Origin: Octopus vulgaris
Lineage: Eukaryota
Assembly (NCBI GenBank): GCA_951406725.2
Contig: OX597824.1
Coordinates: 72,850,001 to 72,914,000, forward strand
Length of the DNA: 64,000 nt
Reading direction: 5' to 3'
A model generated the notes under the pieces. That model saw only the letters and a list, made by a program, of their open reading frames with translations. It searched no databases and was not told the origin of the DNA. Positions 1 to 64,000 of this stretch are shown here, piece by piece. Within the stretch, counting starts at the first letter, position 1; every line of letters starts with the position of its first letter. The translations under genes were made by a program, and so were the position numbers.

Positions 1-394
1 GGCAGCAATCACGCTCGGATGGTGCTCTTAGCACTCCACTGGCACAGGTGCCAGTCATTGAATTTGATTTGATTTCAATTTCACTTGCCTCAACAGGTCT
101 TCTCAAGCAGAGTTTAGTGTCCACTGAAGGAATGGTGACAGTATTTATGTCCCATGTACTCAAAAATGCTGGCAGCTTGACATTTCATGTGAAGTCATGT
201 GGAATAATGTACTCTAGCTGAAGCAAAGGTCAGGAAGGGCACCCAATTGTAAAATATCGTATCAAATCTTATCCATCATGGAAATGCACACATAAATTCT
301 GTGTGATGCCACTCACTGAACATAGGTTATGTAACCTATTTTATTTTGGTTGTCTTATAAGTTGCTTCAATATTGTTGTACTTTTATTATACAG

Positions 395-509
395 ATACCT
401 ACCAAGAGAAGTGGATCCTTTGGTTTACAATATGTCGGTCGAAGATCCTGGCCAAGTTAGTTATAATCAAATTGGTGGGCTTGGAGAACAGATCAGAGAA
501 CTCAGAGAA
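395..509 (+). CDS. PSMC6: 26S proteasome regulatory ATPase Rpt4/subunit 10B, internal exon (gene starts upstream of window)
   Basis: tacag acceptor, gtaagc donor; encodes [38 protein letters not shown]. Confidence 0.95.
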
Positions 510-1609
510 GTAAGCAAACATTTTTCAACACTTATCTCTCTCATCATCATCATAATTATCGTGGTCATTGTTTTAATGCCCATTTTTACATGCTTGCATG
601 TGTCTGGCAGAATTTATGGAAACAGATTTTCTATGGCTGGATGACCATCCTGTGACCAGTTGTCACCTGTTTCCAAGTAAGGTAAATACTTCCCCATGGC
701 CAGACATATTTCTGCAGAATACTGGAAATTGAATGACAATGCTTATATGACACTCATTTACAACTACTACCCACTATCAACACAAAGAGGCACAAACATT
801 TATACATGCATGTCACAGGCTTCTTTCAGTTTCTATCTGCCAAATCTATTTGCAAGACTTTGGTTAGGCTGGAGCCATAGTAGATGACACTTACCCAAGG
901 TGCCATGGATTGAGACTGAACCTGAAACCATGTAGTTGGGAAGCAAACCTCTTAAATACACACCCAGCATTATATAGCAGAAGTGTATCTAAAGGGCCAA
1001 GAGTTTTGTGTGTTGGTATGTATGTATACACACACATTATATATATATATATATATTCCACACTTCTCTCTCCAGCTCTTTAGTTCTTTCAATGATAAGG
1101 TAGTGGTGAGTTACTGGAGTTGCTAGAACTGCAGATAGATTGCTTTGTGGTATTTTCTTCTGATTCTCTGCACCCTAAGTTCAAATCTCACTGAAGTGAA
1201 CTTTGCTCTTCATCCACTCAGGTGTTTACAAATATGTCAGTCTAAGGTGGTGGTGGATTGGCAGAATTATCAGAATGTCAGACAGGATGCTTTGTGGTAT
1301 CCATTGTGGGTTTGTATTCTAAGTTCAAATCCTTCCACCTGTTATCAAGAAGCAGGATGGATGAAGAACCATTGTGACACTGTGTAGTTGTAGTTGGCAG
1401 ATTGTGTCAAAAAACAATGAGAACATAGTTTCTCTGGGGTTTTTTTATGAAGATTGGATGCCACCATTATCTTGTCATATATTTTCGATTTGTTTAATGT
1501 CCATTTTTGATACCCTGAGTTTAATGAATATATGTCATCGAGGCCATTGTTTTACAGCTTGATGCTCTTTCTGTCACTAAGCCTTAACATGTTTTTCAAT
1601 ATTCTCTAA

Positions 1610-1870
<261 letters not shown>

Positions 1871-2778
1871 TGATACCTCTACTTCACCAACCTTTCTCCC
1901 TTTTCTGCTGGGGTAGCAGTGTAGTTTCTTTATTGCAAGACACCTGTCCCTATCTCCATTATCATGCTTTAGTCTTTCAACACCTGACACAAAGCCACCT
2001 CAATGCTGCACTTTCATTGTGTCAAGCAGTCTTGCTTTGCAAGTTATTTGGTGGCCTCACTAGTGCAGGTGCCATGAAAAAAGCACCCAGTACACTCTGT
2101 AAAATGAAAGGCATGTAGCCAAAAGACTTGCTTAATCAAACATTGGAGCCCAATGCAGCTCTCTGGCTCATCAGGTCCTGTTGAACTATCCAACCCATAC
2201 TAGAATGGAATATGGACAATAAATGATATCTCAGGATACCTAAAATTTTTTAATTTCTTACTCATTATTGATATCAGTTCTATTATGTTTTAAGGCAACA
2301 AGCCTGCAGAATTGTTAGCACATTGGACAAAATGCTTTATGGTATTTCTTCTGGCTCTTTCCATTCCAAGTTCAAATTTCATTGATGTCAACTTTGCTTC
2401 TTATGCTTTCAGAGTTGATAAAATAAAGTACCATTCAACTACAGGGGGCTGGTGTAATCGATTTGCCCCCTCCTCAAAGTTGCTAGCCTTGTGTCAAAAT
2501 TAGGTTGTTGTTACTAAGCCTGGTAAGCTGGTAGAATCATTCGTGCATCTAACAAAATGCTTAGTGGCATTGCTTCCAGCTTTTTACATTTTGATTTCGA
2601 ATCTCATCCTGATTGGTTTTGCTTTCCAACCTTTCAAGGTTGATAAAATTAAGTGCTAGTAAAATACTTGGGTTGATATTACCAATATCAATTTGCCCCT
2701 GTTTTTCACAACTGCTAGACTTGTACCAGAATTAGAAAAAAATTATGAAGTTTTTAAGCAGTACTCCAACATGGTTAA

Positions 2779-3075
<297 letters not shown>

Positions 3076-3751
3076 TGATCTTGTTATTGATTTTTTTTTT
3101 AAATTAAAAAAAATTTTTTTTAACTAAAGTTTTAAAAAGAGAAATGTTATAACAGTTAGAATGAGAAGGCAGGGAAACTACAATTGGGATTTTCATAACA
3201 GGGGTTACACATTTTCTAAAATTGGATTATCATTACTTTAATGTCTGCTTTCAGATGCCCTTCCTATCATCAACCCACACCTGTTTCCAAGCATGTTTTG
3301 TCAGACATGGGAGACTTGAAACGAATAACACCATTTGTATAATGGTAATGCTCACCTACAACTATCACATGGCATTAAGACAAGGGAATGCACACACACA
3401 TACATTTATACATGACAGGCTTCTTTCAGTCTACCAAATCCATTCACAAGGCTTTGGTTGACCCAAATTTATTGTAGGAGACCCTTGCCCAAGATGCCAT
3501 GCAGTGGGACTGAACCCAAAACCATGTAGTTGGGAAGCAAACATCTTAACCACACTCATATATATATAGGCATTAAATGCTTATGATAATGATGATGCAG
3601 GAGGGGCTTATTGAAGCAGTTGTCTTGAAAATTGGATAGCATTTATATTTCTAACCACTTTACGAAGTAGATAGGAACCTCTTTCTCTGTATGTTTGTAT
3701 GTGAAGAATTGTTGATATTCATTATAACCAAAATGTATTTGTTTTATTTAG

Positions 3752-3970
<219 letters not shown>

Positions 3971-4179
3971 TAATGGATATAGAAACCTGGTGTTAACTGC
4001 ATAATTAAAACAGCAAGATAAAGCGAGATGTGACGTGCACATTGCATTTTTATTCTTCTCTTCTGTTTTACAAATCCAGTGTGCACTTCTCTTTCTGATT
4101 CTAACTCAAAACTGTTTCCTGGTCACAACCATCTCACATATCTGCAGTCATGAAGAGTGCATTGCACTCTGATACTTGT

Positions 4180-4495
4180 GAAATAATAGTGAATTTATTG
4201 TATACAGTGCTCACGTGCACTACAGCTTATCAGAAAAGGTAGCCAAATGTGCCTGTACAGTACAAAGAATAACACACAAAGTGAACTGTGAAAGGCTTGT
4301 TTTCAAAAAAAAAAAGGTGCAGGGCATTAGGTGTACTGTTGGCAAATTTCGGGAAGCATAGAAGTTTTGAAGGATGTAGTGTCCTGACAGCTAACAACTG
4401 ATGGAGGTAGTTTATTCCATGCTTCAGGAGTTCTGAGTGTGAAAAAAATGTTTACAAAAGTTATGGGTACTGTGTTGTTTTCTGACTTTGTAAGT
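4180..4495 (-). mobile_element. Older CR1/L2-type 3' fragment
   Basis: Reverse complement of the same 3' end. Confidence 0.7.
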
Positions 4496-7400
4496 CCATT
4501 TATAGCCTCAAGCTAATCAAAGCTTTGTGAGTGGATTTTGTAGACAGAAACTGAAAGAAGCCTGTCATGTGTGTGTGTGAGTGTCAGTGTACCCCATCAT
4601 TTGATAACTAGACTTTGTGTATTTGCATCTCCATAATTTAGCAGTTTGGTAAAAAAGACCGATAAAATAAGTACAGACTTAAAAAAAAAAATAAGTACTG
4701 GGTTTGATTCATTTAATTAAAAGTTGTTCAATGCGGTGCCCCAGCATGGTCACAGTCTGATAACTAAGACAAGTAAAAGATAATAGATGCTACTATGGAA
4801 AATCACTATAAAATGAAAGAACATCTTGAGCAAGTTGGTTCTACCAAAATCTCCTGTTGGTCCAAACCTTCTAAATGAACTTGAGTTACAGGGACTCAAT
4901 CTGTTGTGCTTCCTTGGTGACTATAGCTGTGTCTATTGTATTCAGTAGACATAAACTTGTGTGGAAAGTCATTGAATGGTGCGTTTCTGTTTTTAGATGT
5001 GAGACTTAGCTGTTGCATGGTTTACCATCATCCCATGATGTTTCTTCAGAGACCATAGCCATGTCCTCTTTAATGTAAATATTCAGGCCAAATAGCCTAT
5101 CTGATAATTTGATATCTTCCTACTGTAGCAACCAATGAATTGTAGTTTCTTCCTCTTCTACCATCCACCAGTCTCACTAAGACTTACTTAGATCATGGAT
5201 ACTGTCTGTATTATTCTGATGTAGCCATAAAAAATAACATTAAAATATATTATATTAAAAAACTATATTACTTAAATTATATTACTTTCATGATGGTTCT
5301 TTTTCACATCCACTTTTTCCATACTTGCATGGATTGGATGAAATCTGCTGAAGATGAATTCTACAATCTGATTCACTTTCTCATGCTGGCCCTTGCTTTC
5401 AAGTAATTTATTCCACATTTTCATGTCAGACTGCTGCCAGACATTCTGTTTACAGGGAATATTACATCACTGCTGTCAGTGTGATGATATTCAAAGGCAA
5501 AAACACACATGTATATAGACATATATACATACATATGTGCGTGTGTATGTATACATAAATGACATGCTTCTGTACAGTTTCCTTCTAATGAATTTCACTG
5601 ACAATACAATCGTCTGTCCAAGGCTACTTGCTCAATGTGTCACAGTGGGATTGAACCAGAATCATGAGATTGTGAAGCTAATTCCTTCACAGTCATGCCT
5701 GTACCTACATAACATATATAGGAAATTTATAAGACGTTCCTCTCTTATCAACAATAAAAGCTCATTTGTTATTGCTACGATATAATTTTGTCCTAAATAT
5801 CATTCTTTTGATAAAGAGGGACATTACTTTTGAATTGTGAAGATATAGAAACTATAATGAGACCCTGAGCTGATAATAAGCAAGTCTCATTTACTCATAT
5901 ACTTGTTTCAGTCATTTGACTGTGGCCATCCTGAAGCACCACCTTTAGTCGAGCAAATCGACTCCAGGACTTATTCTTTGTAAGCCTAGTACTTATTCTA
6001 CTGGCCTTTTTTTTGCCGAACTGCTAAGTTACAGGGACATAAACACACCAGCATCGGTTATCAAGCAATAGTGGGGCGGGGTACAAACACAGACACAAAC
6101 ATAAACATACATATGTATATACATATATACGACGGGCTTCTTTCAGTTTCCGTCTACCAAATCCACTCACAAGGCTTTGGTCAGCCTGAGGCTATAGTAG
6201 AAGACACTTGCCCAAGGTGCCATGCAGTGGGACTGAACCCAGAACCATGTGATTGGTAAGCAAGCTACTTACCACACAGCCACTCCTGCCTACATGATTG
6301 TTGAAACTTCTAGAAACTGCTGCCAAATCTTCCTCAAATTATGTCATACTGCCTTAAAAATGGAAGAATACATTAAACTATTGTAGTTAGTTGTTGAAAA
6401 AGACTGGATAATTATGGTTTTGATAGTTTGTTTTTTTCAGTCAAGGCTGACTTGGGACAAAAACACAGCAACTGTACAAATATAATAAAACCTTTTATTA
6501 AGCTATAAATGACATTTGTTATCATCTCAGTTTCTTTTGGCTTAAAAAAGTAATTAAACATTTACATTTTGTGTGACTTATGGCCAATCCTATACTGTTT
6601 ATTAATCTATGTAGAGCCACAGGAAGTCAAAAGTTTGCAGGTTATTGGTCTACTTACAAACTTGAAGGTATTACAGTTTCTCACCTGTCACCTGTGTTTC
6701 ATATTAATATTTTAATCTTTTCTGGAACATTTTTCTCACAATTCTCTGTTCTGTGTTTCTCCTAATTTTTTAAAACAATCAAGAATTTGATGTGGGTTTT
6801 AAGAAAATAACTGATTTGTCTATAAAGATGTTGTTTGTAGATGAAATGTGTAATTTCTAATAAATGTTTTAACTCTGAATATGACCATTCTAAAGCAAAC
6901 AGATATTTGTATTCTAGAATTAGGGACAAAATACTTTTACTTGAAGTAATTTTGACTTTATCATCATTATCATTTAACGTCCGTTTTCCATGCTAGCATG
7001 GGTTGGATGGTTCGACCAGGATCTGGGAAGCCAGGAGGCTGCGCCAGGCTCCAGTCTGATCTGGCAGTGTTTCTACAGCTGGATGCCAACCACTACGTGA
7101 GTGTAGTGGGTGCTTTTCACATACCACTGGCACAGGGGCCAGAGGAGGCTGGCAAATGGCCACAATCGGTTGGTGCTTTTTACATGTCACCGACATAGTC
7201 GCCAGTCAGGCGGTGCTGGCATCGGCCATGTTCGGATGGTGCTTTTTACGTGCCACCGGCACGGGTATCATAACTACAATTTCCATTTGATTTTTATTTT
7301 GATGTTGATGTTAACGTATTTGACTCAATAAGTCTCCCGGGTCACCCTACAATCCAAAGTTAGGATAGTAACTATATATTTAGTAAGATAATTTTTGTCA

Positions 7401-8481
7401 TGATTAAGCTGGTGTTTGAAATATAAATTAGTATAAAGTTTTGAAGGAAGATTTAAATTTAGATAATTTTAAAGGAAGTTTTGCATCACACAGCTAGGAG
7501 TGGTTATAGGTAGATTGGCATGAAACGTGTGTTAAAGAGTAGTAATGAGCTCAAGTTGCATTTGGTTATTGTTCAGAATGAAATGGACTACACCTGTCTT
7601 CCTCTTGCTCGAATAGACAAATGGCTGCATATATTTAAAGCAATTTTGCTAAGTAAATGCAGGTCTAGCATTGAAATCCTCTACTCACATTTTGTTGTGT
7701 ATTTGGACAGTACACCTGATTGTACATTTCTGTTTTTACTTTACTGTAGGAAATAGATACCAGGCCATGTGAATGTTAGCTGAGATAGACTGGAGTTCTA
7801 ACCGCTATGGTTTCTCTCATCTGTTTAAAACAGTTATGAAACTGAAACTAAGCCACTTAGAACCCAGAAGATACGTATCATCATCATTTACTGTCCATTT
7901 TTCCATGGAGTCATGGGACTGCACTAAACCCCACTGGCTCCTTTGGCATGGTTTCTACTGCTGGATACCCTTTCTGATGCCAACAACTGTTTCAGTCCTA
8001 CTATGTGATACTTTGGGCAAGTGACTTCTACTATAGACTTGAGCCAAGGGTCCACCAAATTCCTTGTGAGAGTATTTGGTATATAGAAACAGAAAGAAGC
8101 CTGTTGTGTATTTGTGCATGTGTCTTTTTGTTTGTCTTTCTGCCATATATAAATATGTGTGTGTGTGTGTGAAAGGAGTTTATTACGTATGTGTTTGTGT
8201 TCTCCTTGTCTTTACCTTGCACAATAGTTGTAAACAAGCTTCATCATCATATAAGTGGTGTTGTATGTTTCTACTCTTCCTTGGAAACATGTCTGGCACA
8301 GGAAAATGTTATCTTAGTAAGAAACAAGTGAGGGCTGGCCACAGGATGCGCATCCTACTATGAAAAATCTGCCTCAATGAATTCCATCTGATCCATGCAA
8401 GCATAGAAAAGTGGACAATAAAACAATGATAAATGATATGATATTACGTAATTATATAAATATATTTGCCTTCCTTTGCAG

Positions 8482-8562
8482 AAATTCCCTTACCAAATGA
8501 ACAAGCTCGACTTGAAATTCTTAAAATTCATGCGCAGCCTATTGCAAAACATGGAGAAATCG
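8482..8562 (+). CDS. PSMC6: PSMC6 exon (not in ORF track)
   Basis: ttgcag acceptor, gtaagt donor, phases compatible; (E)[26 protein letters not shown]. Confidence 0.95.
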
Positions 8563-8883
8563 GTAAGTTCCTGGAGTTGGTTATTCTTTTCTAACATTTA
8601 TTTAAATCAGGCTTAAGTAATTTCTTTAATGCTAGAATTTAACTTGACGGAGGGATTTGCATAGCGTTTTGCCAAAAGGTAACAGCTTGTAAATTTTCAT
8701 ATGATATTTCTCTATCTCTACCTGTGGGGAAATCTAATTTACATGTTGGTGTTAAGTTTCGACATTTGTTGTTTATACTAAGCACTGTAGAACTTCTGCT
8801 AAATTGAAATATATATATATATATAATGTGTGCATATGTATCTGTATGTATTTGTGTGTGTGTATATGTGTGCATATATATTT

Positions 8884-8925
<42 letters not shown>

Positions 8926-9200
8926 TTGTGTATATGCATATATGTATCTGTGTATATATTTTCACTAGTTTCCATCTATCTATTGTAGCCATACTAGAGC
9001 ACTGCTTTCAATGTTTTAGTTGATTATATTTACTCCAGTACACATTTCAGTTTCATATTTTATTGGTATTTATTTGTCAAACCCTTGAATTGTCTCTCTC
9101 TCTCTTTCTCTCCCCTCCTACATATAATTTATTCATAGAAGGGTTATCCATTCACAAGGTATTGGTCAAGCTGAGTCTACAGTAGAAGACTTATAGTTAA

Positions 9201-9353
<153 letters not shown>

Positions 9354-9737
9354 TAAAGATTTTTTTTCAACAAGCAAAGTAGCTAGTTAGAAAATTTCTG
9401 TAAGAGATTGAAGCAGTAACTATATTGTGAAGCAATGTTTATCACTACATTAATACGGCTGTCCTATAGGAATCGATGTTACTACTGTTTTTAACCCTAG
9501 GAAGAGCTTCCTCCAGCTGGTTATTGATGCAATCTGCACCTGATATATATTGCAAGCAGGGGAGCAAACCCCGTCTATCTTCTAGCAGACAACATCACCA
9601 GACTATTTCTGCCTATCATCTGTGGTGAGCACCCATCTGCTAGAGATAGCAGTAATTCTCTCCAGCTTGCAATATATAGACAACTAAGTGGACAGTCACT
9701 GATCTTGCAACAAGCAAAGTAGCTAGTTAGAAGGGAG

Positions 9738-9890
9738 AGTTTACGAAAAAAAACAAAAGACGAAGACAGGTGGTGTACAAAACAAACAGATGTATTAGTA
9801 TAATGCTCACGAATAGAAAGTCTTTTACGTTTCGAGCCTATGCTCTTCTACAGAAAGGGACACAGAAAAAACAAGGAGAGAAAAAATGTA
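9738..9890 (-). mobile_element. PLE-repeat-like element with hammerhead-like motif (9822-9857, A6U core) in a PSMC6 intron
   Basis: cttt CTGTAGA a gagc-atag-gctc GAAA cg TA aaag; homologous to 62310-62493. Confidence 0.6.
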
Positions 9891-11459
9891 TGTAGCAAAG
9901 AGAAGTAATGTTTATTACCATGTCAATATGGCTGTTCCATAGGAATCAACATTACTACCGTTTTTAACCCCAGGAGAGGTTGCTTTTTTCTTTCTTGTTT
10001 TTAAGTCAGGGGAAAGGTAGTAACCATGACTCACTGTGACTAGTAAGAGGGAGGCCGGATGAACAGAAGGTATCCTCTAACCAGTGGCCTGGCTCTGGAT
10101 GCTTGCAAGTGACGGGACTCTGCTAAAGGTATCTAAGGTACCAAATGGTGGTTTTAAACTGGGTGACAGTTAAGTCTGTCGCTTGTATTGGCCATGGTGA
10201 GATTTGAATTTGGGATCCAAAGAGCCAGAACAAACACTGCCAGGCATCTTTTCAAGCATTTTTACAGTTCCACTTATCTACAATCCTGGATTGATATATT
10301 CTTACTGACGCTGAAAGAAAGACGAAGTTGACCATGATGAGATTTGAACCCACAACACAGTCAGACGTAAACTATCTAACTCAGCATTCTAGCAACTCTG
10401 CTGATGTGCCACCTATTTAGATATTAATATAAATCTTGTGATGTAAAATATGTAGCAAGGAGCTAATGAGTAGAGGAATATCACTTAATATTGGAAATGA
10501 ACGACACTGCTTGTATGACAGTGACACTCATTTACAACTATCACACAATGTCAAGACATGGAGACAAACATACACACATTCAGAACATATCTATGTACGC
10601 ACTCACACACATATACATACAGAGTGTCTTCTCCAAAATGTATACCCATGCGATTATAATAAACTGGCATCCGTGCTAGTGAAGCACTAAGAGCACCAGC
10701 CAAGCGTGATCGTTGCCAGAGCAGCTAGCTGGCGTCCATGCCAGTGGCATATAAAAAGCACCATTCGAACGTGATCATTACCAGCATTACCTTACTGGCA
10801 CTTGTGCAGGTGGCACGTAAAAAAAACCCACCATTTAGGTGTGGCCATTGCCAGTACCACCCGACTGGCCCTTGTGCTGGTGGCACGTAAAAACACCCAC
10901 TACACTCTAGGAGTGGTTGGCGTTAGGAAGGGCATCCAGCTGTAGAAACACTGCCAGATCAAAATTGGAGCCTGGTGCAGCCATCTGGTTCGCCAGTCCT
11001 CAGTCAAATCGTCCAACCCATGCTAGCATGGAAAGTGGATGTTAAACGATGATGATGATGCTGATGAGTGTTTATTAAAATACATTTCATTTTCAAAATT
11101 TAAAAGAATTTACAAAAAATATATTTTTTATGATGCCTATTTTCAAATTCAATCTGATGACTGTTCTGGTTCAAGCATTGCTGATAATGTGAACCAGTGA
11201 AATCACAAACATCAAGAATCATTTCATTTGGTATTTGTGTGCATTGTTGTTCAATGGCTGTCCTCATTTCATTGACTGTTGCTGGTTTTGTACCATAAAA
11301 TTTATCTTAAGTATCCCCATGAAAAACAAATGTGTATGGTTCAGTGAATGCAGAGGCATGCTATTGAACCTCTTCATCCAATTTACCAGTTTGGCAAAAT
11401 CTCATCAAAGTAGGCCTTTACATTCCTGGGGTGCCCCTTCTTCTTTATGCCTTTAACCC

Positions 11460-12480
11460 TCCAACGCGGAGTATAGGCCACTTATAGTTGAATTCCATAA
11501 TTTTTGGCCTCTGTACTTATACTCTGCCATGAATGTCCCCCTTTCTCTAGTTCCTTTTGTGTTGATCTCCGCCACGAGTTATTAGGCCTACCTCTCTTTC
11601 TATATCCATCCGGTTTCCACTGTAAAGCACTTTTCGCTACGTTTGGTGTATCTTTTCTAATTGTGCTACCAATCCACTTCCACTTTTTCTTAAATATTTG
11701 CTCCCTAATCGAAACTTGATTTGTTCTTTGCCATAGCTCCATATTGCTTATGTGTTCGGGCCATCTAATTTTAAGTGTATTACGCAAGCATCTGTTGATG
11801 AATGATTGTGTTTGCTTATTTGACTTAACTGTTGTTCGCCATGTCTCAGCCCCATACAATAACACCTTGCTACAAAATAAATTTCCACATCTTCAAAATG
11901 TTCTTGGATGCTTGGCATGACAGAAAATTGCAACAAGTTCAAATAAATGGTACCATTCACAGTAGCATCAAGAAAGAACAGTCCAGTTAATCTTTTCCAT
12001 AATAAACATCACCTGCAACTCCTGGTAAATTAACATGACATTTCTCCATAACATGCAAATTCTCTGATCCCCAGTAGGTGCAGTTGAGCTATTTAATTTA
12101 AATTTAACTTCATCATCCTAAACAATCTTTGTTGAAAAATGTGCATCATCTACATATCTTGCATGCAATGGACACTTGACTTTGAAATTCCTATCTCATG
12201 AATCATTTGCCACACAGATTTTCTTGAATTCTTGTATGTTTCTAGTGCTCTTTCTTGCTATTCATGGCTCATTGATGTCTGTGGTCATGTAGACATTTCT
12301 TGTAGAAATTCTGAACAGTTCCATCTGCTTCTAACTTTTCTCTAATTCAGCTGGTGCTAAGTCATGTGGGTGGATCTCTTTGAGATTCCCTCCTAAACTA
12401 TCTTTGCATAAAAACTTCCAATAGTACTTTAGGGTAAAGTTTCTGTTGTTCAAAGCCCAGTCTAGCTCCCTTCATTATTT
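11460..12480 (-). mobile_element. RTE-clade LINE remnant
   Basis: LLYGAETW...[17 protein letters not shown]...WKWIG...RKRGRP; ARYVDDAH near 12150. Confidence 0.8.
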
Positions 12481-14855
12481 CTAAAGGGTTAAATTTAAAA
12501 AGGAATGATAATTGAGTTATGTGTGTCTGTTTGTCTCCCACCACTCCTTGACAGCAGGTGTTGGTTTGTTTACATCTCTGTGCAAAAGAGACCGAGAGAA
12601 TAAGTACCAGGCTTTAAAATAAAACACACTGGGGTTGATTCATTTAACTAAAAGAAATTCTTCCAGGCAGTGCCCCAGCATGGCCTCAGTCTAAAGACTG
12701 AAACAAGTAAAAGTTAAAAGATTTGTTAAAGTGTGTATACATTTTGGGACACACTGTTTACACATACACACGCACTGGGCTTCTGTTAGTTTCTGTCCTC
12801 CAAATCTGCTCACAAGTCTTTCATTGACCTGAGGTTATAGTAGAAGATACTTTCTCAAGGCGCCATACAGCGGGACTGAACTTGAAACCATATAGTTGGG
12901 AAGCAAACTTCATCACCTCACAACCATGTCTGTGCGCATGCGCACACACACGTGTATGGTGCTTCAGCATATCGCAGCCACCTGGTTGAAATGTATCAAA
13001 GAAAATATATTGTAACCTGTTCTTTTCAGCACATGAGTTTTAGAAAAAAAAATCAGTTATAATTTGTAACTTTTATACTTTTTAACCGGATGTTCTGTTT
13101 TCATTGTTTCTTTCTTTTTACCATTTGAATTTACCTTTCTCTCTTTTTTTTTTGTCTCCAGAGTCATTAGAGCAGGTATCAGGATAATACTGGGGTGGGG
13201 TGGCTATATAGTTCCCACCATTGCTGCTCACAGTTTTGTGGTTTCAATAAATAATTTATGACATGGACTGAAATTTCTTGTGACTCTCTCCTTAGCTTCT
13301 TCTTGGTTTTCTATAAATTTTCCCATGCTAGTATGGGTGAGGTGATTTTTAATAAATGTCAACATACACATAATGTAAGAGGTAAACCACTTACCTATAA
13401 ACCTGAAGGGCCTTGCCTTTTACTTGTTACTAAGATGGATAAATCCAGCCCTCTCTCTCTCTTTGTATTTTTTTCTTGTGTTTGCACATGACTAATTTTG
13501 TATACCACCACTATTCCTTGAAATAATGCTGTACATTCATCTTCCCACTGTTATGCATATTCCTTTTTGCTATCTGCCACACCAAAAATGTATGCACATT
13601 TTGTCTTAGGTTCAGAAGAAACATTTCATTGTTAAAGAAGCCTCATCTTATTAAATGATTTCAGAGAAAAATCTTCCTCACACTCTAATATTCTTCAATC
13701 TTCTTTCTGTTCTTGGTGTTCCCCATCACCTGTTTATAGACTAATTAATGAACAAAACCTTATTTCTCAGACATAACGATGATGGTACATCAACTTCACT
13801 TGATGACTAATGTCAGACATCTGTAATGTGCTACCAAGTTAGAGAGCATGTGGCTGTCACTAAAGCTTAATAACAGTAAAATAACTTGAAGTAGGCAGGG
13901 GCTTAAAATCTCTTGATGTACAGAAAACAAGGATGATTTCAAACTAGTTAAAGTCTTAATGTATAATAATGGTTTCTTAATTCACTCTTTAGCATTTAAA
14001 TTTCTTTATCCGATCTACACTTTATTTATTCACAGTGTTTTGAATTAATCATGCATTGTCTTGTAGCTTCAAGATTCAATGGTGTGCTTGTATATTTTTA
14101 GAATGACATCGTAGGGTAGGTGTGAGAAGTTGGGTCTCGTCAGTTTTAACATAAAAAATGCAGAAGATTTCGGCTGGATAAAATGCTAAAAGATTTAAGC
14201 ATAAAGTATATAGAATTAGAGGAATCATGTAGTGTGATGAAGATTTTTTTTCTTTTTTAATTCCAGTTCTCTAAGCTATTTTTTTTTGTTGCTGCAGAAG
14301 TGGAGTGAAATAGAATAGTGTAATGTGAAGTGGCTTCGATGGGAAATTGAAACCACATTATCTTTGCTTGCTTAAACCTAACCTTTGCTCTGTGGCATTT
14401 TTCACATTCTTACATAGAATTAACGAAAACATTTAAGTAATAACAAAATAAAGGAAGTAAAATTCACAAATGCAATTGCGAAATTAGTGTTAACATATTC
14501 ATGTAGTGAGAATAAAAGTCACTTGAAAGACTAGTTTTTTTTTTCTTTTCAACACAATAATTTTGAGTTAACTTTCTAATGATTACTCAATTAAATACAT
14601 TAACACACTCACCACATGATTATTTCTTGTTAACTATTTAAGCCTCCCTGTATTAAATACGTTAACACTAACTTATCTGTTTCACCACATAATTATTCCT
14701 AATTAACTTTTTAATCCTGTATTTTAAATATGTGAACATCTCACTAACATAGCTATTATTTATTTATTTTTCGTGCAGCTAGCATGTTATTTCTTCTCAT
14801 AAATATATGTGTCTGTGTTACCTAAGCTAATATCTGACTTGATGTTATTGTGCAG

Positions 14856-14974
14856 GTATGTGTACCATAAGGGCCGAACGAGAATATGTTATTGAAGAAG
14901 ACTTTATGAAAGCTGTACGAAAAGTGGCTGACAACAAGATTCTAGAATCCAAGCTGGACTACAAACCAATTTAA
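14856..14974 (+). CDS. PSMC6: PSMC6 terminal coding exon (not in ORF track)
   Basis: tgcag acceptor; (G)[38 protein letters not shown] then TAA; matches the Rpt4 C-terminus. Confidence 0.93.
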
Positions 14975-15075
14975 ATTTCAGGCCGTATTCTAACAACAAT
15001 TGTCTACAACTCAAAGTTTTTACATCTATTGAGAATATAGTAGTTGTGCATTTTATGTTCTTTTCCTTTCTTTAA

Positions 15076-15081
15076 AATAAA
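15076..15081 (+). terminator. Candidate PSMC6 polyadenylation signal
   Basis: AATAAA about 100 nt after the stop, followed by T-rich sequence. Confidence 0.55.
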
Positions 15082-16552
15082 TATATTTCTTTTCCATTTT
15101 TTGTTAGAATTATTCAATTTTGGCAGGAGTAGCATGGTTCAACTGCTCAATTTGGTAAAATGTAGTGTTATATGGAGCCTCTATTGGTCAAGGTTCATTA
15201 TCATCATCATCATTTCTAGCATGGGTTGGATGGTTCGACCGGGGTCTGGAAAGCCAGGAGGCTGCACCAGGCTCCAGCCTGGTCTGGCAGTGTTTCTACA
15301 GCTGGATGCCCTTCCTAACGCCAACCACTCCGTGAGTGTAGTAGGTGCTTTTTACGTGCCAGTGGAGGCTGGCAGCGGCCACAATCGGTTGGTGCTTTTT
15401 ACGTGCCACTGGCACAGGAGCCAGTCAAGGCGGCACTGGCATCGGCCATGTTCGGATGGTGCATTTTACGTGCCGCCGGCACAGGTATCACAACTACAAT
15501 TTCCATTTGATATGGTTGATTATTCTATTCCATTGCTTCTGTATGTGTAGGCTTGGACAAGACATTTTGAGAAAGACTAACAGTTACCTATGTAGGCAAG
15601 TCTCCTCTCTCCACACCACAAATGTTTACCTAAGGAAAAGGTCACCAACTTGGCCTGGCACAGCATAACAACAGTGTCATTGCTGTCAGAACACAAAGAA
15701 CTAAAACAATGCCACGAAGCATCTCATCCATTATCTTCATCATAACTGTTTTAACATCCACTTTTCCATGCTTGCATAGGATGGACAGTGTTTATTGAAG
15801 CAGATTTTCTATGAATTCAAGATATAAAGCAATGCAGAATAAATGGTATAAAGCATTTTAGCCACTATATCACAATAATCAATAAGATATTACCGGTACT
15901 TATTTTACCGAAATCCAACCTCTGCATAACTTTCATAAGATGTGGCTGCACAAATTGTCTTGATGGCGTGTAGACCAGGATTCTCATAAAGGTTCAGAAC
16001 ATCTCATGGTGGGTGTGAGCACAAGACCAATGAGAACATTCATGGACATATTCTGTCCATCTCTACTGTTGTTGCTCAAAGCATGGTTGGTTTTGCTGGC
16101 CACTGCTATGATGCAGAACAACAGGCCTTATCAGATGAAATATTTTGGAAACATCTGCACCCTTATCAAAGACTGTACAACTACATTAATGTTATTGACA
16201 GAGATGCATGAAATTGAGGTCCTACTAAAGTTCATAGGGTGGGTTGGGGTAGAGATTCATACTGGGGTGTTGTGAAACATATTGGTTATGGCTACTTGAA
16301 GAAAGAAAACCTCTTGGGGGTTCTGTAATGCAAATGATTTAACCATTTATAACTCAAGTTTCAGGAAGCCAACTAGTCCTCTGGTGAACACGACAGCCAA
16401 GTAAGTTTTGTTCTCAACAGGACAGACAGATAATGAAAATTGCTAAGTCTTTCTTCAGTGAAAAACATACCACTTAACATAGACTTGATAATTAGTGACC
16501 TCAGGATAAGAGTTTTATAAATTCCAGTGACAGGAGACAAACAATACTACAC

Positions 16553-16967
16553 AGGCGCAGGAGTGGCTGTGTGGTAAGTAGCTTGCTAACCAACCACATG
16601 GTTCCGGGTTCAGTCCCACTGCGTGGCATCTTGGGCAAGTGTCTTCTGCTATAGCCCCGGGCCGACCAATGCCTTGTGAGTGGATTTGGTAGACGGAAAC
16701 TGAAAGAAGCCTGTCGTATATATGTATGTATATATATATATGTATTTGTGTTTGTGTGTCTGTGTTTGTCCCCCTAGCATTGCTTGATAACAGATGCTGG
16801 TGTGTTTACGTCCCCGTCACTTAGCGGTTCGGCAAAAGAGACCGATAGAATAAGTACTGGGCTTACAAAGAATAAGTCCCGGGGTCGATTTGCTTGACTG
16901 AAAAAAGGCGGTGCTCCAGCATAGCCGCAGTCAAATGAGTGAAACAAGTAAAAGAGTAAAAAGAGTA
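16553..16967 (+). mobile_element. tRNA-derived SINE family A (bipartite, internal TA/TG tract). Other copies: 5890-6290(-), 17285-17660, 41730-42090, 44830-45500, 46767-47167, 47918-48326, 50116-50512, 56090-56470(-), plus many fragments
   Basis: Pol III A box TGGCTGTGTGG, B box GGTTCAGTCCC, GTAAAAGA tail; many near-identical copies. Confidence 0.9.
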
Positions 16968-19216
16968 ATGCTTATAATGAAAGAGAAAGAATGAGATGGA
17001 GGATCAGAACATAGAGGACAACTAAAGAGTATTGTTGTGAGATAACCTACAGCATGTCACAAAGCAGATTAGTGAATAGAGCAAGATCTTGGTCCCAATC
17101 AAGCAGATATTGGCATGGATGAAAGTGAGGAGTAAGGATTATCAGACAGCTAAGAGAGAAGCTTGATGACAGTGTTTTCTTGTAAGAAGGAAGCTGAAAT
17201 TAAGAGATCAGCCAAGGTTATCATGATGCTAGGTAGGCAATGTGTCAGTGCAAATTAGGGCATTGTTTGTTAAAAGTGCATACAAGGCGCAGGAGTGGCT
17301 GTGTGGTAAGTAGCTTGCTAACCAACCACATGGTTCCGGGTTCAGTCCCACTGCGTGGCATCTTGGGCAAGTGTCTTCTGCTATAGCCCCGGGCCGACCA
17401 ATGCCTTGTGAGTGGATTTAGTAGACGGAAACTGAAAGAAGCCTGTCGTATACATGTATATATGTGTGTGTTTGTCCCCCTAGCATTGCATGACAACCAA
17501 TGCTGGTTTGTTTACGTCCCCGTCATTTAGCGGTTCGGCAAAACAGACCGATAGAATAAGTACTGGGCTTACAAAGAATAAGTCCCGGGGTCGATTTGCT
17601 CGACTAAAGGCGGTGCTCCAGCATGGCCGCAGTCAAATGACTGAAACAAGTAAAAGAGAATAATAACAGCACATTTGTTCTCAGCAACACTGAAGAAAGA
17701 GGTATAAAAACAGTACTATGAACTGTTGTTGATTGAGAATTTGTGGGGGAAAAAAAAGTGGCTTACCTCAAACTGGATCTAACAAAGGGACAAACTTTTC
17801 AGATTTACTGCTCCCTCCCTCTCTCAGAGAGGCACAAGCACCTACGCACACGGCAGTAACTTCTGCCTACCAAATTCAATCACAAAGCTTCGGTCGGCCC
17901 GAGGCTATAGCAGAAGACACTTGCCCAAAGTGCCACGTGGTGGGACTGAACCCGAAACCATGTAGCTAGGAAGCAAGCTCCCTAACCACACAGCCATGCC
18001 TGCGTCCACAAAAAAAATGTATGTACATATGCGCAGCATTAAGTGTGTGGCAAGCTTTCTACAGCCGGATGCCCTTCCTGACACCAACCCCCACCTGTTG
18101 CCAAGTGAGGTAGTTCTTTTTTACTTCATGGTAGAAAAGGCCATTACAGACATGAAAGCAGCTGCTCAATTACCAGAGATTGTTGCAGAAATGGTGAAAC
18201 TATGCTGTGAAGTAAGACAAGCTGGTTACTCATGTACTTAGGTAGTGCAAAATGTTCTCTGATGACAGTTGCAAGCAACCTCATAGTGAACTGCTTTGAA
18301 GGACAAAGGAGATGCCTTTGAAAGAAGTAACCACAGAGGGCATTAAACTGGTGGACACTCATGAAAGCAGAGAGAGTTATAGTAAAGCTAATCAGAAAGA
18401 TAACTAGCTTAGATGAAATGTAGTTTGGGTTTGTATCTGATGCTTCCTTATTAGTGAGTGCAAGAGAAGTTCTCAACCAAGTACAAGTAATTAGCCAAGA
18501 AAAATATCATTATAGCTAGCATTTCTTGCCTTAGAGAAGGCCTTTGACAGAGCAGTTGTATGGTACTGCATAGCCTGGTAGTTACTAAGAATACTGTTGA
18601 AAGAGGAATGGTTTGTGGAAGTTGTGCAAGTATGGGTCAGAGCTGTTATTAGCAAAGTGGAAGCAAGTAATGAGGCTCAGAATGGAATTTAGTGTGCAAG
18701 AATGTGTCTTATTTCTTTATTGCTCACAAGGGGCTAAACATAGAGGGGACAAACAAGGACAGACAAACGGATTAAGTCGATTACATCGACCCCAGTGCGT
18801 AACTGGTACTTTATTTATTGACCCTGAAAGGATGAAAGGCAAAGTCGACCTTGGCGGAATTTGAACTCAGAACGTAACAGCAGACGAAATACCGCTAAGC
18901 ATTTCACCCGGTGTGCTAACGTTTCTACCAGCTTGCCACCAGTGTGCAAGAATGTGTCTATTAGGACTCAGTTCTCAATCCACTCATTTTTATATACTTC
19001 TCCAAGGCCATAAGAGAAGAGTTCAAAACTGGTTGTTGGTGAGAACTCATGTATACTCATAGCTGAATCAGTTAAAAAATGAGGGAAAAAGTTCCAAAGG
19101 TAGAAGCAAAATTAAGAGTAGTAAAGGTTAATTTAGTAAAGAGAGAAGTGTTAGCAGAAAAATAAAACAAAACAACCAACAGGGAAGTAGCACTGCTCAA
19201 TATGCATAAAAGGAGT

Positions 19217-19604
19217 GGAGTGGAAGCACTCCGTCGGTTACGATGATGAGGGTTCCGGTTGATCCGATCAACGGAACAGCCTGCTCGTGAAATTAACGTG
19301 TAAGTAGCTGAGCACTCCACAGACACGTGTACCCTTAACGTAGTTCTCGGGGATATTCAGCGTGACACAGAGAGTGACAAGGCTGGCCCTTTGAAATACA
19401 GGTACAACTGAAACAGGAAGTAAGATTGAGAGAAAGTTGTGGTGAAAGAGTACAGCAGGGACCACCACCATCCCTGCCGGAGCCTCGTGGAGCTTTAGGT
19501 GTTTTCGCTCAATAAACACTCACAACGCCCGGTGTGGGAATCGAAACCACGGCCCTACGACCGCGAGTCCGCTGCCCTAATAACCGGGCCATTGCGCCTC
19601 CACT
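19217..19604 (-). mobile_element. tRNA-derived SINE family D. Other copies: 57135-57455(-), 63537-63790(+)
   Basis: tRNA-like head with GTTTCGATTCCC B box; 11-bp TSD ATAAAAGGAGT. Confidence 0.85.
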
Positions 19605-20599
19605 ATAAAAGGAGTACACAAAAGATGATATAGGATCTTAGGCTGATAGAAGAGAGATTTCCTTTGAAACAGATACACAAGAGTAATTATCAGGAAGAGC
19701 TCCTGAAAAATGAAACTTGAATTGCTCAGAAGAGATGACTAAAGAAAGGAAGGAAAAATTCAGACAATTATGATCTTTGTAGACAGGAAAGTGCTCACTC
19801 TCCAAATGAAAGGCGAATTGTATGAGGCTTAACATGAAAGGGGTGATGAATTTGGAGGATATTGGAAAGCTTGCAAGAAATGAGGTGAGCAAACTCTGAT
19901 GGGTATATAATGTCAGCCAGCACAAACGATGGGGCACAAGTGTACTGAGAGAAAAGTTAGGCACCAGAAGTATTTGTAAAGTGTATAAGAGAGATGAGAG
20001 TAATAGTATAGGAATGTGAAGCACAAAAAGAATAATGGCTGAGTGAAAAAGTATTAAAAAAATGCAAGTAAGAGTCTACTGAAGAGGGAAACTGTTCAGT
20101 TTTCATATCTGTCCTTACCTATGGTCATGAATGTTGGGTAAAATTGTGAATACAAGTAGCTGAAATAGAGTTCCTCTGAAGGATCTTCGGTGTGACATAA
20201 AAAGCACCCCTTACACTGTAAAGTGGTTTGTTTACAAAAGGCATCCAGCCATAGAAACCAAGCCAAAATAGACTATGGAACCTGCCCTTGCCAGTTCCTG
20301 TCAAGCCATCCAACCCATGCCAGGGTGCATAACTTGGAGATCAGAGAGTTTCTCCAGGTTGAGTCACTGCATCACCACATTAAAAGGTCATGGGTCCAGC
20401 AGTACAGACATGTGATTAAAATGTCACAGGAAAGAATCACAAGATGAATTCTTCAAGTTGAGCTAAAGAGTAGACTAAAGACAAGAGGGATGGATAATAT
20501 CCACAATCTCAGCTGGCCACACTCGGGAATCCAGCAGGAAACTCTAATGATGGTTGCTTCTGATGGAACTCTATGGGGAAGATGCTTGAGGACTCTATC

Positions 20600-21235
20600 T
20601 AGCGAGCCGCTCTCCGGCTATCTATCTGCGGCTTTATACAGCTATGGTACGACCTCACCTGGAATTTGCATCACCAGTCTGGAACCCTTATCTTGCCCAG
20701 GATATTAATCGTCTGGAAACCATTCAGCGATGTGCAACCAAGAGAATACCCACCATCAGGCATTTGCCATATACTGAACGCCTTACCTCCCTGGGCATGG
20801 ATACATTGAAACTCTGACATCTGGCAGCTGACTTGGCAGACACCCATAAAATTATTAACCATCTTACAAACAATAACTCTGAGCACCTCTTCAAAGTCCA
20901 CCTGTCTAACACCTGTGGACATGTTTACAAAGTCAGAAAACAGCACAGCTCCCATGACTTTCGGAAACATTTTTTCACGCTAAGAGTTTTTTAAGCATGG
21001 AACAGACTGCCGACATCAATTGTTAGTTGTCGGAGCACTGCATCCTTCAAAACTTCCATGCTTCCTGAGATTCGCCAACACTACACCTGATTTTCTCCCC
21101 TCCATACACACGCAAGCATGTATCTGACTCATACACTGTTCGCTTTCCAGACATTTGTACATTACTGCATATGCTTTATACGCACTTTTTGACAAGTTGT
21201 GGTGCACCTGAGCACTGTATACAATAATTTCATTA
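20600..21235 (+). mobile_element. CR1/L2-type LINE 3' end, same family as 54243
   Basis: Clear nucleotide similarity including the cacctgagcactgta terminus. Confidence 0.85.
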
Positions 21236-22613
21236 CATATTATATGAATAATGGGTGGATAAAAGATGGTTGGATGGATAAAAGAGAAGCCAAATGGTGG
21301 CAATAAGTGGAGAGACATGTTAAAATGTGTTGATCAGAGTCCCAATACTTGTGTCTATACCTATTGCAAAATAAAACTATCACATTAGCAAATATTTCTC
21401 ATTGTACTGCCATAATGATGCACAAGAATGCAGCTTTTAAAAACAAATAGATATCAGAGATAGATCATTAGAAAACAATAAAAACAATCAATTTTTCCAG
21501 AAGATAGATCCCTGCTATTTAACATAACAAAACAGAAACCATCTTGGAAAAAAAAATTAATATGTTCTTTGAACAACAGACACCCTATGTGCAAAAACTG
21601 CAACAGCTGCAGTATTGCGCATCATGTGTTATATCAAATGGCAACATGTAACACGTCATAAACTAATGTTCAAAAATTTAAAAGACTACAGTGTCCTATA
21701 GTTATATATGAAGGAATTATAATGTCTTGTTTCCACAAGTTTTGAATTAAAATCTTCCACCAGGCTTTAATCACAATTTATGTTCTTAACACTGGCTTAA
21801 TGATAACTAAGTTATTTTACTAAATTCTTCGTTATATTTAAAGTAATTGAAAGAAACACTGAGCATCTCAAAATGAATACAGTAATGAAAGGGTTAGACC
21901 ATTCTAGCCATAACCATCCTGCTTTTTTCCTATGTGCAGGGAGTCCAGGATCACATTATCCAATGCATCCATTTCTTAGATGATAGGTTATGATTTGGAG
22001 GTGATTTAGATGCTATTTCTAGTAGGTTGAACAATAATGCAACAGCTTACTTGTAGGCTTGAGTGCATTGCATATGGTGTGTCCGTTGCATATTTTTCAA
22101 TGAGAAATTCCAGAAACTCTGTTTCCTTGCATCAACAAACCAGATGTCAGAAATAGATTATTTCACTTCCATTTCCACTCTCAGACCAAGATTGTAGTTT
22201 TGGTGACACAATAATTGTAGTTTGGTTAAAAAAAAAAATGAACAAAGTAAAATAAAAACAAAAAAAAACCCAGAAAAATATACACACAAATGAAGAAAAA
22301 GAACAAGTGAAAGGTTTAAATATATATATATTTGCAATTTACCTCTTTGTATTTGGTTTGAACAGAGTTAATCCCCAAGAAGTAAGTGAGCACTGTTTCA
22401 ATTCCTAAACACAAGAGTCATGTTATATACCCGTCAAGAAATCTACAAAAACTAATTTCTTGCTCTAAATTGGCAAGCAACAAAGAACTGGTGAAAAGGA
22501 AAGAAAAAAAAATTTTTTGAAGAAAAATAAATAGATTGGAAAATTTTTTTTGTTTCATAAAATTTTTTAAATTCCTGCCATATATGGTATGGTGTAGCAA
22601 AATTAAGTGTTTA

Positions 22614-25600
22614 TCATGTTAATATGATTTCAGCTTTGTGAGTGTTTTTATGTCGGGTTAAGTCTCCCTTTAATGCAAAAGCTTTCTCGCACAGATTGCA
22701 TTTGTATGGTTTCTCGCCAGTGTGTGTACGAATGTGCCGATTCAAGTCGCCACGTAGCGAGAAGGCTTTATGGCAATATGAACAGGCAAATGGTTTTTCT
22801 CCTGTGTGTGTGCGTATGTGCTGTGTTAAGTGACATGATTGGGCAAAAGATTTATCACAGTACTGACAAGCAAATGCTTTCTCAATGTTGTGAGTTAGAA
22901 CGTGTGATTTGAGAAGGCTCGAATGTAAAAACGTCTTTCGACAGACAGGACATTGCAAAGGTCCTGTGTGAATTTTCAGATGGTTGATGAAGTCTTTGTA
23001 GAGAGTTATTTCCTTTTGGCAAAAGCGACAGACAAAAGACTTGGTTTTTCTGTGCACAGCCATATGTTTCAGTAGTTGGTGCATATGAGTAAACACTTTG
23101 TTGCAGTGTTTACAACTATACAATTTGTCGTTCTGTACCTGAGTTACATTTTCAATAGACGCTGGTGAACTGTCTAGGTTTCTTAAACTGCTGTTCAGTA
23201 CCTGTTTATTTCCAATGTGTGTGATTAAATGCTTAACAAGATGCAGACGCTCAACAAATGACTGATTACAAACATTGCACAAATAAGGGCTGTTTGTAGC
23301 AGAAACGCTGTTAGCTAAAGTAGATGTGGTACTCAAAGAACTCTCTTGACTTGTTGTAGGTTTGAGCTCTTTACCATTTAAAGGATCTGTTTGAGTAGGT
23401 TCTGTGTATTCTTCTTTACATTTCTCAATGAAATACAAAGTGTCCACATTTTGAAAACTGTTTGCCTCCTCAGTTTGGTTATATGCTAACTCCAAATTCT
23501 CAATGTGGGTTTTCAAATGAGAAATAAAATCATTTTTATGCTGAAACGTAGACAAGCACTGATCACATTGAAACTGGGCCTTTTCTGAGGAGGCTTCTGA
23601 TCTTTGGATATCTGGGCTCAAATCTTTACTACTTCTCAAACTAGAAGTTGTCATCAAATCAGAACTTGGAAGGGATCTTTGTTCTGTATGGTTCTTCAGA
23701 TGGGACTCCAAACTGCTGTGATTATCAAATTGCTTACTACAGATTTTGCACTGAAATAAGCCATCTCTACTGAACTGTTTGGAGGTTTTGTTCTGGGAAT
23801 TTTGTTGGCCTGCAGTCTCCAAGTTTGTTTCTGATTGCTTCTGGAAACTTTTCTCCAAATTATCAATTTTAACAGAAGAGTTTGATTTCAAATTTGGTCT
23901 GGGTGTGTGTCTTCTGAAGTGAGTTGTGAATGAATCAACAGTGGAGAAGTAGATATGGCATATCATACACTTAAACAATCTTTTATCTTCATGCACTGAC
24001 ATATGGTTAACGAAATTGTCAACAGTTAAATAATTAACCTTACAAAACTCACAGGTGTACAGAGAATGTCCAGAGCTGGCTGAGTCTTCTGCATTAGGAA
24101 GGTTTCCTGAAGATACAGATGTTATGACAAGAGGTGAATCTTGGTCACTTTCAGATTGGTCAATACAAAAGAAGTTTTGCTGCAGGTCAGTACTAGACTC
24201 ACTTGTCACTGGAAATTTATTCAGATCTACAGTAATGTCATTAATGATTTCATTTTGTGCTGCTGCTGCTAATGATGTTGATGACGTTGTGGTTCGTTGG
24301 TTCACTGGCTGATTGCTTGTGTAAGCATTCTCTTCTAAATAAGTTGCTCCTGCTTGGCCATCAAAATTTACATTGTGTGTCATGAAATTGATGTCTTTAT
24401 CACACTGGTCTTTTCTTGATGCCAGGATATCATTTCGAGAAAGATCTTGAGATTTGTCTACAGTTAGGAAAGTGCCACTGTCATTTTTGAAGTTACCCTG
24501 AGAAAGTTCTGAACAGTCATTTACTAGGGACAATTTTACATCAAAGTTACTGATGGTGTTTGAGGTTTTGTTGCTAGAATTTACTCCAAGCCTGTCTTGA
24601 CTACCAACATCTGTGATTGAGTTCATTTCAATACTGTTGTTATTGTTGTTGCTGTTGTTGTTGTTGTTGGTGGTGGTGTTGGTGTTAGTTGTGGAAATCT
24701 CTTCAAGAAGTACCATGTCTTCGTTATTGCCACAATAGCTATCAAGATTAACAAACTGGTCACTATGGGAAAGGTTTTCTGGAAAGCTGGAACTGAACTG
24801 AGAATCATTTAGTTCAGATGAAAACTTCTGATAGTTTGTAAGGTCAAAGGTCAAACTTCTGTTAATGAATTGGTCATCAAATTCTGACTGATCGCAATAA
24901 CCATTGAGAATCTGGATTAGTTCTCTGTTTTTCTTAATCGCTTCAGTCAAATTGCTGCTTGAATAAATATCTGGCTTGTTCTGGCTTGTGTGAGTTTTCA
25001 AGTGGTTGACCAGTTCAGCAGATCCAACGAACTGCAGTGGACATTGGTCACAAGAGAATGTCTTTGATGGCATGTTGTTCTTTCTTCGGTTGCTCAAAAC
25101 ATTTGGCTTGTTATTGATTCGAGTTTGTTCCTTTTCTAATGATAATTTCCTGCTATTACTTTTCCCACTGTTCAGATCTAAAGTATCATAGTTCGAGACA
25201 TCAGACCTCTCTCTCCCCAATTCATTTGTTTTGGGAGCAGTAGAAACGGGGTTACGAGAATGATCTAAGTTACCTAATGGATCTGGTGGGTGAGCTAAGT
25301 TCAGTAATGAAAATGTGTTGAAGTCAATATTCATGGATAGCTCGTTACACTTCTCACAGTAAAATAGCCACTGACCAGTCTTTGTGCGGCAATGCACGGC
25401 AACATGTTTCAGATCAGCACTTTCAATATTGTTCCGGATAAATTCCATTTTTTTCTCATCTATATCTCTTTCAGTTTGTATTGCAATGCTTTTTGATGTG
25501 ACTCGGCCTTCACTGGATGTCCGTACATCCTTATCAAGAACACCTAGCCGACTTCTTCCAACAATGGAATTCCTGCTATTATTTACAAAGAACTGGAACT

Positions 25601-27296
25601 GTTTTCGGACGTGGTCTTTTTTGGGAGCTGAGGAATAGTTTGACTTCAAGAAGTTTCGACTGTGAATCAGTAATCTCTTGGAATCTCTCTTTATTCCATG
25701 TTCCTGACTGCGATTTGTTTTAATTGGCAAATGCACCTTACTGTTTCCACCTGATACCTTTGATCTGTCTTTACCCCCATCTTTGGATTGATTGACTGAT
25801 AAGCCATCTTCTATTGGATCATCATCAAGAATGACCACTTCTTCAACTTCGGACCGCTTGAGCATTTTAGCTGCAGCACCTTGTTGTTCTACAAATGAGC
25901 GTTTGCTACTTTTATTGCTTAAGTGCTGGTTTTTTGAAATGCTTTTAAGTTCTTTATCTAAGACGTTTCGACATTGAGGTGTTGAAAAATAAGTGGTGGG
26001 CACAAGAGACTTGTCCAAGTTATACTTGCTTCCCTGCCTATTGGTTAAATCTCTTGACTGGTTGTTAAACCACGCTGAAGAGTTTTGCAGAACTTTCTTG
26101 TTCTGTTCCTGAGATAAAGCTTGGTTGTTCACCAAGTTGCGAACTACATTGCTTCTTCTAATCTTCAGTGGCTTGTTCAAGCCTACCTCACCTGTGGAAT
26201 ACACCTTGTTTGCAGAAACATCTCCGTGACTCAGCGAGTGGAGTCTCATGTGTTTTATTAAATGACTCAGAGCAGGAAACGAATCAGAACAGTATTTGCA
26301 TCGATAGCGCTTCTCTTCGAAATGAACATTCCGGCAATGCATCGAGAGAGTGCGAAGACTGGTAAAGCGCTTCTCACATTTGTTACACTTGAACAGCTTA
26401 TCTGTGCCTAAGTGTATCTTGACATGCCTAGTCAGGTCACCACGGAGCGTGAATGCTTTCGGACACTGTGGACAATGAAATGGTCTCTCTCCTGTGTGAA
26501 TGCGAATATGCCGGTTGAGGTCACCACGCAAAGTGAAAGCCTTCTGGCAGTAGTCACATTTAAAAGGCCTCTCTCCTGTGTGGGTTCGAATGTGTTGAGT
26601 AAGGTGACAGGCCTGAGAAAACATCTTCTTACAGTACTCACATTTGAATGGCTTATCTATCTTTGACAGAGAAACTCCACCAGGAGATGGTTCGGAGTTT
26701 TTCTCTGATTTTTCTGGTTGACTGCTCCCTCCATTTACAGCTGAGGGTAAAGGTGCTACATCGGCAATAACATTCGTTGCCTCGGTGGAATGGTAAACCT
26801 GTTGTTGATCCGGAAGACTGGAAACATTGGTTAGGTTTTGCTGAGACGCAGAAGGATTTTCATTGCTTTGAACTGGCTTTGAAAACGTAACACTAGTGGC
26901 ATTAGTGTTCTTAGAAGGTGTCCCCGAGGTAATTTGTAGAGTATCAAGAGGCTCTTCATCAACAATCGTAATAGAAGGTGAAGCTTGGGACTGAGGTTGT
27001 TGGTTGGAAGATGACAATGACAGTGAAGGTGTTGCTGTTGTTAATGACGAGGAAGATGAAGATGATGATGATGATGACGATGATGATGACAATATGGATG
27101 ATGGTAGTTCAGTTGCAGCTGATGCTGGCGTTTCCTGAAAGAAGTTTGTTAATGATACATCGGAGGATACTGACTGAACTGCCAGGTCTGTGTCAGAGGT
27201 GACCAACTGCGGAGCATCATCATAAATAGAAACGGACTCGAATGAGGATTCTTCCATTTCAGAGAACAACCTTGTATCAATTTGGTTCATATCCAT
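22614..27296 (-). CDS. Large multi-cluster C2H2 zinc-finger protein (1560 aa, 17 fingers, uninterrupted CDS)
   Basis: Open ORF; ACCATGG start with an in-frame stop upstream; TGERPF/TGEKPF linkers; 5 N-terminal fingers, 6 scattered middle fingers, 6 C-terminal fingers; poly-Ser and poly-Asn/Thr tracts. Confidence 0.95.
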   Translation of the reverse strand: MDMNQIDTRLFSEMEESSFESVSIYDDAPQLVTSDTDLAVQSVSSDVSLTNFFQETPASAATELPSSILSSSSSSSSSSSSSSSLTTATPSLSLSSSNQQPQSQASPSITIVDEEPLDTLQITSGTPSKNTNATSVTFSKPVQSNENPSASQQNLTNVSSLPDQQQVYHSTEATNVIADVAPLPSAVNGGSSQPEKSEKNSEPSPGGVSLSKIDKPFKCEYCKKMFSQACHLTQHIRTHTGERPFKCDYCQKAFTLRGDLNRHIRIHTGERPFHCPQCPKAFTLRGDLTRHVKIHLGTDKLFKCNKCEKRFTSLRTLSMHCRNVHFEEKRYRCKYCSDSFPALSHLIKHMRLHSLSHGDVSANKVYSTGEVGLNKPLKIRRSNVVRNLVNNQALSQEQNKKVLQNSSAWFNNQSRDLTNRQGSKYNLDKSLVPTTYFSTPQCRNVLDKELKSISKNQHLSNKSSKRSFVEQQGAAAKMLKRSEVEEVVILDDDPIEDGLSVNQSKDGGKDRSKVSGGNSKVHLPIKTNRSQEHGIKRDSKRLLIHSRNFLKSNYSSAPKKDHVRKQFQFFVNNSRNSIVGRSRLGVLDKDVRTSSEGRVTSKSIAIQTERDIDEKKMEFIRNNIESADLKHVAVHCRTKTGQWLFYCEKCNELSMNIDFNTFSLLNLAHPPDPLGNLDHSRNPVSTAPKTNELGRERSDVSNYDTLDLNSGKSNSRKLSLEKEQTRINNKPNVLSNRRKNNMPSKTFSCDQCPLQFVGSAELVNHLKTHTSQNKPDIYSSSNLTEAIKKNRELIQILNGYCDQSEFDDQFINRSLTFDLTNYQKFSSELNDSQFSSSFPENLSHSDQFVNLDSYCGNNEDMVLLEEISTTNTNTTTNNNNNSNNNNNSIEMNSITDVGSQDRLGVNSSNKTSNTISNFDVKLSLVNDCSELSQGNFKNDSGTFLTVDKSQDLSRNDILASRKDQCDKDINFMTHNVNFDGQAGATYLEENAYTSNQPVNQRTTTSSTSLAAAAQNEIINDITVDLNKFPVTSESSTDLQQNFFCIDQSESDQDSPLVITSVSSGNLPNAEDSASSGHSLYTCEFCKVNYLTVDNFVNHMSVHEDKRLFKCMICHIYFSTVDSFTTHFRRHTPRPNLKSNSSVKIDNLEKSFQKQSETNLETAGQQNSQNKTSKQFSRDGLFQCKICSKQFDNHSSLESHLKNHTEQRSLPSSDLMTTSSLRSSKDLSPDIQRSEASSEKAQFQCDQCLSTFQHKNDFISHLKTHIENLELAYNQTEEANSFQNVDTLYFIEKCKEEYTEPTQTDPLNGKELKPTTSQESSLSTTSTLANSVSATNSPYLCNVCNQSFVERLHLVKHLITHIGNKQVLNSSLRNLDSSPASIENVTQVQNDKLYSCKHCNKVFTHMHQLLKHMAVHRKTKSFVCRFCQKEITLYKDFINHLKIHTGPLQCPVCRKTFLHSSLLKSHVLTHNIEKAFACQYCDKSFAQSCHLTQHIRTHTGEKPFACSYCHKAFSLRGDLNRHIRTHTGEKPYKCNLCEKAFALKGDLTRHKNTHKAEIILT

Positions 27297-27720
27297 GGTA
27301 ACAAGATCAAAGTGATTTCTTCAATTTTATTATTTTTGTTGATGTTGGAGTATATGGGAGCTATCGATCTTACATCAAGACCGGAAAAATCAGAGTATGA
27401 ACCAAACATTTTGGCCGGACCTGCATGAACCCAAAGGGATAATCTGAAAGTGGAATGGACAATGAATTCTCATCTTGGTTAAGTTATGTCTTAAGATCAT
27501 AAGTTTCCTTTCTCTGTTTTCTTTATTAAATAAAATCTTTTAACTTTTGAAATTATTTGTTTTCAATATATGATTTTGTTTAAAAATAGTTCCATTTTAC
27601 CCTGCAAATTTCTTTAATAATCATATTGATGATGGATCAGGTCGGAAAATTTATTATATTGATAGCTTGTTTAAAAATCTCTAATACCTCCATGCAGCCA
27701 ATGAGGCTTGGTTATTGCTA

Positions 27721-27753
<33 letters not shown>

Positions 27754-28060
27754 TACTTCTTTTGTACTTTGAAGTTGGCATATAATAAAAGAATATTCAA
27801 ACTGTGTGTATGTTGACGGTGACGATGGTTAACGGTAACTTGCATCATTTAAATTATCACATTAGTAACAGACATCTTGCAATCAGAATTCCAGGATCCA
27901 ATGTCTCCAGAATATAAGAAGGAATCTGACTGAAAAAAAGAAAAAGGAAAGATATCAGAGAATAAATAAATAAATAAATCTATATATATGGCGGTGCCCC
28001 AGCATGGCCACAGCTCATAAGCTGAAACTAGAATCAATCAATCAATCATATATGTATATA

Positions 28061-28094
<34 letters not shown>

Positions 28095-28616
28095 ATATCA
28101 ATAAAATATATATATATGCATATATACATACATACACATATGTACTTACCTACATATATATGTATATATACATGCATATAAGGGTACAGGGCATTCAAAA
28201 AAACGTTGAACACAATGAGAAATGAAAACATAAAAACAAAAAGATAGAAACAAACATTTTTTTCGAACAACGAAACAAACAACATAAAGAATATTCCCCT
28301 TCTTCAGTTGTCCCTGTTTCATCTTCTCACCTTCGAAACATGGAGTAGATGAGAAACAGGGATAACTGTTTAAGATTTAATTTAATATATATATTTGTGT
28401 TTGTGTGTGTGAAACTGATAAACTAAATTCAATTTACGATAAAAATTTGCAGTTTCATTTTGATGAAAATACCAGCATCTTCAGAGTAAATCATTTGAAT
28501 GCAGTTGGCCTGCGTTTAGTGTCTCTGACTGTCATCCACATCCACTCCATTGGTTGTACTATTTTTCTTTCACCAGCGTGGCCAATGAGACACATTGCAT
28601 TTTATTATATGCAAGA

Positions 28617-29490
28617 TGGTGGAAGGCACCGAGCTGGCAGAAACATTAGCATGCCGGACGAAATGCTTAGCGGTATTTCGTCTGGTGTTACATTCTGAGG
28701 CGAGCTGGCAGAAACATTAGTATGCCGGGCGAAATGATTAGCTGTATTTCATCTGCCGTTACGTTCTGAGTTCAAATTCCACCGAGGTCGACTTTGCCTT
28801 TCATCCTGTCGGGGTTGATTAAATAAGTACCGGTTATGCACTGGGGTCGATGTAATCGACTTAATCCGTTTGTCTGTCCTTGTTTGTACCCTCTGTGTTT
28901 AGCCCCTTGTGGGTAGTAAAGAAATAGGTATTTTGTCTGGTGTTACGTTCTGAGTTCAAACTCCGCAGAGGTCAACTTTGCCTTTCATCCTTTCGGGGTC
29001 GATAAATTAAGTACCAGTTACGCACTGGGGTTGATGTAATCGACTTAATCCCTTTGTCTGTCCCCTCTGTGTTTAGCCCCTTGTGGGCAATAAAGAAATA
29101 AGAAACATTAGCATGCTGGGTGAAATGCTTAGCGGTATTTCATCTGTCTTTATGTTCTGAGTTCAAATCCAACTGAGGTTGACTTTGCCTTTCATCCTAT
29201 TGGGGAAGATAAATTAAGTACCAGTCATGTACTGAGGTCGATCTAATCGACTGGCCCCCTCCCCCAAAATTTCAGGCCTTGTGCCTAGAGTAGAAATGAA
29301 TTGTTAGCACACCGGGCGAAATGCTTAGCAGTATTTTGTCTGTCTATACGTTCTGAGTTCAAATTCTGTCGAGGTTGACTTTACCTTTCATCCTTTTGGG
29401 GTTAATAAATTACGTATCAGTTGAGTACTGGGGTCGATGTAATCGACTATCCCCTTTCCCCAAATTTCAGGCTTTGTGCCTATAATAGAA
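28617..29490 (+). mobile_element. Tandem cluster of SINE family B (Deu/Nin-like domain). Other copies: 18710-18940(-), 34208-34427, 34810-35040, 40765-40996(-), 42262-42450(-), 45006-45236(-)
   Basis: GAGTTCAAATTCC B box; GCCTTTCATCCTTTCGGGGTCGATAAATTAAGTACC resembles the Deu/Nin domain; AAAGAAATA tail. Confidence 0.88.
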
Positions 29491-30781
29491 AGGATCATAT
29501 GTAAGATGGTGTAGAGGTGATGAAAAATATAACACAAAGGAGAGATGAAGAAATTTAAAGACAAAACAGAGGAAATGGGACAAAAAAAAAATTGAAAAAA
29601 AGGAAATGTCTTTAACATTTTGAGCATTCAATCTTTTTCAGAAAGATAGATTAGACATAAACAGGAAAGAGGAGTGGAAGAAAACTGGAGAAATTGTAAC
29701 TTACATGTGTACATAAACACACATACACATACATACATGTAAATATTTTTTATTGTTGTTTTTGTATAGCCCCAGGCCAGCTCTAATCAAGCAGATCTAT
29801 GAACAAACGTATTTCAGCTATGACCATCCCTTTCTTTTTGGCTCATTTGTTATTTTAAACAGGAATATTGCACTACATTATCCAACGTTTCCTGTCCCAT
29901 TTTGTGAAGTGAGTAAGTGTGGTTCTGAAGAGACTAGGCTTCTATTTATAGCACATCAAGCGGCTGTATGTAGGTTCTACTGGTGTCTAGTATTGATGCT
30001 GTTGTTGGCAGCGAAGGAGGAGAAGGAGAAAGGAAGAACAAGGAGATAGGGAAAAGGAGAAGGCAGAGCAGGAAGAAGGAGAAGGATGCTAAATTCTGTA
30101 ACTGAAATCATTGATAACTCTCACTTTACTCACTGCATCAGTGTATATAGCTTGTACAACTCTCACAAGTCATTCATCTACATCTAGTTTCCTTAATGGC
30201 CATCAGATCACTAAGTACTCTTTCAAAGGCCCTCTCCAAATCAACAAAAACCAAGAATAGTGGTTTATTTTTAACCAAGTATTTCCCCTGCAGTTGCCTC
30301 ACTAAGAAGATAGCATCTGTGGTACCCCCTTTGAGCATGAAGCCAAACTGCATCTCATCTAGCTCTACTCTGTCACAGATTAATTGTACTACAACTTTCT
30401 CTGGGAACGTCATAACCTGATCACGAAGTTTGATTCATCCTCTCACAGAAGCAACGTCATTGTCCTTGTGGCTTTTATGAAGACACATCTAGGCTAGTTA
30501 CTGAGTATGACAGCTTCCTGTATAACCTGGATTTGTCTATGCATCCTACATCATCAGATATCTTGAGTATCTCTGCAACAATCCCTAACGAATACACAAC
30601 TTTCTTAATCACTTTATCTACCAAGCTACTGTAAACTTAAATTGGGCCAGCATCAGTATGAGGCAGCACTTCTATATTCCATGCATTCTCCACATTCAGA
30701 AGCCTCTCGTAATAACAATTCCATGCCACTTTCTTGTCTTCCATGTGTATGATGAGTATGCCTTCATCATTCTGAATATAC

Positions 30782-31121
30782 AATTGCAGCGTGGAAGGTG
30801 TTTGTAAGCCATTTAAGAAACACACAAAAGCCGTTTGATTCACTTCAACATTTAAGTTTAATTTGTCAAAATATTTTCGTCGCTATAAGACCGCAACCTG
30901 TTCACTGACAAAAATCTATGCTGCATCACCGATTTTTGTCAGTGAACAGGTTGTGGTCTTATAGCGACGAAAAAAAAAAAAAAAATATTAAATGTTGAAG
31001 TGAATTGAACGGCTTTTGTGTGTTTCTTAAATGGCTTACAAACACCTTCTATGCTGCAATTGTTTTCGTTCCAGCACACGATCTCAGATCAAATCACTTG
31101 CTATGCAAGTACATCTCCGTA
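30782..31121. mobile_element. Palindromic hammerhead-bearing insertion with 13-bp TSD inside an RTE remnant
   Basis: Inverted repeat about 30780-31063 plus tail; ATTCTGAATATAC at 30769-30781 and 31122-31134. Confidence 0.82.
30862..30912 (-). ncRNA. Minimal hammerhead motif with G3:C8 swapped core
   Basis: tttgtca GTGAACA g gttgc-ggtcttata-gcgac GAAA atat TT tgacaaa. Confidence 0.7.
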
Positions 31122-31802
31122 ATTCTGAATATACTTCTTGCCAAACTCAGAACCTGAAGATGGACCAAAATACTGCTAAGCACTTTGTACAGAATGCTAA
31201 GAATTCTGTCTCAGTTCTTTCTCACACACTGCCTTGCAATCCTGAACACATCATGCTTCTGCGCCTCATGTAGGACATGTGCAAATCTCTTCCTTTCTGC
31301 CTCACCCTTAGCCAAGTATACCTGCCACTTATCTGCTCTTCTAACCATTTGATACTGCTCCCTAATACCAATATCCTTCCAGATTTCCCAAGCCTGTCCC
31401 TGTCTCTTAGCCTTAACTATCCTATCAACCATTATGTTACCTTCAATTTGGTTATGGCTTTGTCCCAGCTATATGTTTGATCTGTAGCACAAGGCAGATT
31501 ATTTCTTAGAAATTCCCAACAGTCATATATGTCAGTTAAAATTCCTCTAAACCTATTTGCAACTATGGGATTTCTTACATATGAATGTGTGTGTATATAT
31601 ACATACACACATTCGTATGAATGCATATATGTATGTAAGGTGGTAAGCAGATGGAATTGTTAGCATGCTGGACAAAGGGCTAAGCAGTATTTTGGCCATC
31701 TTCACATTCTGAGATCAAATGCCATGAAGGTTGACTCTGCCATTCATCCTTTCAGTGTCAATAAATTAAGCACTAGTCAAGTACTGAAAAAAAAAAAAAA
31801 AG

Positions 31803-32134
31803 TGAGACCCCCTCCAGTCATGAATGACCATGGGATTGCATCTAGAAAGTTACCCTCTGAGGCACAAGTCCGAGCAAGGTTATTTATGGAAGACCAACAG
31901 TCACCCATGCATACCGGCCTCCCCTCTCCACGCCACTGATGTTTTCCAAGGGAAAGGCAAAGGCTGATGCAGCTTGGCACCAGTGACATTGCAACTCATT
32001 TCTACAGCTGAGTTAACTGGAGCAACGTGAAATAAAGTGTCTTGCTCAAGAACACAACATGCAGCCCAGTCCGGGATCCGAACTCACAACCTCATGACCG
32101 TAAGCTTGATGCTCCAACCACTGAGCCATGTGCC
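31803..32134 (-). mobile_element. tRNA-derived SINE family E (V-domain-like). Other copy: 47255-47590(+)
   Basis: TGGCTCAGTGG...GAGTTCGGATCCC head, then GTGTTCTTGAGCAAGACACTTTATTTCAC. Confidence 0.8.
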
Positions 32135-32136
32135 AA

Positions 32137-32453
32137 TCTCCTGACATGAACCCAACTGAAAATCTTTGGAATATACTAGATAGAACTATATGAAAAACTC
32201 GAAAGAAACCTAAATCTAAAAATGAATTGTTTCGATTGTTGCATGAAAAGTGGGCAGAAATTCCACAAGAGACAATCACAAAGCTCATCAGTTCAATACC
32301 AAAAAGAGTTTCTGAATTAAAACTGCAAAGGGAATGTCAACTATATACTAAAGTATGTAGTCCTACCTATCGATTACATTTCAATTGTTCACTTAGTGTA
32401 TTAAATAAAAGATTTTGAAAATTAAAGGTGTCTATTTACTTCCTGCATGTCTG
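32137..32453 (+). mobile_element. Tc1 transposase 3' remnant
   Basis: SPDMNPTENLWNILDR...WAEIPQETITKLISSIPKRV with a stop and a frameshift; ends CTG-TA. Confidence 0.8.
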
Positions 32454-32920
32454 TATACACACATATATATATATACATATATATATATATCATCATCATC
32501 ATCATCGTTTAACGTCCGTTCTCCATGCTAGCATGGGTTGGACGGTTCGACCGGGGATCTGGGAAGCCAGAAGGCTGCACCAGGCTCCAGTCTTATCTGG
32601 CAATGTTTCTACAGCTGGATGCCCTTCCTAACGCCAACCACTCCGTGAGTGTAATGGGTGCTTTTTACGTGCCACCTGCACAGGTGCCAGGCAAGGCTGG
32701 CAACGACCACGGTTGGATTGGTGTATTTTACGTGCCACCGGCACGGAAGCCAGTCGAGGCAGCGCTGGCATCGGCCACGAGTCGGATAGTGCTTTTTATG
32801 TACCACCAGACCAGGGATCCTGGCTGGTTCAATTCGATTTCGATTTTGATTTTTATATATATATATTTGTATGTATATATATATATACTTTATTTAAAGC
32901 AGCAGAAAATTCAACAAAAC

Positions 32921-32958
32921 CTGTTACTCTAAGTTTCACGTTGCCGTTCGTCGGACAG
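32921..32958 (-). ncRNA. Minimal hammerhead motif, U4C core variant
   Basis: ctgt CCGACGA acg-gcaa-cgt GAAA ct-tag-ag TA acag. Confidence 0.72.
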
Positions 32959-32981
32959 TTTTTGCTAGAATCTAGCAAAAA

Positions 32982-33019
32982 CTGTCCGATGAATGGGAAC
33001 GTGAAACTCAGAGTAACAG
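32982..33019 (+). ncRNA. Minimal hammerhead motif, U4C core variant
   Basis: ctgt CCGATGA atg-ggaa-cgt GAAA ct-cag-ag TA acag. Confidence 0.72.
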
Positions 33020-35059
33020 GTTTTGTTGAATTTTCTGCTGCTTTAAATAAAGCATATTACTCTACCACTGGTATTTGAGTACTCTTTTTTCCACCTTGTT
33101 TCACATTTATGTGTTTACTCCGATATATATATATATAAATTCATTTATATAATATATTACTCATTTGTGTGTGTGTGTGCATGTGTTGTAATATCTAATT
33201 TCATGGGAAAGGTTACATGTTTAGTATGGCTTTATTTTTTGCTTTATTTATATTATATACTGACTTGAATGCAAGATGAAGTATCTCAATTCTTATGATT
33301 GTTAGTCATGTGATCTAGCAGGCAGTCAGCTATTACCTCAGTATTTCATATGTTTGAAGTTGTGACAGGAGGAACAGTATGACATTTCATCCTTGCACAC
33401 AGGTCACCACTTAAAAAAAAAAATAATAAAATAAAATAAAAGGGAGAAAAAAAACAGTAGAAGGGGAAAATAAATAAATAACTAGACATCTCCCCCACCT
33501 GCCCTTATTCCCCATGAAACATTCTTTCACCAGTTCACTGTATCAAATTTCATTAGCCATCACATTGTATTCACCTGAATGTGTATAACAAAACTTCATT
33601 TTTCTTACATATATTTGAGCTAATAATCTCAGGTGAGCAGGCATTTTTGTCGCTGGTTCTCCTAGTAGCAGCAGCTGCTGCTGCTACTACTAATGGTGAT
33701 GGCAGGAATTACTGGCAGGTCATCAGCCTGACAGATGCAACAGGCTTTCTCATATGTAATATAGTCAATTGAGAAACTTTGATCGGCTGAGATTATCCAA
33801 AGAAATTAATAGACAAAAAAAAAAGGGAGGAAAAATAGCAAAACAAAGAAAAAAACTGCAAAAACCTCCCTCTAGAAATTTTGAAAAGTTTAAAAACAAA
33901 GAACAAGTGAAGGGAAGTAACTTCGATAAGATCAGTTGATTGAAATTTTTGGACATTATAGACAATGCAGATTGGAATGGATCTGGTATTTAAAAGCATT
34001 ACGTTCAAGGGTTATAACTGATCGAATTGGTTTAGTGCATTACTGATAATGTACATTTTATTGATATTGGAGAGATAAAGGTCACAGCTGAAATCTGGCA
34101 TGATTTGAACTTAAAAGTAAAAGGACATAACTAAATACCATAAAGTATTTTGTATGGGTCTCAACTATTTCCACCATTAAAACTGTAAGCAGGTTGAGCA
34201 ACTAAAAAGGCGGCGAGCTGGCAGAAACGTTAGTGTGCTGGGCGAAATGCTTAATGGTATTTTGTCTGCCGCTACGTTCTGAGTTCAAATTCCGCCGAGG
34301 TCGACTTTGCCTTTCATCCTTTCGGGGTCGATAAATTAAGTACCAGTTATGCACTGGGGTCGATATAACTGACTTAATCTGTTTGTCCTCCCTATGTTTA
34401 GCCCCTTGTGGGTAGTAAAGAAATAGGTCGAGCAACCATGTTGAAGTTCTCTCTTTGGTTTGTGTAAGGACTGGGGTCAATTTAATTGAATGTTCTGTGT
34501 CCACAAGTGTGTGACCATATGTCAATGATAGACATTATTATTATGAGCAGGGAGAAGAGTCCGAGTCTGTGCGATATTTTTCTCTGGCTCTTTATGTTCT
34601 GAATTCAAATACCACAAAGGGTGACTTTACCTTTCATCCTTTTAGAGTTGATGAAATAAAGTACCAAGCACAGGTGTAGCTGTGTGGTAAACAGCTTGCT
34701 CCCCAACTACATGGTAGTGGATTCAGTCTCACTGTGGCAAGTGTCTTCAGCTATAGCCTTGGGTAAACCAAAGCCTGGTGAGTGGATTTGCTAGACAGAA
34801 ACTGAAAGCAGTGAGCTGGCAGAAACATTAGCATGCTGGGCAAAATGCTTAGCAGTATTTCGTCTGCTGCTATGTTCTGAGTTCAAATTCCGCCGAGGTC
34901 AACTTTGCCTTTCATCCTTTTGGGGTTGATTAAATAAGTACCAGTTACGCACTGGGGTTGATATAATCGACTTAATCTGTTTGTCTGTCCTTGTTTGTCC
35001 CCTCTGTGTTTAGCCCCTTGTGGGCAGTAAAGAAATAAGAAACTGAAAGAAACCGGTCG

Positions 35060-35124
<65 letters not shown>

Positions 35125-35780
35125 CTTTGTGTCTGTGTTTGTCCTCCACTGCCATTTGACAATCAATGTTGGTGTGTTTATGTCCCTATAACTCAGCGGT
35201 CAGGCAACAGAGACAAATAGAATAAGTACTGGAGTCAATTTATTTTTGTTATATTTTACTCATTTCAGTAATTTGACTGTAGTCATGCTGGGGCATGGCT
35301 GCAGACAAATGTGATACCAGCACCAGCAGGGTCACAAAGTAACTTGCAAGTCAAGAAACTTGAGAGGGAAGGGGGCATTTTTATTCATTTTTTAATATTT
35401 TCTAAACCCCAACCAGGCCACTCCTAACCTCACTTTTATATTGTGAGTAGTCATATAGGTTCTGTTCCAGCTCCATTCACACTTTAACCCCTCACCTCTT
35501 AACATAAAACTGCTATCCTCTCTACTGTAGCCCCACTCAGTCAGAGGGATCTAAGTCTTGCAGGCTGCATGGTGGCCTTGCTAGTGTTGGTGTCTCAAAC
35601 AAAGCGTCCTGTGCACTTAGTTAAGCTGTTGGCATTAGGAAGGGCATCCAGCCATAGAAACCTTACCAAATCAAACAATGGAGCCCGACTCAGGCCACTG
35701 GCTTGCTGGATCCTGCCAAACCATCCAAACTATGCCAGCATGGAATTTTAACATTACATGATGATGATGATAATGATATA

Positions 35781-35921
35781 CAGTTGTAGCAAAAAGTTTG
35801 GAACATAGGTCTGAAAATTAGAATTTTTATATTAAGTGCCCAAAGTTATATTTGGTTGGAGCATATATTGGGCATATCAATTTTAATTTTTTTTAAATGT
35901 TGCAAATTTTGGCCATGACTG
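35781..35921. mobile_element. Tc1-type MITE, degenerate
   Basis: TA-CAGTTGTAGCAAAAAGTTTGGAACAT ... ATGTTGCAAATTTTGGCCATGACTG-TA. Confidence 0.6.
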
Positions 35922-35928
35922 TACACCA

Positions 35929-35980
<52 letters not shown>

Positions 35981-36159
35981 CATCCAGATCATACTCACAT
36001 GGAAAAGTGGGTATAGAATGATGATGAACAGAAAGGGATGTAACTAAATACCACAATGCATTTTTCATCCCTCCCAACTTAGTCCACTTCATGCATCAGT
36101 CTTATCTTTAGTAACTTAAATGTTGGAATGGGAAAAGATAAAATAATTAATATCAATCA

Positions 36160-36855
36160 CCAAACCAAAATCATAGCTGTGGCCAGTACCCCCTGAATCC
36201 CGTTGTGGTGGAATGTAATAAGCACCATCTGAATGGGGCCGATGCCAGGCCCACCTGACTGGCTCCCGTGCCAGTAGCACATTAAATGCATCATCCAAAC
36301 GTGGTCGATGCCAGTACCCCCTGACTGGCTCCTGTGCCGATAGCACATAAAAAGCACCATCCAAATGTGGTCAATGCCAGGTCCGCGTGACTGGCTCCCG
36401 TTCTGGGGTCACGTAACAAGCGCCATCTGAATGTCACCGATGCCAGTGCCCCCTGACTGGCTCGCGTACTGGTTGCACATAAAAAGCACTATCTGAATGT
36501 GATCGATGCCAAGGCTGCCTGATTGGCTCCCATGCTGGTAGCATATAAAAAGCACCATCCAAATGTCGCTGATGCCAGCGCCCCCTGACTGGTTCCCATG
36601 CCAGTGGTATATAAAAAGCACTTTCCGAACACGATCGATGCTAGGCTCACCTGACTGGCTCCTGTGCTGGTGGCAATTAAAAAGCACCCACTACACTCTT
36701 GGAGTGGTTGGTGTTAGGAAGGGCATCCAGCTGTAGAAACATTGTCAGATCAGATTGGAATCTGGTGCAGCTGCTGGCTTTCCAGACCTCAATCAAACCA
36801 TCCAACCCATGCCAGCATGGAAAACAAACGTTAAATGATGATGATGATGATGATG
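36160..36855 (+). mobile_element. Retroposon family C with internal 66-bp tandem array and (GAT)n tail. Other copies: 1-130(-), 6960-7345(-), 10664-11065, 15195-15510(-), 32490-32850(-), 49490-50110
   Basis: Shared GGTTGGYGTTAGGAAGGGCATCCAGCTGTAGAAA...CAACCCATGC 3' block; unit number differs between copies. Confidence 0.85.
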
Positions 36856-37202
36856 AGGCCATTGAGATGATGTGTTACAGGTGAGATCAGCTGAGCAAGC
36901 TGTAAAACAAATGATTCAGTCTCGGAGGACAAGGGAGCAAAAAATAATGACAATAGTCTGATGGTGAAATCTGATGGTGTTATCAGGGCTCAGACTTTCT
37001 GTGCCTGAATGAAAAAAGATTAAGATGGGAGTGACAACATCAAGGGCTGTGTATAGCTGCAGCACAAGACCACACTATGTGACAAGGAGTGGTTGTGTCT
37101 GAGGCTGTTGACCAGCAGCCATGAGAAAGGAAATATTCATTTCATTCATTCTATTGATTATTTTACTGAACATTCTAGAATCAACAACAAAGTGTTCCAA
37201 AA

Positions 37203-37223
37203 ATAATAGTAATAATAATAATA

Positions 37224-37259
<36 letters not shown>

Positions 37260-37341
37260 GTAATAATAATAATAATAGTAATAATAATAATAATAATAAT
37301 AATGATAATAATAATAATAATGATAATGATAATAATAATAA
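37203..37341. repeat. (AAT)n microsatellite
   Basis: Read directly. Confidence 0.97.
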
Positions 37342-37342
37342 T

Positions 37343-37801
37343 GTGCTACAGCAAATATTCTGCTCAATACCACAGATTTGCTTGTCAGTTGTTTGACCAT
37401 AACCAGTTGAGCATGTCCCTTAGTGGCTGACGATATGTGCATTTCTGATCACGAGCAGAAGTAGTGGGGTAGCATCATAGCCATGTGTTGAGAGGGATTC
37501 TTTGGGGTTTGAATAGTTCACCTCTGGAAACATGGGTGGTTCTTTCAACATCCTTAAACAACCCTTATTCAGGGACCGTTTGAGCGGGATGGGCTACTCA
37601 ACCTGAAGAAAATTCTAACTGGGCCCCACCTGCAAGGTCATGTGCTGTTTATCTTGATATGAGATCACCATGTCGCGCACATATGGTTGTGATGCATGTG
37701 CCTGGTGTACCTTTATCAGACGGGTAGTCATGATGGGTATATTGGGCTTCGTATATTTTACCCCAGTGTCACTTTGATGGCATGAACTGCTCTCTCACTC
37801 A
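37343..37801. mobile_element. Interspersed repeat inside (TAA)n, shorter copy
   Basis: Highly similar to 38558-39115; (AAT)n on both sides. Confidence 0.8.
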
Positions 37802-38520
37802 ATTATAATAATAATAATAATAATAATAATGGTTTCAAATTTTGGCACAAGACCAGTAAGGTTGGGAGGAGTAAGTCAATTATATCGACCCCCAGTCCTC
37901 AACTGGTTTCTTATTTTATTGACCCTGAAAGAATGAAAGGAAAAGTTGACCTAGGTGGAATTTGAACTCAGAACATTCAGAGACAGACAAAATGCCATTA
38001 AGCATTTTGCCTAGTGCAGTAACGATATAAGAATGATGATGATAATGCTTTAAGAATGATGATAATGATGATGATGGTCACACCCATTGATTTCAACATA
38101 CAAGTGTTTGAAGGAAAGGAGTAAAAATGAAAGAAGCTGCATTTGTGATGGATACATGAATGAAATTTCAGTCCAGGTATGGATTTTGCTATGAAGTCTA
38201 CAATAGGGACAATGATGATTTTGATTTTGCCTGGGAAATGACAAATGTGTCTGTTAATCGCAAGATATAATTCTACCTACGACTATAGACAAAAGGCCTG
38301 AAATTTTGGCAGAGGGATAAGTCGATTACATTGCCCCCCCTCCCCCACCTACTGAACTGGTATCTATTTTATTGAAAGGATAAGAGGCAAAGTTGACCTC
38401 AGTGGAATATGAATTCAGAACATAAAGATGAATGAAATGCCTCCTAAGCATCTTGTCTGATGTGCTAATGGTTCTGCTAGCTCACCGCTGCTGCAGCTAC
38501 TGATAATAATAATAATAATG

Positions 38521-38557
<37 letters not shown>

Positions 38558-38559
<2 letters not shown>

Positions 38560-39115
38560 GCCCTGATGCAGTACCAGACAGTGGCTCTCATGGCTTCTGA
38601 TCTTAACTGATTGGAAGTGTTATCATGTACATTGTTTTGTCTTGGTATAAAAGATGGGCTACAGCAAATATTCTGCTCAATACCACAGATTTGCTTGTCA
38701 GTTGTTTGACTATAACCAGTTGAGCATGTCCCTTAGTGGCTGACGATATGTGCATCTCTGATCACGAGCAGAAGTAGTGGGGGAGCATCATAGCCATGTG
38801 TTGAGAGGGATTCTTTGGGGTTTGAATAATTCACCTCTGGAAACATGGGTGTTTCGTTCAACATCCTTAAACAATCCTTATTCGGGGACCTTTTGAGCAG
38901 GATGGGCTGCTCGACCAGAAGAAAATTCTAACTGGGCCCCACTTGCAAGGTCATGCGCTGTTTATCTTGATATGAGATCATCATGTCACGTACATATGGT
39001 TGTAATGCATATGCCTGGTGTACCCTTATCAGACGGGTAGTCATGATGGGTATACTGGGCTTCATATATTTTACTCCAGTGTCACTTTGATGGCATGCTC
39101 TGCTCTCTCACTCAC
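38558..39115. mobile_element. Interspersed repeat inside (TAA)n, longer copy
   Basis: Second copy; (AAT)n on both sides. Confidence 0.8.
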
Positions 39116-39285
39116 TAATAATAATGATGATGATGATGATAATAATAATAATATCAATAATAATAATGGTTTCAAATTTTGCCACAAGGACAAAGTCATG
39201 AAGCTGTAAGATGGTATATGATTAATTGAAAGCAATGTGAATAAGTTATATTTGATAAAGTAATCCGCAAGCTAATCGGTTAAAA

Positions 39286-39597
39286 CAGGGGTTCTCAATC
39301 ATTTTTTTATCTATGGACCCCTTTGATTCCTATTTTACTTGGGTGGACGCCAATAGCCATTTGATATTTAGAAAATCCTATTACATTTTCATAATTAAAT
39401 ATTATTATGACTTGTATAAAAATTGTTAAAATATTTTGTGTAAAGTGGATGTATAACCAGTTTATTACATGTGAACTTTACTGGTCTAAAGCACAATTTT
39501 TTTCATGGCCCCTGAAAAATTACCACGGACCCCAATTTACTATATTGCATCTGTGGACCCTAATAATTTTTATATGGACCCCAGTCGAGAAACCCTG
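39286..39597. mobile_element. hAT-type MITE
   Basis: TIRs CAGGGGTTCTCAA / TCGAGAAACCCTG; perfect 8-bp TSD GGTTAAAA. Confidence 0.88.
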
Positions 39598-39966
39598 GGT
39601 TAAAACTTATCAAAATTCTTTGTTACTTTTTATTCCAAACATCAGTTTGACATTACTGTCAAAAAAGTTATTTTGACAGTAATAATTCCTTCTATAGGCA
39701 CAAAGACGAAATTTCGAAGCAGACATCAACCCTAGAAATCAACAAGAACTTATTGTATTGATCTTGAAAGGGTGAAAGGCAAAGTTGACCTTAAGAGTAG
39801 GATGAAATGTCACTAGGCATTTTGTACACTATACTAAAAACTCTGCAGCTTGCCACCTTAACAATACATATGAGCTTATCTTATTTAGTGCCCAGGTGCA
39901 CTTCAACTCACCAGAAAAGGTTAATAGAGGGAAAAGAAAGCAGGCATATAAGTAATGAGAGACATC

Positions 39967-40378
39967 GGATCTTTTCGGTTTGAACGGCAGTTTTTTTAGC
40001 GGTGTCATGTGAAATTGTCACCCATAATTATGACCCTAGTATCGATCTATTGCATTTCAATCTATTTTAGGGTTAGGGGTGAGGGAAAGGATATCTTTTT
40101 TTTCTTCACAAATGTAAATAAACCCAATCTGTTTCTTAAACGAGGGACATATTCATACGGCACAGAATGTTTTTTATCTCAATGGACGTCAGTGATTGGT
40201 TGAAATTTCAGAAATTGAAGAAAAAAAAACAACAAATATCTTACAAACTATAGAATTTTTTCAATAAAGCCAAGAGAAAAAGATGTTTTATAAACACATT
40301 CTACCAGTATACGAAGTTTAAAATTTTTTAGTTACCTAGAAATTATGTTAAAAACTGCCGTTCAAACCGAAAAGATCC
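39967..40378. mobile_element. Non-autonomous DNA transposon with 29-bp TIRs (GG termini, Merlin- or MULE-like)
   Basis: GGATCTTTTCGGTTTGAACGGCAGTTTTT ... AAAAACTGCCGTTCAAACCGAAAAGATCC; 8-bp TSD gagacatc/aagacatc. Confidence 0.85.
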
Positions 40379-41365
40379 AAGACATCGATAAAAGTTACAC
40401 AGAATAAAACACAAAATGACAGAAAAATGAGCATTAAAAAAGTCAGGAAAGGGTGCATAGGCTTGTCAGGAGTAGTGTCAGTAAATTTTGGGAAGTATTT
40501 AGTATTTGAAAGAAGCAGTGTCCTGACAAACTACAAAGGCATTGTACCACCGAATCAGTATTCAACAGGTACAGATTTGATCGATTCCAGAAAGATGAAA
40601 AAGCAGAGCTGACCAATGAAACGTAACTTAAATATTGCCCTGATCATTGTTCGCTGCGCTTCGGGTTCTTTAAAAACTTAGGACATAAATCTGCAGGGTG
40701 AGGGGGAAATGGATTAAAATGACCCCAGTACTGTTACTTTATGTTATCGACCACATAAGAATATATTTCTTTATTGCCCACAAGGGGCTAAACATAGAGG
40801 GGACAAACAAAGACAGACAAAGGGATTAAGTTGGTTACATCGACCCCAGTGCATAACTGGTACTTTATTTATCAACCCCGAAAGGATGAAAGGCAAAGTC
40901 GACCTCGGTGGAATTTGAACTCAGAACGTAACGGTAGACGAAATACCACTCAGCATTTTGCCCGGCGTGCTAACAGTTCTGCCAGCTCACCGCCTTTGAA
41001 GAATAAAAGGCAAAGCTAGCTTCTGTGGGACTTGAAACCAGAATGCGAAGGGACATAACTAAGGACTTCGAGACACTTTGTCCGACGCTCTTTTTTCGTG
41101 AATGACACATTACACATTAATACAATATTTTCAATTGACCGAATTTAGATGAGAGGGTGTGTGTATTATTAATTCACCAAACTGTAGTACATAAATGCTC
41201 TCGGTTATTAATTCTATTTCGGAGGAAATAGTTGCAAAATAACGCCCCGCCCTTGGGTGGGATGCAGTTTGAACTCTGAACAAATGCAGATGGATAAAAC
41301 TTGAAATACTAGACAGCACATTACTTGATCCAGCATTGGAGCCATTCCTGCAAATCAATGAGTGA

Positions 41366-41393
41366 ATGTGTGTGTGTGTGTGTGTGTGTGTGT

Positions 41394-41463
<70 letters not shown>
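41366..41463. repeat. (TG)n(AG)n microsatellite
   Basis: Read directly. Confidence 0.97.
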
Positions 41464-41465
<2 letters not shown>

Positions 41466-43235
41466 AGAGAAGTGCACACACATATATAAATGTGGGTTCG
41501 TGTCCAACTTTTTCCACCCAAGGGTTGTTTTTTTTTAACTATTCCACTGAGATCGACTTTGCCTTTCATCCTGTCGGCGTCAATAAAATAAGTATCAGCT
41601 GAGTACCGGAGTCTATGTAATCAACTTACTCGCTTCCCTGAACTTCCCGGCCTTGTGTGAAAATTTGAAACTAACGTTTACACCGTATTATTTATAGCTT
41701 TTCCTACTTTGAGTTCCACAGTCTGGTAAGAGGCGCAGGCGTGGCTGTGTGGTAGGAAGCTTTCTTCACAACCACATGGTTCTAGGTTCAGTCCTACTGC
41801 GTGGCACCTTAGGCAAGTGTCTTCTACTATATATCTCGGGCCGATCAAAGCCATGTGAGTGGATTCGGCAGACGGAAACTGAAAGAAGCCTGATATATAT
41901 GTGTGTGTGTGTGTGTTCCCCACCACCGCTTGGCAACTGGTGTTGGTTATTTAAAGAAACCGATAGAATAAGTACTAGAGTTTTAAAAAAAAACAAGTCT
42001 AAGGGTCGATTTGTTCGACTAAAATCCTTCAAGGCAGGGCGGTGCTCCAGCATGGCTGCAGTCAAATGACTGAAACAAGTAAAAGACAAATAAGTAAATA
42101 AATAAATAACCTGATGATTTTTCTCCATCATCGCCGGCCACACCGAGTTTCTTCTGAGGTGCGATCGATCCTTCAAGGTGGCAAAAAGATCTTGTCACCT
42201 TAAGGGTCGCACACACACATACAGGTTAAAAATAATAATAATAATAATTATTATTATTATTTTTTTCTTTACTACCCACAAGGGGCTAAACACAGAGGGG
42301 ACAAACAAGGACAAACAAACGGATTAAGTCGATTGCACCGACCCCAATGCGCAACTGGTACTTAATTTATCGACCCGGAGAGGATGAATGGCTAAGTCGA
42401 CCTCGGCGGAATTTGAACCCAGGACGTAGCGGTAGACGAAATACTCAGAGAAGCGACGGAGTGAACCATCAGCTGACCCACCCGAGATACAATACAATAT
42501 ATATATATAATAGATGGTCATATAATATATATATATATATATAATTTGAATCTTGGTGTTAGTATAGTATTCGTCTTGATTGTTAATTCAAATTTTTCTG
42601 TGTGTGTGTGTGTGCGCGAGAGAGAGAGAGAGAAATGTATGTAGGTATGTATGTATTTGCATAGCTATGAAAGACACAAAGTAAAAGACAGAATCATAAG
42701 GTATGGGAGTTTGTTTTTCCCTATCGAAGGCTTTAACTAATTCTTACCTCGGCTAAAACTACTCATCTTGGCTTTGCTCCGATCTATTTGGTACTTATTG
42801 TTCTAAGGTGGCAGTGTGTGTGTGTGTATATGTGCCTGGTATCTTACAATAAAAGGCTCACACTGTCTTGTCCATTTGCAGTAGAGAGAGAAAAAAAAAA
42901 AAAACGAAGTCCCGATTTAAGGTTGAAAAACAACGTGATGAAAGCAGAGAGGAAGGAAGGGGAGGAGGGGCAGTTTTGACAGACACTGTTGTTTTCCCCG
43001 AGTCATGTGTCACATTACTGTAAAGGCGCAGCACGTCCTACTGCACACACACACACACATAGAATACTTATAAAAACGCAAATATACTCAAACACACACA
43101 TACATGCACACGCACACACACGTAGACACCCGCGTATTGTGCGCGCACACGCATACACTGAAACAATTAGAAACTCACACACAGAATCTACCACCATCAT
43201 CATCACCACCACAGTCAAGAAATAAAAGCAGTTTC

Positions 43236-43322
43236 CTATCTATCTATCTGTCTGTCTATCTATCTGTCGGTCTATCTGTCTGTCTATCTATCCGTCGGTC
43301 TATCTGTCGGTCTATCTGTCGG

Positions 43323-43354
<32 letters not shown>

Positions 43355-43401
43355 CCTATTTGTCTATCTATCTATCTACCTACCTACCTATCTGTCTATC
43401 T
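43236..43401. repeat. (TCTA)n-type degenerate tetranucleotide repeat
   Basis: Read directly. Confidence 0.93.
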
Positions 43402-43637
43402 ACACACATATACACATAGTGTCAAATCTAACCATTCAAACAAATAGCTACACATGCATGAGGTACTCGTACATGTGCTCCAGCATGGCAACAATCTCTG
43501 GCCGAAACCAGAAAAAAAAGTACATACAAACGTATGCAAATAACAGACACACACACACACGATGCTATTTCACATGGTTTCACTTACACGATTATAGTTA
43601 AACACACACACACACAAACATACGAACACCTACCTGT

Positions 43638-43669
<32 letters not shown>

Positions 43670-46401
43670 GCATAAAATTTCTTTCTCAAGTACACTCACA
43701 AAAATACTCTTGTTTTCACACACACATACATGTACACACACCTACACAGACATAAAATATATCGAGATTTCAACTGAAAAAGACCACGAGAACCACAAAC
43801 TCTTTTGCACTACACTGTCTCACTAATTATATGAGACACCCACTCACAGCCGCACAAAGGTGTAGCTAACTCGCTCGCGCACACACATCAAAGCATTACA
43901 CCACACATATCGTATCGCATCACCCTCTTTCATAGTCTCTCGCTCTCTCTCTCTCTCTGTTGCAAACACTATCGCCAACACACACATACAAGCACAGACA
44001 CACACACACCAATCCTTTCCCATTTACAAGCACTTAGACAAGGAGTCACAATGTGGTCGTTTGAACTGCTAGAAATAGAAACCAAAACTTCACTGATTCG
44101 CACCTAACAGTCTTAAAAAATGTAAGGTCACATGTCACATTGGCCAGTGTATTCGTAGAATTACAAATATTTTCTTTAACCCCCCCCCCGCCCCCCAAAA
44201 AACTGGTTAGTCACGAGTGGAACGCCTTTCAATAATAAGGAGGGGGTTACACTGGATAACGTAATCTTAAATATACAATATCTGAAAAAAGAAAACAACG
44301 GATTGGTCATGTCTGGAGCGTCTTTGATGATATATCTGCTCAGCTGATCAGGAGCTAAGTTATCAAACTCAGCCACACGGAACTGTGCGTCCTTGAGTCA
44401 CTTATGTAACTTCACAACGAACGAATGAAAGACTATATATTAATATAGGTGTTTTGTTTAGTTATATATATATATATATGTATATATATATAAAATAAAA
44501 TAAACCCATCCATTTACTGAACGTCGAAGTTGGGTCATCAAACAACGTATAACATACACACACAGTGACCAAGATATCGTAGTAGTAAAAGTAAATAGAA
44601 TGTTCGCTATTGTACTCTAACGAGAAATTATTTCAGTAATTTCACATGAAACTAAAGGAGTGTCTGGTGAAAACGTGTTAGTGATAGAGAGAGAGAGAAA
44701 GAGAACCTTTAAGTCTTGTTTGTATTTACAAGTCGCATAACTTGACAACATTAAATCTGAAGCACTTGCAGAAAGCCAACATGCCTAAATGATAACGAAG
44801 AAGAAAAAAAAAGAAAAATAAGTATATAGACGTAGGTGGGGCAGTGTTGGAAAAAATTTGCTTCCCAATCACATGGTTCTCGGTTCAGGCCCATTGTGTG
44901 ACATCTTGTGCAAGTGTCTTTTCTATTATAGCCCTGGGCTGACCAAATCCTTGTTAGTGAATTTGTTAGAGGGAAACTGAAAGAAGTTTATTGTATATAT
45001 ATATATATTTCTTTATTGTCCACAAGGGGCTTAATATAGAGGGGACAAACGAGGACAGACAAAGGGATTAAGCCGATTACATCGAACCCAGTGCGAAACT
45101 GGTCCTTAATTTATCGACCCCGAAAGGATGAAGGCAAAGTTGACCTCGGTGGAATTTGAACTCAGAACGTAGCAACAGACGAAATACCGCTGAGCATTTC
45201 ACCCCGCTTGTTAACGTTTCTGCCAGCTTGCCACCTTTTGTTGTATATATATATATATATATATGTATGCGTGTATGTATCTATGCATGTGTCTTTTGTT
45301 TGTACTCGCTCCTCCCACCCACCACTTGACAACCAGTGTTGTTCTGCCTATGTCCCTGTAACTTAGCAGTTCAGCAGATGAGACAAACAGAATAACTATC
45401 AGACTTTAAAAAAAAAGAAGTACTGGGGTAGATTCATTTGCCTAAAACCATTCAAGGTGGTGCCCTAGCATGGCCACAGTCCAATGACTGAAACGAAAAA
45501 CAGAAGCTAAGAGAAGATATCACACAGGTAGCCCTAAAGTTTATGGCATTCAAACTGAACAAAACGAATGCCTAAGACAGCTATGAAAACATTAAGGATT
45601 AAGAAAGTACCCCAACACCTGCTAAACCTGCTATCATAAGCAGTCTTTAAGTTTAAGATACTTAACCTAAATGAATGCAAGAGAGTTGAGAATGTATCAA
45701 AAGAATGAACCAACCCACACACAGACACACACTCCCGATCACTTAATAGTCACGGGTAGTCCTTAAGTTTGTCAATAAACTTGCAGGTTAAGAGATGATT
45801 TGTGAGGCATTTCACTTCACAACAATCTTTTCCTTGTTTCAGGCATTGGATTGTAACCATGCTGGTGCACTACGTTAAAAAATTTAGCCAAATAAATTGA
45901 CACCAGTATATTTTTTAAAGTCTAGTATTATTTATTCTGCTGTTCTCTTTTTGTTGAATTGCACAGCTATGTAAATAGTGTAAACAAGGCTGTATGGTAA
46001 TAAATTGGCTTCCTAACCATATGGTTCTGGGTTCAGTCCTACTGTGTGACACCTTGAGCCAAATATCCTCTCTTCTGCAAGACATTGTGCCTGTCCCTCT
46101 ATCTACTTTAACCTCTCAGCACCTGGCATAAAGAAACCTCCCCCAATACTACACACCCCCACTCAGTTGAAAGGCCTTGTCTTATGAGTTACTTGGCGAC
46201 CTCATCAGTGTCAGTGGTGTGAAAAACAAAAAACCAGTCAGTATACTATGTAAACTGGAAGAGCATCTAACCATCCCAAAGTAGACATTGAAGCTTGGCT
46301 CCTTAGCTTCTGTTGAACCATCCAACCTAAGCCAGCATAGAAAAAGGACATTAAACAATGATGATGTAGGTGTGTGTGTATATATATATAAATATACATA
46401 C

Positions 46402-46455
<54 letters not shown>

Positions 46456-49028
46456 TATTATTTTTATTGTATTCATAGTTGTGTAACATTATCTGCTTTT
46501 CCGTCCTTGTTTTTATATACATTCGATGCTTTCTTCCAAGGAATCTAATGCTCTTAGCTTAGTTTTTCCTTGGGGCTGGCCAGATTGGAGCAATCTCAAG
46601 ATTAATCAGCTGAAATTGCGAGGATAATCTGGTCTTGACTGAAGATAGAAAACTTCGAATGACCCATCCTTGTTTTTTTTTTTTATTGTTTATCTGGATG
46701 TTTTATTGTCCCTTTTTGTATCACCAATTGTCCGGATGTTTTGCATTCTTGTCCCATTTTGTATTTAGGAGTGGCTGTGTGGTAAGTAGCTTCTTTACCA
46801 ACCACATGGTTCCGGGTTCAGTCCCACTGTGTGGCACCTTGGGCATGTGTCTGCTACTATAGCCTCGGCCGACCAAAGCCTTGTGAGTGGATTTGGTAGA
46901 CGGAAACTGAAAGAAGCCCGTCGTATATATGTATATATATATGCGTGTGTGTGTTTGTGTGTCTGTGTTTGTCCCCCTAGCATTGCTTGACAACTGATGC
47001 TGGTGTGTTTATGTCCCCGTTACTTAGCGGTTCGGCAAAAGAGACCGATAGAATAAGTACTGGGCTTACAAAAGAATAAGTCCCGGGGTCGAGTTGCTCG
47101 ATTAAAGGCGGTGCTCCAGCATGGCCGCAGTCTGAAACAAGTAAAAGAGTAAAAGAGAGTAAAGAGTATATATATGTATGTGTATGTATATATATGTGTG
47201 TTTCTTCCTACACCTTGATCCTTGGATCTTTTATATATATATATATGCAGAAGATACCTGGATCAGTGGTTAGAGCACCAGGTTCCCAATAATGAGGTAG
47301 AAAGTTTGATTCCTGGACCAAGCTGTGTGTTGTGTTCTTGAGCAAGACACTTTATTTCACATCACTCCACTTCACTCAGCTGTAGAAATGAGTTACGATG
47401 TCACTGGTGCCAAGCTGTATCTGCCTTTCCCTTGAACAACATTGGTGGCATGGAGAGGAGAGGCTGGTATGGATGGGCAACTGCTGGTCTTCTGTAAACA
47501 ACCTTGCCCGGATTTGTGCTTCAGAGGGTGATTTTCTAGGTGCAATCCCACGGTCATTCATGACCAATCGGGGCCTTTATCTTTTACCCTGCACATGCGC
47601 ACACAAACACACATTAGAATAAAGAGTTATTAATAAAGGATTATCAATTTGGGCAAACTACATCACAGCCTAACAAAATATTTTCAGATTAGTAAAGAAC
47701 CCCAGGTAATCCTAGGGCAAGTTCCAAGGTTGAAGTCCATCACTAGGCAATTTTGTAAATCCATGGCTGCATTCCCCAGTTAAATTGGTCTTTTTCACAG
47801 AGTGACCCACAAGAAAAGGCATAAATAATGGACTTTACATATTTCTTTATTTATGCTTCTTTGACTTGCAGCTTTTTCAGCTATGCACTATAGATGCATT
47901 CAGGGTCCTGTTTACTCGTAGCTTGCTTACGAACTACATGGTTCCGGGTTCAGTCCCACTGCATGGCACCTTGGGCAAGTGTCTTCTACTATAGCCTCGT
48001 GAGTGGATTTGGTAGACAGAAACTGAAAGAAGCCTGCCGTATATATATATATGTATATACATATATATATATATATATATATGATGATATATATATATAT
48101 ATGTATGTATGTGTGTGTGTCTGTGTTTCTCCCCCCAACATCACTTGACAACCGATGCTGGTTATGTCCCCATAACATAGCGGTTCGGCAAAAGAGACCG
48201 ATAGAATAAGTACTAGGCTTACAAAAAGAATAAGTCCTGGGGTCGATTTGCTCGACTAAAGGCGGTGCTCCAGCATGGCCACAGGCAAATGACTGAAACA
48301 AATAAAAGAGTAGAAGAGTAAAGAGAGATCTTAATAAACGTTATCATCGTCAGAGTCCATGCACAGATTCTCTTCCTAGTATCAATCACCATTGAGTATA
48401 CTGTATAAATTTTATTGTGGCACTTGCACTTCAGAGGTTGGCATGTCCTTAAGACTAAATCATCCTCTTGATTTTATAGTGTCTCCACTCATTCGCCAAC
48501 CACTTTACAGAATGTACTAGGTGCATTTTATTAAGTACTAGTGTTGTTATCTTGCATCCTGGAAGATTAAATGATCAACTCTACAGTGTGACTGTCCACT
48601 CAAGACAATGTGACCAAGCAGGTAGATAACAAAGAAAGCAATAAGACAAGAACCGAGATGGTTGCAAAGCATACCCCTTAACTACAAAATGATGCCTGTA
48701 TTCGTTTATAGATTATTTAATTAGATTATCTTAAAGGCAGACCAGTGAAGATAATGGTTGAGCCAAAGAAAACTTACTGCTTTCTAAGTCTACACTTAGA
48801 AAGTAATTTGATCAAAACTTCACTGAAGCATGTGTAAGATGACGTAATTAAATAATTTATGAACTAGACGTGTGGCTGTGTGGTAAGAAGCTTGCTTCCC
48901 AAAAACATAGTTCCAGGTTCAGTCCCACTACGTGACACCATGGGCAAGTGTCTTCTATTATAGTTTTGGGCGGACCAAAGTCTTGTTAGTGGATTTGGTA
49001 GACAGAAACTGAAAGAGGCCAATCATAT

Positions 49029-49492
<464 letters not shown>

Positions 49493-50534
49493 AAGACTCG
49501 GCAAGCTCAAGTGAGACCATAACCATGTGGCCTATGCCAGGGGTGTAACCAGCCCACTTATGCATACCTTTCCTTCATTGGACACTAAACTCTGCTTGCG
49601 AAGACCTGTTGAGGCAAGTGAAATCGAAATTGAAATCAAATTCAATGACTGGCATCCGTGCTAGTGGAGCGCTAAGAGTACCATGCGAGCATGATCGTTG
49701 TCAGAGCAACAAGCTGGCCTCCGTGCCAATGGCATGTGAAAAGCACCATTCGAGCATGATCGTTACCTGCATCGCCTTACAGGCACTTGTGCTGTTGGCA
49801 TGTGAGAAAACATTTGAGCGAGGTCGTTGCCAGTGCCGCTGGACTGGCTCCTGTGCATGTGGCACATAAAAAGCACCATTTGACCATGGCCGTTGCCAGT
49901 ACCGGCTGACTGGCCCTCTTGCCGGTGGCACATAAAAGCACCTACTACACTCTCGGAGTGGTTGGCTTTAGGAAGCGCATCCAGCTGTAGAAACTCTGCC
50001 AGATCAGATTGCTGTCTGGTTCAGCCATCTGGTTCACCAGACCTCACTCAAATCATCCAACCCATGCTAGCATGGAAAGCAGACGTTAATCAATGATGAT
50101 GATGATGATAATATATAGGTGTAGGAGTGGCTGTGTGGTAAGTAGCTTGCTTATGAACCACATAGTTCAGTCCCACTGCGTGGTACCTTGGGCAAGTGTC
50201 TTCTACTATAGCCTCAGGCCAACCAAAGCCTTGTGAGTGGATTTGGAAGACAGAAACTGAAAGAAGCCCGTCGTATATATGAATGTGCGTGCGTATATGT
50301 TTGTGTGTCTGTGCTTGTCCCCCCAACATCGCTTGAGAACCGATGCTGGTGTGTTTACATCCCCGTAACTTAGCGGTTCGGCAAAGAGATCAATAGAATA
50401 AGTATTAGACTTTCATAAGAATAAGTCCTGGGGTGGATTTCCTTGACTAAAAGGCGGTGCTCCAGCATGGCCACAGTCAAATGACTGAAACAAGTAAAAG
50501 AGAGTAAAGAGTATATATATATATATATATATAT

Positions 50535-51475
50535 CCCCTACCTGACACATCCACACTCGTTCGTCTGGCCGAACTTATCCTCTCACTCAACTGCTTCTTC
50601 TTCGCTGGTGATTTTTAACAGCAGATCTCAGTAATGGCCATGGGAATGAGAATGAGCCCCAACTATGCGAACCTGCTTGTTGGGTACGTTGAGGCCTAAA
50701 TATTCTCAAGTTTCATTGGTCCCACTCCCGAACTATACGGCAGTTATAATGAAGACGGTATCGGTGCAACCTCACTCTCCTGCAAACATCTAGACTTTTT
50801 CCTCTCTTTTGTCAAATCTTTCCATTCTGCCCTCCACTTCTCCTGCACTATTTCTAACACTTCTGTCTCTTTTTTCGACATTTCGGTCAGCATTCATCAC
50901 TCCACTCTCACACTCATACCTCAACTTCTCCTCCTCCCACCCTAAGTACACCAAGCTCTCCATCATCTACGCAGGCTCTACAGTGATGACCATAACTTTG
51001 AGACTCAGTCTCAACTCTTGGCTCGCCACTTCATCCTATGTGGATATCCCCTCGACACTATCCACACCGCCCTTGCCAGAGCATGTTCCGTGAACCGTAC
51101 ATCTGCTCTCTCCAACACCACCCTCTTCACTGTCACCTGTCATCAACCCTATCATATCAGTGACTCTTCACCTGCACTTCTACCAATGTCATCTACTGCA
51201 TCTCCTGCTCTCTCTGCCCTTCTCTATACATCGGGCAAATGGGACATTGCTTGGCTGACTGGTTTGCAGAACACCTCCAAGACATCCAAGTCAGCAATGA
51301 CACCTCGGTGCTGCACCATATCCGCTCTACCAGTCACTCTTTGCAACACCTGGCTGTGTTCGGATTGTCCCTGCACAGGGGCCATCCAGACTCCTGTCTT
51401 CGCCGTGAACAGGGATTAATTCTCTCTCTTCTCTCTTTTGTGCCACATGGGCTCAACTCTCCTCAGAGGAGTTAA
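50535..51475 (+). mobile_element. Decayed Penelope-like RT/GIY-YIG fragment
   Basis: MAMGMRMSPNYANLLVGYVE and LYIGQMGHCLADWFAEH-like remnants with stops and frameshifts; starts after (TA)n. Confidence 0.75.
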
Positions 51476-51951
51476 AGTAACAAATTCACACACACACATA
51501 GCCACAGACAGAAATTGCCATTTATACATACATACATACATATATATATTATATAGGTGGATTCAAATGCTCCTTCAGTATTAATATAAATAGTCTAACA
51601 ACTGAGGTTTAGTTGAGCTTCTTAATGTATGTCTTCCCCATCATTTTTTCTCTATCCCTCCTGGACACATCTTCACCACAGCATTCCCCAACTTCCTTGC
51701 TACTTCCATTAACCCACACAGTCCAAGGTCCTTCTCCCCATCCCAGTTGACTACCACAACTGAAGGATTTCACGAGAGCTAGTCAACGGGTACTCTGCTC
51801 ATAGTGCAAGCAGGCTGGAGAGCCCTAAATGGTTCATCAAGATATGCCTAGACAATTCAGCAGGATTACCATTATACTGTGCTATTTCTAAGCCAATGAT
51901 CATTCTCATAGTTTGATAATGACATCTTCTCTCTCCCACACACACACATAT

Positions 51952-52023
<72 letters not shown>

Positions 52024-52237
52024 ATAATATTTGCAGTCAGCAAAATAGCAAATGTAGTATTCAAATATATAAATATATATATGAATTGTAACGAAATAAA
52101 TAATAAAAATTTCAAATATATCATTTAAATACCGAATCACCTTGTACATACATATACAGACACATATATACATATACAGATACGCATATACATATATTTA
52201 TACCATACATATTATATATACATACATTCACATACAT

Positions 52238-52238
<1 letters not shown>

Positions 52239-52295
<57 letters not shown>
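52239..52295. repeat. (TAGA)n microsatellite
   Basis: Read directly. Confidence 0.97.
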
Positions 52296-52296
<1 letters not shown>

Positions 52297-54242
52297 TGCG
52301 TGTGCATCTATTGTACGTCGTATATGCAGATTTGTAAACAATTCGGATGAAAGTGTCTTGTACCGGCGTTGTTGTTATATAAGTACAAAAAACTACCTAT
52401 TTATTGCAGGCAAGCCAAACAATGAGACAAGGGAAGAGAGCCTGTATGTAGTAACTTGACGATCTAGACATAGCTGCTCAATGTCCCTCAATTCACACTT
52501 CTCCGTCCATAAAATAGGAAGGGGACATTGGACATATATGATCTTAGATACAAAATTCTAAGAGAAAAAAAAGTGGGATGGTTACATCTGAAACATTTCC
52601 TTTTAAAAAAAAAAAAAAAATTATTAATACAAACTAACCTGGGGCTAGACAATAACTGCCTTGTTTGTTTATTGGTGTTATTAGGGAGGATGTGTGTGTC
52701 TGTGTGTGATCCTGTTTAATTAAAAATACAAAGAAATAAAGTGGAGCGATATAAAGGCAGTAACGAGAAAAATTAAAACCGAAAATAGATGTAATGTGAC
52801 ATTATTTATGAATATTTAAGAAAGTTTCGCCGTCTAAAATATAAAATGGAAGTGGATCGGTGGTGGTCAAGCAACGAGACTTCCTCTCATATGAAATCTC
52901 AGAAGTCCAGCAAAAATATATGAGGGAGGCCTAAATAAGAGGTCAATCTAGGAGCGGGAGAGTGAGCTTCGTTGGTCAGTTGTAATGCACTTTGGAGAGA
53001 AGAATAATAAAGCAATCAAGTAATGTGTGTGTGTCTGTGTGTGTGTGTGTGTGTATAAATATATGTATTTGTATGATTAAATAAACAATACAACAAAGAA
53101 AAAACGATACTCCTGTTTTAAAATAAATTTAAAACCTTTGTAAATATATAAACACATATCTAAGTAACGTTTGGTTTCTTTACGATAGAACGTATATAAA
53201 GAGAGAGCTCGGCTCTATTTACCTGTGGTTCCATGACACTGTAACGATTAATCAACAAATCAACTGTCTTCCTTCTGTGTATGTGTGTATACGCTTTATT
53301 ATTTTTTTTATAAGATGCCGGTGTAGCACTGGAATAAGTTCCGCATGATTAAAAGGAAAGACATCATTTTTTTTTTTCTTTCTATTCTCTGTCATTGCTG
53401 ATTATACTTGGTTGTCTAAAACGTCGCACCCGATGTACGATGTATGCGTATAAATATGTATATATAAACTTTCGGAATAACTATCACGAATAAATTTTTC
53501 CAGCATATTTGACCTTTTATGTCCCACATTCTAAACATGAAATTCGAATTAAAAATATCAAACAAACAAGAGAAACAAACTGTTTTTCAAACTTCTTGAC
53601 TCTCTCTATTCCATCTTACCGTGCATTCAGATAGGAACCATTATTAAAATGAAATTTTTTTCGCTATCTTTCATTTGATAATACTATACTTTCTGAAACT
53701 CTTGTAATTTACACTATTTTATTTTATATATTTTTTTTTTCACAAAAATCCAAGTTTTTCAAATTCCCTAGCCCCATATCTTATCTTCATTGTACCTTTC
53801 AGACAGTTTTCAGTATTAATGTTTGCCAAACACACGAAATAACAATTCTTGTAAAAAAAAAAAATTAAAATTAAATTCCATCTTTTAATGGAATTTTTAT
53901 CTCATTTACTTGTTTTTCATCTCTTTCCTCGTGTTTTTTTTAAATTTTATTTTACCTCTCACTTTTGCCATTCTGTAAAAACATTTTTCTTTTTCTATAT
54001 GATTCAAAAATTAAATGAATTTATGAAGTTGCTCATGATTGCTGGAGCTGCTAAAATATCATATTTAATCATATTGTCTGTGCTTATTAATTTTTTTACT
54101 CCATAATTATTATGTGTTTGTGTTGATGGCAAAATTGAACAACTCATGTCAATGTTCCTTTTATCCACTAGGATATTTCAATTCATGAACAAGAAAGTAA
54201 TGATCTTCCCTGACCTCCCAGGAAAGAAATATTCACTTTGAA

Positions 54243-54853
54243 AATGTACGCCGAGGGTGTCTTGGCATCACTCAGCAAGACTTTTGTTAGCCGCTCTCCA
54301 GCCATCTATTTAAAACTGTATACAGCTATGGTACGACCACACTTGGAATTCGCATCATCAGTTTGGAATCCCTATCTTGCTCAGAACATTGACCTCCTGG
54401 AATCTGTCCAGAGACGTGCAACCAAACGCATACCCTCCATCAGACACCTACCATATTCTGAGCGCCTTGTTTCCCTGGGCATGGATTCACTGAAGCTCCG
54501 GCGTCTGGCGACGGACTTGGTAAACACCCACAAGGTTATCAACCACCTCACCAACAACAACACTGAACACCTTTTTGATCTCCATGTGTCTAACACACGT
54601 GGACATGCCTACAAAGTCAGAAAACAGCACAGCTCCCATGACTTTCGGAAACATTTTTTCACGCTCAGGGTTGCTGAAGCGTGGAATAAACTGCCTGCAT
54701 CAGTTGTTGACTGCCATGACACTGCATCCTTTAAGGCCCTCATGCTTCCCGAAATCCGTCGAAACTACACCTGATTATATATACACTTTAGATGAGTTGT
54801 AGTGCACCTGAGCACTGTACACAATTATTATTATTATTATATTATTATTATTA
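54243..54853 (+). mobile_element. CR1/L2-type LINE 3' end with (TTA)n tail
   Basis: RPHLEFASSVWNPY...LESVQRRATK...TRGH...FFTLRVAEAWNKLP; ORF still open. Confidence 0.88.
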
Positions 54854-54966
54854 AATAAAAATTGATATAATTCCTATCAAATTGAATTTTACATGCTGTT
54901 TTTCATTTCCCAGACAAGATAAAACTGTAGCTCAGTCACCCTTCATTTCAAGGCACTAAAATATTT

Positions 54967-55545
54967 AATTCTTTATTGCCCACAAGGGGCTAAACATAGA
55001 GGTGACAGACATAGGGACTAAGTCGATTACATCGGCCCCTGTGCATAACTGGTACTTATTTAATCGACCCCGAAAGGATGGAAGGCAAAGTTGACCTTGG
55101 CAGAATTTGAAATCGGAATGTAGTGGAAGACAAAATACCTATTTCTTTACTACCCACGAGGGGCTAAACACAGAGAGGACAAACAAAGACAGACAAGCGG
55201 ATTAAGTCGATTATATCGACTCCAGTGCGTAACTGGTACTTATTTAATCGACACTGAAAGGATGGAAGGCAAAGTCAACCTTGGTGGAATTTGAACTCAG
55301 AATGTAGCAGCAGACGAAATACCTATTTCTTTACTACCAACAAGGGGCTAAACACAGAGAGGACAGACAAACAGATTAAGTCGATCATATCGACCCCAGT
55401 GCGTAACTGGTACTTATTTAATCGACCCCGAAAAGATGAAAGGCAAAGTCGACCTTGGTGGAATTTGAACTCAGAATGTAGCGGCAGACGAAATACTGCT
55501 AAGCATTTCACCTGGCGTGCTAACGATTCTGCCAGTTCGCTGCCT
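54967..55545 (-). mobile_element. SINE family B head-to-tail trimer
   Basis: One head plus three body-tail units. Confidence 0.88.
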
Positions 55546-55831
55546 AAGGCACTAAAATATTAGTGATCAGCTGCTGTCTTTCATTAGAGGGTATCTATAC
55601 TTCTTGAGAAGCAAAACGCTTAGTGGCATTTTATCCGTCTTTATGTTCTGAGTTCAAATTCTGCTGTAGTTGACTGACTTTCATCCTTTCAGGGTTGATA
55701 AAATGAATATCAGTTGAGCACTGGAGTCAATGTAACCGACTTATCCCATCACTTAAACTTGCTGGCCTTGTGTGAAAATTTGAAACCAATATTTCTTGAG
55801 ACGATTTCCATGGACCCCCAAGAAAGAAATA

Positions 55832-56048
55832 GGAGGGGGTGCTGAAAAGTTCCTGGCTTTAAGGGTATCGCAAAAGGCCTAGTTGGAGGCTCAACCTTCC
55901 AAGTTCTTTTACAGGGCTTAGAAAAACTGAAGGACCGCTGCAATAAGTGTGTGAATCTGAGAGGGGAATATGTTGTATAAAATCACAATTAACTGATCCT
56001 CCTGTATTTTCTTTTAACAAAAGCCAGGGACTTTTCAGTACCCTCTCA
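55832..56048 (+). mobile_element. Internally deleted mariner (MITE)
   Basis: About 28-bp TIRs, TA flanks; retains the transposase C-terminus GLEKLKDRCNKCVNLRGEYV. Confidence 0.85.
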
Positions 56049-57616
56049 TATTTAACTGGTTACAAAAACAAAGAAAACAAATAGGAATACTCTTTTACTT
56101 GTCTCAATCATTTGATTGTGGCCATGCTGGAGCACCACCTTTAGTCGAGCAAATCAACCCCAGGACTTATTCTTTGCAAGCCTTGTACTTATTCAAATGG
56201 TTTCATTTGCCGAACCGCTAAGTTACAGGGATGTAAACACACCAGCATCAGTTGTCAAGCGATGTTGGGGAGACAAACACATGCATACAAACATATACAC
56301 ACACATATACATATATATGACGGGCTTCTTTCAGTTTCCGTCTACCAAATCCACTCACAAGGTTTTGGTTGGCCCAAGGCTATAGTAGAAGACACTTGCC
56401 CAAGGTGCCACGCAGTGGGACTGAACATGGAACCATGTGGTTGGTAAGCAATCTACTTACCACACAGCCAAAAGGTGCTGCAGCAAATGTTGCTATGATA
56501 AAGGGAGGGAAAAGTAAGAGAGTGTTTGCCCTATATTTTTTCATACATTTCAAACAACTGGAATTATCCTTTTATAGATAGTTTTTTTCAAAATTCCAAC
56601 TTCATTTTTCATGCAACCACTTGTGTAAGTCACAGCCTCCAGCAACCACTAGTAATAGCTTAAATTCATTTAACTTTTGTGTCATATGGGGGTGCAGAGA
56701 GGAGAGGGGTGGGGGCTAAAAAAATTTGAAAGACATGGATATTTGAAAATTTTTCCTTTTTAAAAAATGTGAATTATAAGTGTTTCAGAATGTACATTAT
56801 TATAAAATGACAAAAATTACTGAAAAAAACCCCCAAATCATTTTAATTATACCAGTAATTCCCAAAGGCACAATAAAGGGAGTTGGAGAAAGAGAGTCAA
56901 GAAGTTTGAAAGACTTGGATTTTTGAAATAAAAAAAACAAAAAATTAATGCGAATTATATGATCTTTAGAAATCAGAGCAGTATAAAATAACAAAAAAAA
57001 AATGCTGACAAAGACCATTTTATTCATGGGAGCTATTCCAAAAGTTTGCCACCGGCCCCTCCTCACCATCACCACTCATCTGGGAACATACACACACTTG
57101 AGCTTATCACTCATAGATGAGTTTGAAGCAAAATATGTAAGTTTTGTTTCTTCTCAAGCCATGTCTGGTTCATAGGGCTGATTTCCCAGTTTCCTTGGCA
57201 TATATGTTCCCCACCTGGACTGTTCCCCACCTGGACTGTTCCCCACCAGTCCGTTGCAGGTGAAAAATGCAGGAGGAAAGAATGAGAGAAATTTGTGATG
57301 AAAGAGTCAGCTGAAGTTCGCCATTACCTTCTGCCGGAGCTGCATGGAGCTTAGGTGGTTCGCTCATAAACACACACATCACCCGGTCTGAGATCCGAAC
57401 CCGCGATCCCTCGACCACGAATCCGCTGCTCTAACCATGAGGCCATGTGACTCCACAAAATATATAAGTACTCCTTCATAACTATTCATAGCTATAGTAA
57501 CATTTTTTACTCCCACATAGTAGCTATTATTGCTAGAGTACTATCTCCTGTCAACAGAATTGGTTACAACATTAAAGCCTACAAATTCTTTATTTGTAGG
57601 CTGCACGGATTGTATG

Positions 57617-57667
57617 GCAGCACGGATTTTTGTCAGTGAACAGGTCGCGGTCTTATAGCGACGAAAA
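57617..57667 (+). mobile_element. Truncated copy of the G3:C8 hammerhead family
   Basis: gcagcacggatttttgtcaGTGAACAggtcgcggtcttatagcgacGAAAA; 3' strand of stem I missing. Confidence 0.7.
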
Positions 57668-58820
57668 AAGTTCTATATTTGTTTTACTGATTCTTTTTCT
57701 ATCAGATCGTATGCAGGAGCTATTGTCTTCGAATGTTTCTGTATATCTTGGACAATTTGCCAAGAAGCAGCGATATCCTCTCCATTCGGTTGTCAGCTCT
57801 TCTTATAATTATATATAAACAAAATAATTAATAGCTAAGCGGCATTATGAAGCTCATCCATCTCACCGCCAATAGACAAACACTGCTTCAATTTCAGTAT
57901 TTTTTTAAAAAATCGAACACGAACAAGTTTCAACAATTACGTATTCATTCTACGAGAAACAAAAGACATGAATTACCCCCCTCTACGCCGTTATGAAATT
58001 GTCTCCCTTTGATTTGTTCACTTAATCTTTGCTTGCCTTGCTCATCTTTGCTGTAAATTGGCAGCGAAAATAGAAGATAGAGTGGATAGTCTTGATTGTC
58101 TGTATCATCAAGAATTGCATTTCGTAATATCTGAGAACTTATATGTCATTAATTTTAGCCTCATGTTAATTTTCATTCAATAAGCTTATGATCAAAAGCA
58201 TTCCAACCGTGACCATTGGTTGTCCCTAATTTTCAGGTGGTTTTATCTAAGACTCCATTATCAAGTGTCTTTTTGTTTTTGGCAAGACGTGATTTGAAAG
58301 ATGGTTTAGCTGATATTTCTTGGATAATAAGCTATCACATGAAGGTAACTTTGTTGGTGGTTCAAAGAAGTGCATGTTGTTTCTAGCAGTGCCCTTCATC
58401 AGGAGAATGTGCTTTCCCTGCCAAAACTTGCAAAAAAAAAAAAAAAAAAAAATTTTTTTTTAAAACCCTCACCAGAAGAGATAACTTTCTCAACATGTTT
58501 GAAATTTCAATCTTGTAAAAGATTTTTCATATATTTGTTTAGAATATCTCGAATTAAATTACGTCTTGGGGGAAATATTCACTCTGGGTTTGAGTTTGGA
58601 TCATTTAAAAAGTTGTTGTTGAATAGAATTTTTATTTAATAATCAGATTCTTATTTGAAAATAATATGAGAAAAATCTTTTCAACATAGCCTCATCTCTT
58701 AAATTATATTCAATTTGAATTATCAATATGTTGTAGTCAGGTCTGGTTAAGCAATCCTACGGTATGCTGAAAGTCTGCCAAGTGATGAGACGTGAGTTAT
58801 TGATCGATGTCTCCATATAT

Positions 58821-59238
58821 TATTTCTTTATTGCCTACAAGGGGCTAAACACAGAGGGGAAAAAACAAGGACAGACGAAGGGATTGAGTCGATTACATCG
58901 ACTCCAGTGCGTAACTGGTACTTATTTAATCAACCCCGAAAGGATGAAAGGCAAAGTCGACCTTGGCGGAATTTGAACTCAGAATGTAATGGCAGACGAA
59001 ATACGTATTTCTTTATTACCCACAAGGGGCTAAACACAGAGGGGACAAACAAGGACAGACGAAGGGATTAAGTCAATTACATCGACCCCAGTGCGTAACT
59101 GGTACTTATTTAATCGACCCCGAAAGGATGAAAGGCAAAGTCGACCTTGGCGGAATTTGAACTCAGAACGTAACGGCAGACGAAATACGGCTATGCGTTT
59201 CGCCCTGCGTGCTAACGGTTCTACCAGCTCGCCGCCTT
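58821..59238 (-). mobile_element. SINE family B dimer with 36-bp flanking duplication
   Basis: Direct repeat at 58785-58820 and 59240-59275. Confidence 0.88.
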
Positions 59239-60251
59239 CATGAGATGTGAGTTATTGATCAATGTCTCCATATATACAGCGTTTTTGTTAAACTGATTGC
59301 CTTGTTGTACACTTGGACATGTGATGATGTATTGTAGAGGATGCAGTGAAACAATCTGGATGATATCTTACAATTTCTGAACAGCCGAATCCATTTTTGT
59401 TCTACATTAGATCCTAATGGTGGCTGTGGCAGAAGAGGGTTTGGTAGGCTTGAGCAAAACATGATAATTGTGGTTTCTCTTTATTTATTGTTGGTGGTGT
59501 TAAATGTGTAAAGGCGGCAATGTATGGCAAATGAATGTCTTAATGGAGACCTGCCGAAAGTTAGTGAGAAGATCAGTCAAAGACAGCTGCAACTATCTGG
59601 TCACTGCGTGCACCACCCTGACATGTAAGCATCCAAATTGGTCTTGTGGAATCCACTTCATGGTCAAGTAAGAAGAGGAAAACGTTGTCACACTTGCATT
59701 CACAACTTTATTGCAGACACTGGCCTGGAATGTATCCAGGATCTAGAGGCAGTGATGATAAAATGAGAAGTGTAGCAGGCGGACTTTGTTGCTGCGCCCC
59801 AAGTTGGAATCCGGCCATAATAATTATAGCAGCATCCTAGAACATGTTTGGAGCAAATGAGACTATCGATGTTGCAGCTACTTCCCACCACTCTGTGTGT
59901 GTCTGTGTTCATTAACTGAGCAGGAGAGACAGTGGTTTTAGGATATTACTGCAATTATAGGAATATTGCATATGTGTCTGGGTGTTTGGAAGTGTGTTTC
60001 CATGAAGTGGAAAAGACTGAAAGTTTGAAGTTTGCTGCAAAAATGAACTCTGTCCATCATTCTTGATATATATATATATACATATATCATCATCATCATA
60101 TATATATATATATATATATTGCTTCAAATTTATGTGAATGTGTATAGAATAATATATCAGTTGCACAAAGTTAAAACATGGTCTGGTTTTCACGTTTTTT
60201 TATTATGGTATTTCAACATTAAAAAAAATATATTTTGTAATGCTCAAAGTC

Positions 60252-60289
60252 AAATTAGTGCTTTCATACATAGAGTAATCATCAGATTT
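60252..60289 (-). ncRNA. Minimal type I hammerhead ribozyme motif, canonical core, in PLE 3' repeat
   Basis: aaat CTGATGA t tac-tctat-gta t GAAA gcac TA attt. Confidence 0.75.
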
Positions 60290-60776
60290 CAAATGTGTTT
60301 AACTGACAGCTGAGTTCTTGACAACTGTAGTACCTCCTAGAACGCTCCAACAAGCTGAATTTTTAGAATACCGTTTTGACCAATCTGCATGCAACTTAAA
60401 CATCACAGTTTGCCAAGTATACCGATATTCTGTAATTTGCTTATATTCATGTGTTGGAGATCATTAACTTGTTATATTATTGTTGTTATTTCCATTCAGA
60501 ACAGGTATGAACATTTTAATAAAGCGTTTTTCTTTTATCTTTCTTCCAACCTCACTTGCATCATGTAGTTTGTGGGATGGAAAAATTAGGAACATTTTTT
60601 GATCACATGTCACTATATGTTTGCTCAATGGAATTTGGTGAACATTAGTGTTCCGGATTTGTTGTGTGTGGACTCGCGAACATTCTGATAATGCATTCCC
60701 TGTCTCACCTATATATAATTCTTTGCAATTCAGGCATTTAATGCAGTAGATCAAATTTCTGCTTTTGCAGTTCATA

Positions 60777-60923
60777 GAGATGCAGCACGGATTTTTTCAG
60801 TGAACAGGTCGCGGATTTTAGCGACGAAAATATTTTGACAAATTAAACTTAAATGTTGAAGTGAATCGAACGGCTTTTGTGTGTTTCTTAAATGGCTTAC
60901 AAACACCTTCCACGCTGCAATTG
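60777..60923 (+). mobile_element. 147-bp element carrying the G3:C8 hammerhead motif (60792-60842), nested in the PLE ORF
   Basis: 8-bp TSD AGTTCATA at 60769-60776 and 60924-60931; removal rejoins ANADMN/CKSRNLIYC; same sequence as the arms at 30.8-31.0 kb. Confidence 0.85.
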
Positions 60924-62165
60924 AGTTCATATCTGCATTTGCAAAAATCTGTCCATTTTTTGTTCTAATGGATCTACCAGTATGCATATATTGACACATT
61001 CCACATCCGTTATCATTACACTTGAATACTGTGAATGTTTTATCCTGTTTGTTCATGTTGAATTTTGCCTTTGTTAATAGTTTCTTTAGGTTATGTGGTT
61101 ACCTTTTGCTGAAGATAAGTGTTTGATTAGTTGTTATATTTTTTAATTTTTCACTTTGTTTTATGATTGGCAAATTTGTTTTCATGATGTTAAAAATGTT
61201 TTCGTGATGTGGCTTGTGTGTTACTAGAAATGGTATTGTGTTCCTTTGATGGATTCGTTTTGCCCTAAGTTGTTCTATAGGTATCTCTTTTGCTCATTAT
61301 ATGCTATTTTCTATAAGTAGGAGAGGGTAATTTTGCTTGAGCAGAAATCCTTTGAGTTCTATAAGTCGTGTGCTTCTGGTATTTGGATCATCAACTATAG
61401 TACAAATTTTCCTAGCTAGACAGTATGGGATGTTGTGTTTTGTGTGTGTTGGGTGGTATGATTTGAAATTTAGGTACTGGTGTGTATCTGTGTTTTTGTA
61501 ATAAATATCAGTTGTGATTGTGTTGTTTTAATTACCATTATGTCAAGAAATGGTAATTGTGTGTTGCTAATTTCTCATGTGAGTTTGAGACTAGGGTGTA
61601 GATTGTTGAGGAGGGTGCTGAATTCTTCCAGATTTTTTAGGGATTTGGTCCAAATTAGGAAACAATCATCAAGGTATCTTTTCCATGTGTCCTTTATATG
61701 TCTTTTAAAGGTCATGCCATAGTTCTCTTCAATTTTGTTTTATATAGGTTTTGTTCCAAGTATCCCAATACAGAGTTCGAGAAAACTAGAGCAAATCATG
61801 TCTCCATAGCTGTGCCTCGAATTTGGAGGTAGTATTTTTCCCTTGAAAAGGAATGTATTGTTTTCAAGGATGAGACTGACCACGTCTACTATGAAGGGTA
61901 CAGCAAATCTACTGGAGATTGCTTCTCTATGTTTCTCAACCCAATGTTTTATGGCAGTAAGTCCCAAATCATGTGGAATGTTCGTATATAAGTTTGTTGC
62001 ATCAAAACAAACTAACAGTGAATGAGATTCTGCTGTTTTGGGCAGATGTGACAGGAAATCGATGTCATCCCAAATGAAACTGAGTATGTGACTACATAGT
62101 GGTTTTAGGATAATGTCAAGGAGGCTGCTCAGATGATGTGTAGGACTGTCAGTTAAACACATTTA

Positions 62166-62203
62166 AAATCTGATGATTACTCTATGTATTAAAGCGCTAA
62201 TTT
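62166..62203 (+). ncRNA. Minimal hammerhead motif in inverted 5' PLE repeat (G12 mutated)
   Basis: aaat CTGATGA t tac-tctat-gta t tAAA gcgc TA attt; palindromic GCGC loop. Confidence 0.65.
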
Positions 62204-62309
62204 AACTTTATGAGCATTACAAAATATTTTTTTAATGTTGAAATACCATAATAGAAAACATGAAAACCAGACCATGTTTTAACTTTATTCAATTGATATA
62301 TATATATAG

Positions 62310-62493
62310 CTGGAATTTACAAAAAAATAAACAAAACTAAAGACAAAGATGGGCGTGTAAACAACAAACAGATGTATTAGTTTAACACTCAGGAAGTAAG
62401 AAAGTCTTTTATGTTTCGAGCCTATGCTCTTCAACAGAAAGGAACGCAGAAAAAACAAGGAGAGAAAATTATAAAAAGCTTTAGTAGCTAGCG
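62310..62493 (-). mobile_element. Second copy of the A6U hammerhead-like family (motif 62406-62441) in (TA)n
   Basis: cttt CTGTTGA a gagc-atag-gctc GAAA ca TA aaag. Confidence 0.6.
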
Positions 62494-62525
62494 ATATATA
62501 TATATATATATATATGTACATATAC

Positions 62526-62565
<40 letters not shown>

Positions 62566-63050
62566 CACACACACATCACTCTTGCTGCCAGCTGGCTGAG
62601 TTAACATATATATATATAAATGGACGGATGAACTTAGTGTAGGTTCAACGGCCATCTAGCAATTGCACAGGCCCTCAGAAATTCTCGGTTGGTGCCTGGT
62701 ATGCTGGAAGACGACTCAGAGTGAGGCACTCCTCAGCTTTTACTAAAGCATGTATTTTGGAGAAGGTCAATCTGATATAAAGCCTGATATACGAGGAATG
62801 GCATTGGACGTTTTGGGAGATCATTTCCTTAAAATCTCTTTGCACTGATGTCACTCAGACAGCATCTATATTGTTTATGCCTCACATAAGCATACAGTCC
62901 AGTAGCTTGCAAAAGGTAACATTAGTTTAAAATCAGAGCTGGCACCAGTGAATGCATCTGGCTATAGTATACTGCTTCAAGTAGACTTACCCAGTCCATG
63001 ATCATGTATGGATTATCTATGATCACATGTCTGCTTGAGCAGGTTTAACT

Positions 63051-63144
63051 GAAGAAGAAGAAGAAGAAGAAGAAGAAAAAGAAAAAGAAGAAGAAGAAGA
63101 AGAAGAAGAAGAAGAAGAAGAAGAAGAAGAAGAAGAAGAAGAAG
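63051..63144. repeat. (GAA)n homopurine tract
   Basis: About 30 GAA units, purine-only. Confidence 0.97.
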
Positions 63145-63164
63145 AGCAACAACAACAATAAAAA

Positions 63165-63484
63165 AAATGGCATTGGTGGAGCGATGTATACCCTACGCAC
63201 ACACCAGGATAAAAAAAAAATTTAACTTAATATATTCTCAAATTCATATTTTAATAAAATGACGTCAAGAGTTATTTTCCCCTGCTTATCGTTTATGCAT
63301 AAGAAACAAAGAAAATTTTGATTCATCCATCCGCCAAAATTCAATGAGTTTCGAGCCACTCACTTAATGAGTATTTCTGCCAAATTTGGGGAAAATCCGT
63401 TCAGCTGTTATCTGGTAATTTTGAAAACACACAGACAAAGACAAGCGACTACAGTACTCTACTTTCGCTTACGTGCGTAAGGTA
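63165..63484 (+). mobile_element. Possible Helentron/HINE-like non-autonomous element
   Basis: ACAGAC microsatellite followed by the 3' hairpin CTTTCGC...GCGTAAG (63462-63481). Confidence 0.4.
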
Positions 63485-64000
63485 ACAACAGCAACAACAA
63501 CAAAAGCAAAGAATATTTCTACGAATCAGTAGCAACAGTGGAGGTGCAATGTCCCAGTGGTTAGGGCAGCGGACTCACGGTCTGAGGATCGCGGTTTTGA
63601 TTCCCAGACCGGGCATTGTGTGTGTTTATTGAGCGAAAACACCTAAATCTCCACAAGGCTCCGGCAGGGGGTGGTGGCGACTTCTGTTGTACTCTTTCGC
63701 TCCAACTTTCTCTCACTCTTTCTTCCTGTTTCTTGTCCCTGACTTCCTACACAACTGCTGAGCCTGGATGCGCATTCATCCATCCGTCAATGCTCTCGGT
63801 GTCGGGGGTCGACCTGCTTTCTCTTCTGCGTGTATTACGAATAGCAAAGGACCACGTGTCGGACTTCTCCCACTAATGGAACGAAGACCGCTTCGCTCAA
63901 CAAACAAACAAACATGCAAGCAGCAACAGTAATTATGACATTGTAATATAATGTATTGATTTATCAATGTGACGTATAATATTTTCATTATCTCACTTGT

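What the first reader, a model, noticed from the sequence alone, without database searches (positions are those of the whole stretch)
22638..26648. ZNF with duplicated DNA-recognition triplets at opposite ends: candidate bivalent or looping factor
Seen: fingers 1-3 (26412-26648) have the helices QACHLTQ, LRGDLNR and LRGDLTR. Fingers 15-17 (22638-22874) have QSCHLTQ, LRGDLNR and LKGDLTR. Positions -1, 2, 3 and 6 are identical while the beta-hairpins have diverged, and the modules are about 1250 aa apart. Established: ZEB/Zfh1 and Schnurri/HIVEP use two distant clusters of like specificity. This protein shows no homeodomain, and its helices do not resemble theirs. Inference: selection keeps both ends binding one motif (roughly GCN-GCN-NGA by the simple recognition code), allowing bipartite sites or DNA bridging. 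This differs from ordinary tandem-array ZNFs.
Basis: partly seen in the sequence, partly recalled or inferred. Interest (0 to 1): 0.72.

Follow-up and report, generated by a model that had tools for sequence, protein, structure and literature searches.

The report
Two-handed octopus zinc-finger protein
An octopus gene encodes one long zinc-finger protein with the same three-finger unit at both ends, kept unchanged at its predicted DNA-contact residues in every relative found, so it likely grips two copies of one short DNA motif; this layout is already known from other animal proteins and recurs in other octopus genes.

Summary
A spliced octopus gene with one coding exon encodes 1,560 aa and 17 C2H2 fingers. 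Fingers 1-3 and 15-17 share 12 of 12 contact residues; the best of 667 background triplets shares 7. Synonymous sites are saturated, and the N and C copies form separate clades across four orthologues, so this is an old internal duplication kept by purifying selection, not gene conversion. Only these six fingers have invariant helices and canonical linkers. Orthologues were found in Argonauta and two unnamed, more distant clusters; no named non-cephalopod one appeared. It is not ZEB, SALL or ZNF236. The layout is not special: ZNF236 has it, as do all 4 octopus zinc-finger frames over 1,500 aa examined, and this scan noted a nine-headed case on other DNA of this genome. Most likely (0.5) it works like ZEB, binding two nearby copies of a roughly GCN-GCN-NGA motif with loose spacing. 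Long-range looping has no specific support (0.12). No binding was tested, and SALL4 shows that conserved extra clusters can be dispensable. Verdict: new member of a known kind.

The parts
42748..42876 (-). 5' non-coding exon (upstream end approximate)
   Evidence: Contigs of 3 likely-RNA runs continue past 27931 with 118-127 letters whose first 30 match 42750-42779 exactly; GT donor follows
27930..42747 (-). 14,818-base GT-AG intron
   Evidence: Ends GTAAGA and TTTCAG; skipped in the contigs
22314..27929 (-). Large exon holding the rest of the 5' UTR, the whole coding sequence and 3' UTR (3' end approximate)
   Evidence: Contigs of 4 runs from 4 studies tile 22314-27931, broken at simple repeats; no single contig spans both triplets
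22614..27296 (-). Coding sequence, 1,560 aa, 17 C2H2 fingers
   Evidence: start Met aligns with P0003 and P0005; 15 synonymous and 4 non-synonymous differences in run X13
26412..26648 (-). N-terminal triplet, fingers 1-3, two canonical TGERP linkers; predicted DNA-binding head
   Evidence: Helices identical in 4 of 4 aligned orthologues; linkers
26238..26387 (-). Fingers 4-5, moderately conserved, non-canonical linkers; could extend the N head's site
   Evidence: 3 and 2 of 4 contact residues kept in P0003/P0005
25257..25505 (-). Conserved small non-finger domain of unknown function, single copy in the genome
   Evidence: 70-82% identical in orthologues; one match in G000; AlphaFold2 alpha/beta model, mean pLDDT 64; no Pfam family
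23217..25052 (-). Fingers 6-11, dispersed and poorly conserved, in Ser/Asn-rich linker; includes a short conserved motif at about 24894-24950
   Evidence: 0-2 of 4 contact residues kept in P0003/P0005; finger 6 absent there
22890..23114 (-). Fingers 12-14, moderately conserved, non-canonical linkers; could extend the C head's site on the other side
   Evidence: 2-3 of 4 contact residues kept in P0003/P0005
22638..22874 (-). C-terminal triplet, fingers 15-17, two canonical TGEKP linkers; predicted DNA-binding head
   Evidence: Helices identical in 4 of 4 aligned orthologues; linkers

Best explanation
It is a conserved single-copy octopus zinc-finger gene whose three-finger unit was duplicated long ago and kept at both ends, and the protein likely works as a two-handed transcription factor, each end predicted to read the same roughly 9-base motif so that one molecule would hold two nearby copies with loose spacing. 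Shown: gene structure, old duplication, no conversion, purifying selection focused on both triplets. Inferred: DNA binding by both triplets, a core near GCN-GCN-NGA (recalled recognition code), avidity for paired sites within tens to a few hundred bases as in ZEB, and co-factor docking on the conserved middle domain.
For: All six triplet helices are identical at 7 of 7 positions in 4 of 4 aligned orthologues that are only 38-66% identical overall, while none of the other 11 fingers keeps all four contact residues in P0003/P0005. Five further full-length members of the P0003 cluster keep both triplets. The protein's only four TGE[KR]P linkers lie inside the triplets; such linkers are typical of DNA-binding arrays (own knowledge). 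The two helix differences between copies fall at +1, a position reported as less important for specificity (PMC4330361 passages). Synonymous sites are saturated and N and C copies are separate clades, 99/96 and 100/96. ZEB2 needs both clusters and tolerates variable half-site spacing and orientation (PMC8304685 passage). A recalled polymer scaling rule gives about 35 nm reach for 1,181 aa, about 100 bp.
Against: No binding data. Conservation of both heads does not show that they bind at the same time. SALL4 clusters ZFC1 and ZFC2 are conserved from flies to humans yet showed no specificity in SELEX and were dispensable for genome occupancy in stem cells (PMC7895904 passages). Leu at -1 and Gly at 2 in four of six fingers make the motif uncertain; the core sequences were not found in the supplement text searched, and that paper says context changes base preference. 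Flanking fingers differ between the ends, so full sites may differ. Linker disorder was not formally shown. No single RNA contig spans both triplets.
Confidence: 0.5

Rival explanations
1. Both triplets read the same core but act one at a time: flanking fingers 4-5 and 12-14 tune each end to a different extended site, or two heads speed target search by hopping between DNA segments.
For: Flanking fingers lie on opposite sides of the two triplets and are moderately conserved, 2-3 of 4 contact residues. Copy-specific residues have been fixed since before the orthologues split. Scanning by separated finger clusters is proposed in a review (PMC12539977 passage).
Against: The flanking fingers are joined by non-canonical linkers, and one linker has an insertion in P0003/P0005. 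Pure redundancy would be expected to let one copy decay, as finger 6 did.
Confidence: 0.23
2. One or both triplets are kept for something other than sequence-specific DNA binding, such as RNA or protein binding, as suggested for the extra SALL4 clusters.
For: SALL4 precedent (PMC7895904, PMC9838217 passages). Whole fingers, not only helices, are highly conserved between orthologues, 17-21 of 21 residues.
Against: Between the two copies, identity is concentrated at the contact positions (12 of 12) and not the hairpins (12 of 30); canonical linkers; Arg6, Asp3, His3 and Gln-1 are usual base-reading residues (own knowledge).
Confidence: 0.13
3. The protein is an architectural factor that bridges distant sites (enhancer-promoter loops or repeat clustering) by holding one site in each hand.
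For: Two like heads on a linker with a contour length of up to about 425 nm. The layout recurs in four long octopus frames. Zinc-finger motifs are enriched at coleoid loop anchors (PMC13652810 passage) and human C2H2 proteins gather at loop anchors (PMC13678222 passages).
Against: None of this is specific to the gene. The best-known two-handed factor, ZEB, is described as binding paired half-sites in its targets. The loop-anchor paper attributes bridging to protein-protein networks. A monomer with two 9-base heads would be a weak tether (inference).
Confidence: 0.12
4. The identity reflects recent duplication, gene conversion or an assembly error.
For: Recent internal repeats are common in octopus finger arrays, e.g. 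L021, L023.
Against: 5 of 17 four-fold sites identical; N copies are 73-82 of 82 alike across orthologues but 55-59 of 82 alike to C copies; independent contigs carry each end.
Confidence: 0.02

Closest known systems
ZEB1/ZEB2 (deltaEF1/SIP1, Zfh1) two-handed zinc-finger factors (PMC8304685, passages)
   Same: Two finger clusters near the ends of a long protein; in ZEB both are needed and bind two like half-sites with variable spacing and orientation. Best model for how this protein works.
   Different: No homeodomain, no PxDLS CtBP motif, single coding exon, no ZEB among the best 120 hits. Binding here is untested.
ZNF236 (vertebrates, hemichordates; e.g. P0048)
   Same: Commonest named hit. 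Distant clusters share 11-12 of 12 contact residues over about 280-700 aa, conserved across deuterostomes.
   Different: Different helices, about 30 fingers, two kinds of repeated head; the octopus has its own ZNF236-like exon at G000:C4, 78% identical to the P0048 cluster.
SALL/spalt proteins (PMC7895904, PMC9838217, passages)
   Same: Several separated finger clusters in one long protein.
   Different: No N-terminal NuRD-type motif or Q-rich segment seen here; heads are triplets. In SALL4 one cluster dominates DNA binding, the main caution for this finding.
Schnurri/HIVEP (ZAS)
   Same: Large protein with separated finger groups (PMC1361774, one figure legend); like specificity of the two groups is recalled, not checked.
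   Different: Finger pairs rather than triplets; none among the best 120 hits; helices not compared on fetched sequences.
Other long octopus multi-head zinc-finger genes: G000:C15 (L012), C5 (L013, like Argonauta P0015), C30 (L099)
   Same: Long frames with dispersed repeated heads, best cross-gap matches 11, 10 and 9 of 12. The C15 heads are the nearest relatives of this triplet, 97/87.
   Different: Different helices, two to five like heads; heads mostly group by gene, so each gene multiplied its own head. No description found in the paper searches run.

Membership tests
C2H2 zinc-finger proteins | C-x2-C-x12-H-x3-5-H fingers | tested here: met
   17 fingers; PF00096 E 1.4e-51
ZEB/Zfh1 | Two separated finger clusters | tested here: met
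   Clusters at residues 219-353 and 1395-1553
ZEB/Zfh1 | Central homeodomain-like domain | tested here: not met
   No homeodomain family at E 0.1
ZEB/Zfh1 | CtBP-interacting PxDLS motifs | tested here: not met
   0 matches to P.DL[ST] (pattern recalled)
ZEB/Zfh1 | Both clusters bind like half-sites together | not testable with these tools
   Needs binding assays
ZNF236 | ZNF236 helix signatures and orthology | tested here: not met
   Helices differ; separate 78% match at G000:C4; triplets do not group with ZNF236 rows
ZNF236 | Distant duplicated clusters with kept contact residues | tested here: met
   12 of 12 here; 11-12 of 12 in ZNF236
SALL/spalt | N-terminal NuRD-binding motif (aa 1-12) and Q-rich segment | tested here: not met
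   Only RRK is at residue 737 (pattern recalled); no Q-rich run in the sequence; features from PMC9838217
Schnurri/HIVEP | Separated finger pairs with the family's helices and acidic region | tested here: inconclusive
   Heads are triplets and no HIVEP was among the best 120 of 1,830 hits; no family sequence was fetched for direct comparison
Young octopus tandem-array expansion | Continuous array and membership of the array clade | tested here: not met
   Dispersed fingers; outside the 36-row array group, 96/91; middle domain single copy

The most novel reading that the evidence does not exclude
Coleoid cephalopods repeatedly and independently built long multi-headed zinc-finger proteins, each repeating its own DNA-reading head two to nine times, and these act as a lineage-specific class of sequence-specific chromatin bridges in the expanded, rearranged coleoid genome; this gene is the simplest, two-headed member.
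Probability: 0.12. Interest if true: 0.72.

Novelty: new member of a known kind. Interest (0 to 1): 0.33.

Why it matters
The targets and mechanisms of the large cephalopod C2H2 repertoire are open questions (PMC12513265, parts read). This gene is an old, single-copy, strongly constrained member with two matched heads, so it is a clean test of why repeated heads are kept: avidity, search or bridging. The wider point is that all four long octopus frames examined use this layout. If such proteins bridge DNA they would add a CTCF-independent route to loops; if not, this is an ordinary uncharacterised two-handed factor.

Tried and rejected
Gene conversion, recent duplication and assembly error: rejected. 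Identity as ZEB, SALL or ZNF236: rejected (membership table). Search for non-cephalopod orthologues: whole-protein search, best 120 of 1,830 hits listed; middle-domain search, 3 hits among 7 candidates; middle domain against 1.84 billion representatives, 2 strong hits and 16 weak ones that lack the triplet helices; C triplet among 47-151 aa proteins, best identity 64%, no matching helices; metagenome contigs, 38 loci at 52% or less, judged from the listing only; ESM Atlas, generic finger clusters only. These cannot exclude a mollusc orthologue that lacks the middle domain, because long arrays crowd the hit lists. Middle-domain fold search: no Foldseek match at E 0.001, best VIA Z 6.2, in the common range. 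Middle-domain homodimer prediction: no answer, not evidence either way. Predicted motif in the window: 10 GCNGCNNGA matches in 64 kb, none near the first exon, no control run; uninformative. No run is on record as RNA; the spliced junction is what shows transcription. DNA-sized run X15 laid nothing. Papers: helix strings gave only integrin-peptide papers among 25 listed of 83; searches listed no description of this gene or of repeated heads in cephalopod finger proteins; subscription papers are not searched. The original ZEB two-hands paper was not held. Full selection tables of PMC4330361 were not in the supplement text searched (one file not searched) and could bear on the motif.

Full report
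Observation. The window holds one long frame, 22614-27320 on the minus strand, with the first Met at 27296 and 1,560 aa. It has 17 canonical C2H2 fingers. Against 667 triplets from 44 other finger frames of this genome the N triplet matched at most 7 of 12; 0 of 836 background fingers had either helix type (two truncated duplicate frames were dropped before the count). These frames came from 40 regions chosen by frame length from the 149 matches, so they are not a random sample.

Gene. The genome is 2.8 Gb and the best protein hit is from Argonauta hians at 66%, so the organism is an octopus (inference). Contigs from four runs of four studies tile 22314-27931, broken at simple repeats. Three runs continue past an AG acceptor into sequence at 42750, which defines a 14,818-base GT-AG intron. 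The runs are only guessed to be RNA, but the splice shows transcription. The whole coding sequence lies in one exon. A related organism's run differs at 15 synonymous and 4 non-synonymous sites of those listed; one further row of that table was not shown.

Age and selection. Between the two triplets 5 of 17 four-fold sites are identical and pS is about 0.9, which is saturation. Three orthologue clusters were found: P0001 (Argonauta), and unnamed P0003 and P0005 at 38-39% identity. I infer from distance that the latter are squid or cuttlefish; this is not shown. If so, the layout is at least as old as the coleoid split, about 270 Ma (PMC13652810 passage). All six helices are identical in 4 of 4 sequences, including the copy-specific Ala/Ser and Arg/Lys at +1. 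N and C copies differ at 21 of 82 sites in every orthologue; N copies are 73-82 of 82 alike to each other and 55-59 alike to C copies. In a 78-row tree of 80 columns, N copies (99/96) and C copies (100/96) are separate groups and sisters (98/78); support values are rough. Five of seven further members of the P0003 cluster are full length and keep both triplets; two are fragments with the N end only. None of the other 11 fingers keeps all four contact residues in P0003 and P0005, and finger 6 is absent there. The only four canonical linkers are inside the triplets. So both ends are under strong purifying selection, separately, with no conversion.

Other parts. A roughly 80-residue middle domain is 70-82% identical among orthologues, single copy in the genome, without Pfam match, and models as a small alpha/beta unit at pLDDT 64 with no clear structural match. 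Its weak hits are finger arrays aligned over a His...Cys-x2-Cys stretch, so it may be a degenerate finger junction. Its role is unknown; co-factor binding is a guess.

How special is the layout? Not very. ZNF236 from vertebrates and hemichordates has distant clusters with 11-12 of 12 shared contact residues, yet it is a different gene: the octopus has a separate 78% match. In this genome, 4 of the 4 finger frames over 1,500 aa seen have distant repeated heads: this one (12 of 12), C15 (11, five heads), C5 (10) and C30 (9, counted by eye). Heads of C15 and C5 are also old (four-fold identity 4 of 11 to 11 of 21). Heads mostly group by gene, and the C15 heads are nearest to this triplet (97/87), so the layout arose several times.

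Mechanism. Positions -1, 2, 3 and 6 are the main specificity positions, +1 and +5 less so, and context alters preference (PMC4330361 passages). Identical contact residues on canonical linkers therefore predict one shared core. ZEB2 needs both clusters and accepts variable spacing and orientation (PMC8304685 passage). A recalled scaling rule puts the linker's typical reach near 35 nm, about 100 bp, which suits local paired sites. I give this two-handed reading 0.5. Independent use of the heads gets 0.23, a non-DNA role for a head 0.13 (SALL4 ZFC1-2 are conserved yet showed no specificity and were dispensable in stem cells; PMC7895904 and PMC9838217 passages), looping 0.12, artefact 0.02. No call bears directly on binding or looping.

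Papers seen. PMC12513265: parts 1-2 of 7 and passages. PMC8304685, PMC12539977, PMC13678222, PMC7895904, PMC9838217, PMC13652810: passages. PMC4330361: passages, supplement list and one supplement search. PMC1361774: one figure legend. The 1999 ZEB two-hands paper: nothing seen, recalled only. Others: search listings only.

Verdict. A real, old and strongly constrained feature in an uncharacterised gene found only in cephalopod or unnamed records. It works most likely like ZEB but is not a member of that family. New member of a known kind; interest 0.33. The recurrence of multi-headed finger proteins in octopus is the part most worth a systematic look.

Noticed in passing
L012 (G000:C15, 2,121-aa frame): Five dispersed heads ending in DRxNLxx/FHIQLxR helices; nearest relative of this gene's triplet in the tree.
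   Followed up: partly
L013 (G000:C5, 2,426-aa frame; like Argonauta P0015): About five dispersed heads with xSxDLKV/ISRNLTA/QKSALTV helices, kept in Argonauta.
   Followed up: partly
L099 (G000:C30, 1,794-aa frame): Duplicated four-finger heads at both ends, about 1,670 aa apart, with dispersed fingers between: the same bookend plan as this gene.
   Followed up: partly
P0028 (unnamed, 2,650 aa): Seven clusters, six built around NPSNLTR/xSSNxxx helices; another multi-headed protein of unknown taxon.
   Followed up: no
window 27297-27929 (-): The 633 bases between the acceptor and the start codon hold 13 ATGs; a second acceptor-like TTTCAG lies near 27445, so alternative splicing or translational control is possible.
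   Followed up: no
window about 25824-25838 and 24894-24950 (-): A VVILD motif resembling a SUMO-interacting motif, only loosely kept in P0003/P0005, and a short helix-like motif kept in all four orthologues.
   Followed up: no
window 22688: One run of the same species carries a Glu-to-Lys difference in the knuckle of finger 17, outside the helix.
   Followed up: no
window 54214-54774 (+) and 50946-51419 (+): Short frames that look by eye like decayed retrotransposon C-terminal pieces; no Pfam match at E 0.01.
   Followed up: partly
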